Program-made: the position numbers and the translations under genes
Part shown: positions 1-64,000 of the stretch, in pieces
Layout: each line of letters starts with the position of its first letter
Numbering within the stretch: the first letter of the stretch is position 1
Notes under the pieces: generated by a model
Database searches by the model: none
What the model was told of the DNA's origin: nothing
What the model saw: only the letters and a program-made list of their open reading frames with translations
Assembly: GCA_016213845.1 (NCBI GenBank)
Contig: JACQZN010000082.1
Span: forward strand, 32,431 to 96,430
Reading direction: 5' to 3'
Length of the DNA: 64,000 nucleotides
From: Candidatus Wallbacteria bacterium
Lineage (GTDB): Bacteria > Muiribacteriota > UBA6191 > JACPRK01

Positions 1-856
1 CTCGCGCCGTCAGCTCCAGATCCTCGACGAGAACATCGCGCTCTCCATGCAGCTTGCCGAGGTGGCTCGCGTGCGGTACGCGACGGGACTGGCCATCCAA
101 CAGGACGTGCTCAAGGCGCAGGTGGAGGCCGCCCGTTATGAAAACGAGCGGCTGGCCATGGAGCGGATGGAGGGGGTCGCCCGCGCGATGCTGAATCAGC
201 TGCTGGCCCGCCCGGGAGATACGCCCTTGCCCCCTGCCGCGGTCCCGGCCACGGCTCGCTCGTCGGCCACCGCCGCCGAGCTGGAGGCAATTGCCCAGGG
301 CAGCCGGCCCGAGATCCTCGCCGCGGCTGCCGCGCTGGCGCAGGCCGAGGCCGAGCTGGGGGCAACGACGGCCGATCGGAGCCGGCCCGACCTCGAAGGC
401 CAGGTCGGCTACATGGAAAACCCGCGCGGGGACTCCTCGGCCTGGCAGGCGATGGTGAAGATCAACATGCCGTGGTTCAGCGCCCGCCGGGACTCCGAAG
501 TGGCCGAGGCTGTCGCGGGAAAGGAGGGCGAGCGCCGCCGTCTGGACGCCGTCCGGAACAGGACCTCGTTTCTGATTCACGAGGCGCTACTGCGCGTCTC
601 GGAGGCTGAACGATCGGTCTCGCTCTTCGCGGAGCGGCTCTTGCCGCAGGCCAGGCAGACGCTCGACTCCGCGCGGGCAAACTACGAGACGAACCAGACC
701 GACTTCTTGACCGTCGTCGATGCGCAGCGCTCGCTCGAGGAGTCCTCGATGGCGCACGTTCGAGCTGTGGCCGACCTGGCCCGGCGGTTGGCGGAGCTGG
801 AGCGCGCGGTCGGGGCGCCTGGTGGTGTCTGGGCGGTACAGGAGGTGCGGCGATGA
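1..856 (+). CDS. Outer membrane efflux protein, TolC/CusC(CzcC)-family, 5'-truncated at window edge
   Basis: The reading frame is open from the window start. The sequence matches the C-terminal half of an OMF-type protein, with Ala/Leu/Gln-rich coiled-coil repeats and a TDFLTVVDAQRSLEES-type OEP repeat. The stop overlaps the start of the downstream adaptor gene (ATGA). Confidence 0.7.
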   Translation, partial: SRRQLQILDENIALSMQLAEVARVRYATGLAIQQDVLKAQVEAARYENERLAMERMEGVARAMLNQLLARPGDTPLPPAAVPATARSSATAAELEAIAQGSRPEILAAAAALAQAEAELGATTADRSRPDLEGQVGYMENPRGDSSAWQAMVKINMPWFSARRDSEVAEAVAGKEGERRRLDAVRNRTSFLIHEALLRVSEAERSVSLFAERLLPQARQTLDSARANYETNQTDFLTVVDAQRSLEESSMAHVRAVADLARRLAELERAVGAPGGVWAVQEVRR

Positions 857-2349
857 ACGGGAGGAAGCCAAGCCGGCGTCGTGCCGGCCAGGTAGCGATG
901 GGACTGGTCCTGGTGGCGGTCGCCGTCACAGGGTTCGCGCTGGGGTACTTCCTGCGGCCGGGGACGGGCGGGGGATCTCCAGCGCCGACGTCTGGCGGCG
1001 CTGCCCCGGAGCGCAAGAGCGTCTGGACCTGCTCGATGCACCCGCAAGTGAGGCTGCCTGAGGCGGGCAGCTGTCCCATCTGCTCGATGCCGCTGATTCC
1101 GGCGGAGGCCGGGCCGGCCTCCGGCGAGGCGCCCACGCTCACGCTGGGCCCAGCGGCGCTCGCCATGGCCAGCGTCGAGACGGCCCAGGCCACTCGGCGC
1201 AAGCTCTCGCGCGAGCTCAGGCTGCTCGGAAAGGTTCAGTACAACGAGACGGCCCTGGCGACCGTGACCTCACGCATCGACGGGTACATAGAGCGGCTGT
1301 TCGTCGACTACACGGGAGTACAGGTGGCCAAGGGCGACCACCTGGTCGAGATCTACAGCCCCGATTTGGTCGTGGCGCAGACGGAGCTGTTGCTGGCCGC
1401 GGGCGGCCAGCCGAGCGAGCGTCTCTTCGAGGCCGGTCGCGCCAAGCTGGTGCGTTGGGGAATCACGCGTCCTCAGATCGACGAGCTGCTCCGCACGCGC
1501 AAGGTCACCGACCGGATGACCATCTACTCGCCCGTGAAGGGGACCGTGCTCGAGAAGTCGGTCGTCGAGAAGAGCTCGGTCAAGGCCGGAGACGTCCTCT
1601 ACCGGCTAGCGAACCTCGACTCCGTCTGGGTGAGTCTCGACGTCTATGAGTTCGAGCTCGGCTCGGTGCGTCAGGGCCAACCGGTCGAGCTCTCCTCGGA
1701 GGCCTACCCCGAGCTGCGCTTCAGCGGAATCGTGACCTTCGTCAGTCCAGTGGTAGATGAGGAATCGCGTACGGTGAAGGTTCGCGTCAACGTGGCGAAT
1801 CCCGGGCACGCGCTCAAGCCTGGGATGTTCGTCAGCGCCGTGGTCCGGGCCAGGCTACTAGCCGACGGCACGCCTGGGCCGACCGGCCTGGAGGGCAAGT
1901 ACACGTGTCCGATGCACCCGGAGGTGCTGCGCGATGCCGCCGGTCCCTGCCCGATCTGCGGCATGCCGACGGAGCAGATCCCGGGGAGCGCGCCGGCGGT
2001 GAAGGACGGGCCGGCTTCGCCCGAGCTCGTCCTGACGGTGCCCCGAACGGCGGTCCTCGACAGCGGCACGCGCCAGCTGGTCTACGTCGAGAGAGCCAAA
2101 GGACAATTCGAGTCGGTCGAAATCCGGACCGGGCCGCGCGCCGGCGAGCACGTTCCCGTTCTGGCCGGGCTGAAGGAAGGGGACAAGGTCGCCATCCGTG
2201 GGGCGTTCCTGCTCGACAGCCAGTTCCAGATCCAGGGGATGAAGAGCCTGCTGGAGCCTGGGCCCGCGGCGGGTCCTGCCGAGGCCGGGGAAGCGGGGTC
2301 GGCCGGCTCGGCCGGGTCCGCAGGCGATCGTCACGAACCGGCGCGCTGA
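853..2349 (+). CDS. RND efflux periplasmic adaptor (CusB/CzcB-like) with two heavy-metal-binding motifs
   Basis: N-terminal TM anchor, lipoyl-like hairpin (VAKGDHLVEIYSPDLV), beta-barrel and membrane-proximal domains. Two CxMHPx(n)CPICxMP motifs are present: CSMHPQV..CPICSMP near aa 60-80 and CPMHPEV..CPICGMP near aa 355-375. The gene sits between an OMF gene and an RND pump gene. Confidence 0.85.
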   Translation: MNGRKPSRRRAGQVAMGLVLVAVAVTGFALGYFLRPGTGGGSPAPTSGGAAPERKSVWTCSMHPQVRLPEAGSCPICSMPLIPAEAGPASGEAPTLTLGPAALAMASVETAQATRRKLSRELRLLGKVQYNETALATVTSRIDGYIERLFVDYTGVQVAKGDHLVEIYSPDLVVAQTELLLAAGGQPSERLFEAGRAKLVRWGITRPQIDELLRTRKVTDRMTIYSPVKGTVLEKSVVEKSSVKAGDVLYRLANLDSVWVSLDVYEFELGSVRQGQPVELSSEAYPELRFSGIVTFVSPVVDEESRTVKVRVNVANPGHALKPGMFVSAVVRARLLADGTPGPTGLEGKYTCPMHPEVLRDAAGPCPICGMPTEQIPGSAPAVKDGPASPELVLTVPRTAVLDSGTRQLVYVERAKGQFESVEIRTGPRAGEHVPVLAGLKEGDKVAIRGAFLLDSQFQIQGMKSLLEPGPAAGPAEAGEAGSAGSAGSAGDRHEPAR

Positions 2350-2364
2350 CGCGGGAGCAAACCG

Positions 2365-5300
2365 ATGGTCAACGCGATTGTCAGAGCCTGTCTGAGAAAT
2401 CCGGTCCTCGTGCTGTTGGTGATGGCCGCGACGTTTGCGGCCGGCTACAAGAGCATCCTCGAGACACCCGTCGACGCGATACCCGACATCGGGGAGAAGC
2501 AGGTCATCGTCTATGCCGACTGGCCCGGGCGCTCGCCCCAGGACGTCGACGATCAGGTGACCTTTCCGCTCACGACCAGCTTGACCGGCACGCCCGGGGT
2601 CAAGACGGTCCGCTCGATGTCCGGTTTCGGCTTCTCGATGGTGTTCGTCATCTTCCAGGACCAGACGGATTACTACTGGGCCCGCTCTCGCGTGCTGGAG
2701 CGGCTCAACGTGGCGCAGCAGCGCCTGCCGCAAGGCGTTGTGCCGGTGCTGGGACCCGACGCGACGGCGCTGGGCCAGGTCTACTGGTACACCGTCGAAG
2801 GGGAGGGGTTCGATCTCGCCGAGCTGCGTTCGATCCAGGACTGGTACGTTCGCTATCAGCTCAACAGCGTTGAGGGAGTCTCGGAGGTCGCCAGCGTGGG
2901 CGGCCACGTGAAGCAGTACCAGGTCGACGTCCACCCCGACAAGATGCGCGCGCATCGCGTGACGCTTCCGGAGATCTATGAGGCGATCCGCCGCTCCAAC
3001 ATCGACGTCGGCGCCAAGGTCATCGAGAAGAACGGTGTCGAGTTCTTCATTCGCGGCGTCGGATTCGTGAAGTCCGTGGCCGACCTGGAAAACGTCGTCC
3101 TGCGCCAGTCGAAGGGCACGCCACTCACCGTGCGGAACGTGGCGACCGTAACATTGGGACCCGACTTCCGCCGCGGCGCGCTCGACAAGGGCGGCGTCGA
3201 GGCAGTGGGCGGCGTGGTGCTGATGCGCTATGGCGAGAATCCGCTCCGCGTCGTGGAGCGCGTCAAGGCCAAGATCGGCCAGATCGAGGCCGGGCTGCCG
3301 AAGAAGACCCTGGCCGGCGGACGCGTGTCGAACGTCCGAATCGTCCCGTTCTACGACCGCACCGACATCGTCGTGGAGACCATCGACACGCTGAGGGAGG
3401 CGCTCACCGAGGAGGCGATCGTCGCCAGCCTCGTGATCCTGGTGTTCCTCCTGCACCTGAGGAGCACGCTCGCCACGCTCGTGACGCTGCCGCTTTCCGT
3501 GGCGCTCTGCTTCATCCTGATGCGCGCTTTCGGCGTCGACTCGAACATCATGTCGCTGGCCGGCCTGGCCATCGCGATCGGCGATGTCGCGGACATGGGC
3601 ATCATCATGACCGAAAACATCTATCGACGCGTAGCGGCCGCCGAGCGGGGGCGATCTCACTTCGAGACAGTCTACGAGGGGGCCAGCGAGGTCGCCGGCG
3701 CGATCCTCACGGCGGTGTCGAACACGTTGGTCTCCTTCATCCCGGTCTTCTTCCTCGAGGAGCAGGAGGGAAAGCTGTTCAGGCCGCTGGCCTTCACCAA
3801 GACGTTCGCCATCGGCGCCTCGGTGGTCCTGGCAGTCACGGTCGTCCCGGTGATGTGCTACCTGCTGTTCGTGCCGGTCGCCTGGCGGGCGCGGACCGTC
3901 TGGCTCGGGGGGGGCGTTTCGGGGCTGGCCTCGGGGGCCGCAATCCTCTCGGTGTTGCGCGTTTTCTACCCGCATCTGGCCGCAGGCTCCGCCGGGATTT
4001 CACTGGCCGTCGGCGTGATGGTCTGCATCTGCGTCGTGCGGATGGCCCGCGAGCGCTTCATGCCGCTGGAGGAGAACGCGGTCAGCCGTGGCGTCGTCGG
4101 GTTCTACGCGCCCGCGCTGCGCTGGATCCTCGCGCACAAGGTCCGGTTCATGGCGGCGCCGTGCCTGGTGTTGCTGGTGGGGTTGACGGTCTGGCTCGGC
4201 GTCGGCACCGTCTTCTACCCCGTGGAGTGGTGCGTCAACGGGCTTGCTGGCCGGACCGTGCTGGAGCTGGGAAAGCTGCGCTGGCAGGAGGTCGGGGAGG
4301 GCGGGGGCTCGAGGTACCGCTTGCTGCTGCGCTCCCAGGCCGCGGCGGAGCAATCCGCGGAACTGGCGGCCGGCCTGCGCGTGGTGCGCGAAGGAAGGGT
4401 GCTTCCCGGGCTCGGCCGCGAGTTCATGCCGCCGCTCGACGAAGGCTCCTTCCTCTACATGCCGTCCTTGCTTCCGCAGGCGGGGCTTTCGGTAGCCGTG
4501 GAGGTGAACGCCAAGCAGGATCTGGCAATCGCCTCGGTGCCGGAGGTGCAGTCGGTGGTCGGGAAGCTGGGGCGGGTGGAATCGGCGCTCGACCCGGCGC
4601 CGATCGGCATGTTCGAGAGCATCATCGACTTGAAGCCCCAGTGGCAGTGGCGGCGCGTGAAGGTGGAGCGGTTCTTCTCGGACTGGCCGCGGCCGATCCG
4701 GAGGGCACTGGGCTGGTTCTGGCCCGAAGAGCGAGTCCTCTCCAAGAACGAGCTGCTGGCCGAGCTGCAGGCGAAGACGGCCATTCCGGGCGTGCTGCCG
4801 ACCTTCCTCCAGCCGATCCAGACCCGGCTGGTGATGCTGCAGACGGGATTCCGCGCGATGATGGGGGTGAAGATCTTCGGCTCGGACTTGAGGGAGATCG
4901 AGCGGCTGGGACTGGCGATGGCGGAGGTGCTGCGGCACGTCCCGGGCGTCACCGACATCGTGGCCGACCGCATCGTCGGGAAGCCTTACATCCAGCTGGA
5001 GATAGAGCGAGAGAAGATTGCCCGTTACGGCGTCAACATCGGGGACGTGCAGGACGTCATCGAGATTGCGGTCGGCGGGCTCAACTTGACCGAGTCGGTC
5101 GAGGGGCGCGAACGGTATCCAATCCGTGTGCGCTACCTGAGAGACTTCCGGGAGGATGTTGCCGAGCTCGAGAAGATCCTGGTGCCGACCTCCAGTGGCG
5201 CGCATATCCCGCTGGCGCAACTCGTCACGATCCGCACGGTGACGGGTCCGCAGGAGATCAAAGGCGAGCGCGGGCTGCTGGTCGGCTACGTGACGATGAA

Positions 5301-5976
5301 CACGCGCGATCTGGATGAGGTAACGGTCGTGGAGAGCGCTCAGGCAGCGCTCCAGGCCGCCGTGGCGGCCGGCAAGCTCCAGGTGCCGAGCGGCTACTAC
5401 TGGGAGTGGGGCGGACAGTTCGAGAACCAGCAGCGTGCGATGGCCCGGATGCGCATTCTGGTGCCGACCTGCCTGGTGATCATGTTCACGATGCTCTGGA
5501 CCGGGTTCCGGCGGTGGTGGATAGCGCCCATCATATACTTCGGCGTGCTGGTGAGCGCCTCTGGCGGGTTCGTCATGCTGGCGCTCTGGGGAGCCAACCT
5601 TTCCGTGGCGGTCTGGGTTGGATTCCTGGTGCTGTTCGGCGTCGTGGATGACGACGGGGTGGTCATCGCCACCTACCTCGAGGATGTCTTCGATGGCCGC
5701 GAGTTCGATTCGGTGGCCGACATCCGCGAGGCGGTCCTGGAGGCTGGGCTGAAGCGCATCCGGCCCTGCCTGATGACCACGGCGACGACGATCTTCGGCT
5801 TGCTGCCGGTCTTCTGGACCAGCGGGCGCGGCAGCGACGTCATGCAGCCAATGGCGATCCCGTCCGTTGGCGGGATGACCATCCAGCTGATGACGCTCTT
5901 CATCGTTCCGTGCCTCTTCTGCGCCGTCGAGGAGTGGAGGTGGAAGCGGGTTTACACCGGGCGCGCCGCGCGCTAA
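2365..5976 (+). CDS. Heavy-metal efflux RND transporter, CusA/CzcA family (1203 aa, with a roughly 150-aa insertion)
   Basis: HME-RND hallmarks are present: a 12-TM architecture, two large periplasmic loops, and the conserved AIAIGDVADMGIIMTENI segment (TM4 region). It is longer than typical CusA (about 1040 aa). An extra hydrophobic/Arg-rich segment lies near aa 500-650. Confidence 0.9.
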   Translation: MVNAIVRACLRNPVLVLLVMAATFAAGYKSILETPVDAIPDIGEKQVIVYADWPGRSPQDVDDQVTFPLTTSLTGTPGVKTVRSMSGFGFSMVFVIFQDQTDYYWARSRVLERLNVAQQRLPQGVVPVLGPDATALGQVYWYTVEGEGFDLAELRSIQDWYVRYQLNSVEGVSEVASVGGHVKQYQVDVHPDKMRAHRVTLPEIYEAIRRSNIDVGAKVIEKNGVEFFIRGVGFVKSVADLENVVLRQSKGTPLTVRNVATVTLGPDFRRGALDKGGVEAVGGVVLMRYGENPLRVVERVKAKIGQIEAGLPKKTLAGGRVSNVRIVPFYDRTDIVVETIDTLREALTEEAIVASLVILVFLLHLRSTLATLVTLPLSVALCFILMRAFGVDSNIMSLAGLAIAIGDVADMGIIMTENIYRRVAAAERGRSHFETVYEGASEVAGAILTAVSNTLVSFIPVFFLEEQEGKLFRPLAFTKTFAIGASVVLAVTVVPVMCYLLFVPVAWRARTVWLGGGVSGLASGAAILSVLRVFYPHLAAGSAGISLAVGVMVCICVVRMARERFMPLEENAVSRGVVGFYAPALRWILAHKVRFMAAPCLVLLVGLTVWLGVGTVFYPVEWCVNGLAGRTVLELGKLRWQEVGEGGGSRYRLLLRSQAAAEQSAELAAGLRVVREGRVLPGLGREFMPPLDEGSFLYMPSLLPQAGLSVAVEVNAKQDLAIASVPEVQSVVGKLGRVESALDPAPIGMFESIIDLKPQWQWRRVKVERFFSDWPRPIRRALGWFWPEERVLSKNELLAELQAKTAIPGVLPTFLQPIQTRLVMLQTGFRAMMGVKIFGSDLREIERLGLAMAEVLRHVPGVTDIVADRIVGKPYIQLEIEREKIARYGVNIGDVQDVIEIAVGGLNLTESVEGRERYPIRVRYLRDFREDVAELEKILVPTSSGAHIPLAQLVTIRTVTGPQEIKGERGLLVGYVTMNTRDLDEVTVVESAQAALQAAVAAGKLQVPSGYYWEWGGQFENQQRAMARMRILVPTCLVIMFTMLWTGFRRWWIAPIIYFGVLVSASGGFVMLALWGANLSVAVWVGFLVLFGVVDDDGVVIATYLEDVFDGREFDSVADIREAVLEAGLKRIRPCLMTTATTIFGLLPVFWTSGRGSDVMQPMAIPSVGGMTIQLMTLFIVPCLFCAVEEWRWKRVYTGRAAR

Positions 5977-6029
5977 GGGAGCTGCAGAGAGCGGGGACCA
6001 GAGCCCGCCTCAGGAGGAGGAAGAGAACC

Positions 6030-6548
6030 GTGGACAGAAGACTGCGTCTGCTGGCGTTTTCGGGAGCCATCGCGCTTGTGCTGCCCGCTGTTGCAGCGGC
6101 CTGGACGCCCAGCAGCTACTTCTACGGCGCGCGCCGGACCGCCTCGTCCGGCGGCTTCAGCTACAGCACCTACCAGGACGGTTTCAGCACGGGCGGGGAC
6201 TGCGACCCGCAGCCCGCGTACGTGGAAACCAGCTCGGACGCGGGCGAGGAGGACACGCGCACCTTCGCCACCGTGCGGCACGTCCGGAAGGTGATCCCGC
6301 GGCAGCGCGTGAACTACGAGCACGTCACGCACAACCTCAATCGCGTTCACCACGTCGTGCACGACGTCAACCAGGACGTCTACATCAAGAACGTACGGGT
6401 CCACCACAACGTGACCCGGGACCAGACGGTCCATCACTACCGCCACCACACCAACTACATCGAACAGGACGAGGATGTGAACGTGTACCACAACGAGACT
6501 CTGCCCGAGCAAGTCGAAAGCGACTGCGAGCCGGGGGCGGGCGACTGA
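6030..6548 (+). CDS. Secreted histidine-rich protein (putative periplasmic metal-binding protein)
   Basis: GTG start with a GGAGGAGG RBS 10 nt upstream. The signal peptide is RRLRLLAFSGAIALVLPAVAAAW. The C-terminal 60 aa carry 13 His in HxVxH(D/N)V-like repeats (HVTHNLNRVHHVVHDVNQDV...HHYRHHTNY). The gene lies immediately 3' of the RND pump and is stop/start coupled to the next gene. Confidence 0.6.
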   Translation: MDRRLRLLAFSGAIALVLPAVAAAWTPSSYFYGARRTASSGGFSYSTYQDGFSTGGDCDPQPAYVETSSDAGEEDTRTFATVRHVRKVIPRQRVNYEHVTHNLNRVHHVVHDVNQDVYIKNVRVHHNVTRDQTVHHYRHHTNYIEQDEDVNVYHNETLPEQVESDCEPGAGD

Positions 6549-7300
6549 TGACGCGCCCGAGGATTCGGCTACTGACGACGCTGCTCGCGGCGGGCATCGC
6601 CGCTGGCCACGCATTCGGCGGTGAGGCACCCCAGGATCGGCCTCAGCTCTTCCGGCAGCTCCAGGAGATGGCCGCCCGTCGTCCGGAGTACTCCAAGCAG
6701 ACGGGCGAGCGGTTGCTCTCCCTGGTGACGCCTCTCTGGGACAACCCGGACTACCGCCATCGGGTGGCCCATGTGCTGAACGCCAACCAGGGCCATCTCG
6801 ACGCGATCATGAACCGCGTGTTCCTGGAAGAGGAGCGCGCGGCCGGAGTCGACCTGGCCAATTTCGCGCAGGTCGATCCGAAGCTCTATCGGGGTGGTCA
6901 GCCGAGCGAGACCGGCATCCGTAAGCTCGCCCAGCTCGGGATCAAGACCGTCGTCAACCTTCGCCTGGAGGACAACTCGGAGGCGCCGCTGGTCAAGGCA
7001 GCCGGTATGGAGTACGTCCACTTGCCCGTGCCCGACACGGATGCGCCCTCCTATGGTCAGGTGAACGAGTTTCTCGGCCTGATGCACTCCGCCGCAAGCG
7101 GCAAGGTCTACGTTCACTGCGCCGCCGGAGCCCACCGGACCGGAACGATGGTCGCCCTCTGGAGAATCGAGAGCGGCTGGACCGCCGAAAAAGCGCTGGC
7201 CGAAGCGCGTAAGTACGGCTTCCAGGAAGAAGTGCTTGCCGTTGATCGACAGGCCGCGCTCATCCGGGGCTTCGTGCGCAGGCGCCCGCCGGTGGAGTAG
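6548..7300 (+). CDS. Tyrosine-phosphatase-family protein (CX5R P-loop), secreted
   Basis: The start overlaps the upstream stop (TGATG). A signal peptide is present, and the active-site motif VHCAAGAHRTG (HCxxGxxRT) lies in the C-terminal half. Confidence 0.75.
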   Translation: MTRPRIRLLTTLLAAGIAAGHAFGGEAPQDRPQLFRQLQEMAARRPEYSKQTGERLLSLVTPLWDNPDYRHRVAHVLNANQGHLDAIMNRVFLEEERAAGVDLANFAQVDPKLYRGGQPSETGIRKLAQLGIKTVVNLRLEDNSEAPLVKAAGMEYVHLPVPDTDAPSYGQVNEFLGLMHSAASGKVYVHCAAGAHRTGTMVALWRIESGWTAEKALAEARKYGFQEEVLAVDRQAALIRGFVRRRPPVE

Positions 7301-7302
7301 GC

Positions 7303-7447
7303 GGGAAGGTAGAAGGTGGAAGGTGGAAGGAAGTAGCCAGTAGACAGTCGACAGTAGGGAGGCGCGTCGACGACTCCCGTGGCTACACTCCTGCCCCAGC
7401 CCCAGCCCCAGCCCTTGCCCTAGCCCTAGCCCTACCTCTACCCCCCC
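7303..7447. repeat. Intergenic composite low-complexity repeats (GGAAGGTGGAAGG, GTAGCCAGTAGACAGT, CCCCAGCCCCAGCCC/TAGCCCTAGCCC) between convergent genes
   Basis: Direct reading of the sequence. The same short modules recur at 19051-19086, 22246-22460, 46551-46885, 55922-56010 and 59828-59860. Confidence 0.8.
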
Positions 7448-7509
7448 CCGGGGGAGGCCCCCCTCCCGGACCCCTCGAAGCTGCGGCCTGCAGCCTGGCA
7501 GCCTACGGC

Positions 7510-8499
7510 CTAGAGCCTCCCCCCTACGGCCCGCTCCACGGCTTCCTGGAGCGCGCCGATTGCGAGGTCGACCTTGTAGCCATTCCGCTCCAAGTGGCGG
7601 GCGGCGGCGAGCTCGGCACGGGCGGCGGACTCGAGGCGGGCGGGGGTGAGCTTGCGGCCCTGGAGTGCCTCCTCGGCGACGCGGGCTCGCCAGGGCGCAC
7701 CGGCGACTCCGCCCAGCGCGAGGCGCACGTGACGCAGCATGCCCCGATCCATGACGCACGCCGCGGCGGCGCTGGCCAGTGCGAAGGAGAAGGCGGCGCG
7801 GTCGGCGACCTTGACGTAGGCGCTGCGCGTTCCCGGGCGGGGCGAGGCGATCCTGACTTCGGTGACCAGCTCATCGGACCTGAGCACGGTGTCTCTGCCG
7901 GCATCCGATTCGTGCGGTGCTAGGAATTGCGCCAGGGGCACCAGCCGGCTGCCGCTGGCGCTGACGAGCTTGACGCGAGTGTCGAAGACGCTCAGGGCGA
8001 CCGCAGGGTCGGAGGGATGCACCGCGAGGCAGCTCGTCCGTTCAGCGCCGAGGATGGCCAGGCCGGAAGACTCCCCGTGACGCGCGGGGCACTGCGTTCC
8101 ACCCGACTTCCAGCAGTCGAAGCCCGACCGCAGGTAGAGGCAGCGTGGCCGCTGGCAGAGATTGCCGCCCAGGGTTGCGCGGTTGCGGATCTGGGGTGTC
8201 CCGACGGCCGCTGCGGCCTGGGTCAGCGCGGCGAACGGCTGGAGTGGCCGGCACTGTGGAGAGAGCTCCGAGAGCTGGGTCGTGGCGCCGATGGCGACGC
8301 CGGACCTGCTGCTCCGAACGCCGCGAAGGCGCTTCAAACTCTTGAGATCGATGATCACGCCGGGGTCGGAAAGCGACGTCCGGATCAGGTTCAGGAGCTC
8401 TGTGCCCCCGCCCAGGGCCGCCGCCTTTCCCTCGGAGCCCCAGAACATGGCCAGGGCCTGGGTCAGACTCTCAGGAGTCAGGAGCTTGAAGGGCTTCAT
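7510..8499 (-). CDS. Molybdenum hydroxylase FAD-binding (medium) subunit, CoxM/XdhB-like
   Basis: The true start is MKPFKLL at 8499. Its ATG overlaps the upstream stop (ATGA). An FAD-binding PCMH-type domain is present (LGGGTELLNLIRTS, ATLGGNLCQRPRC). The long in-frame 5' extension in the ORF track is non-coding. Confidence 0.8.
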   Translation of the reverse strand: MKPFKLLTPESLTQALAMFWGSEGKAAALGGGTELLNLIRTSLSDPGVIIDLKSLKRLRGVRSSRSGVAIGATTQLSELSPQCRPLQPFAALTQAAAAVGTPQIRNRATLGGNLCQRPRCLYLRSGFDCWKSGGTQCPARHGESSGLAILGAERTSCLAVHPSDPAVALSVFDTRVKLVSASGSRLVPLAQFLAPHESDAGRDTVLRSDELVTEVRIASPRPGTRSAYVKVADRAAFSFALASAAAACVMDRGMLRHVRLALGGVAGAPWRARVAEEALQGRKLTPARLESAARAELAAARHLERNGYKVDLAIGALQEAVERAVGGRL

Positions 8500-10817
8500 G
8501 GCTCTGCGCTGAGCGCCGCCAGCAGGCGGGCCGGTGTGATCGGTGCCGTTCGCAGCCGTCTGCCCGTCGCGTTCGCGACGGCGTTGGCGATGGCCGCGGC
8601 GACCGGGATGATCGGGGGCTCGCCGCTGCCTTTGGCGCCGATGTTGTTGGCCGGGTAGGGAGGTGCTGCGTCGATCACCTCGATCTCGGGCGGGGAGTCG
8701 AGGACCGTCGGGATCTTGTAGTCGAGGAGGCCGGCGTTGAGCTGGCGACCGGTGCCCGGGTCGCGGGTGCGTTGCTCGAGCAGCGCATAGCCGATGCCCT
8801 GGAGGACGCCGCCCTGGATCTGGCTCGACCAGGTGGCCGGGTTGAGGACTCTCCCGCAGTCGTGGGCCGAAACGAAGCGCTTCACGCGTACCGTGCCGAA
8901 CCGGCAGTCGACCTCGACCTGCGCGAACTGGGCAGAGAAGCTGGCGAGGACCACGCCGTCGGGATTGGGCCCCCGCTGGGACGTGCCCACGATCATCCTC
9001 GCCGGAAGGCTTGCTGCGATCGAGGCGACGGCCACGCTCTTTCCCGTGACTGCATGACGCACCTTGCCGCGCATGACGAGAAGCGATGACGCGGGCGCCC
9101 CGAGAATGGGACTCGCCGCATCGAGGAGCTGGCGTTTCACCTCTGCGGCCGCGAGGCGAACCGCAGGCCCTGTGGAGGCGACGGTCAGGCTGCCGAAGCT
9201 GGGCAGGCAATAGGGAGTCGTGCGCGTGTCGCCGTTGGCGACGAGCACCGCCGAGACCGCGACACCGAGCTCCTCGGCTGCGATCTGCGTCATGACGGTT
9301 CGCGTGCCGGTGCCGAGGTCGCAGGCGCCCGTGAGCACGACGACGCTGCCGTCCTCGTGGAGCACGATCTGGGCGACGGCGGGCGGACCGCCGCCGGCGC
9401 CCCAGGTGGCGATGGCCACGCCCAGGCCGCTGCGGAATCGGCCGGTCTTGGTCCGGGGCGGCTTCCGGCTGTCCCAGCCGATGGCCTTAGCCCCGAGCCG
9501 CAGGCAGGAGGCGAGCCCGTTGCTGGCATAGGGCAGGCCGGAGTCCGGGTCGTTGGCGCTCAGATTGGCGAGCCTGAGCCGGACGGGGTCGAGCCCGAGC
9601 TCGTCGGCGGCCTCGTCCACGAGCTGTTCGAGCGCGAAGGCGCCCTGCACGTGGCCGGGCGCTCGGAACGCGCTGGGGGGCGGCGAGCTGGTGAGGATGG
9701 CGTAGTTCTCGGTGCGGACGTTTGCGCAGGAGTAGAAGTCCTGCACCGGGCCGACGCAGCTTCCGAAGTAGTGTCCCTCGAGGGCGGAACCCACGGGGTT
9801 GACCGCGCGCGACGTGAGCGCCACGATGCGGCCTCGCCTGGTCAGTCCTATGGCCAACTGCTGGCGTGAGGCTGGCCTGTAAGCACCCGCTTCGAAGTCC
9901 TCCCGTCGTGAGAGCACCATACGGACCGGCCGGCCCGATCGGCGCGCCAGGAGTGCGGCCAGCAGCGTGTAACGGTCCGCCGAGTTCTTGCTTCCGAACC
10001 CGCCCCCCATGAACGGGCAGAGGACGCGCACCCGGGACGCCGGCAGCCCGAGCGCCTCGCAGAGGGCCGATCGGACGAAAAAGACCCCTTGAGTCGATTC
10101 CCAGACGGTCAGTCCGTCCCCGTCCCACGCGGCGACGGCGCCGTGAGTCTCCAGGCAGGCGTGCTGGGCGGCCGGGGTCTCGTAGATCCGCTCGAGCGTG
10201 ACCTCCGCTGCTTCGAGCGCTGCCGGTGCATCGCCCCGCTCGTAAACCTCGGGCTTTCCGGGCGTCTGCGGGCCAAACCCGCCTCCCAGGACGTTGCCTC
10301 CGGGCTGGAGCGCGGGCGCCCCTGGAGCCATCGCATCCTCCGGCTCCAGAACGTGAGGCAGCGGCTCCCAGCGCACCCGGATGAGCGAGAGCGCTTCCTC
10401 GGCCGTCTCCTCGTCCGTGGCGGCCAGCGCGGCGATCTCCTCGCCCGCATACGATGCCTCTGCCGAGAGCACCTCCCGCCCGCCGAGCCGGACTCCGCGC
10501 ACGTCCCCGGGGCCGAGCACGGCCAGCACGCCGGGCAGCTTGGCCGCCGCCGACAGTCCCAGCTCCGCCACGCGGGCCCTGGCGTGCGGGCTGCGGAGCA
10601 CCTTGCCGTACAGCATCCCGGGAAGCTGCACGTCATGCGTGTAACGCGCAGCGCCTGTCACCTTGTCGGGGCCGTCCACGCGTCGCAGCGACTTGCCCAC
10701 GAGGGTCGTCTTGCCCCACGGTGGGAGCTGTCGTTCCATCTGCGCCCGGACCTTGACCTTGCGCCCCTCGATCTCGAGCTCGGTCTCGACGGTTTTCTCG
10801 GCGCAGTCGTCGCTCAT
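8496..10817 (-). CDS. Molybdopterin-binding (large) subunit of a xanthine-dehydrogenase-family Mo hydroxylase
   Basis: 773 aa, with GGGFGSK and FRAPGHVQGAFALE active-site-loop motifs typical of XDH/aldehyde-oxidoreductase-family large subunits. It is not the AYxCSFR signature of form-I CO dehydrogenase. It is flanked by small and medium subunit genes with overlapping stop/starts. Confidence 0.85.
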   Translation of the reverse strand: MSDDCAEKTVETELEIEGRKVKVRAQMERQLPPWGKTTLVGKSLRRVDGPDKVTGAARYTHDVQLPGMLYGKVLRSPHARARVAELGLSAAAKLPGVLAVLGPGDVRGVRLGGREVLSAEASYAGEEIAALAATDEETAEEALSLIRVRWEPLPHVLEPEDAMAPGAPALQPGGNVLGGGFGPQTPGKPEVYERGDAPAALEAAEVTLERIYETPAAQHACLETHGAVAAWDGDGLTVWESTQGVFFVRSALCEALGLPASRVRVLCPFMGGGFGSKNSADRYTLLAALLARRSGRPVRMVLSRREDFEAGAYRPASRQQLAIGLTRRGRIVALTSRAVNPVGSALEGHYFGSCVGPVQDFYSCANVRTENYAILTSSPPPSAFRAPGHVQGAFALEQLVDEAADELGLDPVRLRLANLSANDPDSGLPYASNGLASCLRLGAKAIGWDSRKPPRTKTGRFRSGLGVAIATWGAGGGPPAVAQIVLHEDGSVVVLTGACDLGTGTRTVMTQIAAEELGVAVSAVLVANGDTRTTPYCLPSFGSLTVASTGPAVRLAAAEVKRQLLDAASPILGAPASSLLVMRGKVRHAVTGKSVAVASIAASLPARMIVGTSQRGPNPDGVVLASFSAQFAQVEVDCRFGTVRVKRFVSAHDCGRVLNPATWSSQIQGGVLQGIGYALLEQRTRDPGTGRQLNAGLLDYKIPTVLDSPPEIEVIDAAPPYPANNIGAKGSGEPPIIPVAAAIANAVANATGRRLRTAPITPARLLAALSAEP

Positions 10818-11341
10818 CTTTCAGGCTCCCGCCTGGCCGCCGCCGCGCGCAGCACGGCCGTCGCAATCTTCACGTAGCAGCCGCACCGGCAGAGGTTGCC
10901 GGAAAGCGCCCGCCGGACGCACTCCCGGTCCGGGGACGGCTCGGCGTCGAGCAGCGCCTTGGCCGCCAGGATCTGCCCCGGGATGCAGAAGCCGCACTGC
11001 AGTGCGTCATCGGCCAGAAAGGCCTCCTGGAGGGGATCGAGCCGCTCCGGCGTGCCCAGTCCCTCGATCGTCATGACGCGCCTTCCCGAGGTCTCTGCGG
11101 CGAGTACGCAGCAGGCGTAGACGGCCACTCCGTCGAGCAGAACCGTGCATGCGCCGCACTCCCCGGCGTTGCATCCTTCCTTCGCGCCCGTCAGTCCGGC
11201 CGACTTCCGGAGGAACTCGAGCAGGGTCCAGTGGTCCGGAACCGACGCGCGCGTGACACGCCCGTTGAGCTCGAGCTCGATCTGGGTGACGTGCCGCGCC
11301 GCCGGTGACTTCGCCGATCTCGTGGCCGCGCGCCTCGCCAT
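10814..11341 (-). CDS. (2Fe-2S)-binding small subunit of a Mo hydroxylase (CoxS-like)
   Basis: Plant-type ferredoxin cluster CNAGECGACTV and a second cluster CGFCIPG..CRCGCY. An alternative GTG start about 17 codons downstream is possible. Confidence 0.85.
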   Translation of the reverse strand: MARRAATRSAKSPAARHVTQIELELNGRVTRASVPDHWTLLEFLRKSAGLTGAKEGCNAGECGACTVLLDGVAVYACCVLAAETSGRRVMTIEGLGTPERLDPLQEAFLADDALQCGFCIPGQILAAKALLDAEPSPDRECVRRALSGNLCRCGCYVKIATAVLRAAAARREPER

Positions 11342-11351
11342 CGTCCGCCGC

Positions 11352-12416
11352 CTAGAGGAGCTTGGCCAGCAGATCCTGGTCGTTGATCCGCTTGGCCACG
11401 TCTTCGATGTCGATCATCCCTTGCGCCAGGAACTTGCGGAGCTCTTGCTCCAGGCTCTGCATTCCGTACTTCAAGCCGGTCTGGATGATGGTCGGGATCT
11501 GGTGCAGCTTCTCCTCGCGAATCAGGGAGCGGATGGCCGGGGTGCACACCATGATCTCCTGCACGGCCACTCGTCCGGGCTTGTCCTTGCGCGGGATGAG
11601 CAGCTGGGCCACGACGCCCTGGAGGCTGTCGGCCAGCATCGCTCGGATCTGGCCCTTCTCGCCGGCCGGGAACACATCGATGATGCGCGTCACGGTCTTG
11701 GGCGCGCTGTTGGTGTGCAACGTCCCGAACACGAGGTGGCCGGTCTCGGCGGCCGTCAGCGCCAGGCTGATCGTCTCCATGTCCCGCATCTCGCCCACCA
11801 GGATGCAGTCGGGGTCTTCGCGCAGCGCTGACTTGAGGGCGTTGGCAAAGCTGAGCGTGCTGTTGCCGACCTCACGCTGGTTGATGAGGCTCTGGCGACT
11901 CGGGTGGACGAACTCGATGGGGTCCTCCACCGTGATGATGTGGCGCTTGTGGTTGCGGTTGATGTCGTCGATCATTGCCGCCAGCGTCGTCGACTTGCCG
12001 CTTCCGGTGGGACCCGTCACGACGACCAGGCCCTTCTCCAGGGCGGCCAGCTTGCGGCAGGCTTCCGGGAGTCCGAGCTGCTCGAAGGTCTTGATCTCGG
12101 TGGGAATGACGCGGAAGACTGCCGCCAGGCCGTTGCGGTTCCAGAAGATGTTGCCGCGGAAACGGGCGACGTTGGGGATCTCCAGGGCGAAGTCGAGCTC
12201 CTTCTTCGTCTCGAGGGTCTTGGCCCGCTCGGGCGTGAGGGCCTGCACGAGGATGCCCTTGACCGCCTCGGCCGACTGCGGGTCCGGGCCGGCCATCTCG
12301 ACGGGGGTCAGGTGGCCGTTGAGCCGTGTGACCATGATCGCCCCGGAGGAGATGTGGAGGTCGGAGGAGCCGGAGGTCTTGGTGTAGGTGAGGAGGTCTG
12401 CGAGTTTCAGCGTCAC
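11352..12416 (-). CDS. pilT: Type IV pilus retraction ATPase PilT
   Basis: Walker A GPTGSGKST, Asp box, Walker B/His box (GEMRD..TLHTNSA) and a PilT-type N-terminus (SDLHISSGAIMV). Only 10 bp separate it from the coxS-like start. Confidence 0.9.
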   Translation of the reverse strand: MTLKLADLLTYTKTSGSSDLHISSGAIMVTRLNGHLTPVEMAGPDPQSAEAVKGILVQALTPERAKTLETKKELDFALEIPNVARFRGNIFWNRNGLAAVFRVIPTEIKTFEQLGLPEACRKLAALEKGLVVVTGPTGSGKSTTLAAMIDDINRNHKRHIITVEDPIEFVHPSRQSLINQREVGNSTLSFANALKSALREDPDCILVGEMRDMETISLALTAAETGHLVFGTLHTNSAPKTVTRIIDVFPAGEKGQIRAMLADSLQGVVAQLLIPRKDKPGRVAVQEIMVCTPAIRSLIREEKLHQIPTIIQTGLKYGMQSLEQELRKFLAQGMIDIEDVAKRINDQDLLAKLL

Positions 12417-14008
12417 GACAGCTCCTCCAGGCCGATCCGGCCCGAGGTGACCCAGGCGATCTCGGCGCAGTCACGGTCGGCCAGGCGTACCGCATCGGCG
12501 AGGCGACCCTCACGCAACGCCGCGCGGGCGCGGGGCGTGATGACGAGGCGTTCGGCCAGGAGCAGGCGGCCGGCGTGGCCCGTCCCCTTGCAGGCATCGC
12601 ATCCGGGCGCCTCGAACCAGCCGCCTTCGGCGAGTGCCGAGGCGTGGAGCTCCTCGAGATGTCCGAGAAGCTGGCGCTTCTCGGTGGTATCGACCGGGGT
12701 CCGGCAGCTCTCACAAAGCTGGGCCACGGCGCGCACGGCGACGGCTGTCCCGGCGGTTGCGGCGACCAGGGCCCGGCGGCTCTCGCCGGTCGAGAACATC
12801 TGCGCCACAACGTCCGCGGCCCGCCGATAGCCGAGCTCGATCAGGATGCACGGGCCTGCCACCGATGCTTCGAGTGCCGCGCTCAGATCGTCGGGGTTGG
12901 GCGCCAGGTGGATCACGTCCGGCGCCAACGCCAGCGCGCTCGCCAGCCGATCGGCAAAGGGGCGATTCGAGGCCGGCAGCTCCAGCACGCCCGTGGCGGA
13001 AGCGGTCTGCAGCGTGACGACCTTCAGGCCAGCTGCGGCTGCGGCACCGAGCAACGCGGTGCCGAGCCCGGCGCACTCGGGAATGCCGCGCGGTGCTCCG
13101 AGACCGACGAGCTGTCCGGCGCGACCCAGGTCCGCGACGATGCGCGCCGCCAGCGCTGCGTCGCCCAGGATCTCTTCGGCCGAACGGGAGCCCGCGCCGC
13201 TGGCGACCGGGTCGATCCGGATGACGGCAGATCCGCCGCCGGCCGTCGGGGTGTAGGAGAAGGTCATCTCGACGTCCTTGCCCCCGAGCTGCGAGCGGAC
13301 GCCCGGCTTCAGGTACTCGCCCAGGTCGAACGGATCGACGCCTGCGAGCACGCGCAGCCGGGTGAACACGGAGAGCGCCATCATCGCCGGGAGGGTGGCC
13401 TTGGAGAGCAAGCGGCTTCCGACGCGGAAGCGGACGCGCAGTCCCTCCGGGTCGGAGTCGAAATGAATCTGGCGCGCGCCCTCGGCTGCGGCGCCCAGAA
13501 GCTGTTGGTAGACCAGCGCGATTCCGGTGCCGTCCTCTACCGCCACGGCCGTCGCCTCGGCCTCCGCGGATTGCCGTCCAAGGATGGCTCGCAGGATCTC
13601 ACTCACGTTTCCCTTGGCAGCGATGGAGACGTTCAGTGGCTTGGACGAGACCCTTCCGAGCATCTCGTGGGCCGCCTGGTCCCAGGGATCGACCATCGCC
13701 ACGCTGAGCTCCTCGGCGTCCTCGAAGAGCGGCACGACGCCGTGCTTGACGAGCGCGCCGCCGGAGAAGCGCCGCGCCAGGTCGCGATCGACCATGTCGG
13801 CGGACAGGTGCAAGTACGGGAGGCCGGTCTCGCCGCTCACGGCGAAGTGGATCTGGTCCTCGGTGATCATTCCGAGGCCGATGACGACTTCGGCGAACTT
13901 CGGGCCCTCGGCACCGCGCTTCTTGGCCTCGTCGAGCTGGTCCTGCGAAAGGAAGCCCCTGGAAAGCAGGAGCGGGGGAAGGTCTGGCCGCGCTGGCAGG
14001 TTCGTCAT
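12413..14008 (-). CDS. GspE/PilB-family protein with degenerate ATPase motifs (probable pseudo-ATPase) and an MshEN/T2SSE_N-like N-domain
   Basis: The N-terminus resembles a GspE_N/MshEN domain (LLLSRGFLSQDQLDEA..EVVIGLGMITEDQIHFA). The C-terminus retains the tetracysteine zinc motif (CESC...CDACKGTG). The expected P-loop position reads GLGAPRGIPECAGLGT, which is not GPTGSGKT. The Asp/His boxes are not recognisable. Confidence 0.65.
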   Translation of the reverse strand: MTNLPARPDLPPLLLSRGFLSQDQLDEAKKRGAEGPKFAEVVIGLGMITEDQIHFAVSGETGLPYLHLSADMVDRDLARRFSGGALVKHGVVPLFEDAEELSVAMVDPWDQAAHEMLGRVSSKPLNVSIAAKGNVSEILRAILGRQSAEAEATAVAVEDGTGIALVYQQLLGAAAEGARQIHFDSDPEGLRVRFRVGSRLLSKATLPAMMALSVFTRLRVLAGVDPFDLGEYLKPGVRSQLGGKDVEMTFSYTPTAGGGSAVIRIDPVASGAGSRSAEEILGDAALAARIVADLGRAGQLVGLGAPRGIPECAGLGTALLGAAAAAGLKVVTLQTASATGVLELPASNRPFADRLASALALAPDVIHLAPNPDDLSAALEASVAGPCILIELGYRRAADVVAQMFSTGESRRALVAATAGTAVAVRAVAQLCESCRTPVDTTEKRQLLGHLEELHASALAEGGWFEAPGCDACKGTGHAGRLLLAERLVITPRARAALREGRLADAVRLADRDCAEIAWVTSGRIGLEELS

Positions 14009-14014
14009 CGCTGG

Positions 14015-14401
14015 TCAGGGTTTCTGCGTCAGGCGGGCGATGTGGCCGAGCAGGGCAGCCTCGTCGGCAGGCTTGTCCATGTAGACGGCGGCGCCCAGGC
14101 CGGCACCGATGTCGCGGAAGGTCTGCTCGTTCTTGGTCGTCAGCATGATGACGGGGATTCCTTTGGTGGAATCGTTGCCCTTCAGGGTCATCAAGGCGGT
14201 GTAGCCGTCCATCTTCGGCATCATCACGTCGAGCAGGATCAGGTCCGGCAATTCCTTCTTGGCCAGATCCACCGCGACGGAACCATCTTCGGCCTCCAGG
14301 ACCTGGAAGCCCGCCGCCGAGAGAAGGTCGGTCATCTGGGTCCGGTAGAGGAGACTGTCGTCAGCGACGAGGATCTTCAGCGTGCGCGCGCCATCGGTCA
14401 T
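14015..14401 (-). CDS. Single-domain response regulator (CheY-like receiver)
   Basis: ILVADDS...LPDLILLDVMMPKMDG...IPVIMLTTK. It is 6 bp upstream of the GspE-like gene. Confidence 0.85.
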   Translation of the reverse strand: MTDGARTLKILVADDSLLYRTQMTDLLSAAGFQVLEAEDGSVAVDLAKKELPDLILLDVMMPKMDGYTALMTLKGNDSTKGIPVIMLTTKNEQTFRDIGAGLGAAVYMDKPADEAALLGHIARLTQKP

Positions 14402-14544
14402 CGGTTTGAAAACCTCCTGGGCCGGCTTGCCACGATTGCCGGCTCGACACTTCGTAGCAGAGCGGCGCAGGCGGCGTCAACCGCGGTACCGACTGTGGGT
14501 GTGTCGGAAGGGCCGAATCGAGGGCAATCTCCTATAATGAAAGA

Positions 14545-15396
14545 GTGGACGGCGACGCGGACGGGCTGCGCGGGGCGTTTGCGGAGGCTGTCGGGTGCCG
14601 CGACGAGGCGATCGACCTGGCTCGCGCTGCGCTCTTGATCGCCCAGCGGGAGTATCGGGGGCTGGACGTCGGTGCCTACATGGCGCGGATTGACGGGATG
14701 GCGGACGCGATCCGGTCCCGGCTGCCCAGAGGTGCGCGCGCGGACCGGATCACCTCCGAGATGAACCGCTACCTCTTCGAAGAGCTGGGCCTCAAGGGCA
14801 ACGCGGCCGACTACTACGATCCGCGCAACAGCTTTCTGAACGACGTGATCGACCGGAAGCTGGGGATTCCCATCACGCTCTGCATTCTCTATATGGAGGT
14901 TGGCCGGAGGCTGGGTGTGCGGCTCGACGGGATCTCGTTTCCGGGCCACTTCCTGGTGAAGCTGCGGCTGCCCGACGGCGATCTCATCCTCGATCCCTAC
15001 CATCGGGGGATGGTGCTGGACGAGGACGCGCTGCAGCGGCAGATCGACGAGGCGCTCAGTCCGCTGCCGCCGGCCGAGGAGCGGGTGCAGAAGTGGCTCG
15101 TCTCGGCCACCAAGCGGGACGTGCTGGCCCGGATGCTGCGCAATCTGAAGGCGATCTACACCAGCGCCAACGACCTGGAGCGCGCGCTGGGCGCCGCCGA
15201 CTGGATACTGGTGGCGACGCCGGATGTGCCCGCTGAAGTCCGCGACCGCGCGACCCTGCACGACCGGCTGCAGCACGGGCCGGCCGCTTTGACGGACTAC
15301 GTGCGTTACCTGAAGCTGGCGCCCGACGCCGACGACACGGACGAAGTCCGGGCGCGCGTGGAGCAGCTGCGCAAGAGCTTCGGCGTGCTGAACTGA
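14545..15396 (+). CDS. SirB1-N/transglutaminase-like family protein (UPF0162)
   Basis: GTG start. Motif block NPLxL..ILYMEVGRRLGVRLDGISFPGHFLVKL..DLILDPYHRG resembles YchA/SirB1-family proteins. Confidence 0.6.
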   Translation: MDGDADGLRGAFAEAVGCRDEAIDLARAALLIAQREYRGLDVGAYMARIDGMADAIRSRLPRGARADRITSEMNRYLFEELGLKGNAADYYDPRNSFLNDVIDRKLGIPITLCILYMEVGRRLGVRLDGISFPGHFLVKLRLPDGDLILDPYHRGMVLDEDALQRQIDEALSPLPPAEERVQKWLVSATKRDVLARMLRNLKAIYTSANDLERALGAADWILVATPDVPAEVRDRATLHDRLQHGPAALTDYVRYLKLAPDADDTDEVRARVEQLRKSFGVLN

Positions 15397-15412
15397 GAGG
15401 AAGAGGGCGGGG

Positions 15413-17830
15413 CTACTTTCGCAGGGGGAGAGTGAAGGCGCCGATGCCTTCGCGGTGGTTGACGATCAGGGCCACGATGCGTTCGGGCAGGACCACGAAG
15501 CGGACGACCTTCGGGACCAGCATCGGGAGTACGACCTTTCCGGCCGGCTCCCAGGAGACCAGGTCGCGAGAGCGGTAGAAAACGACGATGGCGGGGCCGG
15601 CGGGATGGGTGATGTCGAGCGTGACGCCGGCGACGTAGACGGTGCCGCCGGCGATGGCGACGGCGGGCTCCCACTGGAGGTACTTCTCACGGAAGGGGAC
15701 CGCGACCGTTCGGAACGCGGCGCCGTCGTCCTGGCTGACGCAGAGCCGCACGCCGGCGGGCACGGAGTAGGCGACGGCAACGGTGCCGTTGGCGGCGGCG
15801 GCGTCGACGTCACTCTTCATGCCTTCGTCGTAGGCGACGAGGCTTCGAACGGGCGCCCACGGACCCTGATCGGGGTCGAGGGTGTGAGTCCACAGGAGCG
15901 TCTTCCTGTCGTCGTCGTCTTCGAGCTGGGAGAAAGCGAGCAGGCGGCGGCCGCTGTGCAGCAGGATGGCGCAGGTCCGGGAGGCGTGCCGGTGCACGAG
16001 CTGGGTGGAGGCCTTGCCCGAGCGCAGCGTCCTGCGGGCGGAGTCGACGTCGGCCCATCGGATGCTCACGTCGTTGCCAGGTGCCCACGGGCCGAAGGTG
16101 AGCAGATCGAAGCGACCGCCGCCCGCGGGCGCCAGGCCGGGATCGTGGAGCGAGCCGAAGGTTTCGAGGGGCGGGCTCCAGGCTGGCTGGTCCGGCCGCC
16201 GGAAGCGGATTTGCACCGTATCGCCCGCGGGCTTCGCGAGCACCCACGCGACGGCGGCGCTTGTGCCGTCGGCGGCCAGCGCGATTCTGCTGTTCGCGCC
16301 GGGGTCGTCGGGGAGGGTCTGGGGCTCGGTCCAGGTGACGCCGCCGTCTGGGCTCTCGGCCGTACAGATGAGCTTCCTGGTCTCGAGGTCCCTTCGCCAC
16401 GCCGCGTAAATCGTCTCGCCGGCGGCTGCGATGGCACAGGCATTGTCGGGTTTGATCGAATCGACATAGGTGGCCGTGCCTCCTCCGAGGTCGGCGACTC
16501 GCCGGGTCCGGAAGGCGAGATGGGCGCGGCCGCCGGGCCATTCGAGCGCGCCCGTGTACGCGGTGTCGGGCTTCAGTCCCGCGACCATGGCGCTCTTCGC
16601 GTTATCGCTTATGGGGAGGCGGGACCAGGACGGCGTAGAGGAGCCGGAAGGTCCGAAGGATAGGATGAGTTGTTTTGGGATGCCGCCGGCGAGCCAGACG
16701 CGGGCACGGTCGTGGGAGGTCGACACCTGGGCGACCCGCGGGGGAGTGGGCGCCGGCTTCGCCACGGCTGGTGGAGCCTCCGCCGGAGCGGGGGGCGGAG
16801 GCTCCTGGCGGCGAGGCCATGCGGCCGCCGCGGCCAGAACCAGGGCGAGCCCCACGGCCGCGGCAAGCGGGGCGCGCTTTCCGCCGGCAGCAGCTACGAA
16901 GGGCGGCGTCGCGCTCGGGAGCTCCCGCGAGGAGCGCGTCCGAGCGACGGCGCTCTGGAGCTGGCCGCTGCCCCGGCTCACACGCGTGGCCGCGCGCACG
17001 GCTCTCGGAGCCTTCAACGCCTGGGGTGTCAGCGCCGCCAGCTCGGAGGCCAGCTCGTCGGCTGAGGGGCGGCTGGTCGGCTCCGGCGCAAGGCAACGTA
17101 GGACCAGCTGTCCGAGCGCCGGTGGAAGGGGCGAAGTCAGCCGGGCCAGCTCCTGGGAATCGCGGCGCAGCTGGGCCGACACCTCCTCCTGCATGTCGGC
17201 GGCGGCGAACGGGCGATGGCCCAGCAGCAGCTCGAAAAGGATCACGCCCAGCGCGTAGACGTCTGCAGCCGCGGTGGCGGGTTTGCCCCGGAGAACCTCG
17301 GGCGCCATGTAACCCGGAGTGCCGAGCAGGACGCCGGCCGCCGTCTTCAGGGAGCCGCCCTCGAGCTGGGCCTTGGCGAGGCCGAAATCGGCGACTTTCA
17401 CCACGTCCTCGCCGGTCAAGAGCAGGTTCTCGGGCTTGAGGTCCCGGTGGACGATGCCCGCATTGTGGGCGTGCGCCATCGCGGCGGCTGCGGCGCCCAG
17501 CCACGAGGCGGCTTCTCGAGGGGGACGCGCTCCCAGACGCTCCAGACGGTCCCGGATGGAGCCGCCGGTCACCAGTTCGCAGACGAGGTACGGCCGGTCC
17601 TCGGTGAACCCGGCGTCGAAGAGGGCCAGCAGGTTCGGGTGGGAGAGGCCTGCCTGGATGCGGGCTTCACGGAGGAAGCGGACACGGGTCTCCTCGGCGT
17701 CGAAGAGGCCGGGGGCCAGCAGCTTGATCGCCACGGGCCGGGAGAGGCCCGTCTGGACGGCTCGGTAGACGGTGGCCGAGGCCCCGGAAGCCAGTTCGGT
17801 CTCGATTGTGTATCCGGGGATTGTGACCAC
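15413..17830 (-). CDS. Ser/Thr protein kinase with Pro-rich linker, TM segment and extracellular BNR/sialidase-like beta-propeller
   Basis: Hanks kinase motifs (AIKLL, HRDLKPENLLL, DFGLAKA, GTPGYMAPE). A TM helix at LAAAVGLALVLAAAAAW is followed by BNR repeats SPDGGVTW and SQDDGAAF in the C-terminal 400 aa. Confidence 0.8.
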   Translation of the reverse strand: MVTIPGYTIETELASGASATVYRAVQTGLSRPVAIKLLAPGLFDAEETRVRFLREARIQAGLSHPNLLALFDAGFTEDRPYLVCELVTGGSIRDRLERLGARPPREAASWLGAAAAAMAHAHNAGIVHRDLKPENLLLTGEDVVKVADFGLAKAQLEGGSLKTAAGVLLGTPGYMAPEVLRGKPATAAADVYALGVILFELLLGHRPFAAADMQEEVSAQLRRDSQELARLTSPLPPALGQLVLRCLAPEPTSRPSADELASELAALTPQALKAPRAVRAATRVSRGSGQLQSAVARTRSSRELPSATPPFVAAAGGKRAPLAAAVGLALVLAAAAAWPRRQEPPPPAPAEAPPAVAKPAPTPPRVAQVSTSHDRARVWLAGGIPKQLILSFGPSGSSTPSWSRLPISDNAKSAMVAGLKPDTAYTGALEWPGGRAHLAFRTRRVADLGGGTATYVDSIKPDNACAIAAAGETIYAAWRRDLETRKLICTAESPDGGVTWTEPQTLPDDPGANSRIALAADGTSAAVAWVLAKPAGDTVQIRFRRPDQPAWSPPLETFGSLHDPGLAPAGGGRFDLLTFGPWAPGNDVSIRWADVDSARRTLRSGKASTQLVHRHASRTCAILLHSGRRLLAFSQLEDDDDRKTLLWTHTLDPDQGPWAPVRSLVAYDEGMKSDVDAAAANGTVAVAYSVPAGVRLCVSQDDGAAFRTVAVPFREKYLQWEPAVAIAGGTVYVAGVTLDITHPAGPAIVVFYRSRDLVSWEPAGKVVLPMLVPKVVRFVVLPERIVALIVNHREGIGAFTLPLRK

Positions 17831-17894
17831 GGTTCGATTCTACAGTCGACCGGCTTGCCATGCGGGCAGTGCTGCGGGTGTATGATGGCATGGG

Positions 17895-19064
17895 GTGGGG
17901 TTGGAGAAGCGCGACGTGCACCCATCGACGGATGGAGTTGGAAATGCCAGGCCGCGAATCCTGGTAGTGGACGACGATCCCGGCGTCCGGATGGTCCTGC
18001 GCGCTTACCTCGAAAACACCTATGAAGTAGTCGAGGCCGAAGAAGGGCAGCAGGCGCTGGACCTGATGCTGCAGCAATCGATGGACCTGGTGCTGCTGGA
18101 CGTCAAGATGCCGGGCATGTCCGGCTACGACCTGTGCCGGATGCTGAAGGGGCGTACGGCAGAGGAGTTTCTGCCGGTGCTGCTGCTGTCGGCGCTCGAT
18201 CAGCAAGAGAGCCGCAATGAGGGGCTTTCGGCCGGGGCCGACGACTTCCTCTCCAAGCCCGTCGATCGCCGGGAGCTCCTGCTGCGGGTGGCTGCGTTTC
18301 TGAAGATCCGGGAGCAGGCCGGACTCATCCGCAAGCAGCTGGCCGACCTGAAGCGGGTCCAGTATCTCAAGGACTACCTGTTCAAGCTGATCGTGCACGA
18401 CTTGCGGAACCCGCTGGCGAGCGTGGAAGGGTTCCTCAAGTTGCTGAAGGACGAACTGCCGGCCGGCTTCGAGCGGGAGCTGGGGAACTACCTGGATCGG
18501 GCGCTGGAGGGCACCGCGGATCTTTCGGAGATCCTGGAGGGCGTGGCCGAGGTCTACGTACTGGAAGAGGGCAAGAGGGCCCTGGCGCCGGAAGAGGTCC
18601 CGGTCAAGCTGATCCTCAACGAGGCGTCGCAGGCGATGGCCGGGGCCGCCGAACGGGTCGGGGCCGAGATACGGGTGGCGGTGGAAGGCGATCCCGTGTT
18701 GATGGTGGACCGGAAGCTGGCCCGGCGGTGCGTGGAGAACCTGATGGACAACGCGCTCACCTATTCCTGCGCGGATGATGCCGTGCTGGTGTTGGCGCGT
18801 CCCGAGGAGCGGGGGGCGGTGATTGAAGTGCTCGACAGGGGGCCCGGCATACCCGACGAACTGAAGGGATCGCTCTTCGAGAAGTTCGGATCGGTGGAGG
18901 GCTGGATGACCGCATCGAGACGCGGGGTCGGCCTGGGGCTGCACCTGGTGAAGCTGGTTGTGAGCGCGCACAACGGCACGGTCTCGGTGCACGACAGGGA
19001 GGGTGGGGGCAGCATCTTCCGGCTCTGGTTCCCGGGACCGGGCGGGGTTGGGAGTAGTCAGTAG
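17895..19064 (+). CDS. Hybrid response-regulator/histidine kinase (REC-HisKA-HATPase_c)
   Basis: GTG start. Receiver motifs ILVVDDDP..LVLLDVKMPGMSGY are present. The H-box is IVHDLRNPL. The G-boxes are LDRGPGIPDE and GVGLGLHLVK. It is divergent (65 bp) from the Ser/Thr kinase gene. Confidence 0.8.
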   Translation: MGLEKRDVHPSTDGVGNARPRILVVDDDPGVRMVLRAYLENTYEVVEAEEGQQALDLMLQQSMDLVLLDVKMPGMSGYDLCRMLKGRTAEEFLPVLLLSALDQQESRNEGLSAGADDFLSKPVDRRELLLRVAAFLKIREQAGLIRKQLADLKRVQYLKDYLFKLIVHDLRNPLASVEGFLKLLKDELPAGFERELGNYLDRALEGTADLSEILEGVAEVYVLEEGKRALAPEEVPVKLILNEASQAMAGAAERVGAEIRVAVEGDPVLMVDRKLARRCVENLMDNALTYSCADDAVLVLARPEERGAVIEVLDRGPGIPDELKGSLFEKFGSVEGWMTASRRGVGLGLHLVKLVVSAHNGTVSVHDREGGGSIFRLWFPGPGGVGSSQ

Positions 19065-19086
19065 CCAGTAGACAGTAGCCAGTAGG
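19051..19086. repeat. GTAGYCAGTAG repeat module overlapping the 3' end of the histidine kinase gene
   Basis: GAGTAGTCAGTAGCCAGTAGACAGTAGCCAGTAGG. The last four kinase codons (GSSQ-stop) are encoded by the repeat. Confidence 0.7.
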
Positions 19087-19219
19087 GGCGGGGGGGCCGC
19101 CTTCGGAGCTGGCCGGTGCTCATGCTGGGCGTGCCGCCAACGGATTCCGCTCATCCTGAGCTTGTCGAAGGATGCCCCTCCAGGCGTGTTCCGTATCGAT
19201 TCTCGATTCTCGAGAATGG

Positions 19220-19252
19220 AAAAACCCCCGGGGCTCTTGCGAGTCCCGGGGG
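19220..19252 (-). terminator. Rho-independent terminator of the SLH-porin gene
   Basis: Stem GGGACUCGC/AAGAGCCCC (CCCCCGGGGCTC-ttgc-GAGTCCCGGGGG on top strand), followed by U5 on the minus strand. Confidence 0.6.
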
Positions 19253-19282
19253 AGACAGTAGCGGTCCTTCAGGAGGACGAGA

Positions 19283-20992
19283 CTAGAAGCGAACCTTGTA
19301 GTTGAGCTGGACCAGATCGTCGTCGACGTCCACGTTGTTCGTGGCGCCAGCGACGATGGCTCCGGCGGCATTGCGGACGCCGCCGCGGGCCTTGGTCTCG
19401 GGGGTCGAGTACTCCAGCTGCAGCATGCTGTTGGAGCTGACGTGGTGGTTCCACCCGACGGTCAGCACCTTGCCGGTGATCTCGGCGACGCCGAACTCGT
19501 CGCTCAGGTCCTCGTAGCGGACCGAAGCGTTGTTGTCGTCGCTGAACCGGTAGTTGACGAGCAGGCTGTAGGCGCGGCTCTCGACGCTGGGGTAGGACTC
19601 GGTAGCGAGGAGGGCCGGGTAGAGGCCGGCGGAGTAGCCGGCGGCGCCGAAGCCGACGCGAGCGGCGCCGACGGTGGCGGTGGCGCTGTCATTGGTGGCC
19701 TGGAAGTAGCTTCCCATGAAGCCCCAGTCCTCCCAGCCCCACCAGCCGGCGTTGAACTGCACGCCCTGCCAGGAGTTGCTGGCGACGGCGTCGGTGCGCA
19801 GGTCGGAGCCGCTGGTGAAGTAGCCGGCATCCCACCGGAAGCCGCCGTTGTACTTGTCGCCGGCCCAGGCGAAGGCGCCGATGCTGTCCTGGATCGCCGC
19901 GCCGGTGCCGTTGTTGTCGATGCTCTGGGGGCTGTCGCCGTAGACGGCCCTGCCGAGCGCGGCCGCGCCGCCCGAGAGCTGCCGCCAGGCCAGGAGTGAA
20001 CCGTCACGAGTGCTGCCGACGAACGGCGAGCTCGTGGCGCCGACCTGCCACTGGAAGCAGGAGTCCTTGGGCTGCCAGAGCGACGCGCCGACGTTGCGCA
20101 CGGCTTCCCAGGTTGCATCCTGGAAGGACGGGCTGATCGTCAGATCGAGCGACCTGGAGCCGAACCGGAGCTGGTTGGGGTAGTCGACCATCTCGGGATT
20201 GCGCTCCCGGGAGAAGGGAAGGGCGAACGTACCGACCTTGACGCGGACGTCGCCGTCGAGCAGCCAGCGCTCCATGTCGACGTAGGCCTCGTTGATCTGG
20301 ACGTTGTTGCCGCTGGCGAAGGCGCTGTCCTGGTCGGCGTCGAAGTCCATCTGGAGGTGCAGGTAGTAGTCGTCGTCGAAGTGCCGATCGAAGCTGACCG
20401 AGGTCTGCGCCATGTTGAAGAAGGTGCGGTCGGAGCCCTTGCCGGCGCCGCCATTCGGCACGCGGCCGATGTAGCGCTGGATGGGGCCCGTGGCGGCCGG
20501 AGCCGCGCCGCGGCCCTGGGCGCCCGTGGGGTCCTCACCGGTCATCACCAGGCGGCCTTGCAGCAACCCGCTGATCCCGGCCTTGGCGCCGCCGGCGGCG
20601 TAGTCCTTCTTGAGGCCGTCGACGTCCTTCTTCATGTCGGCCAGGCCTTCTTCGAGGCTGGAGACCTTCACGTTGAGGAGCGCCAGCTCGTCGGCGAACT
20701 CGATCACGAGCGCCTCGAGGTTCTGGATGTCCTTCTTGCTGTGCTTGCCGCCGCCCGAACCCATCTTGTCGAGCATCCGGGCGACGATGACGGCCATCTG
20801 GTAGCGCGTCACGGTCTTGCCGCCGCCGAACTTGCTGTCGTGCGTCGACATGATTCCGGCCTCGAGCGAGCGCTCGACGGCCTTGTAGGCCCAGTGGTCC
20901 TTCGGGACGTCCGAGAACGGGTTCGCCGCGAAGGCCGGTGTCGCCATCGACATGGCGAAGGCGACGATCATGGATTTGGTAAACCGCTTCAT
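19283..20992 (-). CDS. SLH-domain outer-membrane beta-barrel porin (OmpM/Slp/SomA-like)
   Basis: Start MKRFTKSM with GGAGG 7 nt upstream. The signal peptide is followed by an SLH domain (FSDVPKDHWAYKAVERSLEAGIM..TRYQMAVIVARML) and a coiled-coil. A roughly 350-aa barrel with alternating hydrophobic pattern ends in C-terminal Phe (LNYKVRF). Confidence 0.8.
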   Translation of the reverse strand: MKRFTKSMIVAFAMSMATPAFAANPFSDVPKDHWAYKAVERSLEAGIMSTHDSKFGGGKTVTRYQMAVIVARMLDKMGSGGGKHSKKDIQNLEALVIEFADELALLNVKVSSLEEGLADMKKDVDGLKKDYAAGGAKAGISGLLQGRLVMTGEDPTGAQGRGAAPAATGPIQRYIGRVPNGGAGKGSDRTFFNMAQTSVSFDRHFDDDYYLHLQMDFDADQDSAFASGNNVQINEAYVDMERWLLDGDVRVKVGTFALPFSRERNPEMVDYPNQLRFGSRSLDLTISPSFQDATWEAVRNVGASLWQPKDSCFQWQVGATSSPFVGSTRDGSLLAWRQLSGGAAALGRAVYGDSPQSIDNNGTGAAIQDSIGAFAWAGDKYNGGFRWDAGYFTSGSDLRTDAVASNSWQGVQFNAGWWGWEDWGFMGSYFQATNDSATATVGAARVGFGAAGYSAGLYPALLATESYPSVESRAYSLLVNYRFSDDNNASVRYEDLSDEFGVAEITGKVLTVGWNHHVSSNSMLQLEYSTPETKARGGVRNAAGAIVAGATNNVDVDDDLVQLNYKVRF

Positions 20993-21446
20993 CAAATTTC
21001 CTCCGTTGAGTGGCAAGCCCCTGGTCACGGAGTCGGCGGCGAAGTGTCCACGTTTCCTTCGGTCGCTTCGTCCTTCGAGAGGCTGGCGTTCATCATCGAT
21101 TGAGATTCCCGTGTGGTTTCCCTGGTTGGCTCCTGCCGGATTCATTGCTCACACCTCCTTTCACCGGCCGAATCGGATGGACCGACCCGGGTCGACGGCC
21201 CGGACCACGCGCAGTGAGTGCCATGGCCCTGTTGCCGTCGTGGGGTTCATTAATGAGGCTTGGCCCCCGCGTCAAAGCAGCGGCCAATCGAGCCAGTTCC
21301 GCGCCCCATGGAGGGCCCGGCCGCAAGCGGCATCGCCACGGGCACGACGCCGCGGACGGCACAAATCCGGCCGTTCGCGATGCGACCGCGTCTTCCCGGA
21401 TCGCCCCCGCGCCCCCCGGTTTTGATCGATTCCCCCCGAGGTTGGG

Positions 21447-22217
21447 TCAGGGGGCGGCGAAGTACCCGTCAGCGCCTTCGAGAACGCTCGAGATGAAGGA
21501 CCAGACCTCGTTCTCGACCCGCTCCCGCTCGAAGTCGAGTGTGATGACGTGGTAGCTGTTCTCGAGCACCAACTTCTTCTTGGACTTCGAGGCGGACTCC
21601 TCGATCAGGATCTGAGCGTCCTCCACGGGAACCGTGTGGTCGTCCTTCGCGTGGATGACCAGGAGCGGGCAGTCGACCTCGGGGAGATCCTCCCGGACGT
21701 GCCGGTTGAGACGCACCAGCTCATGGACGCCCCAGGTCGGCCAGACGTCGTAGCCGGTGAAGCTCCCCTTGGCATTCGGGTCCTTGATGTCCTCGCCCCC
21801 GCGCTTCGGATCGAACGGCATCACGTGCTTGACGAAACCAACGAAGGGGACACGCCAGTCCTTGGGGCGAAGGCCCGTGGCCAGGGTCGCGACGCCGTCC
21901 AGCGGATGGTGCGCCGCCAGGTGCAGGGCCAGCGCCCCGCCCATCGAGAGCCCCGAAGCGAAGACCCGGCCGCAATCTTTGCGCAGCTCCTCGAGGGAAT
22001 CGCGAACCGTTTGGTACCACTCCTGCCACGTCACCTTGTTCAGCTCTGCCGGCTCCGACGCGTGCCCGGGCAAGAGCGGAGCCAGTACGGTCATGCCCCG
22101 AGCATTCAGGAACTCGCCCAGCGGACGCATGTCGGCCGGCGAACCTGTGAATCCGTGGATCAAGAGGATTCCAGCGTCTCCCCCCGGGAGCCGGAATGGC
22201 TGTTGCTGCGGCAGCAC
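21447..22217 (-). CDS. Alpha/beta-hydrolase fold carboxylesterase (Est/YvaK-like)
   Basis: GxSxG nucleophile elbow GLSMGG, HGFTGSPADMRPLGEFL N-terminus, catalytic His near the C-terminus. Confidence 0.75.
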   Translation of the reverse strand: MLPQQQPFRLPGGDAGILLIHGFTGSPADMRPLGEFLNARGMTVLAPLLPGHASEPAELNKVTWQEWYQTVRDSLEELRKDCGRVFASGLSMGGALALHLAAHHPLDGVATLATGLRPKDWRVPFVGFVKHVMPFDPKRGGEDIKDPNAKGSFTGYDVWPTWGVHELVRLNRHVREDLPEVDCPLLVIHAKDDHTVPVEDAQILIEESASKSKKKLVLENSYHVITLDFERERVENEVWSFISSVLEGADGYFAAP

Positions 22218-22245
22218 GGCCGCGACTCTAGCATGGGATGGGAGA

Positions 22246-22460
22246 ATCGAGAATCGAGAATTGAGAATCGAGAATCGAGGAGTGAGAAGGGGGCGTCCTT
22301 CGACACGACCGCTTCGCGGTCTGCTCAGGATGAGCGGGGCTTCGACACGACCGCTTCGCGGTCTGCTCAGGATGACCCTTCGACAAGCTCAGGATGAGCG
22401 GGGCAGACGGGAGGTCGTGTCCCTGTTCCCTACTGGCTACTGACTACTGGCTACTCTCTT
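22246..22460. repeat. Divergent-promoter region packed with repeats: (GAGAATCGA)n, a 43-bp tandem duplicate with two small hairpins, CCTTCGACAAGCTCAGGATGAGCGG, reverse GTAGCCAGTAG and reverse GGAAGATGG modules
   Basis: Direct reading. The 43-bp unit cttcgacacgaccgcttcgcggtctgctcaggatgagcggggc is present twice in tandem. The GACCGC-ttc-GCGGTC palindrome lies inside each unit. Confidence 0.8.
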
Positions 22461-22591
22461 CCATCTTCCGCACCGCGGCCGCGCTGCTATGATGCTCCGG
22501 TGGCAGGCCGGGGCAGGCCTCGCCGCGCGGGCTAGATTCAGATGCGAAGGCTCCACCGGGTAGATTCACTCCTCCGAAAGGGGCGCAGGCC

Positions 22592-23359
22592 ATGTCGATG
22601 ATCCGGGTCGAGGCGCTCTCGAAGTCGTTCGCGGGTCGGCCAGCGGTCGACGGGCTCGAGTTCGAGGTCGGCCCGGGCGAGATCTTCGGGTACCTGGGGC
22701 CCAACGGGGCCGGCAAGACGACGACCCAGCGCCTGCTGATGGGGTTGCTCAGGCCGACGGGCGGCCGGGCATCCATCGGAGGGTTCGACATCGTCGAGCG
22801 CTCTCTCGACGTGCGGCGGATCACCGGGTTCATGCCCGACACGCCGTTCCTCTACGAGTTCATGACGGCCCGGCAGTTCCTCGGCTTCGTCGCGGAGGTC
22901 CACGAGCTGTCGCCGCGCGAGGCGGTCGGCGCCGTCGTGCCGCTGCTGGAGCGCTTCGAGCTGGCGGGGCGCCTCGACAGCCGGCTCTCCGGCTATTCGT
23001 GGGGAATGACCAAGAAGCTGACGCTGGCCGCGCTCTTGGTCGCCCGGCCGAAGGTGCTGCTGCTGGACGAGCCGACCACCGGCATGGACCCTCGCAGCGT
23101 GCGGGTCATGAAGGACCTCATCCGAGACCTGGCCCAGTCGGGCTCGACGGTGCTGCTCTCGACCCACACGCTCTCCGTGGCCGAGGAGCTCTGCCATCGC
23201 GTGGCGATCCTGCGGCAGGGGCGCATCATTGCCGTCGGCACACCCGCCGAGCTTCGGACCCGGGCGGGCGCGGCCGGCCGCGACCTGGAATCCGTATTCC
23301 TCCAGCTGACGGCCGAAGAGAGCTCGGCGGCCGGGGCGCCGGTTCTCGCGGGCAAGTGA
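22592..23359 (+). CDS. ABC transporter ATP-binding protein (ABC-2 type)
   Basis: Walker A GPNGAGKTT, a variant signature LSGYSWGMTKK, Walker B LLLDEPTTGMD, and an H-loop. Confidence 0.85.
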   Translation: MSMIRVEALSKSFAGRPAVDGLEFEVGPGEIFGYLGPNGAGKTTTQRLLMGLLRPTGGRASIGGFDIVERSLDVRRITGFMPDTPFLYEFMTARQFLGFVAEVHELSPREAVGAVVPLLERFELAGRLDSRLSGYSWGMTKKLTLAALLVARPKVLLLDEPTTGMDPRSVRVMKDLIRDLAQSGSTVLLSTHTLSVAEELCHRVAILRQGRIIAVGTPAELRTRAGAAGRDLESVFLQLTAEESSAAGAPVLAGK

Positions 23360-23360
23360 G

Positions 23361-25655
23361 ATGAGCGCCGTCCGCCTGGCCTGGGTCCGGCTGGCCGACG
23401 CCTGGGTGCGCATGATCGCCAGTTCTCGCCCCTGGGTCCTGGCGGCGTACAGCGTCTTCTTGCCGGCCTTCTGGATAGGCTGCATGCGGCTGGCGCCCGA
23501 GCTGTACGCGGCGCTCGAGGCTTACGACGGCCGGTTCCTGGCGCCGTTCCTGGCGGCGCTGGCGCCGTGCCTGTGGCTGCTCCTGTTCTCGCAGCGCATC
23601 TACCAGATGCCCAGCCGCACGGGGGCGTGGCTCACGCACGACTTTCACTTCCTCCTCGGGATGCCACTTCCGCTGGGCCGGGTGATGCTGGCGGCGGCGG
23701 CCGTCTGGACGCTGGGGGACTTGCCGGTCATCCTGAGCGCAGCTGCTTTGATGGCCGGGTTCCTGAAAGCGATCCGGGCTACCGCCGCTCTGGGGCTGGT
23801 GGTTGCCGTCCTTGCCCTCTGGATGGTCGGGGCGGTCTTCCTGGCCCTCGGCGTGGGGCGTCTACTGTTCCACCGCTTCCACGAGCCGCGCCACCGGCTG
23901 GCGATGGCGGTTCTGGCGTCCCTTGCTGCCTTGCTGGTCTGGTCGGGGGCGGGCGAGGGGCCCGCGATCGATCGCCCTGAGCTTGCGCTGGCCTGGCTCG
24001 AGCGCCCGGTGCCGGCGACGGAGCCGACGCTGCTGGAGAGAACCGTCGTCTCCCTGGAGCCGCTGCTGACGACGCTCGAGCGGCTCAGGCCTCTTGCGCA
24101 GGTGTTTCCGCCGTACCAGCTCTACCTGGGTGCCGAGCGGATCGCCCGCGGCGACGCGGTCGGGTGGTGGAGGCTGCTGGCGGTGGCGGCCTTGCTGGGC
24201 GTCGTGACGCTCGGATTGCTGGCGCTCCTGGAGCCCTTCTCGCGGCGCGACTGGCTCGCATTGACCTGCCCGTCGCCGGAGGATTCGGAAGATGCGTCGG
24301 GTCGAATAGAAGTATTCTCGGACCGCCGAGTTACGGGGCTCGACGCCAAGGAGCTCGCCCTCTGGGGCCACTTCTGGGCGGGTCCGCTGGCGCTGGCGGC
24401 GGCCACCGGCTGGACCACCTGGTACCTCCTGGACAAGGGGTACTCCGTGCTGGCGGCGGCCAAGCTCCTGGGGATGGCCACCTGGATGGTCGGTAGCCTG
24501 GCGGGCGACTCGCTCTCCTGGGAGCGGCGCGGGTTGACTCTCTGTCAACTCCTGCCGCTGACACCGGGGCAGATCCTGGCGGCGAAGGCCCGGTGGGCCG
24601 CGCTGGTGGGCGTGGCCAGCCTGGTCGTCCCGTTTGCGCTGGTCGGAATCCTGGCCGACGCGGAGCCGTTCGCGGAGCTGGTCCGTGGCGTGCTCGTGCT
24701 GACCTTCCTCGTCTTCACGGCGGCCTTCGCAGGGGTCGCGATCGGGGCGCTTCTGCGCGACCTCTCGGGCCAGGGACAGCCTGGCATGGGGCCGCTTCTC
24801 GGCGCGCTGATGTGGCTCGGGCTCTGCGCGGCAATGGTGGCGCAGGTCTTCTTCACCAGCGGCTACGCCATCTTCGGAGGCCTCTTCTTCGACCTGCTGC
24901 TGGTGCTGGCCCTCTGGCAGCGCGCGTGCGTCCAGCTGGCGCACCAGCATGAGCTCGAGGAAGTCGCCAATGACCAGACCACCTTCGCCGATTCCGTCGT
25001 GGTCTTCCTTTTCGCCTATCTGCTGGTCGCCGTCGTCGCGCTGAAAGCGCAGGCGATGGGGGCCGGCACGGCGGCGGTCAACGCGCTGCGCGCCTACCTG
25101 CTGACGGCGCTCTTCCCGGTCGTGCTGGCCGGGCTCACGTGGGTCCACCTGCGCGTCCTGCGGGCACCGCTCGAGCAACCTGCGCCCGGGGGGCGCTGGA
25201 AGGACGTGGCGCTGGCCCTCGGACTCGCCGGATGCACCGTCTCTCTTTCGCTAGCCTACAGCTGGGCCGTGGCGCGCCTGGGTTGGGTCCGCACGTCGGA
25301 TCTCTCGGCCGGCGTCCAGCTGCTTCGCGGCCTGCTGAAGGACCTGCCGATGGCCCCGCTGCTGGTCTTCGGGCTGATGGGCGTGCTGGCGCCGCTGGCC
25401 GAGGAAGGCTTCTTCCGCGGGCTGTTCTACCAGGGCATCCGCCGGCTGCAACCGCACGACTACCGCATCGCCGTGCTCGCCAGCGCGCTGGCCTTCGGCC
25501 TGCTGCATCCCGCGGTCCACTTCCCCGTGCTCTTCGCCATGGGCACTGCGCTGGCCCTGCTCGTCGAGTGGCGAGGGTCGCTCTTCCCGGCGATGCTGGC
25601 GCATGCGCTCCACAACTCGGCGATGGTCCTCCTCTACCTGCGAGGGGGCTCCTGA
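23361..25655 (+). CDS. Polytopic membrane protein (about 12-14 TM) with a C-terminal CPBP/CAAX-protease (Abi) domain
   Basis: It starts 2 nt after the ABC ATPase stop. The hydrophobicity pattern runs through the whole 764 aa. The C-terminus carries all three CPBP motifs: LAEEGFFRG (EExxxR), FGLLHP (FxxxH) and HALHNS (HxxxN). Confidence 0.75.
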   Translation: MSAVRLAWVRLADAWVRMIASSRPWVLAAYSVFLPAFWIGCMRLAPELYAALEAYDGRFLAPFLAALAPCLWLLLFSQRIYQMPSRTGAWLTHDFHFLLGMPLPLGRVMLAAAAVWTLGDLPVILSAAALMAGFLKAIRATAALGLVVAVLALWMVGAVFLALGVGRLLFHRFHEPRHRLAMAVLASLAALLVWSGAGEGPAIDRPELALAWLERPVPATEPTLLERTVVSLEPLLTTLERLRPLAQVFPPYQLYLGAERIARGDAVGWWRLLAVAALLGVVTLGLLALLEPFSRRDWLALTCPSPEDSEDASGRIEVFSDRRVTGLDAKELALWGHFWAGPLALAAATGWTTWYLLDKGYSVLAAAKLLGMATWMVGSLAGDSLSWERRGLTLCQLLPLTPGQILAAKARWAALVGVASLVVPFALVGILADAEPFAELVRGVLVLTFLVFTAAFAGVAIGALLRDLSGQGQPGMGPLLGALMWLGLCAAMVAQVFFTSGYAIFGGLFFDLLLVLALWQRACVQLAHQHELEEVANDQTTFADSVVVFLFAYLLVAVVALKAQAMGAGTAAVNALRAYLLTALFPVVLAGLTWVHLRVLRAPLEQPAPGGRWKDVALALGLAGCTVSLSLAYSWAVARLGWVRTSDLSAGVQLLRGLLKDLPMAPLLVFGLMGVLAPLAEEGFFRGLFYQGIRRLQPHDYRIAVLASALAFGLLHPAVHFPVLFAMGTALALLVEWRGSLFPAMLAHALHNSAMVLLYLRGGS

Positions 25656-27577
25656 TGCGCGCCCGGACGCGCCGCCGCGCCCTGGCCCTGGGCGCTGCGC
25701 TCTGGCTGGCCTGGGGACCGGCGGCAGTGGCCTCGGAGTCGTCTCGCCGCTACGCCGTCCAGCAGAGCCTGGCCGCCGGTCGCTTCGCCTCGGCAGCCAC
25801 GGCAGTCTTGGACGAGGGCGCCGCGCCGCTGCCCTGGCTCAGACGCCAGCTCTTCGACATCGCCAGCGCGCGCGCTCCCGCCGATCCGCTCGTCCTCAGG
25901 CTGCGCGAGCCCGGTGCCCTGGGCAGGCCCGTGGCCACGCTGCTGCCCCAGCCCGACCGCTCCACGCCCTCCGTCGTGGAGATGGCCGGTGCCTGGGCCC
26001 TGCAGCCCGACTCGCCCCAGGCGCGCGAGCGGCTTGCGTGGTGGCTGGAACTGGCCGACAACCATCAGTTCGAGCTGGCAGTGGAGCTGCCGCTGGCGTC
26101 GGCGCGCAAGCCGACGCTGCAAGAGACCCGAGCGATGCTTTGGCTCCTTTCCGCGCGCCTGGAGGCCCTCGAGCGCCGCGACTCCGCGGATTTCGAGCGC
26201 TGCCTGGCCCGCGCCGCCCGCGAAGGCGCGCCGCTGCCGGCCGCCTGGTTCGAACTGGCAGGCGCTGGCCCTGCCTTCACGACGCATCTGGAGCGCGCCA
26301 GGGAGGCCTTGCGCGCCGGGGACCGAGGGCCGGCACGGTCTCTCTTCCGCGAAGCTTGCGAGGCCAGCTGCCGCGCCCGCGACAGCGCCCGGCCCGTCAC
26401 CGCGCTGGTCCGCGAGGCCCGGGCCGAGTTCCCCGGCGACGAATGGTTCGTCGCCTTCGAGGCCGCGCTCTACTGGCGGGCCGGCCGCGCCATGCCCCAG
26501 CGCGCCCGGTGGTGGACACTCGCCGCCGCGGCGGCTTTGGCCCGGGGCGAGGGCACCGAAGCGGCCAGACGATTGCGCGCCGGGCGGGGACTGCTCGAGG
26601 CGCTGGCCCCGGGCCGCGAGGACTGGACCCCCTGGATCTGGGCCGCCGAGCGGCTTATCCAGGGGCCGGCGCCGCTGCCCGCCAAGACACAGTCCCTTCT
26701 CGAGCTGCCTCCGGGCCGGTCTCTGGCCTACATCCTCCCTGACGAGGCCTTCAACTACGCGATGGCCCAGCGTTGGCTGGAAAGGGCCCGCGAGCTGGGC
26801 GACCCCAGGCTGGTCCTGCGCATGCAGATCGACCCCGATCGCCCCGGCGAGGGCCCCCTGGTTTTCGCCGAGGAGCTCGTCCGGCGCGGCAAGTTTCTCG
26901 ACGCCGCCGAGACGCTCGCCTCGGTGCCTTACCTCTTCAGCGAGGCCGCGGGCGCGGAGGTCCGAGAGCGTGCCGAGGCGTGCGAATCGGCCGCGCAGAA
27001 GGGCATCCCGACTCTCCTCGGGCCCGGCCGGGAGGAGCTTGCCCGGCTGTATGTAGCGATGCTGCTAGCGACGCGCCGCTGGCAGGAAGCGCACGCTGCG
27101 CTCGCCGCACTGGTCGCGCAGTTGCCGCAGGACGCGACCGCCGCCGGGGGCAGTCGTCCGGCGCCGGAAGGGGACCAGGCTTCCGCCGAGAATCCGCCCG
27201 ACGGTCTCGAAGCGGACTCACGAGATCCGGTGCCGGGCGCGCTGCGACTGCTGGCCCGGAGCCGTTACACGCAGCTGCTCGCCCGGCTCGACGCCCTCTC
27301 GAACCGGCCGGCCGCCGCAACAGGCGGGACGGGTGCCACCGGAGGCCCGGACCTGCCTGCGTCCCCGCTTCTCGGCCTCAAGCGGGCTCCCGGTGAGGCA
27401 AAGACGACGCCGGATTCGCCCTACGGAGGCGCCATGGGGCCGGCCGAGCGGCGGTCCTTCCGGCTCGGCATCGTCGCCGTGCTGCTGGCGGCCTGGACGC
27501 GCCTGCACCTGTACCTGTTGGCCATTTTCCTCCCCGGGGGCGCTTTCTTCCGCTGGTTGCGCGCGCGACGGCCGTGA
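25655..27577 (+). CDS. Secreted Ala/Leu/Arg-rich alpha-helical (TPR-like) protein with a C-terminal TM anchor
   Basis: The ATG overlaps the upstream stop (TGATG). The signal peptide is MRARTRRRALALGAALWLAWGPAAVASE. The C-terminal hydrophobic segment is LGIVAVLLAAWTRLHLYLLAIFLPG. No catalytic motif was recognised. Confidence 0.55.
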   Translation: MRARTRRRALALGAALWLAWGPAAVASESSRRYAVQQSLAAGRFASAATAVLDEGAAPLPWLRRQLFDIASARAPADPLVLRLREPGALGRPVATLLPQPDRSTPSVVEMAGAWALQPDSPQARERLAWWLELADNHQFELAVELPLASARKPTLQETRAMLWLLSARLEALERRDSADFERCLARAAREGAPLPAAWFELAGAGPAFTTHLERAREALRAGDRGPARSLFREACEASCRARDSARPVTALVREARAEFPGDEWFVAFEAALYWRAGRAMPQRARWWTLAAAAALARGEGTEAARRLRAGRGLLEALAPGREDWTPWIWAAERLIQGPAPLPAKTQSLLELPPGRSLAYILPDEAFNYAMAQRWLERARELGDPRLVLRMQIDPDRPGEGPLVFAEELVRRGKFLDAAETLASVPYLFSEAAGAEVRERAEACESAAQKGIPTLLGPGREELARLYVAMLLATRRWQEAHAALAALVAQLPQDATAAGGSRPAPEGDQASAENPPDGLEADSRDPVPGALRLLARSRYTQLLARLDALSNRPAAATGGTGATGGPDLPASPLLGLKRAPGEAKTTPDSPYGGAMGPAERRSFRLGIVAVLLAAWTRLHLYLLAIFLPGGAFFRWLRARRP

Positions 27578-29301
27578 GCAATTGCGGGCGCGCGGCCCGG
27601 CTGCTACGATCCCGAGCCATGGCTCGACTGATCGTGAGACGGGGGCCGCGTGCTGGTTACTCCTATCCGGTCGACGACAAGACCGTGACCATCGGCCGGG
27701 ACCCGGCGCGGACAGTGCCGATCCTCGACGGGAAGGTCTCGAGGCTCCACGCCGAGATCGTGCCGACCGCCCATGGCTGGATGGTCCGTGACCTGGGCGC
27801 GACGAACAAGACTTACGTCAACGGCCGGGCCGTGACGGAGGCGCTGCTGGCGTTCGGCGACGCGATCTCGATTGGCGAAACCGAGTTCGTCTTCGAGGCC
27901 GACGAGATGGACCTGCCCGGCCCGCCCGATCTGACGGTCGTGGTCACGGCGGAGTCCGTTCCGGCCGGGGGCGTCACTCTGCCGATGCCTCAGCCCGGAT
28001 TCGAGGACTTTCTGCCGTCTGCGCCCGCCGCCGAGTCCGACGAGCTGGCCCGCCGTCAGGCGCGCCGGCTGAAGGTGCTCTGGCGCGTCTCGCGCACGGC
28101 TTTCGTGAAGAGCGATCTGGCGACCTTCCTGGAAGAGATCCTGACGCTCGTGCTGGGCGAGCTCGAGGCCGACACGGCGGTTTTCCTCCTCGCCTCCGAG
28201 GGCGCCAAGCTCACTCCCATCGTGACTCACCGCGCCCGGGGCGCCAGCGCCGAGCCTGCGATCGTCCTGACCTCCACCGTGGTCAATCGGGTCTTCGCAT
28301 CCGGGGACGCGCTGCTGGTCGCCGACGCCGCCAAGGACCTGTCGGGCGCCGCGAGCGTGCGGGCGCAGCGCATCAGCTCCGTCATCTGCGTGCCGCTCAA
28401 GAGTCCTGAAAAGACCTACGGAGTCTTTTACATGGATCGGCGCTCCGGCGGGGCCTGGTTCGATCACGAGGACCTGAGCTTCCTGGCCACCGTCTGCGCG
28501 CACGTGGCCGTCAACATCGAGAACCTGGCGCTCTACCAGAAGCAGCGGGAGGCCTACGAACGGCTCAAGCTGGCCCAGGAGCAGCTCCTGGCATCCGAGA
28601 AGATGAGCGTGCTCGGACGGCTCGCCGGTTCCGTTGCACACGAGCTCAACAATCCGCTGCAGTGCATCCTGATGTGCTCCGAGCTATTGAAGGACGAGCT
28701 GCGCCTGCGAGGCACCGTCGTCAATCCGGCGACGGCGCTCGACCAGCTCGAGATGGTCCACCACTCCGTGGCGCGCTGCTCCAGGCTGGTCCAGAACCTG
28801 CTCCACTACTCGCACAAGGGTGACACCGCCGGGCTCGTGTCGCTCCCGCTGGCCCGGCCAGTCTCCGAGGCCGTCAAGTTGATGACCTATCTGGTCCGCA
28901 AGCGAGGCATCGAGATCGCTACCGACCTGCCGCCGGACTTGCCGTCCATCCTCGGCAACGGCTCCGAGCTGGAGCAGCTGTTCATCAACCTCATCAAGAA
29001 CTCGGCCGACGCCATCCCGGGCAAGGGCAACATAGCAGTCTCGGCCTCGCTCGAGCCGGACTGCATCGAAGTGCGCGTGACGGACAGTGGCGGGGGAATC
29101 CCGCCGGAGACGTTGCCGCACATCTTCGAGGAGCTGTTCACGACGAAGCCGATCGGCGAGGGAACGGGATTGGGCTTGCCGCTCTGCAAGCGAATCGTCG
29201 AGAACCACGGGGGCACCATCGAGGTCGAGAGCCGGGTCGGCGCCGGCACGACGGTGACGGTCCGGTTCCCGTTGACCGGCAGCGCGTCGGCCGTTGCCTG
29301 A
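27574..29301 (+). CDS. FHA-GAF-histidine kinase (cytoplasmic sensor kinase)
   Basis: The GTG overlaps the upstream stop (GTGA); an alternative ATG lies at 27619. FHA domain (TVTIGRDPARTVPILDGKVSRLHAEI...NKTYVNG), GAF-like middle region, H-box SVAHELNNPLQ, N/G boxes (LIKNSADA, DSGGGIP, GTGLGL). Confidence 0.75.
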   Translation: MSNCGRAARLLRSRAMARLIVRRGPRAGYSYPVDDKTVTIGRDPARTVPILDGKVSRLHAEIVPTAHGWMVRDLGATNKTYVNGRAVTEALLAFGDAISIGETEFVFEADEMDLPGPPDLTVVVTAESVPAGGVTLPMPQPGFEDFLPSAPAAESDELARRQARRLKVLWRVSRTAFVKSDLATFLEEILTLVLGELEADTAVFLLASEGAKLTPIVTHRARGASAEPAIVLTSTVVNRVFASGDALLVADAAKDLSGAASVRAQRISSVICVPLKSPEKTYGVFYMDRRSGGAWFDHEDLSFLATVCAHVAVNIENLALYQKQREAYERLKLAQEQLLASEKMSVLGRLAGSVAHELNNPLQCILMCSELLKDELRLRGTVVNPATALDQLEMVHHSVARCSRLVQNLLHYSHKGDTAGLVSLPLARPVSEAVKLMTYLVRKRGIEIATDLPPDLPSILGNGSELEQLFINLIKNSADAIPGKGNIAVSASLEPDCIEVRVTDSGGGIPPETLPHIFEELFTTKPIGEGTGLGLPLCKRIVENHGGTIEVESRVGAGTTVTVRFPLTGSASAVA

Positions 29302-30202
29302 GGAAGGAGTGGGCATGAGGGACGGTCTACTGTCACGAGGCCGGCGACTGGCCGGGACACTGCTGGTGCTCTCGGTGCTCGGCACCTGCCGGGCCGATGC
29401 GGCAAGCTGGATCTCCAACCCCCGACCGCGGGCGTCGCAGCAGCGCGTGGCGCCCTGGGTCATCGCTCATCGCGGCGCCAGCGCGGACTTCCCCGAGAGC
29501 ACGATGCTGGCCTTCCGCGAAGCGATTCGCGCCGGGGCCGATGCCATCGAGCTCGACTGCCAGACCACCTCCGACGGCAAGCTCGTCGTCCTGCACGACG
29601 ACCTTCTGGATCGCACAACCGACGGCCGCGGGCCCGTGTCGGCCCTGAGCTGGGCCCAGGTGGAGCGGCTCGACGCCGGCCGCTGGAAGCACGCCCGGTT
29701 CGCGGGCGAGCGCGTGCCGACCCTGGAGCAAGTCGTCAGGTTGGCGATGACCGAGAACGTCGGGCTCGTCATAGAGGCGAAGACTCCCTACATCCTCGAC
29801 CCCGGGCTCGCCGGACGCATCCTGGAGCTGCTGGACCACGAGGGGGCCACTTCCCGCACGATCCTGCAGTCGTTCGACCATCGGCCGCTGACCGAGATTC
29901 ACGCGCGGCGGCCGGAGGTGAAGCTGGGCCCCCTGGTCGACGCCGGGATCGACGACGTCCGGGCGATGCTGGCGGCCGCCGGCACCTGGGCCTACCTGCC
30001 GCACTATGGCTTCATGCTCCCCGACCGTGTGCGCGCCGCGCATCGGCTCGGCTATCACATCGCGGTCTGGACCGTCGACCGCCCCGAGCACATGCTGGCG
30101 ATGACCGCCGCTGGCGTCGACGGCATCATGACGAACCGGGCCGGCACCTTGCGCCGCTTGCTCGACGGCCTTCGACTGCCGCGCCGGCCGTGGCCGCGCT
30201 GA
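29294..30202 (+). CDS. Glycerophosphodiester phosphodiesterase (GDPD family), secreted/lipoprotein
   Basis: Motif block VIAHRGASADFPESTMLAFREAIRAGADAIELDCQTTSDGKLVVLHDD. The signal peptide ends LGTC. An alternative start lies at 29315. Confidence 0.8.
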   Translation: MPEEGVGMRDGLLSRGRRLAGTLLVLSVLGTCRADAASWISNPRPRASQQRVAPWVIAHRGASADFPESTMLAFREAIRAGADAIELDCQTTSDGKLVVLHDDLLDRTTDGRGPVSALSWAQVERLDAGRWKHARFAGERVPTLEQVVRLAMTENVGLVIEAKTPYILDPGLAGRILELLDHEGATSRTILQSFDHRPLTEIHARRPEVKLGPLVDAGIDDVRAMLAAAGTWAYLPHYGFMLPDRVRAAHRLGYHIAVWTVDRPEHMLAMTAAGVDGIMTNRAGTLRRLLDGLRLPRRPWPR

Positions 30203-30446
30203 CGCACGGTCCCGGCAAGGTCTCGAGCCCGGAGGCGGAAGACGGGGACCGGCTCCGGAAGCCCGCCTGCAACCTGGCAGTCGTCCGGCCGGGCTCCCGG
30301 TGCCTGTCCCGTCTTTCGACGACGTTGCCGTTGTTTTGCGCGCTGACGGGTCTCCGGTTGCGGCAAAGGCCATGGTTCTGACACGATGAGGGACGCTGCC
30401 CGGCGGACCGACGAGCCGGCGGGAAGAAAGCGAGGAGCGTGCGAGT

Positions 30447-30659
30447 ATGGCCAACCTTCCTATCAGCAACGTCCGGCGGCTGCTTGCGACGAAAGCCGGC
30501 GACATCCGGATCTCGGCCGAGACCGTGACCCTGGGCGTCGAAGCCGCCGAGGAATACCTGGCGCGCCTGGGCGAACGGGCCGCCAGCATCGCGCGCGGTC
30601 ACATGCGCAAGACGATCATGCCCGAGGATCTCGAGGCTGCGAAGAAGATGCTCATCTAG
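30447..30659 (+). CDS. Histone-fold DNA-binding protein (bacterial HMf-like histone, 70 aa)
   Basis: Alignable by eye to archaeal HMfB over its whole length: LPI..RR....AG..RIS.....L......YL..L...A...A....RKTI..EDLE.A. The single histone fold has alpha1-L1-alpha2-L2-alpha3 spacing. The L2 RKTI signature is intact. Confidence 0.7.
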   Translation: MANLPISNVRRLLATKAGDIRISAETVTLGVEAAEEYLARLGERAASIARGHMRKTIMPEDLEAAKKMLI

Positions 30660-30695
30660 TCCGGGGCGAGGCGGGTACGCGACCCGCCGGAAGAG

Positions 30696-31568
30696 CTAGC
30701 GCCTGTCGCCGAAGAGCTCGACGGCATTTCTCCAGAAGAGCGCGTCCTCCACGTCTCGGCCGAGCTCCAGGTCCAGGATGCAGCGGCGCTCGCGGTCGTA
30801 GTCGTAGGGGAGAATCGGGAAGTCGGTCCCGTACATGATGCGGCGGTGATGGCGCAGGACCCAGTCGCGGCCGGGCGCACCGGGGAAGTAGCGGGCCAGG
30901 ACCATGGCGGTGTCGAGGCGCAGAGCGGCGAAGCGCGCAAGCAGCGCGGCGGCCAGCTCGTACTCACCTGCACCCAGGTGGGGCACGACGCAGGGCATCT
31001 CCGGGAAGCGCTCCAGCACGGGCACGAGGCGGGCGAGGCCGCTCACCTCGTGGCAGGGACGTGGGTAGGCCGGGGAGGCCGGCTCCGTGCCGGCGTGCAC
31101 GACCAGCGGCAGCCGGCGGCTGGCCAGCAGCTCGTAGGCGGGAAAGAGGCGCGGGTCGTCGGGCGGGAAGCCCATCACGTGCGTGTGGAGTTTGAGGCCG
31201 CGCAGACCGAGCTCGTCCAGGGCGCGGCGCGCGACGGCCCGGACGTCGTCGGCCGGGTGAACGGTGCCGAGCGCCACGGCCTCGGGGTGCGTGCGCGCGT
31301 AGGCCGCCATCCAGTCGTTGAGCGAGTCTGCGAGGCCGGCCTTGTGCGCGTAGACCATCGCCACGTGGCGCGACACACCCCGGGCGGCCAGGAACGCGGC
31401 GACCTCTTCTCCCGGCATCCCCTGTTCGATGGCCCAGGCGTGCGTCCCGAACCAGCTCTCGATGGCGCGGTAAAGCCGGGGAGGCCACGGGTGAACGTGG
31501 ACGTCGAACGTCGGGCGCGGCGGCACGGGGGCCGAGAGCTCGACCGGCTCGATGGCGGTGGGGCACAT
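30696..31568 (-). CDS. Amidohydrolase-2 family metal-dependent hydrolase (TIM barrel)
   Basis: Start MCPTAIEP at 31568. The metal-binding HxH reads FDVHVHPW, with later His/Asp ligands (VHAG, HLGAG, GTDFP). The upstream half of the 567-aa ORF is Arg/Gly junk. Confidence 0.7.
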   Translation of the reverse strand: MCPTAIEPVELSAPVPPRPTFDVHVHPWPPRLYRAIESWFGTHAWAIEQGMPGEEVAAFLAARGVSRHVAMVYAHKAGLADSLNDWMAAYARTHPEAVALGTVHPADDVRAVARRALDELGLRGLKLHTHVMGFPPDDPRLFPAYELLASRRLPLVVHAGTEPASPAYPRPCHEVSGLARLVPVLERFPEMPCVVPHLGAGEYELAAALLARFAALRLDTAMVLARYFPGAPGRDWVLRHHRRIMYGTDFPILPYDYDRERRCILDLELGRDVEDALFWRNAVELFGDRR

Positions 31569-31631
31569 GGCACCATTTTGGCCTCCCGATCCCGTATGAT
31601 CCAGCCGCAAGACCTGCGAAGGAGTGGAGAG

Positions 31632-32306
31632 ATGGGTGAGCTGATCCGGTTCTCGCGCCCCGATGGCCAGGAGTGCCCGGGGTATCTGGCCACGCCGGCG
31701 GCCGGCGGCGACGCGCCCGGCATCGTCGTGATCCAGGAGTGGTGGGGCCTCAACGACCAGATCCGGGGCGTTGCGGACCGGTTTGCCGCCGCGGGCTATC
31801 GGGCGCTGGTGCCGGATCTCTATCGCGGCCGGGTCGCCGCCACTCCCGACGAGGCCAACCACATGATGAGCGGGCTCGACTGGGGCGCCGCGACGGTGCA
31901 GGACGTCCAGGGCGCCGTGCACCATCTGGGGCGCGGCGGCCGGCGCGTCGCGGTCCTGGGCTTCTGCATGGGCGGGGCGTTGACGCTGCTGGCCGCGGCG
32001 AAGGTCTCGGGGGTCACCGCGGGCGTCTGCTTTTACGGCATCCCGCCCGAGAGCGCCTGCGACTTTGCCTCCATCCGGGTGCCGCTCCTGTTGCACTTCG
32101 CCGAGCACGACGACTGGTGCAACGCCGCGGCCGTGGACCAGCTGGCCGCCCGTCTGACCGCTGGGCGAGTGCCGCACGACCTTCACCGCTACGACGCCCA
32201 GCACGCCTTTTTCAACGAGCAGCGCCCCGAAGTCTACGACGCCGCCACTTCGAAGCTGGCCTGGGACCGCTCGTTGCAGTTCCTCGCAAGAGAGCTGGGT
32301 GCGTGA
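31632..32306 (+). CDS. Dienelactone hydrolase family protein
   Basis: Start MGELIRF with an AAGGAG RBS. Motifs GIVVIQEWWGLNDQI and GFCMGG (nucleophile Cys), plus a C-terminal His. Confidence 0.8.
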   Translation: MGELIRFSRPDGQECPGYLATPAAGGDAPGIVVIQEWWGLNDQIRGVADRFAAAGYRALVPDLYRGRVAATPDEANHMMSGLDWGAATVQDVQGAVHHLGRGGRRVAVLGFCMGGALTLLAAAKVSGVTAGVCFYGIPPESACDFASIRVPLLLHFAEHDDWCNAAAVDQLAARLTAGRVPHDLHRYDAQHAFFNEQRPEVYDAATSKLAWDRSLQFLARELGA

Positions 32307-32358
32307 GCCGCTGCCGGCGGTACCCACCGCCGGCCCGCGGAGAGGAGCCGTGAGAACC

Positions 32359-35300
32359 ATGAGGCCACCGGCGATCGGACCGGACCGCGTACGGCCCATC
32401 GAGCGGCCCTGGGGAGCCTTCGACCTGTCCCGCGCTGGCGTCGTTGCCCGCTGGCTTTGCCTGGCCGGCTTCCTGGCGATAGCCTCGAGCGCCTCCGGTC
32501 AGCCCAACCCGCAGGTCGTCGCCATCTCCGCGCCGGCGCTCGCGGCGAGCTCGGACTCGGCGCCGGTGACCGTGACGGTGAGAAACGCCGGCTCCTCGGC
32601 CACGGAGGCCCCCGTTCGCGTCGGGCTCCTGGCCGTGAGCGCCGGGACCAGCGGAGTCGCTTCCTCTGCTGAGTTCGATGACTCCATCGAGGCGAGCGAG
32701 CCGCTGGCGCCCGGCGAATCGCGCGACTTCGAGACCCGGGTGCGCGTCCTGCTACCGGCCGGCTCGGCCAGGCTCGCCGCCTTCGTCGATCCGCAGGGCG
32801 AGCTGGAAGAGTCTGACGAGACCGACAACGATTTCGTCGGCGACGCCGTCCTGCAGGTCGTCGACCCGACGGGCAACCTGGTCGTCGACGGCCTGGAGCT
32901 CCCGGGTTCGGCGTCGCTCGGCGAATCGGTGCCTTTGACCGTCACGGTCCGAAACGCGGGGACCGGTCCGCTCCGATTCTCCTCCGGGTTCGCCGTGGTG
33001 CTCTCGACGACCACCGCCCCCGGACCCGGGGCCATCGTCGTCAACTACGGCCGCGGTGTCGAAGCTCTCCCGGCCGGCGCCCGCGCGACGGACTCCCTGC
33101 GCTTCACGGTTCCGCTCGGCATCGAGCCGGGACGCTACTACGTGGTCCCGATTGCGGACTACAATCGAGAAGCCGGCGAGACCAGCGAGAGCGACAACGC
33201 CCTCCAGGCGCGTTCGATCGACCTCTCCACTCCGACGGTAGATCTGACCGTCGACGCTGTCGACGCACCCACTGCCATTCCCGTGGGCCGCCCTTTCCAG
33301 GCCACGGTGGACCTTTCCAACGGCGGGACCACGGCCGCTTCGATGCCGTTCGTGCTCTCGATCGTAGTGACGCGCGATCTGACCTCCACGGACACGGAGC
33401 CCTCCATCGGCTCTCGGACCATCGACGCGCTCGCCGCGGGCGGCTCGCTCTCCACGACCGTCGCCTGCCGCGTGCCCGCCACGATTGCCCCGGGCGACTA
33501 CGCGCTGTCGGCGCTGGTCGACGCCGACGCACTCTACGGCGAGCTCGACAAGGCGAACAACCGCCGCGCCTCTTCCGGCGGCCTGGCGGTGTCCACGGCG
33601 GACGTCGACCTGACCATCGAGGCAATCCGGGTCCCCACCGGCGGCGTCATCGGCGGGCCCGTCCGAGCCCGTTTCTCCGTCTCCAACCTGGGAACCGGCG
33701 CTGTGCCAGAGGCTTTTTACGTCGGCTTCTACCTCTCGACGGACGGCGAGCGGAGCGACACGGACGCGTACCTTGGCGAGCGATACGTCGAGAGCCTGGA
33801 GGGCGGCCAGACCACGACCTTCACCGCCGAGAGCCGGCTCCCGCTGGCCCTGACCAGCGGCGCCTACTTCTACCTGGCGGTGGCGGACCGGGACCACGGC
33901 ATCGACGAGGAGAACGAGTCGAACAACCTCTCCGCCACTCCATTCAGTGCCCGCGCCTCGCGCATCGATCTGGTGCCGGTGGCCGTGACAGCGCCGGCCT
34001 CGGGCGCGCCCATGGAGTTCGTTCCGCTGTTCGTGAGCGTCGAGAACCGCGGCACGGACGATAGTCCGCCTTTCCTGGTCCTGTTCTCGGCCTCCCCGGG
34101 GCCCGTACTGACGGACACGGCGATCCTGATCGGCCAGTCCTACTTCACGCAGGGGGGGCTGGCGGCGGGGGAGCGCCGACTGGAGGGTCCGTTTTTCGCC
34201 GACGTCCCCGAGGGCACGCCGGAAGGCTCCTATACCCTGTTTGCCACCGTGGACCAGGATGATCGCGCTTCCGAGTCGAACGAGTCGAACAACAATCTGG
34301 CTGCCGTGGCGCCCTTCGCCATCACGACGGCAGCTTCGAGCGTCGATGACCACCCGGACGCCTACACCCTGACTCGCCCCTCCGAGGACCTGCTCCCGGG
34401 CGATGGACGGCCCGTGCTGGCACGGCACGAGCGCGTCCGCGACGTCGACTTCTTCCGCTTCCAGGCCGGCGCCGGCGACCAGATCGTCCTGGACGTCTTC
34501 GGCCAGCCCAGCTCCTTCGTCGACACCTTGGTGGAGCTTTTGGGTCCTGACGGAAAGCAGCTCGGTTCCAACGACAACTTCGGCGACATCAGCCGATCGC
34601 GCGTCGGTCCGATCGCCGCACCCTCCACCGGCACGTACTTCGTCGCGGTGCGGGAGACCCAGCCATTCGGTCAGGGACCGTACGTCCTGAGGGCCCGGCT
34701 CGAGCGCGGGCAGCCCGACCTGACGGTGGCGGTCTCGCCCCCCGCTCCGGCCAGTGTCCCGCAGGGCCTGCGGTTCCGCACGACGGTCACGGTCTCCAAC
34801 GTCGGACAGGCGATTGCGCTCGGTGGCGCCAAGGTGAAGCTTTTCCTTTCGGCCGATTCCGCCATCACGACAAGCGACATCGCAGTCGGCGAGGTCGAGG
34901 CGCCCGACCTTCCCGCGGGCGCTTCCGTGCGACGCGCCGCCGAGCTGTTGGCGGACGGCTTCGAGGCCGATCCGGGATCCTACTTCGTCGGCGCCATCGC
35001 CGACCCGGGCCGTGCCGTCCCACAGACCAATTTCGCCAACGACGTCGCCGTGGCGCCCACACGGCTCACCGTCACCCAGGCACCCGATGATCACCCGGGC
35101 CGCGCGGCCCTGACCAGGCCCCTCGAGGACGGCCTGACGCTCGACGGCGACTGGGTCTACGCCCGAGTGGAGCGACCCGGCGACGAGGACTTCTTCCGCT
35201 TCGACGTGCTGGCCGACCAGATCTACATGGTCGAGACCCTTCCCGGCACGCTGGCCACGCGCCACTTGACCGTCTTCCGCGACGGCGAAATCGACGTCGC

Positions 35301-38139
35301 CGGCGAAAGCGACGCGGACGGCGAGCCGGCAACGACGCGCGTCATCTTCCAGGCCTATGCCGACGGCGTCGCCTACGTTCGGGTTCGCGCCCGGGAGCCC
35401 GAAGATGAGGGCAGCTATTCCGTCAGTGCCGTCCTGCTGCCCGAGGGGACCATCGACGACCACGTGGACGATGCCGGCATCCTGGCAGTTCGCGTGCCCG
35501 TGCAGCAGGCGCAACACGGGTTGATCGGGCGGACCGGCGACGTCGACGTCGTCCATTTGAAGCTGCGGGACGGCATCCGCTACCGGATCGCTGTGCGGCC
35601 GTTGACGCTCCCCGAGGTCCGTGTCGACCTCCTCGGTCCTGGCGGCGCCGCGCTGCTGCCGCAGCGTGCGTCGTCGTCTCCGGGCGGTTCCGTCGAGTTC
35701 ACCCTGACGGCGACCGGCACCGCGGGAGTCTTCGTTCGAATCGCCGGCAAGACCGCGTCCCAGGTCGGCAAGTGGCTTCTCTTCTACGACTTCGCCGATC
35801 CGCCGAGCATCTCCGTTACCGAGACCCGCAGCGGCAGTCAGCTCCTGGTCGACCTCGACATCGACGGTCTTCCCGCGGCGATCGAGGCGATGGAGATGCC
35901 GCTCGAGTTCGAGGGCGACGGGCTTCGCTACACCGGGACCGCGGTGCCGGGTCCGGCTGCCGAGGGGTTGCTGCTGCTCGACACCGGTGGAGAGAACCTC
36001 GGCTACCTCGGTCTTTCGTTCTATGCCGAGGAATCGCTCGATCCCGCGCGACAGCCGAGGAACGGCCGGCTGGTGCGGCTGGTGTTCGACGTCGTGAATC
36101 CCGGCGAGCTGGTTGCCGACAGTTTCGGCACGACCAAGGTCGACGTCGTCACGCCGGACTTCGAGCAGTTCTCGCTCTTCGCCCCGCGGGCCGACGCCGG
36201 CGTGGGGCAGACCGTGCTGCTGGAGCGGACCGCGCAGGGGCAGGTGCTACGCACCCTGGTGGACCCGTTGGACCCTTCGGGTCCGAGAGTGGACTTCGTG
36301 CGCCTGGACGGCAGCCTGAGCGCCGACGAGAGCCCGTTCCCGGCGACGCTCACCTATCGCTGGAGTGTCACGACCAGCCCGGTGCCGGTCACGCTGGCGC
36401 AGCCCGCCAGCTCGGTGCCGACCTTCGCGCCCACGACCCCCGGGTACTACGAGTTTGGTCTCAAGGTCCAGGGCGGGGGTCTCACCAGCCCGCTCCACGC
36501 CGTCGGAGTCGAGATCGGCATCGCCAACGAATCGCCCACGGCTCAGCCGGCCGCCTACGACCCTGCCACCGATCGCTCGACCACCCCGGAGGAGCCGGTC
36601 CTGCAACTGCAAGCGGGCGGCGGTCGCGTGGAGCTCGACGGAGGAGATTCCTTCGATCCGGACGCCGCGGAGGGCGACGTGCTGCAGTACCAGTGGCGTC
36701 AGCTCGGCGGACCTACGGTGAGTCTGTCGCCCTCGGCCCAGGACGTGACCCCCTCGTTTGCGCCGACGAGCCCGGGGAACTTCGTCTTCGAGCTGAAGGT
36801 AGTCGACGCCGCCGGGCTCGAGAGCATCCCGCGCCAGGTGAGCGTGCTGGCGACTCCGGGCGCCACCCTGGCGCCGCTGGCGCTTACCGCTCGCGCTTCC
36901 GGCCGCAAAGCCGTGGGTGCTGCCCTGCCGATCTCGGTGGTCGACGTGCAGGACCGCTCGCTGCGCGTGACGCTGCCCGCGACCGTGACCCTGAGCGCCT
37001 CGCTGGCCGCGAGGCCGTCCCAGGACACGACGGGCTATCTCCAGTTCTTCTGGCAGCAGGTCGAGGGCTCGCCCGTGTCACTTTCGTTGCCTCTGGCCGT
37101 CGTCGAGGAACTGCAGTCGGCGACGGTCTTCGAGCCGGCGACGGCTGGCGTCTTCGAGTTCGACTGCCTGGTACAGGAGCAGGACGAGCTTGGTCAGTCG
37201 ACGGGAGTCGAGTTGGGGCGCCGCATCCGGGTGGTCGTGGACGGGCTCGACAATGGCGTGCCGGTTTCGGTGGCGGTGCCGAGGAGCCTGGACGCGAAGG
37301 CCGCGCCGGCCGGCGCCAACGAGCCGGCCGTCGTGCGCGTCGCCAGTGGGGGGCGCGTGCAGCTCGACGGCGGCCGGTCGCGGGATCTCGGGGCCGGAGC
37401 AGACCTGAGCCTCGCCTACCAGTGGACGCAGATCTCGGGGCCGCCCGTGGTGCTATCCAACCCGTTCGCTTCACTGACCACGTTCGTGTCGCCCGTCTTT
37501 CCGGATATGTCGCGGCCGCTGGTGTTCGCGCTGTTCGTGGACGACGGGTCGGTCCGCAGCGCGCCGGCTCTGGCCGTCGTGGAAGTCCAGGAGACCAGCC
37601 GGCTGTCGAGCGGTCTGGACCTGGGAGGCGGCGCGAACTTCATCGGCGTCGGGGTCGCGCCGCGAGGAGGTCCGGGAACGTACTACGCGTCCGATCTGGC
37701 GCTCGACGCCGGGGTCTCGATGCTGGTGCGGCTCGAGTCGACGCCCGCGGGGCGCCGCTTCCGGCCCTTCTTTGCCGGGACCGGCGAGCGCGGCTTCCTG
37801 GTGCAGGGAAACGAAGGCTATCTCCTCTTCGGCAGCGGCGGGGCGCAGAGGCGGTCCCTGTTCGGGTCGGCGTGGGACTCCTCGCAGCTGCAGAAGCAAC
37901 TGGCCGACGGGCTGAACCTGGTGGCGATGCCGCGAGGAGTGCCGGCAGGCTTCACGGTTGGGTCGCTGGCTGCGCTCACGGGTGCACGCTTCGTCGCGTA
38001 CACCGAGCAGGTTGGCGGAAGGGCCCGCACGAGCGTCTACGTTCCGGGATTGTCGCTCACGGCGCCGGCCGTCGTGAGCGGCAAGTCCTACCTTCTGAGC
38101 GTCCCCGGAACACCTGCTGTCAGCCTGCCGGGGAGATGA
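32359..38139 (+). CDS. Giant secreted multi-repeat protein (1926 aa): about 8 CARDB-like domains, 3 PPC (pre-peptidase C-terminal)-like domains, 4-5 PKD/K319-like repeats
   Basis: Signal peptide VVARWLCLAGFLAIASSASG. CARDB repeats follow the pattern DLxVxxxxxPxxxxxGxxxxxxVxVxNxGxxxA (e.g. DLTVDAVDAPTAIPVGRPFQATVDLSNGGTTAA). Three DDHPDAYTLTRP..DVDFFRF PPC-like units are present. Y(Q/R)W(R/T)Q..GP PKD-like repeats occur in the C-terminal third. No catalytic domain was found. Confidence 0.75.
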   Translation: MRPPAIGPDRVRPIERPWGAFDLSRAGVVARWLCLAGFLAIASSASGQPNPQVVAISAPALAASSDSAPVTVTVRNAGSSATEAPVRVGLLAVSAGTSGVASSAEFDDSIEASEPLAPGESRDFETRVRVLLPAGSARLAAFVDPQGELEESDETDNDFVGDAVLQVVDPTGNLVVDGLELPGSASLGESVPLTVTVRNAGTGPLRFSSGFAVVLSTTTAPGPGAIVVNYGRGVEALPAGARATDSLRFTVPLGIEPGRYYVVPIADYNREAGETSESDNALQARSIDLSTPTVDLTVDAVDAPTAIPVGRPFQATVDLSNGGTTAASMPFVLSIVVTRDLTSTDTEPSIGSRTIDALAAGGSLSTTVACRVPATIAPGDYALSALVDADALYGELDKANNRRASSGGLAVSTADVDLTIEAIRVPTGGVIGGPVRARFSVSNLGTGAVPEAFYVGFYLSTDGERSDTDAYLGERYVESLEGGQTTTFTAESRLPLALTSGAYFYLAVADRDHGIDEENESNNLSATPFSARASRIDLVPVAVTAPASGAPMEFVPLFVSVENRGTDDSPPFLVLFSASPGPVLTDTAILIGQSYFTQGGLAAGERRLEGPFFADVPEGTPEGSYTLFATVDQDDRASESNESNNNLAAVAPFAITTAASSVDDHPDAYTLTRPSEDLLPGDGRPVLARHERVRDVDFFRFQAGAGDQIVLDVFGQPSSFVDTLVELLGPDGKQLGSNDNFGDISRSRVGPIAAPSTGTYFVAVRETQPFGQGPYVLRARLERGQPDLTVAVSPPAPASVPQGLRFRTTVTVSNVGQAIALGGAKVKLFLSADSAITTSDIAVGEVEAPDLPAGASVRRAAELLADGFEADPGSYFVGAIADPGRAVPQTNFANDVAVAPTRLTVTQAPDDHPGRAALTRPLEDGLTLDGDWVYARVERPGDEDFFRFDVLADQIYMVETLPGTLATRHLTVFRDGEIDVAGESDADGEPATTRVIFQAYADGVAYVRVRAREPEDEGSYSVSAVLLPEGTIDDHVDDAGILAVRVPVQQAQHGLIGRTGDVDVVHLKLRDGIRYRIAVRPLTLPEVRVDLLGPGGAALLPQRASSSPGGSVEFTLTATGTAGVFVRIAGKTASQVGKWLLFYDFADPPSISVTETRSGSQLLVDLDIDGLPAAIEAMEMPLEFEGDGLRYTGTAVPGPAAEGLLLLDTGGENLGYLGLSFYAEESLDPARQPRNGRLVRLVFDVVNPGELVADSFGTTKVDVVTPDFEQFSLFAPRADAGVGQTVLLERTAQGQVLRTLVDPLDPSGPRVDFVRLDGSLSADESPFPATLTYRWSVTTSPVPVTLAQPASSVPTFAPTTPGYYEFGLKVQGGGLTSPLHAVGVEIGIANESPTAQPAAYDPATDRSTTPEEPVLQLQAGGGRVELDGGDSFDPDAAEGDVLQYQWRQLGGPTVSLSPSAQDVTPSFAPTSPGNFVFELKVVDAAGLESIPRQVSVLATPGATLAPLALTARASGRKAVGAALPISVVDVQDRSLRVTLPATVTLSASLAARPSQDTTGYLQFFWQQVEGSPVSLSLPLAVVEELQSATVFEPATAGVFEFDCLVQEQDELGQSTGVELGRRIRVVVDGLDNGVPVSVAVPRSLDAKAAPAGANEPAVVRVASGGRVQLDGGRSRDLGAGADLSLAYQWTQISGPPVVLSNPFASLTTFVSPVFPDMSRPLVFALFVDDGSVRSAPALAVVEVQETSRLSSGLDLGGGANFIGVGVAPRGGPGTYYASDLALDAGVSMLVRLESTPAGRRFRPFFAGTGERGFLVQGNEGYLLFGSGGAQRRSLFGSAWDSSQLQKQLADGLNLVAMPRGVPAGFTVGSLAALTGARFVAYTEQVGGRARTSVYVPGLSLTAPAVVSGKSYLLSVPGTPAVSLPGR

Positions 38140-38219
38140 GCCCGGAGGCGGCGTGTTAGGATGGGCGCGTTACGAGAGCAGCCGCCGGCTCGAGCGGCAG
38201 CGAAAAGGAGAGTGACCGG

Positions 38220-38525
38220 ATGATTCGAATCCAGCGCTTGGGGTGGGGCCACCGGCTGATCGCGTTCGCCGTGGCGGGAGCTTTCAGCTTGATGTCTTTC
38301 GGCTGTGGCGGGGGAGCTGCGCCTGCGGCCACCGACGTCGCCAAGGACGCGGTCAAGGAGACGGCGACGACGCTGGTGAAGGACGCTGCGAAGGACGCGG
38401 CCACGAGCGCGGACAAGGGCTCGGCCAAGGATGCGGAAAAGCCGAAGGCCACCTACAACGAGGTCGGCGAGACCGACATCACCAAGGACGACAAGCCGAA
38501 GACGGTGCCGCAGAATCCCAAGTGA
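38220..38525 (+). CDS. Small lipoprotein with KDA/AKDA repeats (disordered)
   Basis: Signal peptide with SFGC lipobox-like cysteine, then VAKDAVKETATTLVKDAAKDAATSADKGSAKDAEKPK. Confidence 0.5.
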   Translation: MIRIQRLGWGHRLIAFAVAGAFSLMSFGCGGGAAPAATDVAKDAVKETATTLVKDAAKDAATSADKGSAKDAEKPKATYNEVGETDITKDDKPKTVPQNPK

Positions 38526-38557
38526 GCGGGCGGAAGGCTCGAGGCCCGGGCGAGGTT

Positions 38558-39577
38558 TCAGGCGCGTGCGGCGAGCGACTCGTAGAGCCTCAGGTGCAGG
38601 GAAGTCTCCACTGCGGGTGAGAATCGCTCCCGGGCGACCCGGCGGGCGGCGTCGGCCAGGCTCGGCCCAAGGGAGGGATCGCTGGCCAGTCTCTCTACGC
38701 ACTCGATGAAGCCTTCCTCGCCCGAGTAGACCAGGCCCGTCACGCCGTGCTCGACCAGGTCCCGGTTGCCCGGGACGTCGCTGACGACGACGGGTCTGCC
38801 CCACCACATCGCCTCGAGGATGGCGTTGGGCATGCCGCCCTCGGACTCCGAGGTATTGAGCGCGGCGTCGCCGCCGGCCAGGATGGCGGGCAGCTGCTCG
38901 TGACGCAGGTCGCCGGCGTAGGCGACCCAGGTGCGGCGGCGAATCTCGATGAAGAGCCGCTCGGCATAGGGGCGGTCCAGGATCGGGCCGAGGTAGAGCA
39001 ATCGCAGCGTGGGCAGGCGCTCTCGCAGGCGCTCCAGCGGGCCGATCGGGAACAGGTTCCCCTTCACGGGCCGGATGCCGGCGATGTGGAGCAGGGTGAA
39101 GGCGTCCGGCTTGCCGCCGTAGGAGCCCGTTCGAGGCGCGGGCCATCCGGCGACGTAGGGGGCCTGGGGAATGATGTGGAGCTTCCCGCAAAGGTGAGGG
39201 AAGTGGTCGCTAGCGAACCTCGCGGTGGTCGGCGTGAAGGCGACGACGGCGTTGGCCCGATCCAGCACCAGGCGCGTGGTTTCGGGCACAGGCGCGACTG
39301 CGTCGCCGAAGAGGTCCGTTCCGGTCAACGTGATCACGCAGGGCGCCGAAAGCTCCGAGGCCAGTGCGAGGGTCGCAGGGCCGGCGGCGACTGCATGGAA
39401 GCCGTGGACCACGGCCGTCGGGCCGGAGGTGTGGGCCGGGCGGAGCACTCGGCCGTCCGGCGAGCGGACCTCGACAGAGCATCCGGCCCGGCCGAGCTCC
39501 GCGGCGATGCGCTGCACGGTGATGGAGTTGCCCCGGGTGGAAGGGGCGAAGTGAGGGGTCACGAGAACGACGCGCAT
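38558..39577 (-). CDS. Glycosyltransferase family 4 (GT-B, GT1 clan)
   Basis: Start MRVVLVTPHF at 39577. C-terminal EX7E-like region (GGMPNAILEAMWWGRPVVVSDVPG..E). The upstream 159 codons in the ORF track are non-coding. Confidence 0.75.
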   Translation of the reverse strand: MRVVLVTPHFAPSTRGNSITVQRIAAELGRAGCSVEVRSPDGRVLRPAHTSGPTAVVHGFHAVAAGPATLALASELSAPCVITLTGTDLFGDAVAPVPETTRLVLDRANAVVAFTPTTARFASDHFPHLCGKLHIIPQAPYVAGWPAPRTGSYGGKPDAFTLLHIAGIRPVKGNLFPIGPLERLRERLPTLRLLYLGPILDRPYAERLFIEIRRRTWVAYAGDLRHEQLPAILAGGDAALNTSESEGGMPNAILEAMWWGRPVVVSDVPGNRDLVEHGVTGLVYSGEEGFIECVERLASDPSLGPSLADAARRVARERFSPAVETSLHLRLYESLAARA

Positions 39578-39645
39578 GATCGGAGAGAGGCTACCACGGG
39601 GGGGCCGTTCCACGCGGCCCAGGGTGGGGTGGGCGTGGCTCCGCG

Positions 39646-40281
39646 CTACTTGCTCGCCGGGCGGGCCGGGACCCAGCGGGTGCGCCGGGACTGGCTCAGC
39701 GTGTCGACGAGCGCGAGCTGGCCGCGGAGCGTCATGAGGCGAGTTGTCGCTGCGCTTGCGGCGGAGCTGTCCATCCCGCCGTAGGGCACGGCGACTTCGT
39801 AGAGCACGAGGTCGCCCCCCAGGCCGCCCCGGAAGTCGATGTCGAAGCGCGCGACGCGCGTGGCGCCGATCTGCACGGCTCGCCCGCCGGCCTGGCGGAC
39901 GACGCGGCGGGTGGCGCGGTCGAGGCCGTAGACGACCTTCTCGACGGCCTCGCCCTGGGCCTTGCCCGCAGTGCGGCGATAGAACGTGACACGGTCGAAG
40001 GTGCCCGGGTCGACCGCCGCCGCCGATTCGAGCAGCAGCGGCTTGCCGCCCCATTTCTCGTATTCCTCGAGGCCGGGAAGCGCCAGGCTCGAGAGGTCGG
40101 CGCGCAGGTGCTCGACGATCGATTCGGCGCCGCGCAGGGCGGTGAGCCTGCCGATGCTGGCCGAGACGCGCTTGTTGTCGAAGTAGTAGAGCGTCCAGAG
40201 GACTGTGAACGTGATGATGGTGAGGAGGAGGCCGACGACGATCTCGATCATCGAGAAGGCGGCGCGGCGGCGGGCTCTCAA
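39646..40281 (-). CDS. Minor pseudopilin, GspJ-like (prepilin-type N-terminus)
   Basis: Putative TTG start overlapping the upstream stop (TTGA). The N-terminus MRARRRAA/FSMIEIVVGLLL has prepilin cleavage/methylation-like F+1 and E+5. The start codon is uncertain. Confidence 0.55.
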   Translation of the reverse strand: MRARRRAAFSMIEIVVGLLLTIITFTVLWTLYYFDNKRVSASIGRLTALRGAESIVEHLRADLSSLALPGLEEYEKWGGKPLLLESAAAVDPGTFDRVTFYRRTAGKAQGEAVEKVVYGLDRATRRVVRQAGGRAVQIGATRVARFDIDFRGGLGGDLVLYEVAVPYGGMDSSAASAATTRLMTLRGQLALVDTLSQSRRTRWVPARPASK

Positions 40282-40772
40282 TTGCAGTCCTCCACAGGCG
40301 GCTTGGAGGTGAAGGGGGGCAGCGCTGCCAGGGATCGCCTCGGGTTGGAGACCAGGCGGTCGCAGGTCAGGGAGAGCTCGCGGTCGGGGGCGGTGGAGCG
40401 CCATTTGACGGTGGCCTGCAGCCGGATCAGTCCGCCAACCTCGAGCCGGGCGAGCCGGACCTGGCGGGAGACGTCCCGAGCGGAGACGCCGGCGCCGGCA
40501 ACGCCGCCGAGCGCGGCCTGGATCTCGGGGGCGGCACCTGACAGCGTGAGCTCCTTGGCGTCGCCGAGCAGTGCGTCGAGCCGGGCGTAGCCGAGGGAGC
40601 CGGCGAAGTGCTCGAGAAGGTGCTCGGCTTCGCTCTGGGCGCGGAGCTGGGTCTCGCCCTGTTGACCGCGCCTGCGGGAGAGCGTGTTGAGCCCCAGGAG
40701 CGGCACGATGGCGGCGACGATCAGGACCAGCGCCACGAGGATCTCGGTGAGCGTGAAGGCGCGACGGGTCAT
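40278..40772 (-). CDS. Minor pseudopilin, GspH/I-like
   Basis: MTRRAFTLTEILVALVLIVAAI is a canonical prepilin N-terminal motif (F+1, E+5). It is 164 aa. The ATG overlaps the upstream stop (ATGA). Confidence 0.75.
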   Translation of the reverse strand: MTRRAFTLTEILVALVLIVAAIVPLLGLNTLSRRRGQQGETQLRAQSEAEHLLEHFAGSLGYARLDALLGDAKELTLSGAAPEIQAALGGVAGAGVSARDVSRQVRLARLEVGGLIRLQATVKWRSTAPDRELSLTCDRLVSNPRRSLAALPPFTSKPPVEDCN

Positions 40773-42550
40773 CGGGCGCTCCTGGCGACCACGCGGCTGT
40801 CGAGCGCCGGGCTGAGCGCGACGGCCAGGTGGTCCGGGTAGACGCGCACGGAACCGTCGGGGAGCTCTTCGGTGGCGACCAGCCGCTGGTCGGGCACGAC
40901 GGTTCCGGCTGAGGTGTCGAGCCGCTCTGTGATGAGACTTCCGACGATCCGCGTTTCAGGGCCCGGCGCCAGGACGAGCGGGCCGCGGGCGATGAGGGCG
41001 GCATGCACTTCGCCCGAGACGGTGAGCCTGCCGAAGCAGATGACGGTCAGCGTGCTCTGGGGATCGGCGGCCGGGATATCGGACACGGTGACGTCACCGG
41101 ATGCGATGACGACGAGGCGTCCGCGGGAAGGGCCCGTCAGCTCCAGCGGTCCGGACTTCGCGTTGTCGACGGCGACGACGCCGTTGGCCGAGCGGCCCGC
41201 CGGGTCCATCTCGCGGCGGAAGGCTTCGAAGGCCCGGTTGGCCGATTCTCCCGGCGCCGGCTTGACGTCGTAAAAGAACTTGTCGCGGAAGCGGGGGTTG
41301 TCGAGCGAGAAGCGATCGAGGAGGTTGCGGTAGTACTCGAGCGCGTTGCCCTCGGGCGCCGGCGTGGCGGCGCCGACGGCGTGCATCAGCCGGGGTGCGG
41401 GGCCCGTGCGGCATCCGGAGAACCAGGGGGGCGCGAAGACTTCGAGCAGGATCTTGGCATCCAGCTCGGCCAGCCTGCGCACGTTGGCGATGACGGCGCG
41501 CACGGAGGCAGGGTCCGTTATCTGGCCTGACTTCAGCGCGGATTCGTCCTGGCGGGCCGTGGCGTGGACGGTCTTCCAGCGTTGCTCGAAGGCGCGCCAG
41601 GAAGGGGGGCCCAGCCGCGCGAGATCCAGCGGGCGGTTGGACTTGGCCAGGCTGAAGACGACCACGCCGGGCTCTGGGAAGCCGAACGAGAGCGGCGCGT
41701 AGCGCGTTTCGTAGTCGCGGATCTTCTCGAGCGCACCGGTGGGGATGGCCCGGACTTCGCGCTGCAGGTCCTCTATCGTCTGGGCCGTTATCGCCTGTCC
41801 GAGCGGCGCGGCGGCCATGGCTGACTTGAACTGCTCCATGGCCTGGTCGACGTCCTCCTTGAGCTTGCGGATGCGCTCGAGATCGGCGCGCAGCAAGCGA
41901 ATGACGCGGTTGGCACTGGGCCAGGGGTCGGCTGGGGAGCCTCGATCGAGCCCCAGGAAGCCGGCCCCGTCGTGGACGTAGAGCGCGACCCGATCGAACG
42001 GGACCGGGGGGCCCAGCACGGCCACCTTGAACTCCTGCGTCATCTCGACGTCCCGGACGACGGCGTCGGCGGAGCGCAGCAGCGGGTAGGCGGTGACGGT
42101 CGCCCGGTAACGCAGCAGGCCGCGGCTCTCGAAGGCGAGGCGGTCGAAGGGGTCCTGGGAGAGCACTCGCACGTCGACGACGCTGTTTTCGAGCGCGAAC
42201 CGGCGGTAGCGCTCCTCGCGCATCAAAGTTCGTACCCGGCCGCCCTCCAGTGCGTTGACGCGCAGCACGGCATCCGGGAGCTTGCGGCGGCCCAGCCCCA
42301 AGCGGAAGAATGTGGCGACTTCGTCGCCGGCGGCGTTGGCACGCTCGGCCAGCTCGAAGCGCGTCTCCTCGATGGCGCTTTCGGCCAGCAGCGTCGCCAC
42401 GGAGCCGTCGGCGTCGCGCTGCGTCGTGAAGAGGACCTGGGAAGAGAAGCGGTCGTGGCCCAGTGCCATCGCCAGCAAGACCAGCAGCGCCACCATGACC
42501 AGCACCACCAGGCTTCCCACGCCACGGCGGCCCGAGCGCGCGCGTCTCAC
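40769..42550 (-). CDS. GspK-like large minor pseudopilin / membrane-anchored periplasmic protein (593 aa)
   Basis: The N-terminus RGVGSLVVLVMVALLVLLAMAL resembles GspK-type degenerate prepilin segments (no F+1/E+5). The rest is periplasmic. It is about 260 aa longer than typical GspK. Confidence 0.45.
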   Translation of the reverse strand: MRRARSGRRGVGSLVVLVMVALLVLLAMALGHDRFSSQVLFTTQRDADGSVATLLAESAIEETRFELAERANAAGDEVATFFRLGLGRRKLPDAVLRVNALEGGRVRTLMREERYRRFALENSVVDVRVLSQDPFDRLAFESRGLLRYRATVTAYPLLRSADAVVRDVEMTQEFKVAVLGPPVPFDRVALYVHDGAGFLGLDRGSPADPWPSANRVIRLLRADLERIRKLKEDVDQAMEQFKSAMAAAPLGQAITAQTIEDLQREVRAIPTGALEKIRDYETRYAPLSFGFPEPGVVVFSLAKSNRPLDLARLGPPSWRAFEQRWKTVHATARQDESALKSGQITDPASVRAVIANVRRLAELDAKILLEVFAPPWFSGCRTGPAPRLMHAVGAATPAPEGNALEYYRNLLDRFSLDNPRFRDKFFYDVKPAPGESANRAFEAFRREMDPAGRSANGVVAVDNAKSGPLELTGPSRGRLVVIASGDVTVSDIPAADPQSTLTVICFGRLTVSGEVHAALIARGPLVLAPGPETRIVGSLITERLDTSAGTVVPDQRLVATEELPDGSVRVYPDHLAVALSPALDSRVVARSAR

Positions 42551-42582
42551 GCCGGTATTCTAGCGGAACCTCGCTCGCCGGC

Positions 42583-45351
42583 CTACCGCCAGGTCTCCGC
42601 GGCGGGATCGAAGACTCCCACCTCGAGCTGCTCCTGTCCCCGCCGCAGAACTGCCTTGCGTCCCTCGGTCACCAGCGTCGGCCGCCCCGAGGGGTCCAGG
42701 ATCTCCACTCGGCCGAAGGCTACGAGAATCGTGGTGGTTCCTGATTGATTTTCGACCGCGTAGAGCCCCCGCCAGCCACGAACCTTGGCACGGCCAAGCA
42801 AGAGGGTGACCTTTGGGCGTCCCCACTTCAGGTCGAAGACGACGCGGCCCTCGAGCCCGGAGAGCCGAACGCTGATGGAGTCCGGTTCCTCCGCGGCGGT
42901 CCGGAGCTCCTCGAGCTCGAAACCGCCGGCTGCGGGCAGGCCGATGACGTTGCCTTCCGGCCCCAGTCCGAGCCAGACGGCGCTGCCCGGATCGACCGAG
43001 AGGGACTGGCCTGCGGGGAGTTTGCGTTCGGGCGTCAGAGGCTGATCCGGGGGGCCGCCCTTGATGCGGAAGGTGCCTCGCATCGAGACGACTTTCAGCG
43101 CCATGGGGAGCCCAGTGGTCTCGACCGCGGCGGGGGCGTCCGGAGCGAGTGGCTCTAGTGAGTCCGAAGGTTTGCGTCCGAAGAAGAGGAAGAAGCAGAG
43201 CAGCCCGACGGCAATGCCTCCCGCAGCGGCGAGGAGGTGGCGCGAGCGTTTTCCGGGCGCGGCCATCTCGAGGCCTTCCAGTGCGGCCATTTCTCGCGTG
43301 GGCTTCGAGCGCGCGCGGCGGCCTGCCGCCGCCGGCCTGCGGCGGGATTCTTCGACCTGCGCCAGGACCTTCGCCGCGGACTCGCCGCCCAGGTCGTCGG
43401 CCTTCCAGCTCGATCGCGAGAGAACCACGGCATGCTCGTCGACGGCGGCAGGCTCGGCGGGCGGCGGCACCGTCAAACCCAGCTCGCGCCTCGAGAAGTC
43501 GAGGTACGCGGAGGTCTTGAGGTTTGCGCGGAGACGCTCCGCCAGGGGCGCCAGGCGAGGCGTATCGAGCAGTCGCTGGGAGATGAGCGCCATCTCTTCG
43601 AGCGCGTCGGCGGCGTAGACTTCGATGCCGGGGGAGGCCGCGAGATCTCTGGCGAGGGTCGGTACGCCGCCCGGATCTCCCCAGGTCCAGAGCGTCCGGG
43701 CCGCAGCCGCGCGGACGGCGGGTCGATCGTCGGAGAGCAGATGCTGGAGAGGCTCGGGGTCCGGTGACTGGGCGAACGTGAAGGCGAGGGCGTCGAGGGC
43801 TCCCAAGAGCGCGTCCGGGCCGGTGTCGGATCGTGAGAGCAGCTCGGAGACGTAGGCTCTGCAAGCTCGGGCCGTGAACCGCCCGAGTGCGCGGTGAGTG
43901 ATGCGCGCTGCCGGGCCGGGTGGCGCGCGCCGGGCTGCGGCAAGGGCCGCGGCCGCTGCCTCGGAGCTCTCCTGGGTCTCGGGCGAGGCGAGGATGCGGA
44001 CCGCATCCGAGACGATCGTGGGGTCTTCGTGCTCCACGAGGGCGAGCAGCAGCCGGGTGACCTCCGGGGTCTTCTCGTAGCAAGCCAGGGCCCGCGTGGC
44101 CTGGAGGCGCACGGCCTTGGCTGCGTCGGTGCGGATCAGGTGCTCCAGCACCTGCAGAGAGGACTTGCCGGGGTAGTAGCCCAGGCAATACGAGGCGGCG
44201 ATTCGTTCGTCCTCGTCGCCGTCGACGATCAGGTCGCGGATGGCGCGTCCGGCGCGGTGGTCGTCTGCGCCGATCAATCCCAGGATGGCCTGGGTGACGA
44301 CCTCCAGGCTATCGGACTTCAGGAGCGGGGCCAGCGTGCGCGCCCGGACGTCGGCCGGGAGATCGAGCTGGGCCAGGGCCGACACGGCCTGGGCGCGCAC
44401 CACCGAGGAGCCGGTCGCTCCCAGCTCCGACAGGCAGAGCTCGGCGGCCTGCGGGGTGCCGGCGGCAACCAGCGATCTGAGTGCGGCGGCGCGGACCAGC
44501 GGGTGGGTGTGGGCGCGGAGAGCGCGCGTTGCACAGTCGAATGCCAGCTCGGGGCGCGAGAGCCGTGCCGCCGACTCGAGGGCGTGGAGCGCGGCCCAGC
44601 CGCCGGCCTCCGAGAGCTGCGCGAGCGGCGCCGAAACGTCGAGCTTGCCGAAGCGGTCGAGGCAAGCGGCTGCCAGCCACTGGACGGTGGGGGAGCGGTG
44701 GTTCGCAGCGGCGCGGAGCAGGGCGAGCGACTCTTCGCAGGGCGCGTATCTGAGCGAAAGGATGAAATGAGGCTGTTCGCCCCCGGCCCACAGGCGCTCG
44801 ACGCGGCGGGCGAAGGCGGCCGGGTCGGCCAGCCCCGTGCAGCTGGAGAGGATCAGGGCTGCGTAGGGTGCGTCGTTGGGTTGCTCGAGGTGCGCTTCCA
44901 GGTGGCCGATGGCTGCCGAGTGGCGAAGGCGGCCCAGCGCTGCGAGGATGCGGCGGCGGCCTGAGCCGGAGGCGTCGCAGGAAGCGGCGACGGCCGGGGC
45001 GACGCAGGGCTCGAGCAAGTGCGAAGCGCTCCGTGAGACGGCCTCTCGCCCCTGGGCGGCGGCCGAATCGGGGGCTGCGGGCTTGGTCCGCGTCTTCACC
45101 AGGTGCGAGCGGACCGGGCCAGGTTCAGGCGCGTATCGCGCGCGTGCCTGCCGCGGCAACAGGTCCGTGAGCGCGCAGAAGAAGTGGTCGGGCAAGGTGC
45201 CCGCAGTCTGGAGCGCCGCCTGGCGAACGGTTTCCACGAGCTCTTCGCCGTCGAAGTGGAGCCGAACGCGCTCGAGGCGCCGAGCGACGAACGCTCGCCA
45301 GGCAGGGTCGGTTTGCGCGAGCCCCTCGAGAAGCTTGTCCTGCTGGCGCAC
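42583..45351 (-). CDS. HEAT-repeat (PBS-lyase-like) membrane protein with periplasmic FecR-like C-terminal domain
   Basis: Multiple xxVRxxAxxALxxxG HEAT units (LVRAAALRSLVAAG, VRAQAVSALAQL, AVRLQATRALAC). A TM helix LLAAAGGIAVGLLCFFLFF lies near aa 700. The C-terminal beta-rich region is FecR-like. Confidence 0.55.
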   Translation of the reverse strand: MRQQDKLLEGLAQTDPAWRAFVARRLERVRLHFDGEELVETVRQAALQTAGTLPDHFFCALTDLLPRQARARYAPEPGPVRSHLVKTRTKPAAPDSAAAQGREAVSRSASHLLEPCVAPAVAASCDASGSGRRRILAALGRLRHSAAIGHLEAHLEQPNDAPYAALILSSCTGLADPAAFARRVERLWAGGEQPHFILSLRYAPCEESLALLRAAANHRSPTVQWLAAACLDRFGKLDVSAPLAQLSEAGGWAALHALESAARLSRPELAFDCATRALRAHTHPLVRAAALRSLVAAGTPQAAELCLSELGATGSSVVRAQAVSALAQLDLPADVRARTLAPLLKSDSLEVVTQAILGLIGADDHRAGRAIRDLIVDGDEDERIAASYCLGYYPGKSSLQVLEHLIRTDAAKAVRLQATRALACYEKTPEVTRLLLALVEHEDPTIVSDAVRILASPETQESSEAAAAALAAARRAPPGPAARITHRALGRFTARACRAYVSELLSRSDTGPDALLGALDALAFTFAQSPDPEPLQHLLSDDRPAVRAAAARTLWTWGDPGGVPTLARDLAASPGIEVYAADALEEMALISQRLLDTPRLAPLAERLRANLKTSAYLDFSRRELGLTVPPPAEPAAVDEHAVVLSRSSWKADDLGGESAAKVLAQVEESRRRPAAAGRRARSKPTREMAALEGLEMAAPGKRSRHLLAAAGGIAVGLLCFFLFFGRKPSDSLEPLAPDAPAAVETTGLPMALKVVSMRGTFRIKGGPPDQPLTPERKLPAGQSLSVDPGSAVWLGLGPEGNVIGLPAAGGFELEELRTAAEEPDSISVRLSGLEGRVVFDLKWGRPKVTLLLGRAKVRGWRGLYAVENQSGTTTILVAFGRVEILDPSGRPTLVTEGRKAVLRRGQEQLEVGVFDPAAETWR

Positions 45352-45411
45352 GACCGGCTGTATAGCACACCGACCCAGGCGGTGAGCCGGTCAGCGCGCG
45401 GCGGAAGCATC

Positions 45412-45465
45412 GGTGGCGTCTACCTGTACCGGGTTTTCGAAAAACCCGGTACAGGTAGACGCCAC
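45412..45465. terminator. Perfect 54-bp palindrome (27-bp arms) with GGGTTTTT on both strands; bidirectional intrinsic terminator downstream of the WD40 gene
   Basis: gtggcgtctacctgtaccgggtttttc | gaaaaacccggtacaggtagacgccac, with no mismatches. Confidence 0.7.
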
Positions 45466-45481
45466 GGGATTTCGGGATTTC

Positions 45482-46510
45482 TCAGCGCGCGGCGGGCGGG
45501 ACGTCGGCGAAGCGCAGGATGCCCAGGAGGTTGACCACGGCGAGGCGGTCGCCAGCGCCGGACCACTCGATGCGGCCGATTGGCTCGTTGGGTCCGGGAA
45601 GTGTTGCCAGGATTCGGCGGGCCGGCACGTCCCAGATCTGGACGGTCCCGTCCACGCCGCCCGCGGCCAGCCGGTCATCGCCTCTCCAGCTCACGGCCGA
45701 GACCCGGTCCGCGTGGCCCGTCAGGCGGCCAGCCTCGCGGCCGTCGGGCATCCCGTAGAGAAGGGTGGTCTGGTATGCCGCCGCCGCCAGCATCTTGCCG
45801 GAGGCCGAGAACTCCAGGTCCTCGCAGGACCAGTTCATGCACGGCAGGCGGGCCTTCAGCTTGCCGCTGCTGGCGTCCCAGAGCGCTATGCCCAGGTTGA
45901 CCGCGTTGGTGTGGTGAGTGGCTATCGTGTCCAGGCCGGGCGAGAGCGCGCTGGCCGTGTAGAGGTCGGGAATCTCGCGCCGGGCCTTCGGTGCCTGGGG
46001 CTGACTCGGCGCCCAGAACTGCGCATCGTGTCCGAGGGCGAGGATCTGGCTCCCGTCGCCCGAGAACCGCAAGGAGACAGCGAACTCGGGCGTGGCCCCG
46101 AGATCTCGAGCGGCGGCTTCTGAGCCGAGCGAGTAGAGCCGGAGCCGGTCGGCGCTGGCTGCCAGCCACTTGCCGTCGCTCGACAGGGCCAGCGCTCGTA
46201 CGGCCCCTCCGAGCGTGTCCAGCTTCCGGCGGGTCGCCTGCGAGGGGACCTCCAGCAGTTCAACCGTCCCGTCCTTTCGCCCCACCACCAGCTCGCTACC
46301 GGCCGGCACGAACGTAATAGCAGATATCGGGCTCTCTCGCTTCATCGGTTGCGCGCCCGGCACGGCTGCCGGGGCCACCAGCGGCGATCTGAACGCGCCG
46401 CCGTGCACTCCCCAGGCGACGAAACCCACGACAATGGCGATCGGCACCAGCGGGTGGACCGGCCTGCTCAAGATGTCCTTGCCCCCCGAGTTTCCCCTCT
46501 CCTCGCTCAC
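45482..46510 (-). CDS. WD40/beta-propeller repeat protein with N-terminal TM anchor
   Basis: TM helix LVPIAIVVGFVAWGV. WD-like repeats (DGTVELLEV, SGDGSQILALGHD, DGTVQIWDV). Confidence 0.7.
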   Translation of the reverse strand: MSEERGNSGGKDILSRPVHPLVPIAIVVGFVAWGVHGGAFRSPLVAPAAVPGAQPMKRESPISAITFVPAGSELVVGRKDGTVELLEVPSQATRRKLDTLGGAVRALALSSDGKWLAASADRLRLYSLGSEAAARDLGATPEFAVSLRFSGDGSQILALGHDAQFWAPSQPQAPKARREIPDLYTASALSPGLDTIATHHTNAVNLGIALWDASSGKLKARLPCMNWSCEDLEFSASGKMLAAAAYQTTLLYGMPDGREAGRLTGHADRVSAVSWRGDDRLAAGGVDGTVQIWDVPARRILATLPGPNEPIGRIEWSGAGDRLAVVNLLGILRFADVPPAAR

Positions 46511-46550
46511 GGGGGGAAGGTTACCGCATTTGCCAGGCCATGCTCAACAG

Positions 46551-46703
46551 GGAGGAGTGAGGCTCGAGGCTCGAGGCTTGAGGAGTGAGGAGTGAGGCTC
46601 GAGGCTCGAGGCTTGAGGAGTGAGGCACGAGGCTTGAGGAGTGAGGCACGAGGCTTGAGGAGTGAGGCACGAGGCTTGAGGAGTGAGGCACGAGGCTTGA
46701 GGG
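46551..46703. repeat. Tandem array of 24-bp units GAGGAGTGAGGC(A/T)CGAGGCTTGAG (about 6 copies) followed by GGAAGATGGAAGG modules and, at 46853-46885, their reverse complement
   Basis: Direct reading. The units abut one another without spacers, so this is not CRISPR-like. Confidence 0.85.
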
Positions 46704-46879
46704 GGAAGATGGAAGGTAGAAGGTAGGCTCGGGATGGGGCAGGGGCCTCCATCGACCGGGTCAGGGTGAGCGCGACAGTGAAAGGCGGGTCCAGGTGGGC
46801 CATCGGAGCCTGCGGCGCCCTCCTTCTGATCACTGTCCAGTGTCTACGCCCCCTCCTTCCATCTTCCATCTTCCACCTT

Positions 46880-48184
46880 CTATCTTCGTCCCCCCTGCAG
46901 CCCCCACCCGAGCGCGTCGATGAGGATATCCGTTCCCTCCAGGCCCACCGATAGTCGCACCAGCTCGTCGGTGATTCCGCGGGAAAGCCGATCGGCCTGG
47001 GGGACGCCAGCGTGGGTCATCGAGGCGGGGTGCTCGATGTAGCTCACGGCACTGCCCAGGCTCACGGCAAGCTCCATGGGGGTGTCCTTGCGGGCGAAGA
47101 AGTTCATCAGGCGCCGGGCCGGCTTCATGCCGCCTCGCAGCTCGAAGGAGATCATCGCGCCACCCAGCCGCATCTGGCGCGCGGCCAGCGCGTGCTGCGG
47201 GTGCGAGGCCAGGCCCGGATAGTGGACCCGCTGCACCCGCGGATGCGCCTCCAGAAAGCGCGCGATCTCGAGCGCCGAGCGGCAGCTGGCTTCCATCCGG
47301 TGCCCCAGGTCCTGGACGCAGAGAGCATTGAGCCACGAGTCGAACGGGCTGGGCGTCGGACCGAAGTCCTTGTAGATGGGAAAGACGTGGTCCTGCATGA
47401 ACGAGAACGGCCCGAGCGCGCAGCCGGCGATCGACGCCGAGTGGCCGTTGACGTACTTCGTCAGGCTGTGCACCACGATGTCCGCTCCCAGGCGGAACGG
47501 CTGCTGCAAGTAGGGGCTGGCGAACGTGTTGTCGACGACCAGCGGCACGCGCCGCGCTTCGGCCGCCGCGGCGACCGCTGCCAGATCCGAGATCGCCAGA
47601 GTCGGATTGTCCGGCGACTCCAGATAGACGGCGACGACCCGAGGATTGGCCTCGAGGCACCGCTCCACTTCGGCGGCCTTGGTCACGTCGACCCAGTGCA
47701 CCTTCACGCCGAACCGCGCCTCCAGCGTGCGCAACAGGCTGTCGGTGCAGCCGTAGACGTTGCCCGCGATCAGCTCGTCTCCGGTCCGCACCAGCGCCAT
47801 CAGGACCGAGCTGATCGCCGCCATGCCGCTCGCGCACGCCAGCACGCCGATCGTGGGCGTCCGTTCGTCGGCGGCCAGCGCGTTGTCGATGATGTGCTGG
47901 CACTCCAGCTGGAACAGCACCCGCTCCAGGTGTTCCGTCGTCGGGTTCCCGAGCCGGGTGTAGATGCGCGCGAACGGCTTCTCGCCGCTCTTCGACACGC
48001 CCAGGAACCGCGCAGCGCCGTCGTCCACGCTGTGGAACGGGAACGTCGACGTCTGGTGGATGGCCGGCAGCCCCTTTCCGGCCGCCAGCGCGTGAAACCT
48101 CCCTGCCGCCAGCTGCAGTTCTGCCGCGGTGGCGTACTTCCGCTTTCTCTCGAGCCAGGCGTCGTACCAGGCATGGTGTGACAA
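46880..48184 (-). CDS. PLP-dependent transsulfuration-family enzyme (methionine gamma-lyase / cystathionine gamma-synthase / O-acetylhomoserine sulfhydrylase family)
   Basis: TTG start with a GGAGGGA RBS 5 nt upstream (MSHHAWYD). The PLP-lysine motif is SLTKYVNGHSASIAG. Motifs GNPT and DNTFASPY are also present. Confidence 0.75.
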   Translation of the reverse strand: MSHHAWYDAWLERKRKYATAAELQLAAGRFHALAAGKGLPAIHQTSTFPFHSVDDGAARFLGVSKSGEKPFARIYTRLGNPTTEHLERVLFQLECQHIIDNALAADERTPTIGVLACASGMAAISSVLMALVRTGDELIAGNVYGCTDSLLRTLEARFGVKVHWVDVTKAAEVERCLEANPRVVAVYLESPDNPTLAISDLAAVAAAAEARRVPLVVDNTFASPYLQQPFRLGADIVVHSLTKYVNGHSASIAGCALGPFSFMQDHVFPIYKDFGPTPSPFDSWLNALCVQDLGHRMEASCRSALEIARFLEAHPRVQRVHYPGLASHPQHALAARQMRLGGAMISFELRGGMKPARRLMNFFARKDTPMELAVSLGSAVSYIEHPASMTHAGVPQADRLSRGITDELVRLSVGLEGTDILIDALGWGLQGGRR

Positions 48185-48314
48185 GGCGTCCCTCCTCGTT
48201 CGAGCCGCGATTGCCGCAAGTCCGCTGCCAGCGACGCCCGGCCCCTTTCCCGCGCGGGCCTGATACCCTCTTTCCGGGGCGTCCGCGACCGCCACGCCCT
48301 CCAAGACTCCGGCC

Positions 48315-51134
48315 GTGAACTCCGCCAGAACCGCCCAGCTCTCCTCGTATCCAGCCGGTGCCTCGCGCGCCCCGGCCAAGTCCGGCGGCCACGTCGTAAT
48401 GCTCGGCCTCCTCGCCATGGCCGTGCTGGCCGGCTGTTCCTCCGAGGGAACCGGGTCCGCCGAGGAGCTGCTCCGCGCCGGGCCCGCCAAGATCGCCTCC
48501 ACGGTCGAGGCCTCCTGCGTCCTGGTACCCCGCTCCGAGAAGTGGGTCGCGGCCGCCTTTCCCGCCGTCATCGAGTGGCTGGCCCCCGAGGGAAGCCTGG
48601 TGAAGAGGGGCGAGCCGGTCTTTCGCCTGGACGCATCCGAAAACCGCCGTCTTCTTGCCGAGAAGCAGCGCGAACGGGAGCTGGCCGTGCTCGATCGCCA
48701 GGTGAAGGATCTGGAGCTCGACCAGGAGGAGTACGGCCTGAAGAACCGGCTCGAGTTCGGGCGCGGAGATCTGTCCGTGCTCGAGATCCAGCACGATCAG
48801 CTCGTGCACGGCGCCGACGCCGCCGAGCTGGTCCGCCTGGAGCTGGCCCGCGCCAACTCCGGCCGAGCGCTCGCGAACCTCCTGGCCGCGCGGCGCGAGA
48901 AGCAGCCGTTTGCGGTGAAGGGGTTCGTCTCAGCCGACGAGATGGCCACGCTGGCTGTCGACATCGCCCGGGAGGAGCTCGCCGGCCGAGTGCTCGAGCT
49001 GGAGGACCGGATGGCGCGCCGGGGCGGCAAGCCCGAGGAGATCGTCGCCGCGGCCCGAGAAGTAGCGCTCTCGAAGAGCGCCCTCGAGCTGGTGCGCGTG
49101 CGAGTCGAGACGTTTCAGGGGCGCCGTCGCGAGAACGCCGAGGAGCTGGTCACGAAGCTGGCCGGGCTCGATGCGGAGATCGCGCACCGCAAGGGGCTCC
49201 TGGCCCAGGCCGTGGCCACGGCTCCGCTCGACGGCGTGCTGGTCTACGGCGAGACTCACCTGGGCGGTGCCCGCGAGGAGAAGGTCCGGGCCGGCGCCCG
49301 CACGCACCAGGGCCGGCCGGTCGTGCAGGTTGCCCAGCCGGGCGAGCTCGATCTGGAGCTGGTGCTGGCCCATCGGGACGCGCTGACCGTGCGCCCGGGG
49401 CAGCCGGTCACCTTCGAGCTGGCCGCCTACCCGGGCAAGCGCTACTCCGCGCGCATCGTCAAGCTTCGCCAGGCGCTCTCGGGCACGCAGACGGAACGCT
49501 GGATCTTCCCCGTCGTGCCGGCGCTGAATGCCACGGCGCAGGTGCTCGAGCGCGACCCGCTCTTGCGGCTGGGGATGACGTGCCGCTCGAGAATCGCGTT
49601 GGAGCCTCGCGACGTCGCGCTCGCGATCCCGGCCGCGGCGGTGAGCGGCGGGCGCGTGCAGCTGGCAGGCGGCCAGTGGCGCGCGATCGAGACCGGCATC
49701 CAGGACCTGGACCGGATCGAGGTGTTGCGCGGCCTGGCTGGCGGGGAGCTGCTGCGGCCTCAGCAAGCAGTGGGCGGCGCGCAGGTCACGGCTCCCAGGC
49801 GCGTTCGGGTTCGCCGCGGACGGCTGAGGGTCACGAGCGACGCCAGCGGCCAGCTCGAGGCGGTCACGGTGCGGGACGTGATCGTGCGGGAGCTCGACGG
49901 GCAGGCGAAGGTGCTTTGGGTGGCTCGGGACGGGGCGGCTGTGAAGCGGGGCGAGGTCATCGCGCGGCTTGAGGAACAGGCGTTTCGGGATGCGCTCGCC
50001 GAGAAGAAGCTGGAGCTAGAGACGACCGAAAAGGAGCGCGCCGTGCAGCTCGCCGGCGCGAGGGCGCAGGCCGAGAAGCTCGGGGCCGAGCTGGCCGTGG
50101 CGCGCCAGGACCTGGAGCTGGCCACGCTCGAGCACGCGCTGACCGAGCGCGGCAAGTCGCCTCGCGAGCGAGCCGATCTCGAGCACGACCTTTCCCTGGC
50201 AACGCTCGACCTGGAGGCCGCGCAGTCGCGCCTGCAGGTCACGCTAGAGCTTGCGGCCAAGGGGCATGCGGCGGCCTCCGAAGTGAAGGAGTTGACGGCC
50301 AAGCGGGACGTGGCGGCCGCGGCCCGGGGGCTGGCGCAGGTGAAGGTCGAACTTGCCCGAGCGGGAGCGACGAGGGCCGAGCGCAAGAAGGCCGCTCTCC
50401 GGGTAGATAAGGCCCGCTTGAGCGTAGAGCTGGCGCGCCAGAAGCAGGAGACCGAGGCAAAGACTTCGCGGCTGGCGCTCTCGCGGATCGACCTGAAGCT
50501 CGCAGGACTGAAGCGAGAGGTGGACCGGCGCGCGTCGATGATGGCCAGCGCCACGGTCACGGCCCCGGCCAGTGGGACGGTCGTGCTGCTGGAGCACTGG
50601 GGCAGCTCCGGTCTGCAGAAGACGACGATCGGGGATTCGATCTCGGAGGGCGTGCCGTTCTTGCAGGTGGCCGATCTCTCGGAGTTCCGGGTCGTGGCGA
50701 CCGTGTCCGAGGGGGCGATAGCCGGCGTGAGGCCCGGGCTGGTAGCGCAGTTCTGGCACGTGCAGTCGCCCGGGCAGCGCTACGACGCCCGGGTGGAGCG
50801 GGTGGCGCCAATCGCGACGGAGCGGCGGCGGTTCTTCGGCTTCTTCTCAGGCGACCGGGTGTTCGAGGTGACGCTCTCGACCCGCGCGGCGAGCCTGAAG
50901 TTCCAGCCCGGAATGACCGTGGCCTGCGAGATCGAGACCGACGTCCTCGATGCGGCGCTGCTTGTGCCGTCCGAGGCGGTCTTCGCCGGCCCGGAGGGCA
51001 GCTTCGTGCGGCTGGCGGGAGGCGTCATCAGGCCGGTCACGGTGGTGGCTGTCGGGAAGGGCGAGGCCGCCGTGAAGGGTGAGCTCTCGGAGGGCACGGA
51101 GCTGGAGGCGCCGGCGCCGGAGGATGGCGCGTGA
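48315..51134 (+). CDS. Lipoprotein consisting of two complete HlyD/MacA-type membrane-fusion-protein units in tandem (939 aa)
   Basis: Lipobox LAGC (alternative start at 48399). Unit 1 (aa about 40-470) and unit 2 (aa about 480-939) each contain a lipoyl half, a long coiled-coil hairpin, a beta-barrel and an MP domain (e.g. VTAPASGTVVLLEHW...GMTVACEIE). The stop overlaps the MacB-like ATPase start. Confidence 0.7.
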   Translation: MNSARTAQLSSYPAGASRAPAKSGGHVVMLGLLAMAVLAGCSSEGTGSAEELLRAGPAKIASTVEASCVLVPRSEKWVAAAFPAVIEWLAPEGSLVKRGEPVFRLDASENRRLLAEKQRERELAVLDRQVKDLELDQEEYGLKNRLEFGRGDLSVLEIQHDQLVHGADAAELVRLELARANSGRALANLLAARREKQPFAVKGFVSADEMATLAVDIAREELAGRVLELEDRMARRGGKPEEIVAAAREVALSKSALELVRVRVETFQGRRRENAEELVTKLAGLDAEIAHRKGLLAQAVATAPLDGVLVYGETHLGGAREEKVRAGARTHQGRPVVQVAQPGELDLELVLAHRDALTVRPGQPVTFELAAYPGKRYSARIVKLRQALSGTQTERWIFPVVPALNATAQVLERDPLLRLGMTCRSRIALEPRDVALAIPAAAVSGGRVQLAGGQWRAIETGIQDLDRIEVLRGLAGGELLRPQQAVGGAQVTAPRRVRVRRGRLRVTSDASGQLEAVTVRDVIVRELDGQAKVLWVARDGAAVKRGEVIARLEEQAFRDALAEKKLELETTEKERAVQLAGARAQAEKLGAELAVARQDLELATLEHALTERGKSPRERADLEHDLSLATLDLEAAQSRLQVTLELAAKGHAAASEVKELTAKRDVAAAARGLAQVKVELARAGATRAERKKAALRVDKARLSVELARQKQETEAKTSRLALSRIDLKLAGLKREVDRRASMMASATVTAPASGTVVLLEHWGSSGLQKTTIGDSISEGVPFLQVADLSEFRVVATVSEGAIAGVRPGLVAQFWHVQSPGQRYDARVERVAPIATERRRFFGFFSGDRVFEVTLSTRAASLKFQPGMTVACEIETDVLDAALLVPSEAVFAGPEGSFVRLAGGVIRPVTVVAVGKGEAAVKGELSEGTELEAPAPEDGA

Positions 51135-51907
51135 GCCGGGCGCCGGCCGTGCGGGCGCGGGAGCTGGTACGCAGCTTCGAGCAGGCGGGGGGCACCCTGC
51201 GGGCGCTTGCGGGCGTGTCGCTGACCGTGGAAGCCGGCGAGTTCGTGAGCATCATGGGGCCCTCCGGCTCCGGCAAGTCGACGTTGCTCTACTGCCTGGG
51301 GTGTCTCGATCGGCCGACCGCCGGGACGATCGAGCTCGGCGGAGAGGCGGTGGAAGCGCTCGACGACCGGTCGCTCTCGGCGCTGCGAAACCGGCGGATC
51401 GGGTTCGTGTTCCAGTCGTTCAACCTGCTGCCCACGTCGACGCTGGCCGACAACGTGGGGCTTCCGATGGTCTACGCGGGACTCTCGCGCGCGCTGCGAA
51501 GGGAGCGCGCAGCGCTGCTGCTGGAGGCGGTGGGGCTGGGAAAGCGGCTCGACGACTATCCGACGCAGCTTTCGGGCGGTCAGGCCCAGCGCGTGGCGAT
51601 CGCGCGGGCGCTGGCCAACGGCCCGGCGGTGCTCCTGGCCGATGAGCCGACGGGCAACCTGGACAGCCACACGGGCCGCGAGGTGATGCGGCTCTTCGGC
51701 GAGTTGAACCGGCTGGGGCTGACGATCCTGATGGTGACGCACGATCCGCAGATCGCGCGGCACTCCAGGCGAATCGTCCGGGTGATGGACGGGGCGATCC
51801 TCGAGGACGTGCCGGTGCTGGACCCGATCCGGGAAGAGGGCTCGGAGGAGTCGAAGCGTCTTCGGGAGCTCGTGAGTCACTTCGGGTCCGGAGGGCCGGC
51901 CGCATGA
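51131..51907 (+). CDS. ABC transporter ATP-binding protein, MacB/LolD type
   Basis: Walker A GPSGSGKST, signature LSGGQAQRVAIARAL, Walker B LLADEPTGNLD. Confidence 0.9.
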   Translation: MSRAPAVRARELVRSFEQAGGTLRALAGVSLTVEAGEFVSIMGPSGSGKSTLLYCLGCLDRPTAGTIELGGEAVEALDDRSLSALRNRRIGFVFQSFNLLPTSTLADNVGLPMVYAGLSRALRRERAALLLEAVGLGKRLDDYPTQLSGGQAQRVAIARALANGPAVLLADEPTGNLDSHTGREVMRLFGELNRLGLTILMVTHDPQIARHSRRIVRVMDGAILEDVPVLDPIREEGSEESKRLRELVSHFGSGGPAA

Positions 51908-53190
51908 TCCGGACCGCGTACGCGGCGCAGCTCGTTTCCATCGGGGTGCACGGGATCGCCCTCCACAAGCTCAGGTCGCTGCTCACGATGCTCGGCATCA
52001 TCTTTGGGGTGGCTGCGGTGATCGCGATGCTGGCGATCGGCGAGGGCGCCCGGCAAGCGACGCTCAGGCAGATCGAGGCGTACGGTGCCGACACGCTCTA
52101 CGTCCGAGCCGCGAAGGTCATCGGGGACCAGCTCCGCGACGCCAAGCGGGCCGGCAGCGCCGGCCTCTCGCTGGCCGATGCCGCGCACCTGCGAGCTGCC
52201 TTCCCGTTCGTACTGGACGTGGCGCCGCAGGCGACCGTCGACGAGAAGGTCGTCTACGCCTCGCGTGAGCCGAAGGCGACGGTGGTCGGCATCGACCCGG
52301 CCTATCACCGCCTGACGAAGCAGCTCCCCGAGGCCGGCCGGCTGCTCTCTCAGTCCGACGTCGACGGCGCCCGGCGGGTGGCCGTACTTGGCCCCTCGGT
52401 GGCTCGCGCGCTGTTCCTGCATGAGCGGCCGCTGGGCCGGGCAGTGCGAATCGGCGCCGATCAGTTCGAAGTCGTCGGGGTGCTCGCCGGCCGCGCGGGC
52501 GCCGGCCCAGCGGCCGCCGAGGGCGGCGTGCAAATCCGCACGCGCGAGGTGGCTCGGGACGTCTACATCCCCATCACCGCCGCGCTGGAGGCCTTTCCGC
52601 GCATCCGGGACGCGGCCGACTCCGAGAAGGACCCGACCTACCACCGCGTTCGCGAGATGATCGTGCGCGTCGGCGGCACCGAGCTGCTGGAGCCCGCGCG
52701 CAGGGCCGTCACGAAGTCCCTGAGCCGGCGCCACCGGGGCCGCCAGGACTTCGAGGTGATCGTGCCGCTCGAGATCCTGGAACAGAGTCGAAAGACCCAG
52801 GACATCTTCAACCTCGTGATGGCCCTCATCGCCAGCCTCTCCCTGCTGGTCGGCGGGATCGGCATCATGAACATCATGCTGGCCAGCGTCACCGAGCGCA
52901 CGCGCGAGATCGGCATCCGACGCTCCCTGGGCGCCAGCCAGCAAGACATCATGGGGCAGTTTCTCGTGGAGGCCACGCTCATCAGCGCGGCCGGGGGACT
53001 GCTCGGCATCCTGGGCGGGTTCGCCATCTCACAGTCCGTGCACCTGGCGCTCGGCTGGGAGACCCGCATCACGCCGCTGTCGATCGTGCTTGCGGCGGGA
53101 GTCTCGTGCGCCGTCGGGCTGATCTTCGGCTTCTTTCCCGCGCGCCACGCCGCCCGGATGGACCCGATCACGGCGCTGAGGTACGAATGA
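51904..53190 (+). CDS. ABC transporter permease, MacB/FtsX family (4 TM with large periplasmic domain)
   Basis: An N-terminal TM helix is followed by a roughly 230-aa periplasmic domain and an FtsX-like C-terminal 3-TM bundle (GIMNIMLASVTERTREIGIRRSLGA). Confidence 0.85.
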   Translation: MIRTAYAAQLVSIGVHGIALHKLRSLLTMLGIIFGVAAVIAMLAIGEGARQATLRQIEAYGADTLYVRAAKVIGDQLRDAKRAGSAGLSLADAAHLRAAFPFVLDVAPQATVDEKVVYASREPKATVVGIDPAYHRLTKQLPEAGRLLSQSDVDGARRVAVLGPSVARALFLHERPLGRAVRIGADQFEVVGVLAGRAGAGPAAAEGGVQIRTREVARDVYIPITAALEAFPRIRDAADSEKDPTYHRVREMIVRVGGTELLEPARRAVTKSLSRRHRGRQDFEVIVPLEILEQSRKTQDIFNLVMALIASLSLLVGGIGIMNIMLASVTERTREIGIRRSLGASQQDIMGQFLVEATLISAAGGLLGILGGFAISQSVHLALGWETRITPLSIVLAAGVSCAVGLIFGFFPARHAARMDPITALRYE

Positions 53191-54509
53191 TGAACAAAGC
53201 TCGAACGGTCCGTACCACGCTGGCACTCCTGCTGCCGCTGGCCATAGCGCCCATTGCCGCGCGGGCCGAGACACTTGCGCAGTGCCTGACGACGGGCATC
53301 AAGGAGGGCCGGACCGCGCGTGGCCTCGGGGAGGAGCTGGGCCGCCAGCGCGCCGCCCTCGGAAGCGCGCGCTCGGAGTTCGATCCGCGTTTCACGGTCA
53401 GCCGGGACACCACCGACCGCAGCGTGATGCAGGTCTCCGACCGCTTCGCCAGCCAGACGGCCGTCAACGCCACGGTCACCGAGGACGGCTCGGGGGGGCG
53501 CTCCGAGCTGGTGAATCTCTCGCAGTCGCTCTTCGTCCACAACGCCATCGAGCTGGTCCGGGCCCGCGCGGCGTGGGCCATCGCGCAGCTCGAGTACGAG
53601 CTTGGCCTCGAGGAGTACAAGTTCTCGGTGGTGCGCAAGTTCTACGACGCCCTGCGGAGCCGGGAACGAGTCAAGACGCTCGAGGAGTCGGTGGAGCGAT
53701 GGAGTCGGGCACTCACCTTCGCCGAGGTGAAGTTCAAGCTCGGCGCTTCGAGCAAGATCGACGTGCTCAACACGCGCGTCAACCAGGGCAACGCGCAGAC
53801 GGCGCTCCTGGCAGAGCAGCAAGCCCTGGCCGGAGCCGCAGACGAGCTGGCCGATCTCATAGGCGTCGAGATGACGCGGGGCCTGACGCTGGAAGAGCCG
53901 ATCGACTTCTCCAAGGTGTCGACGGCGCCGGCCGGCTGGGAGCGCCGGGAGACCCGGATAGCCCGGGTCCGGCTGGACCTGGCGCGCGCCAATCTCCGCG
54001 ACGCTCGCCAGCGCTCCCGGCCCGACATCCGCCTGGACACCAGCTACCGCAGCTTCGCCAACAGCGCCTTCGTGCTGAACAACGTGGTGGTCCGCCCGTC
54101 CGACTCGGAGATCGTCGGCGCCGTCACGTACAACTTCCAGCTGGGCAAGCGCTCGGCCGATTTCGATCTCGACCGGCTCAAGCACGACCTGGAGAGCGCC
54201 CGCCTGGCGCTGGAGCAGCGGCAAGTCACCGTGGAGCGTGAGAAACGGGACATCCTGAGGTCGCTGGCGCTCAAGGAGCGGGCGATCGCCACAGCGCGGG
54301 AGAGCCTCGACATGGCGCGCGAGAGCTACGAGTTCAGTCTCGACGCCTTCCAGAAGGGCATCCTGAGCAGCCTCGATCTGCGCGATTCGCAGGACAAGCT
54401 GACGCAGGCGCGAGACAGCTACACGTCGCTGCTCATCGACTACAAGGTCGCGGGGCAGCAGTTCGTGAAGGTGATGGGCGGGACGCTCGGGGAGGCGCCG
54501 GCGAAGTGA
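53187..54509 (+). CDS. TolC-family outer membrane efflux protein
   Basis: MMNKARTV start overlapping the permease stop. A signal peptide is followed by two OEP repeats (…AQLEYELGLEEYKFSV…, …LEQRQVTVEREKRDIL…). Confidence 0.8.
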   Translation: MMNKARTVRTTLALLLPLAIAPIAARAETLAQCLTTGIKEGRTARGLGEELGRQRAALGSARSEFDPRFTVSRDTTDRSVMQVSDRFASQTAVNATVTEDGSGGRSELVNLSQSLFVHNAIELVRARAAWAIAQLEYELGLEEYKFSVVRKFYDALRSRERVKTLEESVERWSRALTFAEVKFKLGASSKIDVLNTRVNQGNAQTALLAEQQALAGAADELADLIGVEMTRGLTLEEPIDFSKVSTAPAGWERRETRIARVRLDLARANLRDARQRSRPDIRLDTSYRSFANSAFVLNNVVVRPSDSEIVGAVTYNFQLGKRSADFDLDRLKHDLESARLALEQRQVTVEREKRDILRSLALKERAIATARESLDMARESYEFSLDAFQKGILSSLDLRDSQDKLTQARDSYTSLLIDYKVAGQQFVKVMGGTLGEAPAK

Positions 54510-55921
54510 AACAGTGGCTCCTTTGGCTCTTCATCGCGGCCGTCCTTGGCGGTGTGGCGCTCGCCTGGAAGCGCCCGCAGGCGGCCCCCGCACCGCTCGC
54601 GGCACTCGGCTTCGAGCCGGCCGCGGGTGACCACGTGCTCCAGGTCGAAGCCGACGGCCTTGTCGCCTCCGAGGTCGAGCAGGACGTCGTCGTGCCTCCC
54701 GGGCTGGCCCAGCCGACCATCGAGTCGCTGGTCGACCAGGGGACAGAGGTGAAGAAAGGGGCCGTGGTGGCGACGCTGTCGACCTACGAGGCTCGGCTGC
54801 AGTTGATCTCGGCACGGGCGGCCCTGTCGGGTAAGCGGGCGGAGCTTGCGAAGCAGCAGCGCGAGGATGCCGTGAAAGTGGCCGAGCTGGCAGACACCCT
54901 CCGCCAGAAGCAGGCCAGGCTCGAGGCCGCCCGGGTCCTGGCCGGGCTGGCGAGCAAGGGGCCTGACCCATTGCAGGTGGAGAAGCTCGAGCTACGGCTG
55001 CGCTCGGCGCGGCGCGAGCTGTCGGACCTGGAGCGCAAGGCCGGCGTGCAGGCCGCGTTGAAGGGGAGGGGGTTCGCCAGCGGCCTGAAGGCGCGCGAAG
55101 CCTCGGATGCCGCGCAGCGCAAGCGCAAGGAGATCGCCAAGGATGAGAACCTCCTGGCCAAGGAGCGCGAGGGTGCAACAGCCGAGGAGCGTCGAAAGCT
55201 GGCCCTGGCAGTCGAGGCGCTCGTCAATGAGGTGGCGCTGGCCACCAAGGACCTCGAGGAACGCAGCGCCGTGCTCGGGCTGGAGCGCGAGAAGAAGAAG
55301 CTCGAGATTCGCTCAAAGGAGGAGGTGCTGGCCCAGAAGGAGCGCGCCATCGCCAGCGCGCGGTTGCTGGCGCCGATCGACGGGACCGTGATCCACAAGT
55401 CCAACTTCTGGAGCGACCAGCCCCACCAGGTCGGCAGCCAGGTGTGGGAGGGGGTGGCCATCCTCTCGGTGGCGAAGATGGGGCGCCCCAGGGCGCTGGT
55501 GATGGTCGGTGAACGGGCGATCGATCTCGTCAAGGAAGGACAACCCGCGGTGTTGCGTGTCTCGGCCGAGCCTGGCACGGCGCACCCGGGCAAGGTCCTG
55601 TCCGTCAGCCGGGTCAGCCGCTCACGCGAGGCCTCCGACGCCGCCGGCGCGAAGGACTTCGAGGTGACCGTCGCCTTCGGCGGTGAAGCCCGCCATCTCA
55701 AACCAAATCTGCCGGTGAAAGCCACGATCGAGGTCGGACGGCTCAGGGGAGTCTTCCGTGTGCCCAAGGAAGCGGTGTTCGAGGATCAGAAGTCGCGCGC
55801 GCTCACCGTGCACGCCGCCGGCATCGCCGAGCCGCTGCCCGTCACGGCCTCGGGTGAGGACCAGGACTGGTACTATCTGCAGTCTGGGCTGCCGCCGGGC
55901 GCCAGGCTGACCTTTGAATGA
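54506..55921 (+). CDS. HlyD-family membrane fusion protein (TM-anchored) with long coiled-coil
   Basis: N-terminal TM WLLWLFIAAVLGGVALAW, lipoyl half, and a roughly 200-aa coiled-coil. C-terminal barrel/MP domain ending ...RLTFE. Confidence 0.8.
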   Translation: MKQWLLWLFIAAVLGGVALAWKRPQAAPAPLAALGFEPAAGDHVLQVEADGLVASEVEQDVVVPPGLAQPTIESLVDQGTEVKKGAVVATLSTYEARLQLISARAALSGKRAELAKQQREDAVKVAELADTLRQKQARLEAARVLAGLASKGPDPLQVEKLELRLRSARRELSDLERKAGVQAALKGRGFASGLKAREASDAAQRKRKEIAKDENLLAKEREGATAEERRKLALAVEALVNEVALATKDLEERSAVLGLEREKKKLEIRSKEEVLAQKERAIASARLLAPIDGTVIHKSNFWSDQPHQVGSQVWEGVAILSVAKMGRPRALVMVGERAIDLVKEGQPAVLRVSAEPGTAHPGKVLSVSRVSRSREASDAAGAKDFEVTVAFGGEARHLKPNLPVKATIEVGRLRGVFRVPKEAVFEDQKSRALTVHAAGIAEPLPVTASGEDQDWYYLQSGLPPGARLTFE

Positions 55922-56010
55922 GGCTCGAGGCTCGAGAAGTGAGGCTCGAGGCTCGAGAAGTGAGGCTTGAGAAGTGAGGCTCGAGGCTCGAGAAGTGAGG
56001 CTCGAGGGGT
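55922..56010. repeat. Tandem GAGGCTCGAGGCTCGAGAAGT repeats immediately after the HlyD stop
   Basis: Same family as 46551-46703 and 59828-59860. Confidence 0.8.
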
Positions 56011-56212
56011 GAGGCTTCATCCGGTCTATGACCCACGGCCTGTCCGGCCGCGGCGGCGTGGAGCAGGGGCTCGAGGTCGCGCGTTGAAAAGGGGTCCTCG
56101 AGCACCGCCCACGGATTCTGCCGGAGACCCCTCCCATCTTTATGATTTCTTGATGGACTCGGGACCCGTTTTTTCCCGGCATTGAGGCGGGGGAATTGTA
56201 CCCTGATCCCTC

Positions 56213-58126
56213 ATGATCGAAACAGCGAGCGAGGGCACAGCGGACGGACCCCACGGCCATACCCAGGAGCACCCCACCGGCCGGCGTCTGTTCGGGCTCT
56301 GCATGGCTGCGCTAGGTGTCGTCTATGGCGACATCGGTACGAGCCCCCTCTATGCCGTGCGGGAGTGCTTCACCGGCCCCCACAAGGTCGATGTCGTGGC
56401 GTCGAACATCTTGGGCGTGTTGTCGCTCATCTTCTGGGCCCTGGTCCTCGTGGTTACCGTGAAGTATCACGTCTACGTCCTTCGAGCCGACAACCGGGGC
56501 GAGGGTGGGATCATGGCCCTGATGGCCCTCGTCCGGGGCAAGGTAGACGGGCGGGCCAGGACCGCGGTGCTCTGGCTCGGGCTCTTCGGAGCCGCCCTGC
56601 TCTATGCCGACGGCGTCCTCACCCCGGCGATCTCGGTGCTTGGAGCGATCGAGGGACTGGAGGTGCTCAATCCCCTGTTCGGCCAGTACGTCGTGCCGTT
56701 CAGCGTCGTCATCCTGATCGGGCTCTTCTTCTTCCAGAGCCGCGGAACGGCCGGTATTGGTGCCATTTTCGGGCCAGTGATCCTGGTGTGGTTCTCGACC
56801 CTGGCGCTGCTTGGCATCGCGAGCATTTCCCGGCATCCCTCGGTGCTTGCCGCGGTCGACCCTCGCCATGCCTGGCGCTTCTTCGCCGACAACGGGGTCC
56901 CGGGTTTCCTGGTGCTCGGCGCCGTCTTCCTCGTGGCGACTGGCGGAGAAGCGCTTTACGCGGACCTGGGCCACTTTGGTGAGCGTCCCATTCAGCTCGA
57001 CTGGTTCTGCTTGGTCGGACCTTCACTGCTGCTCAACTACTTTGGGCAGGGGGCGTTGTTGCTGTCCGAGCCGCAGGCCGCACAGAACCCGTTCTATCTG
57101 TTGGCTCCGGAGTGGGGCCGCTATCCCTTGCTGGTGCTGGCCACGATGGCCGCCATCATCGCGTCGCAGGCCATCATCTCCGGCGCGTTCTCGGTGACGC
57201 GTCAGGCGGTGCAGCTCGGCTACCTCCCGCGTGTCGCCGTCACTCACACTTCGGAGTCGCAGATCGGCCAGATTTACGTCCCAGCCGTCAACTGGCTGCT
57301 GATGGTGGCGACCATCGGCGTCGTGGTCGGCTTTCGAAGCTCGAGCAATGTGGCATCGGCCTACGGCGTGGCGCTGACCACCACGATGCTGATCACGACG
57401 TTGCTCGCGTTCGTCGTGACTCGACGGCTCTGGGGCTGGAGTCTCTGGCTCGCCGGGACCGTCACCGCGACGTTCATGGTGCTCGACCTGGCCTTCTTCG
57501 GAGCCACGATGGTGAAAGTGTTCGCTGGCGGCTGGTTCCCGCTGGCCGTGGGCGCCGCCATCCTCCTCGTCATGACAACCTGGCAACGCGGGAGGGAGCT
57601 GCTGGCAGAGAGGATCCAGGAGGGCATCGTGCCGCTCGAGGACTTCTTCGAGCTGATGCACGTCGAGCCGACGACCCGCGTTCCGGGGGCCGCCGTCTTC
57701 ATGGCGAGCAACCCCGAGGGGACGCCTCTGGCACTGATGAACAACTTCCTTCACAACCACACGGTCCATGAGCGGGTTGTGCTGCTGACCATCCAGACCG
57801 AGGAAGTGCCCTACGTCGACGAGGAGAAGCGTGTCACGGTGAAACCACTTCGGGACGGCTTCGTCCGCTTCATCGCCCGCTACGGCTTCATGGAGAGTCC
57901 GGACGTGATGGCTCTGCTGAAGCGCCAGGAGACACCGCTGCCCTCCCTCGAGTACACCACCTTCATCCTGGGCCACGAAACGGTGATCGCCGAAGGAGGG
58001 AGCTCGCTGTGGAGCTGGCGAGCAATCCTCTTTGCCTTCCTGTCCCGGAATGCGACCCGGCCCACCGCATACTTCAACATTCCGTCACGGCGCGTTCTGG
58101 AGATCGGCACGCAGATCTCGATCTGA
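56213..58126 (+). CDS. kup: Potassium uptake transporter Kup (KUP/HAK/KT family)
   Basis: GDIGTSPLY signature, 12 TM N-terminal domain, and a cytoplasmic C-terminal domain. Length 637 aa. Confidence 0.9.
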   Translation: MIETASEGTADGPHGHTQEHPTGRRLFGLCMAALGVVYGDIGTSPLYAVRECFTGPHKVDVVASNILGVLSLIFWALVLVVTVKYHVYVLRADNRGEGGIMALMALVRGKVDGRARTAVLWLGLFGAALLYADGVLTPAISVLGAIEGLEVLNPLFGQYVVPFSVVILIGLFFFQSRGTAGIGAIFGPVILVWFSTLALLGIASISRHPSVLAAVDPRHAWRFFADNGVPGFLVLGAVFLVATGGEALYADLGHFGERPIQLDWFCLVGPSLLLNYFGQGALLLSEPQAAQNPFYLLAPEWGRYPLLVLATMAAIIASQAIISGAFSVTRQAVQLGYLPRVAVTHTSESQIGQIYVPAVNWLLMVATIGVVVGFRSSSNVASAYGVALTTTMLITTLLAFVVTRRLWGWSLWLAGTVTATFMVLDLAFFGATMVKVFAGGWFPLAVGAAILLVMTTWQRGRELLAERIQEGIVPLEDFFELMHVEPTTRVPGAAVFMASNPEGTPLALMNNFLHNHTVHERVVLLTIQTEEVPYVDEEKRVTVKPLRDGFVRFIARYGFMESPDVMALLKRQETPLPSLEYTTFILGHETVIAEGGSSLWSWRAILFAFLSRNATRPTAYFNIPSRRVLEIGTQISI

Positions 58127-58240
58127 AGAGCGAACGGCGCTTGCCGGGTTCCGGTCTATCCTCTGGCGCCCTGTCTCTACTGGCGGCGCCGCGTCCGGCA
58201 CGAACCCTTCCTCGTTCGCGAGCTGGCGGACAGCCGACTC

Positions 58241-58624
58241 GTGGCCCTGTCGGCGGCCACCGGCCTTGCCATGCTCGTGCCGATCTTCGTGCAGGCGCCC
58301 GGGCAGGCCGAGGCGCTGTTCTCGGTGTTTGGCCTGATGCTGGCGGCGGGCGCGATGGCCAGCCTCTTCCTGGTGCTCCGGGGCGAGTACCGGCTGCGGC
58401 GGTTGCTCGCAGGGCCCGCCGAGAACATCGGGGCAGGCGCGCTGATGTTTCGCCCGGGGCAGGGCCTCTGCCCCATCTGTGCCGAGTCCGGAGCCGAGGC
58501 GACGCTTTGCTGCGCGAAGTGCGAGACGGCCTACCACGAAGCCTGCTGGGGCTACGCCGGCCAGTGCGCCGTCTACGGGTGTGGTGGCAAGGAGTCGAAG
58601 GCGGGCACGGGTCCCGTCGCCTGA
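58241..58624 (+). CDS. Small membrane protein with C-terminal Cys-rich zinc-ribbon-like domain
   Basis: GTG start. Two hydrophobic helices are followed by CPIC..x9..CCAKC..x4..H..C..x6..C..YGC. Confidence 0.4.
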   Translation: MALSAATGLAMLVPIFVQAPGQAEALFSVFGLMLAAGAMASLFLVLRGEYRLRRLLAGPAENIGAGALMFRPGQGLCPICAESGAEATLCCAKCETAYHEACWGYAGQCAVYGCGGKESKAGTGPVA

Positions 58625-59076
58625 GCTGCAAGTGAGCCGGCCCTCATCCGTGAGGTCCAGACGGACACTCGAACCCCGCGAGTCCGCTGGCAGGTGAGCA
58701 CCGACCACTCTTCACCCCGGAAGCCGGCCGACTCGGCAATCGAGCGGAGCGCGACGCAATCACCGTGAATGGTCGCCAAGACATTGGCGACGGCACAGGA
58801 CGACCGACTGCAAGCCGCTCCCCCGGTCGTACCATTGTCCACTTGCAGGGCGGCCTTCTCGATGAAGTTGGAGAGCCGCGCCAAGGGCCGCGACGCACCG
58901 GCCTTGGCTGGCCACGAGGGCGAGAGGGCCTCTCGCAGCCCCGTCGCGGGGACCCCGGAACCGGCGAGGATGATCGGGGCGCCGCGCTCGTTGGAGACGC
59001 TCGCGGGGGAAACGGAGACGATCTGCGGGACATCGGCAAGGGCGGTGCCGGAGGGCCCGCTCGGCAGCTCGAAGGT

Positions 59077-59409
59077 CTAGCCCCGCTGCCCGCCGCTGTC
59101 GTCGTCTCCGCCGAAGCGCAGGGTCTCGGAGCGCACCGTGTCGTAGACCATGGCGTGCGCTTGGAGGGGCGGCGGCGAGGTGCGCGGGGCGCGAAGGGTC
59201 CAGATCGCGCCGTCCCACTCTCGGGTCTCGTCGAGGCGAGCCTGGGACTCGAACACCGCAACGCCGCCGAAGAGCACGGTCTTTCGACGCGCTGCGTCGA
59301 AGGCCATCGCGTGGAGCTTGCGGGCCGGAGGGGAGAGCGGAGGCCACCGCTCGGTCCAGGCGGTCCCGTCCCACTCCCAGGTGTCCCCCGAGATGGCGAA
59401 CTCGCTCAC
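59077..59409 (-). pseudogene. Kelch-repeat gene fragment (two blades), probably a remnant
   Basis: GDTWEWDGTAW..PPAR..HAMAFD..RKTVLFGG and REWDGAIWT..P..HAMVYD..LRFGG repeat pattern in a 110-aa ORF lacking an N-terminal region. It is flanked by duplicated 31-bp segments at 58848 and 59501. Confidence 0.4.
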
Positions 59410-59649
59410 CGCTCCACCGAAAAGGATGACGCGCCCGCGGGCCGCGTCATGATTCCTTGACCGATCGCGGCGTCGTCGAAGACGTCGCCGAGCGGCGTCG
59501 CCTGAACGGCCTTGTCGATGAAGTTGGAGAGCCGCGCCGAGGCCCAGGCAAAGCCCTCCAGGAAGAGGCTGAAGCAGGCGGCGTAGCGGATGGGGAGCTG
59601 GGCCGGGTGCAGGTCCCGGCGATCGACATCACGGACTGAGGTCGGACGG

Positions 59650-59829
59650 CCAAGCAGAGTCTTCCGTGTGCCCAAGGAGGCGGTGTTCGACGATCAGAAG
59701 TCACGCGCGCTCACCGTCCACGCCGCCGGCCACTCGGAGCCGCTGCCCGTCACGGACGCGGGTGAGGATCAGGATTGGTACTACCTGCAACCTCCGCTGT
59801 CGCCGGGCACCAGGCTGACCTTTGAATGA
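59650..59829 (+). pseudogene. Diverged duplicate of the last about 57 codons of the HlyD gene at 54506-55921, including the downstream GAGGCTCGAGG repeat
   Basis: RVFRVPKEAVFDDQKSRALTVHAAGHSEPLPVTDAGEDQDWYYLQPPLSPGTRLTFE here versus GVFRVPKEAVFEDQKSRALTVHAAGIAEPLPVTASGEDQDWYYLQSGLPPGARLTFE at the native 3' end. There is no upstream coding context. Confidence 0.75.
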
Positions 59830-59883
59830 GGCTCGAGGGGTGAGGCTCGAGAGGCGGGCTTCCGCCACGGCGCGCACCGTAGA

Positions 59884-60123
59884 TTGAGGGGCGAGATGCG
59901 AGCGATTCTGGCTTGGGTTTGTCTCATCGTGGCGGTGCCGTGCTGCGTGATGGCGACGATGCTGGGCGGAATGTGGCTTGTGGAGAACGCCATCGGGGAG
60001 CATCCGGCCAGCGACAGCATGGAGCGCGACGACTGGTCTACGGAGCTGATGCGGGCGACGGGGCCGCTCGGGCTCGTGAGCCTGGCGGCCTGGGCACTCA
60101 TGCGCCGCGAGCGGCCCGGGTAG
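59884..60123 (+). CDS. Small two-TM membrane protein (hypothetical)
   Basis: Two hydrophobic helices (ILAWVCLIVAVPCCVMATMLGGMWLV; GPLGLVSLAAWALM). No recognisable motif. Confidence 0.35.
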   Translation: MRGEMRAILAWVCLIVAVPCCVMATMLGGMWLVENAIGEHPASDSMERDDWSTELMRATGPLGLVSLAAWALMRRERPG

Positions 60124-60226
60124 CACGGGTTGCCGAACCGGGGCCGGCCGCGTCATTACATGACCTTGGGCGGCCAGGCCGGGCGCCACTCAGTCCACCC
60201 GCGCCGCTCGTTCGCACCTCCCGATC

Positions 60227-62530
60227 ATGTCTCATCTGCTCTGGAGCCTTTTCCAGACGTTCGTCCAGTCGGTCCTGATGCCGTTCGCGGTGCTCGGTTT
60301 CGTGCACCTGCTCTGCGCCATCCACGGCAAGGACCGCCTGGAGCGCGAGCTTCCCAGCGCCGCCGAGCTGGCGCGGCGGCCCGCCCTGGAGACGCGCGTT
60401 CTGGACCGCAACGGCGTGCTCCTGGCCACGCTGCGCGACGAGCAATCCCGCTCCGAGCTGGTGCCTTTGGCCGACATCCCCCTGTTGACGCGCCTGGCCT
60501 TCGTCGCCGTCGAGGACGAGCGCTTCTTCCAGCACGACGGGATCGACCCCAAGGCCATCGTCCGCGCGGCGGTGAAGAACCTGCGCGCCGGCGGCCTGGT
60601 CGAGGGCGGCAGCACCATTACCCAGCAGCTGGTCAAGAACCGCTTCCTCACTTCCGAACGCAGCCTCGACCGCAAGCTCAAGGAGTTCCTGCTGGCGCTG
60701 AAGATGGAACGGATCTTCTCCAAGGAAGAGATCCTCTGTCAGTACCTGAACGAGATCTACTTCGGGCAGGGCGTCTACGGAATCGGCGCCGCCGCGCGCT
60801 CTTACTTCGGAAAGCCTGCATCGTCCCTCACGCTCGGCGAATCGGCCATTCTCGCGGGGATGGTCAAGGCGCCCAACCGCTACAACCCCTTCCGGCCGAA
60901 CGAGGCCTGGCGAGAGCGCCAGCGCCTGGTGCTGGGCAAGCTGGTCGAGCTGGGATACGTCAGCCCGGAGCAAGCGCGCCAAGCCGAGGCCGAGCCGCCC
61001 AGGTTCGCCCGCGGCCTGCTGCCGGGAGAGGCCCCGGAAAAGGCGCCGTACTTCGTCTCTCAGGTGAAGCGCTGGCTCATCGACACTTACGGATTCAAGA
61101 CCGCCTTCACGGGAGGCCTTCGCGTGACGACCACTCTGGATTGGCGCATCCAGCAGCAGGCCGAGCGGGCCTTCCTCGGCGCGGCAGTCTTCAAGAACCG
61201 CCCCGAATCGAGCGACCCGACCCTCCAGGGGGCTTTCGTCGCGCTCGATCCCGCCTCCGGGGACGTGCTCTCGATGATCGGTGGCAGAGGCTTTGCCACC
61301 AGTCAGTTCAACCGCGCCGTCCAGGCGCGCCGTCAGCCTGGCTCTTCCTTCAAACCGTTCGTTTACTGCGCCGCGCTCTTCGAGGGGCTGGAAGGCAACA
61401 CCGTCATCGACGACGAGCCGGTCGCCTTCGAGGACCAGGCCCACGTCCAGCTCTGGGAGCCGCGCAACTCGGGCAACGTTTACAACGGTCCGACGACGCT
61501 GGCCGAGGCGCTGGCGCGTTCCTTCAACGCCGTCGCAGTCAAGCTGCTCGACCAGGTCGGCATCCTCGACACGGTCGAGATCGCGCGCCGCCTGGGAATC
61601 GCCACCCCGTTGCACAACGGCCTGAGCCTGGCACTCGGCGCCAGTGAAGTGACGCTGATGGAGATGGTGAGCGCCTATTCCGTCTTCGGCAATCGCGGCA
61701 TGCGCGCTCTGCCCAGGACCATTCTCAAGGTCGAGGACTACGACGGCAAGCTGCTGCAGCTCTCGGGCTCCGACCAGCGCGACGCGATCGACGAGGTGAC
61801 GGCCTTCTCGATGACTCAAATGCTCCGCGGAGTCGTCGAGCGCGGGACCGGGCGCGCCGCTCGCGTCGAAGGTCACCCGGTCGCCGGCAAGACGGGCACC
61901 ACCAACGGCTACGTGGACGCCTGGTTCATCGGTTTCACCCCTCGGATAGCCGCCGGATGCTACGTGGGCCACGATGACCGCAAGCGCCTGGGCGGCAATG
62001 CCACGGGCGGCCGGGTCGCCGCCCCGATCGTCGGCGCGTTCCTGAACGACTATCTGAAAGGCCGCGAACCCGTTCCCTTCCAGCGCCCCGCCACCGTCGA
62101 CCTGATCCAGGTGTGCGGCGAGACCGGCATGCTCGCCTCCGAGGACTGCGAGGACACCTGGGAGATCGCCTTCGACCAGGGTCGCGCCCCCGGCGAGGAG
62201 TGCGAGGGCCACGAGGGCATGGCCTACGAGCCGCCTGCCGACGAGGACGATATGGCCGACGAGAGCCCGCCCCCGCGGCCCTGGATGCAGCTGCCGGAAT
62301 CGGTCGAGGCCACATCCGACGCGGCCACGCCTGAGGGACCTTCCGGCGTCTTCGGCGCGCCGTCCACCGAGGACTCCGTGGAGTCGACCCGCCAGTACGC
62401 GCGCTCCCTGCGCCCCTGGGCCGGCCGGGCGAGCTCTGCCCAGGACGTGCGCGCCCGCATCCGCCGCTGGCTGCGTCCCGAGGTGGACGAGCAGCAGGAC
62501 GATCCGCCCGTCGAACCGCCGCCACAGTAA
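60227..62530 (+). CDS. Class A penicillin-binding protein (PBP1A-type bifunctional transglycosylase/transpeptidase)
   Basis: GT51 motifs (AVEDERFFQHDGID, GGSTITQQL, RKLKE), transpeptidase SxxK (SSFKP), SxN and KTGT. The acidic/Pro-rich C-terminal tail is disordered. Confidence 0.9.
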   Translation: MSHLLWSLFQTFVQSVLMPFAVLGFVHLLCAIHGKDRLERELPSAAELARRPALETRVLDRNGVLLATLRDEQSRSELVPLADIPLLTRLAFVAVEDERFFQHDGIDPKAIVRAAVKNLRAGGLVEGGSTITQQLVKNRFLTSERSLDRKLKEFLLALKMERIFSKEEILCQYLNEIYFGQGVYGIGAAARSYFGKPASSLTLGESAILAGMVKAPNRYNPFRPNEAWRERQRLVLGKLVELGYVSPEQARQAEAEPPRFARGLLPGEAPEKAPYFVSQVKRWLIDTYGFKTAFTGGLRVTTTLDWRIQQQAERAFLGAAVFKNRPESSDPTLQGAFVALDPASGDVLSMIGGRGFATSQFNRAVQARRQPGSSFKPFVYCAALFEGLEGNTVIDDEPVAFEDQAHVQLWEPRNSGNVYNGPTTLAEALARSFNAVAVKLLDQVGILDTVEIARRLGIATPLHNGLSLALGASEVTLMEMVSAYSVFGNRGMRALPRTILKVEDYDGKLLQLSGSDQRDAIDEVTAFSMTQMLRGVVERGTGRAARVEGHPVAGKTGTTNGYVDAWFIGFTPRIAAGCYVGHDDRKRLGGNATGGRVAAPIVGAFLNDYLKGREPVPFQRPATVDLIQVCGETGMLASEDCEDTWEIAFDQGRAPGEECEGHEGMAYEPPADEDDMADESPPPRPWMQLPESVEATSDAATPEGPSGVFGAPSTEDSVESTRQYARSLRPWAGRASSAQDVRARIRRWLRPEVDEQQDDPPVEPPPQ

Positions 62531-62644
62531 CGCCCATCACGGTGGCGTCCCGGGCCGAACGCCGGCGGCTTGACTCCGGTTCTTTGGCCGGAGCATTGTG
62601 TCGGCGCCCCGGGGCGCCTACGACGGCGTACTCGGGCCCATCCC

Positions 62645-63967
62645 ATGTCGAGAAAACGCAAAGTCGTCATCATCGGTGCCGCGGGCAGGGACTTTCAAAA
62701 CTTCAACTCGGTCTACAAGCACGACGACCTGCACGAGATCGTCGCGTTCACGGCCACGCAGATCCCCGGGATCTCGGGGCGCAAGTACCCCGCCAGCCTC
62801 GCCGGGCCTGCCTATCCAGACGGCATCCCCATCGTCGAGGAGGACCTCCTCGAGCAGCTCATCGCCGAGCGGCGCGTCGACGAGTGCGTGCTCAGCTACA
62901 GCGATCTCTCCTACAACTACGTGATGCGCCTGGCCTCTCGCGTGCTCGCGGCCGGCGCCACCTTCTCGATGCTGGGCGCCCGCCAGACGATGTTCGAGAG
63001 CACCCGCCCCGTCATCGCCGTGGTGGCCGTCCGCACCGGGTGCGGCAAGAGTCAAACGACCCGCCGAGTCGTGGAGCTGCTGCGCAGGGCGGGCAAGCGG
63101 GTCGTCGCCGTGCGCCACCCGATGCCCTACGGCGACCTCGAAAAGCAGCGCCTGCAGCGCTTCGCCACGCTCGAGGATCTCCGGCTCCACCAGTGCACCA
63201 TCGAGGAGATGGAAGAGTACGAGCCTCATCTGGCGCAGGGCAGCATCGTCTACTCCGGCGTCGACTACGAGGCCATACTTCGCGAAGCCGAGAAGGAGGC
63301 CGACGTCATCGTCTGGGACGGGGGCAACAACGACACGCCCTTCTTCCGCCCCAGCCTCACCATCACCGTTGCCGATCCCTTGCGGCCCGGCCACGAGGTC
63401 TCCTACTACCCCGGCGAGGTCAACTTCCGCATGGCCGACGTCCTCGTCATCAACAAGGTCGATTCGGCCCGCCCCGAGGACGTCGCCACCATCGAACGCA
63501 ACGCCCGCCAGCTCAATCCGCGCGCCCGCGTCATCAAGGCTGCCTCCATCCTGCACGTCGAGGACCCCTCCGTCATCCGCGGCCGCCGCGTCCTGGTCAT
63601 CGAGGACGGTCCCACGCTCACCCACGGCGAGATGCGCCTGGGGGCGGGCGTCGTTGCTGCCGAGCGCGCCGGCGCCGCGGAGCTGGTCGACCCCAGGCCC
63701 TACGCCGTCGGCGCCATCGCCGGCGCCTTCGTCCGTTACCCCCACATGGGACGGCTGCTCCCCGCGCTAGGATACGGCGCGGCCCAGATGGCCGAGCTGG
63801 CAGAGACCATCGCCCGCACCGACTGCGACGCCGTCGTCGTCGCCACCCCGATCGACCTGGCGCGCTACATCCGCATCGACAAGCCCGTCACCCGCGTGCA
63901 GTACGAGCTCTCGGCCGCCGCCCGAGACGAGCTCGAGGTCATCTTGAAAGAGAGGCGATTCATCTAA
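62645..63967 (+). CDS. P-loop protein resembling cyclic 2,3-diphosphoglycerate synthetase (CpgS-like)
   Basis: N-terminal KVVIIGAAGRDFQNFN..VVAFTATQIPGI..YP..LAGP.YP.GIPIV block and a central P-loop GCGKSQT. Length 440 aa. The family assignment is from memory of the methanogen CpgS family, not from a search. Confidence 0.45.
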   Translation: MSRKRKVVIIGAAGRDFQNFNSVYKHDDLHEIVAFTATQIPGISGRKYPASLAGPAYPDGIPIVEEDLLEQLIAERRVDECVLSYSDLSYNYVMRLASRVLAAGATFSMLGARQTMFESTRPVIAVVAVRTGCGKSQTTRRVVELLRRAGKRVVAVRHPMPYGDLEKQRLQRFATLEDLRLHQCTIEEMEEYEPHLAQGSIVYSGVDYEAILREAEKEADVIVWDGGNNDTPFFRPSLTITVADPLRPGHEVSYYPGEVNFRMADVLVINKVDSARPEDVATIERNARQLNPRARVIKAASILHVEDPSVIRGRRVLVIEDGPTLTHGEMRLGAGVVAAERAGAAELVDPRPYAVGAIAGAFVRYPHMGRLLPALGYGAAQMAELAETIARTDCDAVVVATPIDLARYIRIDKPVTRVQYELSAAARDELEVILKERRFI

Positions 63968-64000
63968 TGTGGGAATCGACGCTCACCGTCGCTCTCGTCA

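Follow-up and report, generated by a model that had tools for sequence, protein, structure and literature searches.

TadZ/CpaE of Tad pili and ArlH/FlaH of the archaellum are non-hydrolysing proteins of P-loop fold which organise or modulate the motor ATPase of their filament. They are still ATP-binding proteins, and their folds are those of MinD/ParA and KaiC/RecA, respectively, and not that of PilB/GspE. With respect to the pilus motors themselves, receiver-only regulators bind PilB or PilT, as described for DrdR of X. campestris (PMC13507683), and PixG, PixH and PixE of Synechocystis bind PilB1 in a direct receiver-motor contact (PMC11181946; bioRxiv 10.1101/2021.06.11.447907). PilU is a PilT-dependent accessory retraction ATPase which acts only via PilT (PMC6762196, PMC6821130). 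How the antagonistic motors PilB and PilT alternate at the pilus base, and how signalling biases the choice between them, is an open problem. No literature on catalytically dead PilB paralogues of the kind described below was found.

In the 64-kb stretch of DNA analysed here (the window), a PilB-like protein devoid of ATPase motifs, referred to as pseudo-PilB, is encoded between a CheY-like receiver and PilT. The most likely role of pseudo-PilB is that of a regulatory adaptor and not of a motor. Our main reading, which we hold at a probability of about 0.6, is that it is a non-catalytic PilB paralogue, placed in the middle of a three-gene cassette, which links phosphorylation of the receiver to PilT.

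The receiver, pseudo-PilB and PilT cassette

The features of the locus are presented in Table 1. The cassette and the downstream cox genes form a run of six co-directional genes with junctions of 6, -4, 10, -4 and -4 nt. The layout was as the earlier note had described it, with a CheY receiver, a GspE/PilB-like gene, PilT and a coxS-like gene in that order, and the gene coordinates reproduced both of the gaps it had reported, 6 nt from the receiver stop to the pseudo-PilB start and 10 nt from the PilT stop to the ATG of the CoxS-like gene at 11341. The stop of pseudo-PilB overlaps the GTG start of PilT by 4 nt, and the CoxS-, CoxL- and CoxM-like genes overlap one another by 4 nt. Genes for a pilin, PilC, PilM-Q or an active PilB were found neither in the window nor within 10 kb in locus L029, and the pilus connection therefore depends on PilT being canonical.

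Table 1. Genes, domains and motifs of the cassette and adjoining Mo-hydroxylase genes (window positions).
Feature	Positions	Strand	Basis or remark
Receiver, CheY-like single domain, 128 aa	14015-14401	-	First cassette gene; Pfam Response_reg 85.4 bits
Pseudo-PilB, 531-aa ORF, PilB/GspE fold without ATPase motifs	12413-14008	-	Motif alignments, AF2/Foldseek, dN/dS
N-terminal MshEN/GSPII-like domain, residues 1-147	13568-14008	-	Pfam MshEN, AF2; most constrained region
Linker and N2 domain, residues 148-290	13139-13567	-	Alignments
Remnant ATPase core, residues 291-425	12734-13138	-	Asp box, Walker B and His box lost; fastest-evolving
Degenerate Walker A region GLGAPRGIPECAGLGT, residues 302-317	13058-13105	-	Aligned to PilF/PilB
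Tetracysteine zinc module, C432xxC435 ... C470xxC473	12590-12715	-	Kept in pseudo-PilB
PilT retraction ATPase, canonical by sequence, 354 aa	11352-12416	-	TIGR01420 454.6 bits, cut-off 319.1
CoxS-like	10814-11341	-	Mo-hydroxylase gene
CoxL-like	8496-10817	-	Mo-hydroxylase gene
CoxM-like	7510-8499	-	Mo-hydroxylase gene

The receiver is CheY-like: it matches Response_reg, and its acidic residues D14 and D15, the phospho-acceptor D58, T88 and K110 are all intact and conserved in orthologues. It was 77-85% identical at the closer orthologous loci and 59% identical in L005, and was directly upstream of pseudo-PilB in all of them. The neighbouring ATPase scored above the TIGR01420 cut-off and was closer to PilT of P. 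aeruginosa (3jvu, 360 bits) than to PilU (253 bits). Its motifs read GPTGSGKST, VEDPIEF, DPDCILVGEMRD, TGHLVFGTLHT and AIRSLIRE, the last being of the AIRNLIRE type, and it is thus a canonical PilT with every box intact. Partner PilT proteins retained all motifs at 8 of 9 loci.

An inspection of orthologous neighbourhoods, as proposed earlier, found the three-gene order at every locus of the tight family (7/7: the window, L004, L001, L002, L005, L012 and L013, the last with a contig cut), with flanking genes which varied (Cox, TerC, CobW, PMT_2, glutaredoxin). More distant dead PilB-like proteins from other phyla repeated the cassette pattern. Receiver, pseudo-PilB and PilT followed one another in L027 and L028, the final gene being cut in the latter; L007 carried HK, pseudo-PilB, PilT and RR, with an active PilB and its own receiver adjoining the pseudo-PilB-PilT pair; L009 and L006 carried pseudo-PilB and PilT, and L026 pseudo-PilB and RR. 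L029 carried a REC-pseudo-PilB fusion and, behind it, PilT, a PilU-like gene and a further receiver; in this one fusion lineage (P0059) a receiver homologous to that of the cassette is joined to the pseudo-PilB N-terminus. Junctions between pseudo-PilB and PilT ranged from -22 to +5 nt (10 loci). Because the order is conserved at every related locus and a natural fusion exists, we consider pseudo-PilB to be functionally tied to PilT and the receiver. In some ordinary pilus clusters (Myxococcus, Geobacter) pilB next to pilT is also the ancestral arrangement, and therefore part of the linkage could be inherited and not selected.

Motif loss and retained fold in pseudo-PilB

For the calling of motifs, pseudo-PilB was aligned with phmmer over its full length with T. 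thermophilus PilF (6f8l, 5oiu) and with M. xanthus PilB (3jc8), and a reference-guided motif table concurred on their loss. Opposite the Walker A motif GPTGSGKS/T, pseudo-PilB reads GAPRGIPE, with no Lys-Ser/Thr in any family member, and G308 and P310 are the only positions of this region invariant among the family. The Asp box EDPVE of the references is aligned with LQTA, the Walker B motif DPDIIMVGEIRD with APDVIHLAPNPD, which has no Gly-Glu, and the His box TGHLVLSTLHT with AGPCILIELGY, which has no His. The same losses were seen in all pseudo-PilB orthologues. All four zinc cysteines (C432, C435, C470, C473) are shared without exception by the window protein, P0001, P0002 and P0003. P0009, a more distant protein, has lost the motif, and the P0053/58/59/67 group has a deletion there. 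These alignments confirmed the degenerate GspE/PilB-like protein of the earlier note, with Walker A, Asp and His boxes gone and CxxC...CxxC kept, and indicated that the P-loop had not been mis-registered, the Walker A motif being truly degenerate; the Walker A stretch which the note had quoted, GLGAPRGIPECAGLGT, corresponds to residues 302-317.

Scores to the NCBIfam equivalogs were far below their cut-offs, at 99.4 bits for PilB (TIGR02538, cut-off 675.65) and 76.9 bits for GspE (TIGR02533, cut-off 630.25), while Pfam T2SSE matched at 58.2 bits against a gathering threshold of 24.9, covering residues 348-501 only. By its Walker A motif, its other boxes and these equivalog scores pseudo-PilB is not a functional PilB/GspE, and by T2SSE, fold and zinc motif it is an evolutionary and structural member of that superfamily. 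Judged from its residues, it appears to be without any of those required for ATP binding and hydrolysis, and should be incapable of serving as a motor.

The AF2 model had a pLDDT of 93.1 and a pTM of 0.76. Its top Foldseek matches were PilF 5oiu, GspE 4pht, EpsE 1p9w and PilB 5tsh (E 1e-24 to 1e-26), the best being PilF 5oiu (E 3e-26; TMt 0.72-0.74). The whole PilB/GspE fold is thus predicted to be kept, comprising the MshEN/GSPII N-domain, N2, the RecA-like C-domain and the zinc module. The N-domain is made up of a four-helix bundle (residues 10-61; AF2 helices 10-16, 22-30, 35-44 and 50-61) and an alpha/beta subdomain (62-147), and it is the latter which matched Pfam MshEN (57.3 bits versus 23.1), in agreement with the MshEN-like N-domain proposed earlier. 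The N2 domain retains the PilB-type IH, RVRFR and R217, in columns which are nearly invariant.

Against an orthologue 95% identical to pseudo-PilB, dN/dS was 0.18 for the whole protein, 0.028 for the N-domain and 0.21 for the ATPase core, the overall value being comparable to that of CoxL (0.135); PilT gave 0.014. Identity to P0002 and P0003 was 61-70% in the N-domain versus 41-44% in the core. N-domain identity exceeded core identity in 6/6 pseudo-PilB family pairs and in none of the 890 comparably divergent pairs of canonical PilBs, so that constraint is reversed relative to real PilBs and falls on the N-domain over the core. The family is represented only by uncultured MAGs and metagenomes, its clusters containing 1-6 sequences each.

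Alternative explanations

The loss of every catalytic motif and the rapid evolution of the ATPase core are what a decaying pseudogene or an annotation artefact would leave. This explanation was rejected, and we give it next to no probability: in every lineage the ORF is intact (531-538 aa) with a conserved start (MT..P.RP), 48-55% identity is held across divergent MAGs, and the dN/dS of 0.18, the confident AF2 fold and the conserved operon position all point the other way. Codon usage (GC3 0.86 versus GC2 0.51) together with purifying selection indicates a real gene and not a chance pattern. Decay, one of the two outcomes which the earlier note had itself named as fatal to its claim, was not found, and the degenerate protein stands. 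A further possibility is that the MshEN-like N-domain binds c-di-GMP and that the inactive ATPase portion passes the signal on to PilT. The domain is present by Pfam, its predicted four-helix bundle is of the kind which forms the binding site in MshE, it is the region under most constraint, and a PilZ-containing cyclase lies near the L012 locus; the same type of domain serves for c-di-GMP binding in M. xanthus PilB and in GSPII-B/C of PilF (PMC6957770, PMC11731258). However, the MshEN motif, a tandem of 24 residues, RLGxx(L/V/I)(L/V/I)xxG(L/V/I)(L/V/I)xxxxLxxxLxxQ, with a 5-residue spacer (PMC5013675), was matched in strict or relaxed form by 0/6 family members in either half. Motif I has DLP at the RLG position and Gly at the end, motif II has KFA and an invariant Glu in place of the phosphate-/ribose-binding Gln, and the spacer is of 4 residues. 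The NCBIfam c-di-GMP motif model NF053729 gave 25.7 against a cut-off of 38, and PilF GSPII-A, with one degenerate half-motif, is already non-binding (PMC11731258). Binding is accordingly quite unlikely, and of the regulatory partnership with PilT suggested earlier the tie of a dead PilB-like protein to PilT, through conserved order and fusion, is upheld while the c-di-GMP part is not.

With respect to the Mo-hydroxylase genes, identified by Fer2_2, MoCoBD_1/2 and Ald_Xan_dh_C and, via L004, FAD_binding_5, the compact co-directional run, the identical arrangement of L004 and the lack of a terminator-like site between PilT and CoxS in the window could all be taken to mean that the pilus-motor cassette is functionally coupled to them, for example in a physiologically meaningful shared regulon. 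Since the 10-nt gap leaves no room for a terminator, co-transcription is likely here and in the 95% relative, and from the gene arrangement the cox genes probably share a transcript with the cassette in the window; to this extent the shared transcript proposed earlier was supported. However, cox genes lie behind PilT in the window and L003/L004 only, and the adjacency is confined to the two closest genomes. In L005 PilT is followed by TerC instead and in L012 by a CobW-like GTPase, and in L002 no CoxS match was found in the 285 nt downstream of PilT. The cox genes are a lineage-specific neighbour outside the conserved cassette, with no conserved functional tie, and coupling is very improbable. 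Pseudo-PilB may instead be an inert decoy whose hexamer occupies the PilC/PilM docking site, so that extension is blocked and PilT wins. Such a role would suit its complete N1-N2-CTD architecture with the zinc module kept, the homology of its best-conserved part to the GspE N1 domain which binds GspL in 4pht, and the active PilB with its own receiver beside the pair in L007. Deletion of the C-terminal zinc region in the P0053/58/59/67 group and the decaying core are hard to square with faithful mimicry of a hexamer, and platform genes are absent nearby; we regard this role as rather unlikely. It is a sub-case of the adaptor explanation which predicts binding to the platform instead of to PilT.

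Proposed role and comparison with known systems

For pseudo-PilB as an adaptor, the following sequence of events is proposed. A kinase would phosphorylate the receiver, which would then dock onto the strongly conserved N-terminal domain of pseudo-PilB. The PilB-like surfaces of pseudo-PilB may in turn bind the co-translated PilT or fill the site at which PilB docks with the pilus platform, and the outcome would be two-component control over pilus retraction or PilT localisation with no ATP spent. Gene order and one fusion suggest that pseudo-PilB may contact PilT, the receiver, the platform or another partner. A broader and more tentative reading, possible but doubtful, is that the cassette is a dedicated, phosphorylation-gated motor-exchange device of old origin, distributed among several phyla without cultured members, including Wallbacteria, Planctomycetota and Armatimonadota, and that progressive erosion is reducing its ATPase body toward a pure N-domain adaptor. 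The inert PilB mimic would take the place of the extension motor at the platform and pass the site to the co-translated PilT, and a two-component signal would thereby flip pili directly from extension to retraction.

If the adaptor reading is true, pseudo-PilB offers a tool for the question of motor choice, being PilB-shaped and able to bind while doing no work, and PilB/GspE joins the enzyme families which have regulatory pseudoenzymes. Genes of this kind are currently annotated as PilB, GspE, TadA or hypothetical, and therefore pilus and secretion assembly motors are over-counted in MAG-based inference of metabolism and motility.

Pseudo-PilB shares the domain order of PilB/GspE/PilF (PF00437; TIGR02538, TIGR02533), with full-length alignment and a TMt of about 0.7, but differs in the loss of all four ATPase boxes, in sub-cut-off scores and in inverted conservation. 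It has no recognisable phosphate-binding loop, whereas TadZ/CpaE and ArlH/FlaH still bind ATP; the receiver-like N-domain of TadZ is comparable to the fusion in P0059. The MshEN receptors V. cholerae MshE, M. xanthus PilB and PilF GSPII-B have the same N-domain family with its predicted four-helix bundle, but both half-motifs of pseudo-PilB are without the Arg, Gly and Gln positions, and its N-domain is closer to the non-binding GSPII-A of PilF (PMC11731258). PilU is likewise a pilus-motor paralogue encoded beside PilT, and in L029 pseudo-PilB, PilT and a PilU-like gene are found in series, but PilU is active and of PilT type whereas pseudo-PilB is inactive and of PilB type. As with DrdR, the Pix proteins and PilG/PilH of P. 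aeruginosa, a stand-alone receiver is tied genetically to PilB- and PilT-type proteins; in contrast to those systems, the PilB-type partner here is dead, the receiver gene is immediately upstream or fused, and chemotaxis-like genes do not accompany it.

Loss of ATPase motifs from a PilB-like protein

The region around the pseudo-PilB, a PilB/GspE-like protein, consists of six genes running in one direction on the minus strand, with the receiver 6 nt upstream and a 10-nt gap between PilT and the CoxS-like gene, as the earlier note had placed them. The 6-nt in-frame receiver spacing was not kept in the other loci whose junctions were compared. The window PilT is canonical (360 bits to P. aeruginosa PilT versus 253 to PilU) and contains the AIRSLIRE motif.

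Coordinates of genes and regions in the window and in three homologous loci (L)
Sequence	Position	Strand	Feature
Window	7510-8499	-	CoxM-like
Window	8496-10817	-	CoxL-like
Window	10814-11341	-	CoxS-like
Window	11352-12416	-	PilT, 354 aa; GTG start, 4-nt overlap with pseudo-PilB stop
Window	12413-14008	-	Pseudo-PilB, 531-aa ORF
Window	14015-14401	-	Receiver, 128 aa
Window	14402-14544		143-nt intergenic region
Window	14545-15396	+	Transglut_core2 (transglutaminase-like) + TPR_9 protein, divergent from cassette
Window	15413-17830	-	Ser/Thr protein kinase, 805 aa; long C-terminal extension, fold unassigned
Window	17895-19064	+	Divergent receiver-HisKA-HATPase hybrid kinase
Window	27574-29301	+	Histidine kinase, unusual FHA-GAF-HisKA-HATPase architecture
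Window	32299-38139	+	Predicted surface protein, 1946 aa; CARDB, PKD-like, PPC, DUF11 domains
Window	40278-46510	-	Run of four genes: WD40 beta-propeller (342 aa), HEAT-repeat protein (922 aa), 593-aa and 164-aa ORFs with no Pfam match
Window	48315-55921	+	MacAB/TolC-type efflux cluster: 939-aa HlyD-like, ABC ATPase, FtsX/MacB permease, OEP, second HlyD-like
Window	56213-58126		Kup K+ transporter, after efflux cluster
Window	60227-62530		Class A PBP, after efflux cluster
L007	4901-15806		Two adjacent parallel units; low-GC (40%) groundwater contig
L009	1646-2668		PilT-like partner of dead PilB
L029	10001-14385		Region of the P0059 gene

Pfam identified an MshEN domain in the pseudo-PilB (57 bits), while T2SSE matched only its C-terminal third with just 58 bits, compared with 174 bits for the neighbouring PilT with the same model. 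With the NCBIfam equivalog models it scored 99 bits for PilB (cut-off 676) and 77 bits for GspE (cut-off 630). Phmmer gave end-to-end alignments to the solved structures of PilF (6f8l, 5oiu) and PilB (3jc8), and motif states read from these alignments agreed with a reference-guided motif table. Opposite Walker A (GPTGSGKS/T) the pseudo-PilB carries GAPRGIPE, opposite the Asp box (EDPVE) LQTA, opposite Walker B (DPDIIMVGEIRD) APDVIHLAPNPD, and opposite the His box (TGHLVLSTLHT) AGPCILIELGY. Both CxxC pairs of the zinc module are retained (C432/C435 and C470/C473). An intact P-loop read in the wrong register was considered and rejected, as three independent alignments (phmmer to PDB, MAFFT, and BLOSUM pairwise to a canonical reference) together with AlphaFold2 secondary structure placed GK[ST] in no register. 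In the model a P-loop-like strand (300-304), loop (305-314) and helix (315-325) are present; the loop exceeds the canonical length and offers no Lys-Ser/Thr, whatever the register. Since alignments, motif table and modelled loop agree in this, the earlier description of a catalytically degenerate protein with an MshEN-like N-domain and a CxxC...CxxC module was accurate, as was its quoted Walker A string, GLGAPRGIPECAGLGT, which corresponds to residues 302-317.

The AlphaFold2 model (150 homologues) had a mean pLDDT of 93.1, and its best PDB matches were PilF, GspE, EpsE and Geobacter PilB (E down to 3e-26; TM ~0.7 on target). The model, these matches and the motif losses, which are common to all family homologues found, argue that the pseudo-PilB folds like PilB, yet cannot be an ATPase of known kind. 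By descent and structure it belongs to the PilB/GspE superfamily; it shows none of the functional features of a PilB/GspE ATPase, nor the MshEN ligand motif.

Homologues and constraint on the N-domain

A word-index search returned three full-length homologues: P0001 (95% identical, from a Candidatus Wallbacteria MAG), P0002 (54%) and P0003 (48%). HMMER, run exhaustively over 1.84 billion representatives, added P0009 (542 aa, ~35-38% identical, varying with alignment) and two fragments, beyond which scores fell from 353 to 234 bits; PilB-like representatives numbered 19,037 in all. A second word-index protein search with wider alignment gave no additional homologues, and the family profile, scanned against JGI metagenomes, returned canonical PilBs alone (20-28% identity). 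Every cassette carrier is uncultured (Wallbacteria, Planctomycetota, Armatimonadota and unclassified), and their protein clusters comprise 1-6 sequences each. The MAG of P0003 (GCA_021772705.1; L002/L011) is labelled Candidatus Cloacimonadota and its contig has 62% GC, which seems high for that group; it is possibly mis-binned or mislabelled.

Decay of the gene, which by the earlier note would have refuted its reading, was ruled out by undisrupted orthologues and by dN/dS between the window gene and its 95% identical orthologue: 0.18 over the full gene, 0.03 over residues 1-150 and ~0.21-0.29 over other regions, with CoxL at 0.135 and PilT at 0.014. Selection on this PilB fold, which has no catalytic residues left, is purifying and strongest in the N-domain. 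Compared with P0002 or P0003, the window protein was 61-70% identical in the MshEN-like N-domain and 41-44% in the former ATPase core, and N-domain identity exceeded core identity in all six family pairs. Canonical PilB-like pairs of similar overall divergence (n=890) averaged 29% in the N-domain and 59% in the core, with none of the 890 showing the higher N-domain identity. The zinc cysteines are absent from P0009, a more distant dead relative, and the entire C-terminal region is deleted in the P0053/58/59/67 group. Judged by sequence, the functional part of the pseudo-PilB is predicted to be the N-domain plus N2, the ATPase body being an eroding scaffold.

Among the best 148 full-length matches to the family profile, 35 lacked Walker A, Walker B and His box, and several others were intermediate (for example GPSGSGRTT). 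A neighbour-joining tree of these 148 representatives placed the window protein within an 18-leaf clade in which all leaves are motif-less. Long branches of such degenerate sequences probably attract one another, so the tree gives no grounds for inferring one origin. Three ~1000-aa PilB-like proteins (P0014, P0019, P0022) have two complete tandem N2+ATPase units with Walker A in each, an unusual duplicated motor architecture.

Receiver and PilT linkage across loci

The orthologous neighbourhoods showed the order phosphorylatable receiver, pseudo-PilB, PilT in every tight-family locus as far as the contig extends. These loci were the window, L004/L010 and L013 (two Wallbacteria MAGs), L001, L012, L002/L011 and L005. 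Identity was 77-85% for the receiver in closer loci (59% in L005), 68-80% for PilT and ~37-55% for the pseudo-PilB. All seven distant dead PilB-likes that were looked up echo the receiver or PilT association, namely receiver-psPilB-PilT in L027 and L028 (last gene cut at the contig end), kinase-psPilB-PilT-receiver in L007, psPilB-PilT in L009 and L006, psPilB-receiver in L026, and in L029 a REC-psPilB fusion, P0059, with PilT, a PilU-like ATPase and another receiver after it. P0059 carries the receiver at its N-terminus (Pfam Response_reg + MshEN + T2SSE) and has no zinc region; by the Rosetta-stone argument, this fusion suggests that receiver and pseudo-PilB act together. Ten loci had psPilB-to-PilT junctions of between -22 and +5 nt, and the partner PilT was catalytically intact in eight of nine.

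Several loci had features of their own. The PilT-like partner in L009 is also degenerate (GPSGSGRTT, VSELPD, AGQLVLTALPT), and neither member of that pair appears catalytic. L007 holds a GAF-kinase/dead PilB/PilT/receiver unit and a GAF-kinase/receiver/active PilB unit (GPTGSGKT intact), with a receiver-GGDEF gene between them and STAS/anti-sigma genes downstream. In L029, the P0059 gene is preceded at ~8 kb by a CBASS-like pair (DncV-like NTFase + patatin). In the window, the intergenic region upstream of the receiver is likely the promoter region of both the cassette and the Transglut_core2 gene, and the Ser/Thr kinase and hybrid kinase sit 1-3.5 kb upstream of the cassette. The L012 cassette, too, is preceded by a CHASE2 Ser/Thr kinase and by an adenylate-cyclase-PilZ protein, and these proteins are possible inputs to the two cassettes.

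A transcript shared with the Mo-hydroxylase genes, as the earlier note had proposed, is likely in the window genome, where the 10-nt PilT-CoxS gap contains no terminator-like site. The adjacency is limited to two near-identical genomes, so that part of the proposal stands for this genome only; Cox genes flank the cassette solely in the window, L003 (a short identical contig) and L004, and a conserved link is improbable. Elsewhere the flanks differ: L005 has TerC, L012 a CobW-like GTPase, and L001 and L002 carry PMT_2 and glutaredoxin on the upstream side. CO dehydrogenases carry AYxCSFR or AYRGAGR signatures; the CoxL-like translation, read by eye, showed neither and reads ...GAYRPASRQQ..., and the operon appears to encode a generic Mo-hydroxylase of the xanthine-dehydrogenase family and not a CO dehydrogenase. 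Membership of a local pilus cluster was excluded by the lack of pilus-machinery genes, or of a second PilB/PilT, within the 64-kb window, and PADLOC models gave no meaningful match that would speak for a role in defence.

The suggested c-di-GMP-binding role fared less well. Neither the strict nor the relaxed form of the 24-residue motif described alongside the MshEN structure (PMC5013675) was found in either half of any of six family members; the same regex made tandem matches in just 13 of 150 canonical PilBs, so its absence is indicative rather than proof. Motif I has D-L-P in place of R-L-G, motif II begins K-F-A with an invariant Glu at the ligand-contacting Gln position, and the dedicated NCBIfam motif model scored under its cut-off. 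PilF GSPII-A, with only one degenerate half-motif, does not bind c-di-GMP (PMC11731258). An MshE-type receptor is therefore not supported by the motif evidence, though c-di-GMP might bind in some other way.

A proposed adaptor and known systems

We consider it somewhat probable (about 60%) that the pseudo-PilB is a non-catalytic adaptor linking receiver phosphorylation to PilT. The receiver, phosphorylated by a kinase, would bind the N-domain, and the PilB-like surfaces would either bind PilT or take the PilB site on the platform, two versions which we do not rank; the outcome would be pilus retraction under two-component control. Direct binding of receiver-only proteins to PilB and PilT is documented for DrdR (PMC13507683), and the Pix regulators are likewise receiver-only motor binders (PMC11181946; bioRxiv 10.1101/2021.06.11.447907). 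Dead PilB paralogues and the cassette were nowhere described in the full-text literature searched, a weak negative because most subscription journals lay outside its scope. At the level of sequence, the finding is solid and reaches well past this window. In function the pseudo-PilB resembles TadZ/CpaE and ArlH/FlaH, non-hydrolysing accessory proteins that partner type IV filament motors but belong to fold families other than its own.

Follow-up and report, generated by a model that had tools for sequence, protein, structure and literature searches.

In some of the closest described systems, the gene for a CPBP intramembrane protease adjoins that of a secreted protein ending in a motif, a transmembrane (TM) helix and an Arg-rich segment. 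MrtX cleaves MYXO-CTERM tails, as established experimentally (PMC11980579), and MrtJ, described bioinformatically, is a dedicated CPBP enzyme, encoded beside its one JDVT-CTERM client in 16 of 17 cases (bioRxiv 10.1101/2023.06.07.544157). CPBP-fold membrane proteins are also functionally linked to histidine kinases, as in SpdC-WalK (PMC5854430) and Abx1-CovS (PMC3578759). A link between FHA domains and ABC-2 transporters is known from Mycobacterium tuberculosis, where the ABC-2/ABCG-like exporter Rv1747 is tied to FHA-phosphothreonine recognition and the nearby Ser/Thr kinase PknF (PMC3138270). ABC-2 (type V) exporters include Escherichia coli YbhFSR and YhhJ/RbbA, and GldAFG, in which GldG is a large, doubly anchored periplasmic protein. 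We know of no described sorting system that relies on an ABC transporter.

The window analyzed here, a 64,000-nucleotide stretch of a Candidatus Wallbacteria contig, contains a five-gene operon encoding an ABC-2-type ATPase, a 764-residue membrane protein with a CPBP domain, an exported, C-terminally anchored helical protein (gene 3), a soluble kinase and an exported glycerophosphodiester phosphodiesterase (GDPD). We tentatively read this locus, with a probability of about 0.4, as a CPBP processing machine that is driven by ATP, serves a single client and has a kinase wired to it through phosphothreonine. The layout of one enzyme beside one candidate client mirrors that of JDVT-CTERM. Unlike the CPBP sortases, however, the protease here carries an ABC-type domain in the same chain and has an ATPase partner. 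With the ABC-2 exporters the locus shares a DrrA/GldA/NodI-like ATPase and, as in GldAFG, a large, membrane-anchored periplasmic protein encoded next to the permease gene, but both permease halves would lie in one chain and gene 3 shows no sequence relationship to GldG. The Rv1747 transporter contains its FHA domains itself, whereas the one here is the N-terminal part of a separate histidine kinase, and that the transporter is phosphorylated is a hypothesis. WalK and CovS are membrane kinases contacted within the bilayer; the kinase here, in contrast, is a soluble protein, and no catalytic residue of the CPBP domain has been lost.

Operon organization and conservation

The operon lies on the + strand. 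It comprises the ABC ATPase gene (gene 1, 22592-23359, 255 aa), the fusion gene (gene 2, 23361-25655, 764 aa), gene 3 (25655-27577, 640 aa), the FHA-GAF-HisKA-HATPase_c kinase gene (27619-29301, 560 aa counted from ATG) and the GDPD gene (29315-30202, 295 aa, with an N-terminal signal peptide). The first four had been placed here in an earlier sequence-only reading, and all four ORFs proved intact and co-oriented, with the same kinase end at 29301 and a third-codon-position GC content (GC3) of 0.86-0.93 each. Pfam and NCBIfam annotation of these ORFs gave ABC_tran, CPBP, FHA, GAF, HisKA and HATPase_c. GDPD is the fifth and last member. Its ATG at 29315 is 13 nt past the kinase stop, with the SD sequence GGAAGGAG; the gene follows the kinase in the 72% relative (L001) too, and the gene on its 3' side is convergent. 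Besides GDPD, the neighbors encode an alpha/beta hydrolase, an SLH porin-like protein and an amidohydrolase, and 5 kb upstream there is a gene for a Ser/Thr kinase.

The sequence-only reading had described all four genes as almost certainly co-translated. Tight coupling held for genes 1, 2 and 3 only: the spacer between the first two is 1 nt (not 2 nt, as had been claimed), and the TGATG overlap between fusion and gene 3 was as described, the start of gene 3 overlapping the fusion stop in all four lineages. For the kinase, a start at GTG 27574, in a GTGA overlap, had been assumed. The most likely start is ATG 27619, because the 72% homologue starts at the equivalent ATG (MARLIVRRGP / MARLIVKRGP), and this gives a 41-nt gap after gene 3.

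The 764-aa fusion was uninterrupted in five independent assemblies from four lineages, with identities of 100% in a Logan assembly and 96, 72, 67 (partial) and 57% in MAG contigs. The gene order was kept in the relatives' assemblies. The sequence-only reading had raised assembly or frameshift artefacts, loss of synteny and loss of the CPBP residues as possible faults; none of these was seen, and the motifs were invariant. In two lineages gene 3 is followed by the kinase gene, and in a third a response regulator lies 5' of the ATPase gene. The host clade is rare, high in GC and from groundwater, with MAGs labeled Ca. Wallbacteria or Cloacimonadota. Every segment is under purifying selection, with dN/dS values against the 96% relative (L004) of 0.13 for the ATPase, 0.12 and 0 for the N-terminal halves N1 and N2 of the fusion, 0.03 for CPBP, 0.27 for gene 3 and 0 for the kinase. 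The homologous sequences number only three to five, all from MAGs or short contigs of close lineages (at least 57% identity), and conservation arguments are therefore low in power.

The N-terminal halves of the fusion protein

GC3 was continuous along the ORF of the 764-aa protein. The frame plot was likewise continuous across the whole ORF, so there is no frameshift. N1 (residues 1-320, 23361-24320) has an amphipathic N-terminal helix and about six TM helices, the fifth and sixth of which are separated by an acidic loop of 70 aa, and contains the candidate motifs FLLGMPLPLGRVM (97-109) and LLVWSGAGEGPAIDRPEL. N2 (residues 321-531, 24321-24953) is a compact 6-TM block and the best-conserved part of the fusion, with identities of 84, 76 and 100% to L001, L002 and L004 and 0 nonsynonymous against 30 synonymous changes.

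No homologue of the N-terminal ~530 aa was detectable beyond its own tiny family among 1.8 billion representative proteins, and no ABC2_membrane model was significant against this part (Pfam E 0.5-0.8). The ABC-2 permease TM2-TM3 motif is nonetheless kept twice within it. In N2 the motif SWERRGLTLCQLLPLTPGQILAAK spans residues 386-409 (24516-24587), and its PLTPGQILAAK can be set beside an 11-residue counterpart in YbhR, with which the TM order also lines up. The top Pfam match of N2, ABC2_membrane_3, was non-significant but in matching register (residues 396-481 against model positions 192-280). The N2 profile scored 11.9 bits against E. coli YbhR in a set of about 10 comparisons; 0 of 1000 shuffles reached this value, the shuffle maximum being 9.8 bits. 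Aligned by hhalign to a YbhR/YbhS/YhhJ/RbbA profile, N2 kept the same register, with 37% identity across 82 columns (P=0.0067). N1 had no match in Pfam, NCBIfam or PDB, and matched YhhJ weakly (empirical p ~0.02) in a register equivalent to that of N2 and YbhR. From these statistically weak similarities we infer that N1 and N2 may be a pair of ABC-2 half-permeases that have fused and diverged strongly. The sequence-only reading had suggested an ATP-driven membrane complex with built-in CPBP, and this is the natural reading because the ATPase is of the ABC-2 kind and gene 2 is the sole permease candidate in the operon; the permease identity itself rests on weak similarity with no significant match. 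AlphaFold models were unusable (pLDDT 40 and 48), and only the N1 helix boundaries were taken from a model.

The acidic linker between N1 and N2 is predicted from hydropathy to be cytoplasmic. It contains T325-G-L-D328 (24333-24344, + strand), invariant in the three full-length homologues, which may be a candidate for the FHA ligand, of the pTxxD type.

The CPBP protease domain

The CPBP/Rce1-like glutamic intramembrane protease domain occupies residues 532-764 (24954-25655) with about seven TM helices, and the Rce1-like/CPBP match in Pfam and NCBIfam was confined to residues 665-753. The three motifs were intact, as had been claimed, and invariant across all homologues: EEGFFR 681-686 (E681-E682-x3-R686, nt 25401-25418), FGLLH 712-716 (F712-x3-H716, nt 25494-25508) and HALHN 748-752 (H748-x3-N752, nt 25602-25616).

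The combination had not been recognized as a described system, but ABC-permease/CPBP fusions are already curated as NCBIfam NF041647 (a 636-aa model, 'ABC transporter permease subunit/CPBP intramembrane protease'), which like the fusion here joins an ABC permease and a C-terminal CPBP domain in one polypeptide. NF041647 is an annotation-level family, and we know of no experimental study of it. It ranked first for the protease core, with 58.4 bits against at most 35.1 for the next models. Ranks two to eight held MroQ in fifth place and otherwise protein-sorting models (MrtJ, pepcterm_CAAX, VPEID-CTERM exosortase/protease, MrtS, Mrt core and MrtA); MrtJ was second best, but at 35 bits against a cutoff of 75. 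The fusion is not itself a member of NF041647. Its score was 64.6 bits, where the cutoff is 435, and the match covered the protease half alone (model positions 413-634), leaving the N-terminal 412 unmatched; its N-terminal part is ~530 aa long with two 6-TM blocks, compared with ~410 aa in the family. The fusion type is thus already catalogued, and what is new is the version here and its possible client.

Gene 3, a candidate client

The gene 3 product begins with a signal peptide (cleavage at about AVA/SE, residues 24-28), followed by an all-alpha, helical-repeat periplasmic domain. The description 'TPR-like' was weakly supported (Pfam TPR_19, E=0.15, non-significant), and the C-terminal TM anchor had been missed. 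A poorly conserved Pro/Ala/Gly-rich linker (about 490-570) leads to a tail that consists of the motif PLLGLKR..TTPDSPYGGA (571-593, nt 27365-27433), a TM helix (604-632, nt 27464-27550) with a conserved W-T/V-R-L-H, and the basic end RWLRARRP (nt 27551-27574). This tail is the best-conserved part of the protein (72-73%, against 25-63% elsewhere). No other ORF of the available DNA carries it, which fits a one-client system.

The motif-TM-Arg-rich order is the format cut by the CPBP 'sortases' MrtX and MrtJ, and this is the lead for proposing that the gene 3 product is a client or, alternatively, an anchored subunit. The signal peptide, variable linker, conserved tail and coupled start speak for a client. 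Against it, the tail differs from the Mrt tags in matching no NCBIfam CTERM model, in the charged residues of its TM helix and in having no Cys. An invariant Cys is, to our knowledge, present in all four described CPBP-processed tags. The W-T/V-R-L-H is also unusual in a sorting signal and is just as compatible with a subunit that docks stably within the membrane.

The ATPase and the FHA-GAF histidine kinase

The ATPase matched ABC_tran in Pfam, and the best sub-family models were DrrA, RbbA, GldA and NodI, which supports assignment to the ABC-2 kind. Walker A (36-44), Walker B (156-161) and the H-loop (190-194) are present. Asp83 replaces the canonical Gln of the Q-loop, and the signature reads YSWGM where LSGG(Q/M) is canonical; normal ATPase turnover is therefore not assured.

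In the kinase, FHA (38-101) and GAF (181-315) domains precede HisKA and HATPase_c. The FHA domain keeps its pThr-binding residues (GR, SxxH, N..NG). The H-box (HELNNP) and the G1 and G2 boxes are likewise intact, no TM segment or receiver domain was found, and 479 of 479 residues are identical in L004. An FHA-headed GAF-histidine kinase had been considered uncommon, but Myxococcus xanthus EspA provides a precedent for FHA-headed histidine kinases: those of the EspA type (NF052573) also have an N-terminal FHA domain, then sensory domains and a HisKA/HATPase core. NF052573 was the second-best NCBIfam match, at 164.7 bits against a cutoff of 1400, and the kinase here has GAF in place of PAS and no receiver domain.

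Possible mechanism and alternatives

In the processing machine that we favor, the 764-aa protein would be a complete ABC-2 (type V-like) transmembrane unit of two diverged 6-TM halves with an appended CPBP domain, and two ATPase copies would dock on the TM2-TM3 motifs. The gene 3 product would be exported by Sec and stay in the inner membrane through its conserved tail, which the CPBP domain would cut as MrtX and MrtJ cut tripartite C-terminal tags. Movements of the ABC-2 part, powered by ATP, could deliver the anchor to the protease, expel the products or do both, and the periplasmic helical-repeat domain would be released or relocated. The kinase might be recruited through FHA to phosphothreonine, perhaps that of the invariant TGLD, and report or control the state of the machine; its looser coupling (the 41-nt gap) argues against this part.

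It is possible, but doubtful, that the locus is instead an ABC-2 exporter in which gene 3 is a stable, uncleaved periplasmic auxiliary protein, TM-anchored like GldG in GldA/GldF/GldG. The substrate would be a lipid or glycerophospho-containing envelope molecule, and CPBP would act on it or on another protein, or be an acyl-transfer or structural module, a non-protease role of the kind that LnsB has in lipoprotein N-acylation (PMC7387801). Such a substrate would explain the exported GDPD, a conserved operon member. In favor, the ATPase matches the GldA, NodI and DrrA models with high scores, the charged W-x-R-L-H of gene 3 suggests specific helix-helix contacts, and N1 and gene 3 evolve fastest, as co-evolving contact surfaces might. 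Yet gene 3 resembles neither GldG/ABC_transp_aux nor any other family, the full catalytic CPBP motif set is strongly constrained, cleavable tags typically have a disordered, variable linker ahead of a conserved tail, as gene 3 does, and substrate-synthesis genes are absent nearby. A signalling device, in which the ABC/CPBP protein would sense for or regulate the kinase and gene 3 would be a periplasmic ligand-binding or scaffold part, seems unlikely. Having no TM or periplasmic sensor, the kinase needs an input partner; its FHA residues and the cytoplasmic TGLD could provide the contact, and the kinase or response regulator genes at the locus and the upstream Ser/Thr kinase gene agree with this. 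BceAB-type flux-sensing ABC transporters that control kinases are one analogy, and the Abi/CPBP proteins SpdC (PMC5854430) and Abx1 (PMC3578759) are others. The latter, however, act on membrane kinases by TM contacts, an ATPase and an intact set of protease motifs suggest catalysis rather than regulation alone, and the kinase junction has no translational coupling. Signalling of this kind is compatible with the processing machine and does not exclude it.

Proteins for bacteriocin immunity and processing occur in the CPBP family, and ABC transporters accompany them in Firmicutes clusters. A self-immunity and export module for a secreted peptide or toxin on this pattern (CPBP 'Abi' immunity/processing with an ABC exporter, as in Sag, Pln and Skf), an idea of the sequence-only reading, is improbable. 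MroQ is among the weaker matches of the protease core, but no conserved precursor-like small ORF was found upstream and no modification enzymes among the neighbors, a PADLOC/defence search returned only the generic ATPase, and the organism is diderm-like (SLH/porin, MacB-HlyD). A chance neighborhood, assembly artefact or chimeric ORF is effectively refuted. The homologues all come from MAGs or short contigs of close lineages, so synteny could partly reflect recent common ancestry; against this stand the five uninterrupted assemblies, the continuous GC3, dN/dS far below 1 in every segment and the conserved overlapping stop/start codons.

The upstream region

The divergent intergenic region that should hold the operon's promoter (22218-22591) showed no sigma-70 consensus promoter and is packed with tandem repeats. 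GAGAATC occurs five times at 22242-22279 and CTACTGG 3.7 times at 22430-22455, and a 42-nt unit containing the palindrome GACCGC-TTC-GCGGTC is repeated exactly at 22298-22375. The repeats are also present in L004, with different copy numbers.

Gene organization of the operon

The sequence-only reading had placed four open reading frames on the plus strand, and all four were found at the positions it claimed, in a window of about 69% G+C. They encode an ABC ATPase (gene 1, 22592-23359, 255 aa), a fusion of a polytopic membrane region with a CPBP intramembrane protease domain (gene 2, 23361-25655, 764 aa), an exported helical protein (gene 3, 25655-27577, 640 aa) and a histidine kinase (gene 4, likely start 27619, ending at 29301). 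Their GC3 values ranged from 0.86 to 0.93. A GDPD glycerophosphodiester phosphodiesterase with a signal peptide (gene 5, 29315-30202) follows on the same strand. It starts 13 nt past the kinase stop, with a strong Shine-Dalgarno sequence, GGAAGGAG. Since this gene is co-oriented and the one beyond it is convergent, the unit comprises five genes rather than the four counted earlier.

Two of the three junctions first described needed correction. The ATPase and the fusion are separated by TGA, one base and ATG, that is, by a 1-nt spacer and not a 2-nt gap. The fusion stop and the gene 3 ATG do overlap as TGATG. A GTG at 27574 would overlap the gene 3 stop as GTGA, but the kinase probably starts at 27619, because the homologue in the 72% relative begins at the equivalent ATG (MARLIVKRGP vs MARLIVRRGP). 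This leaves a 41-nt gap before the kinase, so tight translational coupling was borne out for genes 1, 2 and 3 but not for all four.

The operon is preceded by a 374-nt divergent intergenic region, beyond which lies a minus-strand alpha/beta hydrolase gene. Neither a noteworthy terminator nor a noteworthy promoter consensus was seen. Its promoter region (22242-22455) is built of three kinds of tandem repeat: GAGAATC (5.4 copies), a 42-nt unit repeated exactly, CTTCGACACGACCGCTTCGCGGTCTGCTCAGGATGAGCGGGG, which contains a 6-bp palindrome (two copies and a partial third), and CTACTGG (3.7 copies). The same repeats occur in different copy numbers in the relative whose fusion is 96% identical (L004, 8840-9240), and the 42-mer has no further occurrence in the window. 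These repeats may be regulator-binding arrays or a variable-expression element. The only Rfam match lay outside the operon, at 21166-21228 between an SLH-protein gene and the hydrolase gene. It scored 32 bits (gathering score 50, E=0.008) for sR-tMet, an archaeal C/D-box sRNA, and is most likely due to chance.

Conservation among relatives

Word-indexed searches returned only four relatives of the fusion, three matches for gene 3, and weak generic ones for the CPBP domain; a scan of GTDB representatives gave three loci. The four fusion relatives were an identical protein in a Logan assembly, one of 72% identity in a Candidatus Wallbacteria MAG, one of 57% in a MAG labelled Cloacimonadota and a partial one of 67% from JGI; a further one, of 96%, was present among the GTDB representatives. 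As far as the databases show, the locus is confined to four lineages of one rare clade.

Gene order was retained in these relatives. The 72% contig carries the ATPase, the fusion, a gene 3 homologue of 807 aa, the FHA-GAF kinase and the GDPD. On the 67% contig the fusion is followed by a clear gene 3 homologue with a 4-nt overlap. The 57% contig reads NACHT protein, stand-alone response regulator, ATPase and fusion. The fusion stop overlaps the start of a gene for a protein with a signal peptide, after which the contig ends. That the fusion is an artefact is hardly credible: its reading frame was uninterrupted in all relatives found, and the frame plot of the 764-aa ORF was without any frame switch. 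None of the findings that would have overturned the sequence-only reading was seen: the fusion was intact, its neighbours were syntenic, and the CPBP motif residues were conserved.

Comparison of the window with the 96% relative gave dN/dS values (nonsynonymous/synonymous changes in brackets) of 0.13 for the ATPase (15/39), 0.12 for fusion residues 1-320, here called N1 (28/73), 0 for residues 321-531, called N2 (0/30), 0.03 for the CPBP domain (3/38), 0.27 for gene 3 (107/134) and 0 for the kinase (0/33). Divergence between the two loci was a mosaic. The kinase proteins (window 27619-29055, L004 14259-15695) were 100% identical with a dS of 0.09, while gene 3 was 86% identical with a dS of 0.31 and N1 92% identical with a dS of 0.34. 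The pattern is suggestive of either a recent recombination event across the kinase or faster change in gene 3 and N1.

The ABC ATPase

By its sequence, gene 1 is an ABC ATPase of the ABC-2 exporter group. It matched PF00005 at 81.5 bits (cutoff 25), with Walker A, Walker B and the H-loop present, and its best NCBIfam models were drrA, RbbA, GldA and NodI, all below their equivalog cutoffs. Two catalytic motifs deviate. The canonical Q-loop Gln is replaced by Asp83 (GFMPD83TP, 22826-22846), and the signature reads YSWGM instead of LSGGQ/M (22994-23008), where E. coli YadG has PQE and LSGGM. The deviations recur in the 57% relative (L002), whose signature is FSYGM, which marks them as family traits rather than errors. 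The ATPase could be slow or switch-like as a result.

In L002 the ATPase ORF (3722-4831) measures 369 aa, against 255 aa in the window, owing to about 115 extra residues of Ser/Thr/Pro/Glu-rich low complexity before the fusion gene. If translated, this extension would be a plausible target of phosphorylation and FHA binding. Immediately upstream of this ATPase are genes for a NACHT NTPase and a stand-alone response regulator.

The fusion protein

Hydropathy and predicted helices suggested that the fusion begins with an amphipathic N-terminal helix and continues with N1, which has six transmembrane (TM) segments and, ahead of the last of them, an acidic loop of 70 aa. An acidic linker, the compact six-TM N2 and a seven-helix CPBP domain would follow. 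The most conserved part of the protein was N2. Nothing significant was found for N1 or N2 in Pfam, NCBIfam or PDB sequence searches, the PDB matches of both profiles being at chance level, and a profile of residues 1-562 recovered only its own family in an exhaustive HMMER search over 1.84 billion cluster representatives. The N-terminal region is therefore a sequence orphan. The AlphaFold2 model of the fusion, from a four-sequence alignment, had a pLDDT of 40 and was unusable, and Foldseek returned nothing from the PDB.

None of the ABC2_membrane models was significant either. The top Pfam match of N2 was nevertheless ABC2_membrane_3 in matching register (E=0.5-0.8, 9-10 bits against a cutoff of 31.6). 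ABC-2 permeases have a conserved TM2-TM3 motif (E-R/K-x-G-T-x-x-x-L-L-x-x-P-h-T/S-x-x-x-h-h-x-x-K) at a set place among their six TM helices. In type V exporters, this TM2-TM3 segment is the coupling helix that docks the ATPase. N2 carries SWERRGLTLCQLLPLTPGQILAAK between its second and third TM helices, which resembles the same-position motifs of the E. coli ABC-2 permeases YbhR and YbhS (REWERGTMEALLS...). The N2 profile scored 11.9 bits against YbhR, a value reached by 0 of 1000 composition-preserving shuffles (maximum 9.8); as these controls showed the HMMER value of about 1e-5 to be over-optimistic, we used the empirical p<0.001. Alignment of N2 by hhalign with a profile of four E. coli paralogues gave P=0.0067; the aligned region kept the same register and spanned 82 columns, of which 37% were identical. 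N1 aligned more weakly, with YhhJ, from the equivalent motif on (FLLGMPLPLGRVM vs HLLVMPITPFEIM) and in a later stretch (LLVWSGAGEGPAIDRPEL vs QMLSGGSTPRESMPQM), with an empirical p of only about 0.02.

No significant internal duplication was seen between N1 and N2 with hhalign (P=0.74), so the case for each half depends on its own ABC-2 resemblance. Because of these resemblances, the ABC-2-type ATPase and the lack of any permease candidate in the operon besides gene 2, we infer that N1 and N2 are two putative ABC-2 half-permeases, fused and strongly diverged.

The only significant Pfam match of gene 2 was to the Rce1-like/CPBP family PF02517 (residues 665-753, 64.7 bits against a cutoff of 22.4), which identifies the C-terminal domain as a CPBP domain and a putative protease. 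Its motifs were intact, as had been noted: E681, E682 and R686 (EExxxR), F712 and H716 (FxxxH), and H748 and N752 (HxxxN) were invariant in every homologue, in keeping with the low dN/dS of this domain.

Gene 2 has the architecture of the NCBIfam family NF041647 ('ABC transporter permease subunit/CPBP intramembrane protease'), with a polytopic ABC-partner domain, a C-terminal CPBP domain and an adjoining ABC ATPase gene. Gene 2 is not a member of this family. It scored 64.6 bits against the curated cutoff of 435 and aligned to model positions 413-634 only, the protease half. The permease part (positions 1-412) is unrelated at the sequence level, and N-terminal pieces of gene 2 scanned alone gave no match at E<=10. 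The 100-residue catalytic core scored best on NF041647 (58.4 bits), against 35.1 for MrtJ, 29.0 for pepcterm_CAAX, 27.3 for MroQ, 27.1 for MrtS and 26.9 for the VPEID-CTERM exosortase/protease. This type of architecture has therefore been catalogued before, and it is the type to which the protease domain comes closest. To describe the combination as new was too strong, but an ATP-driven membrane complex containing its own protease, as proposed, is a reasonable reading. Genome annotations do include fusions of an ABC permease with a CPBP domain, and we know of no substrate or mechanism proposed for them.

A JGI metagenome scan returned 40 loci, all with generic stand-alone CPBP proteins of about 220-480 aa. 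None had a directly adjacent ABC gene, and an ABC ATPase lay within a few kb in only 3. These loci are therefore uninformative on the fusion. Plasmids searched with tblastn for an NF041647 member likewise gave generic CPBP matches only.

Gene 3 and its C-terminal tail

No family match was obtained for gene 3. The protein begins with a signal peptide (AVA/SE), continues with an all-alpha region of short helix pairs and a poorly conserved, predicted-disordered Pro/Ala/Gly-rich stretch, and ends in the tail PLLGLKRxPxxAxTTPDSPYGGA...RRxFRLGIVAVLLAAWTRLHLYLLAIFLPGGAFFRWLRARRP. The 'TPR-like' label given to it earlier is weakly supported. TPR_19 reached E=0.15 in the window protein, and TPR_16 reached E=0.0019 in the 807-aa homologue, within an insertion. 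AlphaFold2 with three sequences predicted an all-alpha protein at an unusable pLDDT of 48; the top Foldseek matches of this low-confidence model were TPR solenoids, all sub-threshold (E>=0.006, TM<=0.2).

The tail is tripartite at the extreme C-terminus, consisting of TTPDSPYGGA, a TM helix (604-632) with a conserved W-x-R-L-H, and the basic end RWLRARRP. It is the best conserved part of gene 3, with 72-73% identity to the homologue of 54% overall identity, against 25-63% elsewhere. In the 86% homologue, 39 of the 40 residues of the TM helix and basic end were unchanged. Gene 3 thus shares a motif, a TM helix and an Arg-rich end with C-terminal sorting tags, but differs from them in the absence of Cys from the last 75 residues of all three homologues. 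To our knowledge, all four described CPBP-processed tags (MYXO-, JDVT-, Synerg- and CGP-CTERM) have an invariant Cys in their signature motif. The tails matched no curated CTERM HMM, NCBIfam giving no match for them at E<=10.

Among the characterized and predicted systems, MrtX cleaves MYXO-CTERM (PMC11980579), and MrtJ is predicted to process a single, usually adjacent, JDVT-CTERM client (10.1101/2023.06.07.544157). In four lineages, the gene 3 start and the stop codon of the gene with the CPBP domain overlap, the full tail being seen in three sequences only, and this overlap fits a dedicated enzyme-client pair. A tail HMM run against all ORFs of the window, only about 64 kb of the genome, and of the relatives' loci found no second tail-bearing protein.

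The kinase, the GDPD and signalling neighbours

Gene 4 has the architecture FHA-GAF-HisKA-HATPase_c and lacks both TM segments and a receiver domain. Being soluble, the kinase must receive its input from partners. The FHA domain (PF00498, 52.1 bits against a cutoff of 20.7) retains the pThr-binding residues G26-R27, S41-x-x-H44 and N63..N68-G69, numbered from the ATG at 27619. HisKA scored 40.4 bits (cutoff 26.9) and HATPase_c 99.3 bits (cutoff 26.4); the H-box and G boxes are intact, with HELNNP, DSGGGI and GTGLGL present. This architecture was rightly called uncommon but is not unprecedented, since gene 4 gives a hit to the NCBIfam model for EspA-type, FHA-headed kinases.

FHA domains bind pTxxD-type sites, as Rad53 FHA1 does. 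The sequence T325-G-L-D328 is invariant in the predicted cytoplasmic linker between N1 and N2, and we hypothesize that it is a candidate site of this type. Rv1747/PknF (PMC3138270) is a precedent for a link between FHA and an ABC-2 exporter.

No cognate response regulator is encoded in the operon. REC-containing genes occur in the window at 14015-14476 and 17895-19064, with nothing tying them to the kinase, and in L002 a stand-alone REC precedes the ATPase. The two window genes belong to a signalling cluster upstream of the operon (14015-19064), which consists of a stand-alone receiver (14015-14476, minus strand), an 808-aa Ser/Thr protein kinase 5 kb upstream of the operon (15413-17839, minus strand) and a REC-HisKA-HATPase hybrid kinase (17895-19064, plus strand). 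These proteins are candidate partners of the FHA kinase, in an arrangement that is not conserved in the 57% lineage. The exported GDPD, also present in the 72% lineage, hints at glycerophosphodiester chemistry in the envelope.

Possible function of the locus

The original observation was essentially right once the two junctions, the gene count and the TPR label had been corrected. Our preferred reading, held tentatively at a probability of about 0.4, is that the locus encodes an ABC-energised CPBP machine that processes or releases a single client and is wired to a kinase through a pThr/FHA contact. Gene 3 would be the dedicated client, and the CPBP domain would process its C-terminal tail; the missing Cys and the lack of a CTERM match weigh against this. 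The same tail leaves room for an ABC-2 exporter in which gene 3 is an anchored auxiliary subunit, since the W-x-R-L-H of its TM helix could mean a stable, docked, GldG-like subunit; we consider this somewhat unlikely. A locus that is mainly a signalling device seems unlikely; it would have a parallel in SpdC (PMC5854430) and Abx1 (PMC3578759), CPBP/Abi proteins that control histidine kinases. Bacteriocin-type immunity or export is very improbable, as the upstream region has no conserved small ORF that could encode a precursor and PADLOC found no defence system.

A more specific form of the client-processing reading would make the locus a Cys-independent C-terminal sorting or release system of a kind not previously described. 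An ABC-2 transporter fused to a CPBP 'sortase' would use ATP hydrolysis to drive anchor extraction and cleavage of one client, gene 3. The TGLD phosphothreonine/FHA contact would couple the soluble kinase, the exported GDPD would perhaps act on a glycerophospho-linked intermediate or product, and the 530 N-terminal residues would be a new, sequence-orphan branch of ABC-2 permeases. We regard this full scheme as decidedly doubtful.

Prokaryotic CPBP proteases are abundant and almost entirely uncharacterised, and a sorting function for one of them, myxosortase, was reportedly first demonstrated only in 2025. The interest of the locus lies in its testable client hypothesis and its orphan ABC-2-like domain. 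The case is compact: the gene of the client candidate overlaps that of the protease, an ATPase would supply energy, and a docking hypothesis can be stated for the kinase. A true client relationship would mean that an ABC motor can be coupled mechanically to proteolysis within the membrane, and that C-terminal sorting signals extend beyond the Cys-containing types. If it is false, the locus still offers a clean sequence-orphan ABC-2-like domain missed by current profile libraries.

Other genes in the window

A second, unrelated ABC system at 48315-53190 comprises a 939-aa HlyD-type adaptor, a MacB-type ATPase and a MacB_PCD/FtsX permease, and is followed by a further HlyD-like gene (54506-55921). 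The 1946-aa ORF at 32299-38139, with six CARDB repeats and PKD-like and PPC domains, probably encodes a giant protein of the surface or for adhesion, and the gene 3 tail has no match at its C-terminus. Upstream of the operon, a 620-aa protein on the minus strand (19283-21145) has an SLH domain and weakly matches the 'somb' family of iron-uptake porins. An outer-membrane anchor of this type is indicative of a diderm envelope whose porins are tethered through SLH domains.

Follow-up and report, generated by a model that had tools for sequence, protein, structure and literature searches.

We found that a 70-amino-acid protein encoded in GC-rich bacterial DNA is a histone-fold protein of an undescribed variant, full length in its helices, bearing the sprocket arginine, and resembling both histone H3 and archaeal HMfB. 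Nucleosomal architecture and DNA-contact residues are present in this protein and the canonical tetramer interface is absent. Its likeliest role, which we consider probable, is to bind DNA non-specifically in the nucleoid as a homodimer.

The gene lies in a 64-kb stretch of DNA that was analyzed as a whole, hereafter the window, with a GC content of 69%. Genes in the window encode outer-membrane efflux proteins, a CusCBA-like RND pump and a MacAB-type pump, together with PilT- and PilB-like ATPases, two-component systems, a Ser/Thr kinase, a Kup transporter and a class A PBP. The efflux proteins, the RND and MacB pumps, PilT and the class A PBP identify the host as a diderm bacterium, one known only from environmental DNA. 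Both PilT and the histone have 100% matches to proteins of an NCBI MAG labelled Candidatus Wallbacteria bacterium, on a contig of 159,642 bp, while the next PilT relatives stand at 80, 71, 68 and 61% identity, and the host lineage is poorly sampled. Since Wallbacteria GWC2_49_35 has, by its name, a GC content of ~49% compared to 69% here, we treat the phylum label cautiously.

The open reading frame, located exactly where a preceding sequence-only reading had placed it, from ATG to TAG (Table 1), is genuinely protein-coding and evolves under purifying selection. By codon position (1, 2 and 3), its GC content (0.65/0.45/0.86) matches that of the Pfam-supported genes in the window, a strain variant differs from the histone gene by seven synonymous and zero non-synonymous substitutions, and dN/dS was ~0.09 against an 89%-identical orthologue and 0.09–0.16 against four of five orthologues (0.42 against the fifth, L009). 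In an alignment, the AGGAG of the ribosome-binding site is retained at the locus of the 89%-identical orthologue (L012). Spurious open reading frames are common in GC-rich DNA, and bacterial histones in MAGs have previously been suspected of being contaminants (PMC10627809), so that a chance frame or archaeal or eukaryotic contamination had to be considered. This vanishingly improbable reading is refuted by the purifying selection, by HMM scores above curated cut-offs, by a codon-position composition identical to that of neighboring bacterial genes in a window full of diderm genes, by an identical protein with the same bacterial neighbors on four other independently assembled contigs, and by synteny with an Amidohydro_2 gene in two other MAGs. 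The protein is already deposited at NCBI (MBI4868556.1), where PGAP automatically named it ‘NFYB/HAP3 family transcription factor subunit’, an uninformative name and simply the Pfam family label.

Table 1 Features of the histone-fold gene, its product and its flanks, in window coordinates.
Feature	Position	Strand	Details
GDPD (glycerophosphodiester phosphodiesterase)	29315-30202	+	PF03009, E 3.8e-51; upstream neighbor; gene calls on L001, L002
Spacer between GDPD and histone genes	30203-30446		244 nt
Proximal upstream region, presumed promoter and 5' UTR	30337-30446	+	~110 nt; near-identity between strains; putative function
Shine-Dalgarno-like GAGGAG	30432-30437	+	Read from the sequence; 9 nt before ATG
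Histone-fold gene	30447-30659	+	ATG at 30447, TAG at 30657-30659; 70 aa; product MANLPISNVRRLLATKAGDIRISAETVTLGVEAAEEYLARLGERAASIARGHMRKTIMPEDLEAAKKMLI
α1, residues 6-17	30462-30497	+	DSSP on AlphaFold2 model; R11 corresponds to HMfB R10
Loop L1, residues 18-23	30498-30515	+	Invariant R21 corresponds to HMfB R19, the ‘sprocket’ arginine; S23 invariant
α2, residues 24-51	30516-30599	+	28 residues, full length; C-terminal end I48, R50, G51 corresponds to HMfB L46, R48, H49
Loop L2, residues 52-58	30600-30620	+	H52, then R54-K55-T56-I57-M58 (RKTI motif); AlphaFold2 boundaries
α3, residues 59-69	30621-30653	+	11 residues, full length; invariant P59, E60, D61; A64 corresponds to HMfB L62
Amidohydro_2 family hydrolase	30696-31568	-	PF04909; downstream, convergent with histone gene
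DLH gene	31632-32306		Coordinates within window

The gene has an upstream region of its own, given as 245 bp in the sequence-only reading, which measures 244 nt. Aligning the window with L002 and L003 showed that the distal spacer (~30223-30336) was swapped between strains and that the proximal ~110 nt were nearly identical, as expected if the proximal part holds a promoter and 5' UTR. A scan of 30100-30800 detected neither a sigma-70 consensus nor an intrinsic terminator, and the window gave no matches in Rfam and tRNA searches. We rejected a GC-rich hairpin after the stop codon (30660-30691) as a terminator because it folds no better than shuffled sequences (z = −0.42), and a small open reading frame in the upstream spacer (30190-30381) as a gene, given its unusual GC by codon position and the exchange of this region between strains. 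The gene had also been called monocistronic, which the geometry fits and which should be taken as an inference only, given that neither promoter nor terminator was detected and that orthologues elsewhere overlap the downstream gene by 4 nt.

We also assessed gene neighborhoods across the family. The adjacency of the histone and Amidohydro_2 genes recurs in two other MAGs (L012, 71% identity; L014, 56%; synteny by tblastn), and we read it as inherited synteny rather than a functional link. Neighborhoods otherwise vary, with the order PrkA-histone-IMPDH in one relative and DUF488-histone-MGMT in another, the histone gene overlapping its downstream gene by 4 nt in both. No conserved operon partner was found across the family, the Amidohydro_2 adjacency being limited to three related MAGs, and this pattern of differing neighborhoods fits a general chromatin protein. 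Neither the 64-kb window nor the flanks of any homologue contained a second histone-fold gene, and no HU/IHF motif was found in the window.

Profile searches and structure prediction indicate a histone fold with helices in the order short-long-short. The Pfam families PF00808 (CBFD_NFYB_HMF; 40.8 bits against a cut-off of 21.4, E = 2.7e-10) and PF00125 (Histone; 39.5 bits against a cut-off of 26.4) both span the whole protein, and phmmer searches of the PDB returned HPhA from Pyrococcus (E = 3.2e-6) and HMfA (E = 3e-4), both over the full length, and then histone H3; the whole-length alignment with HMfB that had been made by eye is thus significant. With 18 homologues as input, AlphaFold2 gave a model of mean pLDDT 92.8, in which DSSP assigned helices of 12, 28 and 11 residues. 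The top Foldseek matches of this model in the PDB were HPhA, Asgard HHoB, HMfA and HMfB (TM 0.81–0.86, rmsd 1.3–1.7 Å, 65–69 columns), and H3 and NF-YB ranked after these archaeal and Asgard histones. Comparison of a model with HMfB and Bd0055 had been suggested as a check, and HMfB fell within that TM range, whereas Bd0055/HBb was not among the top 50 matches. The model places a single histone fold in the 70-residue chain, which distinguishes it from DUF1931 and other pseudodimeric double histones, with a one-residue insertion at the end of α1 relative to archaeal histones. The RKTI motif noticed in loop 2 occupies residues 54–57, while the description of α3 as E/D-rich is only mildly true, as PEDLEAAKKML contains three acidic and two basic residues. 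The earlier description as a stand-alone histone-fold protein with one domain, from a GC-rich diderm, therefore held, and a predicted histone fold, a ribosome-binding site and homologues, the lack of which would have spoken against it, were all found.

To our knowledge, only two bacterial histones have been characterized, HBb and HLp, and α2 and α3 are shortened in both. Prokaryotic histones fall into two main groups, the nucleosomal histones, with a full-length α2 of ~28 residues and α3 of ~10 residues (Schwab et al. 2024, PMC11390915), and the ‘α3 histones’, with an α3 of only 3–4 residues and an α2 that is shorter by 4–5, while separate minor groups include IHF histones and DUF1931 doublets (PMC11390915). 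The stand-alone bacterial singlets described are all of the α3 group, either dimers of the HBb/Bd0055 type or face-to-face histones of the HLp type (PMC11390915), and Hocher et al. considered a short α2 ‘diagnostic of bacterial singlet histones’, among which R19 and H49 are unconserved (PMC10627809). Nucleosomal histones were stated to be exclusive to archaea, or to archaea and eukaryotes, by Schwab et al. and Hu et al. (PMC11390915, PMC12701072).

Placing the window protein within this scheme, we found that α2 (28 residues) and α3 (11 residues) of the AlphaFold2 model have the full length of nucleosomal, HMfB-type histones and lack the truncation of α3 histones such as HBb/Bd0055. Bit scores against the family profile were highest for HPhA (33.1), HMfA (29.7), the H3 core (29.3) and HMfB (25.7), and lower for the shortened histones HBb (22.9), HTkC (16.3) and HLp (about 0). 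No gap is needed to align the protein with HMfB from L1 to the C-terminus; HBb and HTkC, by contrast, require a four-residue gap in α2 and end before α3. Bd0055, which had been offered as the bacterial precedent, is consequently a misleading comparison for a protein with full-length α2 and α3 and an arginine in L1 (PMC10627809, PMC11390915). Face-to-face histones are likewise set apart by the full-length helices and by I48 and H52 in place of R48 and N52 (HMM numbering), and NF-YB/HAP3 proteins by the presence here of three helices only, with no extra C-terminal helix and no partner histone-fold gene adjacent. We also considered an IHF histone, a group reported in Omnitrophota, Wallbacteria, CG03 and Elusimicrobiota that has a structured, dimerizing C-terminal tail and an IHF-like gene in the operon (PMC11390915); this was rejected, as the chain ends after α3 at residue 70 with no C-terminal tail, and the neighbors are GDPD and Amidohydro_2 genes with no IHF-like gene. 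The histone listed for Wallbacteria GWC2_49_35 in Supplementary Table 1 of Hocher et al. is a different, unrelated protein of 108 residues.

Alignment shows that the canonical DNA-binding signatures of core histones are kept in the 70-residue protein. R21, S23, R54, K55, T56 and D61 were invariant across 18 homologues, R11 was nearly invariant, and M58 was also invariant among homologues. R54 and D61 correspond to the ‘R-D clamp’ and R21 pairs with T56; an RV/RT pair, an RKTV motif and an R-D clamp are signatures of DNA-wrapping histones (PMC13260811, PMC10627809). The basic residues that the sequence-only reading had proposed to look for in L1 and L2 are thus in place, as R21, R54 and K55. 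The window protein is mildly basic, with a pI of 9.4 and a net charge of only +2, while homologues range from pI 8.3 to 9.6, comparable to HMfB (9.6) and HBb (8.9). The histone-like pI speaks for a nucleoid DNA-binding role, and the low net charge counts against it.

The residues of the canonical tetramer interface are different. L46, H49 and L62 control the dimer-dimer contact of HMfB and decide whether Bd0055 wraps DNA, the S45F/A48H/I61L mutant of Bd0055 being a gain-of-function variant that does so (Hocher et al., PMC10627809). In the window protein these four-helix-bundle positions align with I48, G51 and A64. A histidine, H52, lies one residue past the canonical H49 position; it was nearly invariant in a subset of 12 sequences and is replaced by Y, K, N or S in a few members. 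All family members have G, S or A at position 51, and most have A, S or T at position 64 and Gln at position 68, while the sister clade carries Lys at both 64 and 68. Most related singlets (153 of 186) combine an R19-equivalent with full-length α2 and α3 and have neither an H49-equivalent nor a hydrophobic L62-equivalent; the archaeal pattern of H49 with L62 was found in 11 of the 186, all of them more distant matches. The NCBIfam model for archaeal histones (NF043032, archaea_histone) scored 29.3 bits, below its cut-off of 50.

We then considered how far this type of histone is distributed. A first search recovered 17 homologues at 54–89% identity, all of ~70 residues. Among GTDB species representatives only 3 of 185,579 carried one, including the ‘Wallbacteria’ MAG JACQFU01 and a ‘Cloacimonadota’ MAG. 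When 1.84 billion cluster representatives were scanned with a profile, only 323 matched at E <= 1e-3, of which 24 reached E <= 1e-10. A broader profile search returned 487 proteins at E <= 1e-6, most of them singlets of 70–76 residues of the form MGELPNAVVKRLL...RVSG...AAEDYIARLA...KRKTVMDxDIExARAKL, two of which bear the name ‘histone-like protein [Myxococcota bacterium]’. Measured against the window protein, identity was bimodal, with ~23 sequences at 60–100%, three at 50–54% and the rest at 30–48%, which shows that its family is a discrete small clade of ~25 sequences beside a larger sister clade in Myxococcota MAGs. The protein had been presented as a rare bacterial singlet, and a singlet it is, though with this clade and its sister it is not an isolated oddity. 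Contigs carrying either clade are all GC-rich (60–72%). The family was absent from IMG/VR viral contigs, and a viral origin was rejected on that basis and because matches in BFVD were distant giant-virus histones at <=35% identity. One sequence of the Myxococcota type (DKAI01000097.1-5) is listed in Supplementary Table 1 of Hocher et al. (PMC10627809), in which the type of the window protein was not found; nor did we find a discussion of full-length bacterial singlets in the bacterial-histone literature surveyed.

The role we favor follows the DNA-binding mode of core histones. Histone folds dimerize, and antiparallel crossing of the long α2 helices would give a homodimer through an α2 handshake. 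Each dimer would then present two paired L1-L2 DNA sites, in which R21 would enter the minor groove and be held by T56, with K55, S23 and main-chain amides touching phosphates and the R54-D61 clamp stiffening L2. A central α1-α1 site with R11 and the N-terminal Pro5 could complete the DNA surface, such that a dimer would bend roughly 30 bp, like the HMfB or H3-H4 dimer. Binding would be sequence-nonspecific, and we infer a nucleoid-associated protein. With the canonical bundle residues missing, dimers or a non-canonical oligomer would rather be expected than an HMfB-type hypernucleosome, an expectation that we likewise consider probable.

A true nucleosomal-type histone, in which α2-C/α3 four-helix bundles would support wrapping in HMfB-like tetrasomes or hypernucleosomes, is in our assessment unlikely. 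Full-length α2 and α3 are shared with the histones that alone are known to form open tetramers through four-helix bundles (PMC13260811), the best structural matches form hypernucleosomes (HMfB, 5t5k; HHoB, 9qv5/9qv6), the protein retains the sprocket arginine and RT pair, and the motifs TIMPxD and EAxExYL are H3-like. Set against these points is the interface itself: the positions that govern tetramerization and wrapping in HMfB (L46/H49/L62) hold I48/G51/A64 (PMC10627809), the histidine is off by one position and so ~100 degrees round the helix or in the loop, position 68 is mostly Gln in the family with Lys at 64 and 68 in the sister clade, and the archaeal-histone score remains below the NCBIfam cut-off. 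An alternative tight interface could, from the alignment, be built from the conserved H52 and the small residues at positions 51 and 64, and an adapted, tighter dimer-dimer contact of this kind is possible. That the window clade and its Myxococcota sister are the first bacterial histones of nucleosomal architecture, polymerizing and wrapping DNA through an adapted α2-C/α3 contact, is slightly less probable still.

We give little credence to a gene-specific regulator or protein-protein scaffold acting with a partner in the manner of NF-YB/HAP3. The PGAP product name points in this direction, and PF00808 also covers NF-YB/NF-YC. Chains that we take, from their entry titles, to be NF-YB2/YB3 and rice GHD8 are among the Foldseek matches with a TM of about 0.8. 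Many histone-fold proteins, including TAFs, NF-Y and CENP-T/W/S/X, are other than bulk chromatin proteins, and the low net charge likewise counts for this reading. However, a chain of 70 residues is too short to include the additional C-terminal helix of NF-YB, a second histone-fold gene is absent from the window and from homologue flanks, archaeal histones and H3, rather than NF-Y, match best in both sequence and structure, and the invariant residues are the backbone and minor-groove DNA contacts of core histones. A DNA-binding homodimer of the nucleoid remains the reading we favor.

These results show that bacteria stably inherit, on their chromosomes, histone folds that are full length and have the sprocket arginine, as represented by the window gene, its ~25 relatives and hundreds of Myxococcota sequences. 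Such full-length folds do not fit surveys that restrict nucleosomal histones to archaea and eukaryotes (PMC10627809, PMC11390915, PMC12701072), and DNA wrapping by them, if true, would overturn that confinement. They provide a natural test of fold length versus four-helix-bundle residues in DNA wrapping, and bear on whether the full-length fold is older than the divergence of archaea and bacteria or spread by later transfer. As the proteins are small and easily expressed, the question is directly testable.

Compared to known histones, the protein is closest in build to the archaeal HMfB and HMfA (Methanothermus fervidus; 1A7W, 1HTA, 5T5K) and HPhA (Pyrococcus horikoshii; 1KU5) and to Asgard HHoB (9QV5), which are likewise tailless singlets of ~70 residues with the same helix lengths (α2 28, α3 ~11) at 32–39% identity. 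The N-terminal L-P, R10, R19, S21, R52-K53-T54 and D59 are in common with HMfB (HMfB numbering). Unlike archaeal histones, the window protein has a bacterial host, G and A in place of H49 and L62, a histidine shifted by +1, and Asn at the second proline of the ‘proline tetrad’. The H3 core has the same helix lengths and shares the motifs TIMP-x-D (L2/α3) and EA-x-E-x-YL (α2), and its family-profile score is as high as those of archaeal histones. Differences from H3 are the lack of an N-terminal tail and αN helix, the loss of the interface residues H113, L126 and I130, and an expected homodimer in place of the H3-H4 heterodimer.

Bdellovibrio bacteriovorus HBb (Bd0055; 8FVX, 8CMP) is also a bacterial singlet, with an RKT(V/I)M motif in L2 and a similar pI, and is a dimer, the state thought likeliest for the window protein. 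It differs in an α2 that is four residues shorter, a one-turn α3, Asn at the position of the sprocket arginine and Ser-Lys rather than Ser-Asn as the α1 motif, at 27% identity. Face-to-face HLp (Leptospira perolatii; 9QT0) and HTkC (Thermococcus kodakarensis; 9F2C) have the histone fold and the RxT motif of L2 in common with the window protein, and H52 aligns with the tetramerizing Asn of face-to-face histones, two residues before the L2 arginine (PMC11390915). These histones have a truncated α2 and α3 and form closed tetramers via R48/N52 (HMM numbering).

The uncharacterized Myxococcota singlets of the sister clade (for example P0368, P0359 and DKAI01000097.1-5 of Deltaproteobacteria bacterium UBA6930) align with the window family without gaps over 71 columns (hhalign probability 99.5%, 41% identity), and their AlphaFold2 model has the same architecture (α2 24-51, α3 59-71; pLDDT 90.2). 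R21, the RKT motif and D61 are common to both clades, and the H49- and L62-equivalents are missing in the sister clade too. It differs in having no histidine near L2 and D59 in place of P59, and it has a conserved neighborhood of its own (LarB-LarC-histone-response regulator-GroEL/ES-LexA) on contigs of up to 249 kb, a gene context that is clearly bacterial.

An Amidohydro_2 hydrolase gene is convergent with the histone gene in three MAGs, those of the window, L012 and L014 (the last two being loci with orthologues of the window histone), and this arrangement persists at histone identities as low as 64%. One of these MAGs bears a Cloacimonadota label; the common convergence suggests both a relationship among them and that certain phylum labels cannot be relied on. 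The 1,946-aa predicted surface protein also has an orthologue at the equivalent position in L012, with 51% identity. Upstream of the histone gene, the spacer differs in its two halves between strain variants, such that unrelated sequence is substituted in the distal half (30223-30336), while the proximal ~110 nt (30337-30446) are nearly identical.

The second gene upstream of the histone encodes a histidine kinase, in which the N-terminal FHA domain is unusual. A candidate ORF at 25139-27577 had no Pfam match and overlaps several alternative GC-rich ORFs. Elsewhere in the window, two ORFs upstream of the HEAT-repeat and WD40 pair (40278-42550) likewise had no Pfam match. The genome encodes outer-membrane efflux proteins in addition to the SLH-domain protein, a combination that hints at an atypical diderm envelope. 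One of the two efflux systems is a CusCBA-like RND pump with heavy-metal-binding domains on its membrane-fusion protein, and the other comprises a MacAB-like ABC pump, an OEP and extra HlyD-family proteins, one of them 939 aa long.

Features in the window and in other histone loci
Feature	Location	Strand	Description
Efflux system	47-5976	+	Tripartite
SLH (S-layer-homology)-domain protein	19283-21145	-	620 aa
Candidate ORF	25139-27577	+	Up to 812 aa, start uncertain
Histidine kinase	27574-29301	+	FHA, then GAF, HisKA, HATPase domains
Amidohydro_2 hydrolase	30696-31568	-	Window
Predicted surface protein	32299-38139	+	1,946 aa; repeated CARDB and PKD-like, PPC, DUF11 domains
HEAT-repeat and WD40 pair	42583-46510	-	HEAT-repeat protein of 922 aa, adjoining WD40 beta-propeller protein
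Efflux system	48315-55921	+	Tripartite, separate from the first
Amidohydro_2 hydrolase	L012:324-1208		Related MAG
Amidohydro_2 hydrolase	L014:1860-2702		Related MAG
Sister-family histone	L026:10001-10222		Example; locus from elsewhere
Sister-family histone	L029:2911-3135		Example; locus from elsewhere

Among the top profile matches to the window histone family were double-histone-fold proteins of ~155-220 aa (P0020, P0026, P0039, P0044, P0047), whose second fold is similar to the window histone. In other related histone folds (P0022, P0024, P0034, P0041, P0019), the C terminus is extended by a conserved segment that contains cysteine (WGGDAC...), and P0019 carries an additional N-terminal domain.

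Myxococcota MAGs contain a large sister family of full-length singlet histones of 70-76 aa, for which our search returned 487 proteins at E ≤ 1e-6. Hocher et al. 2023 (PMC10627809) list a single member, in a supplementary table, and we found no discussion of it in the consulted parts of the text. Gene order around the sister-family histones is conserved, running LarB-LarC-histone-response regulator-GroEL/ES-LexA.
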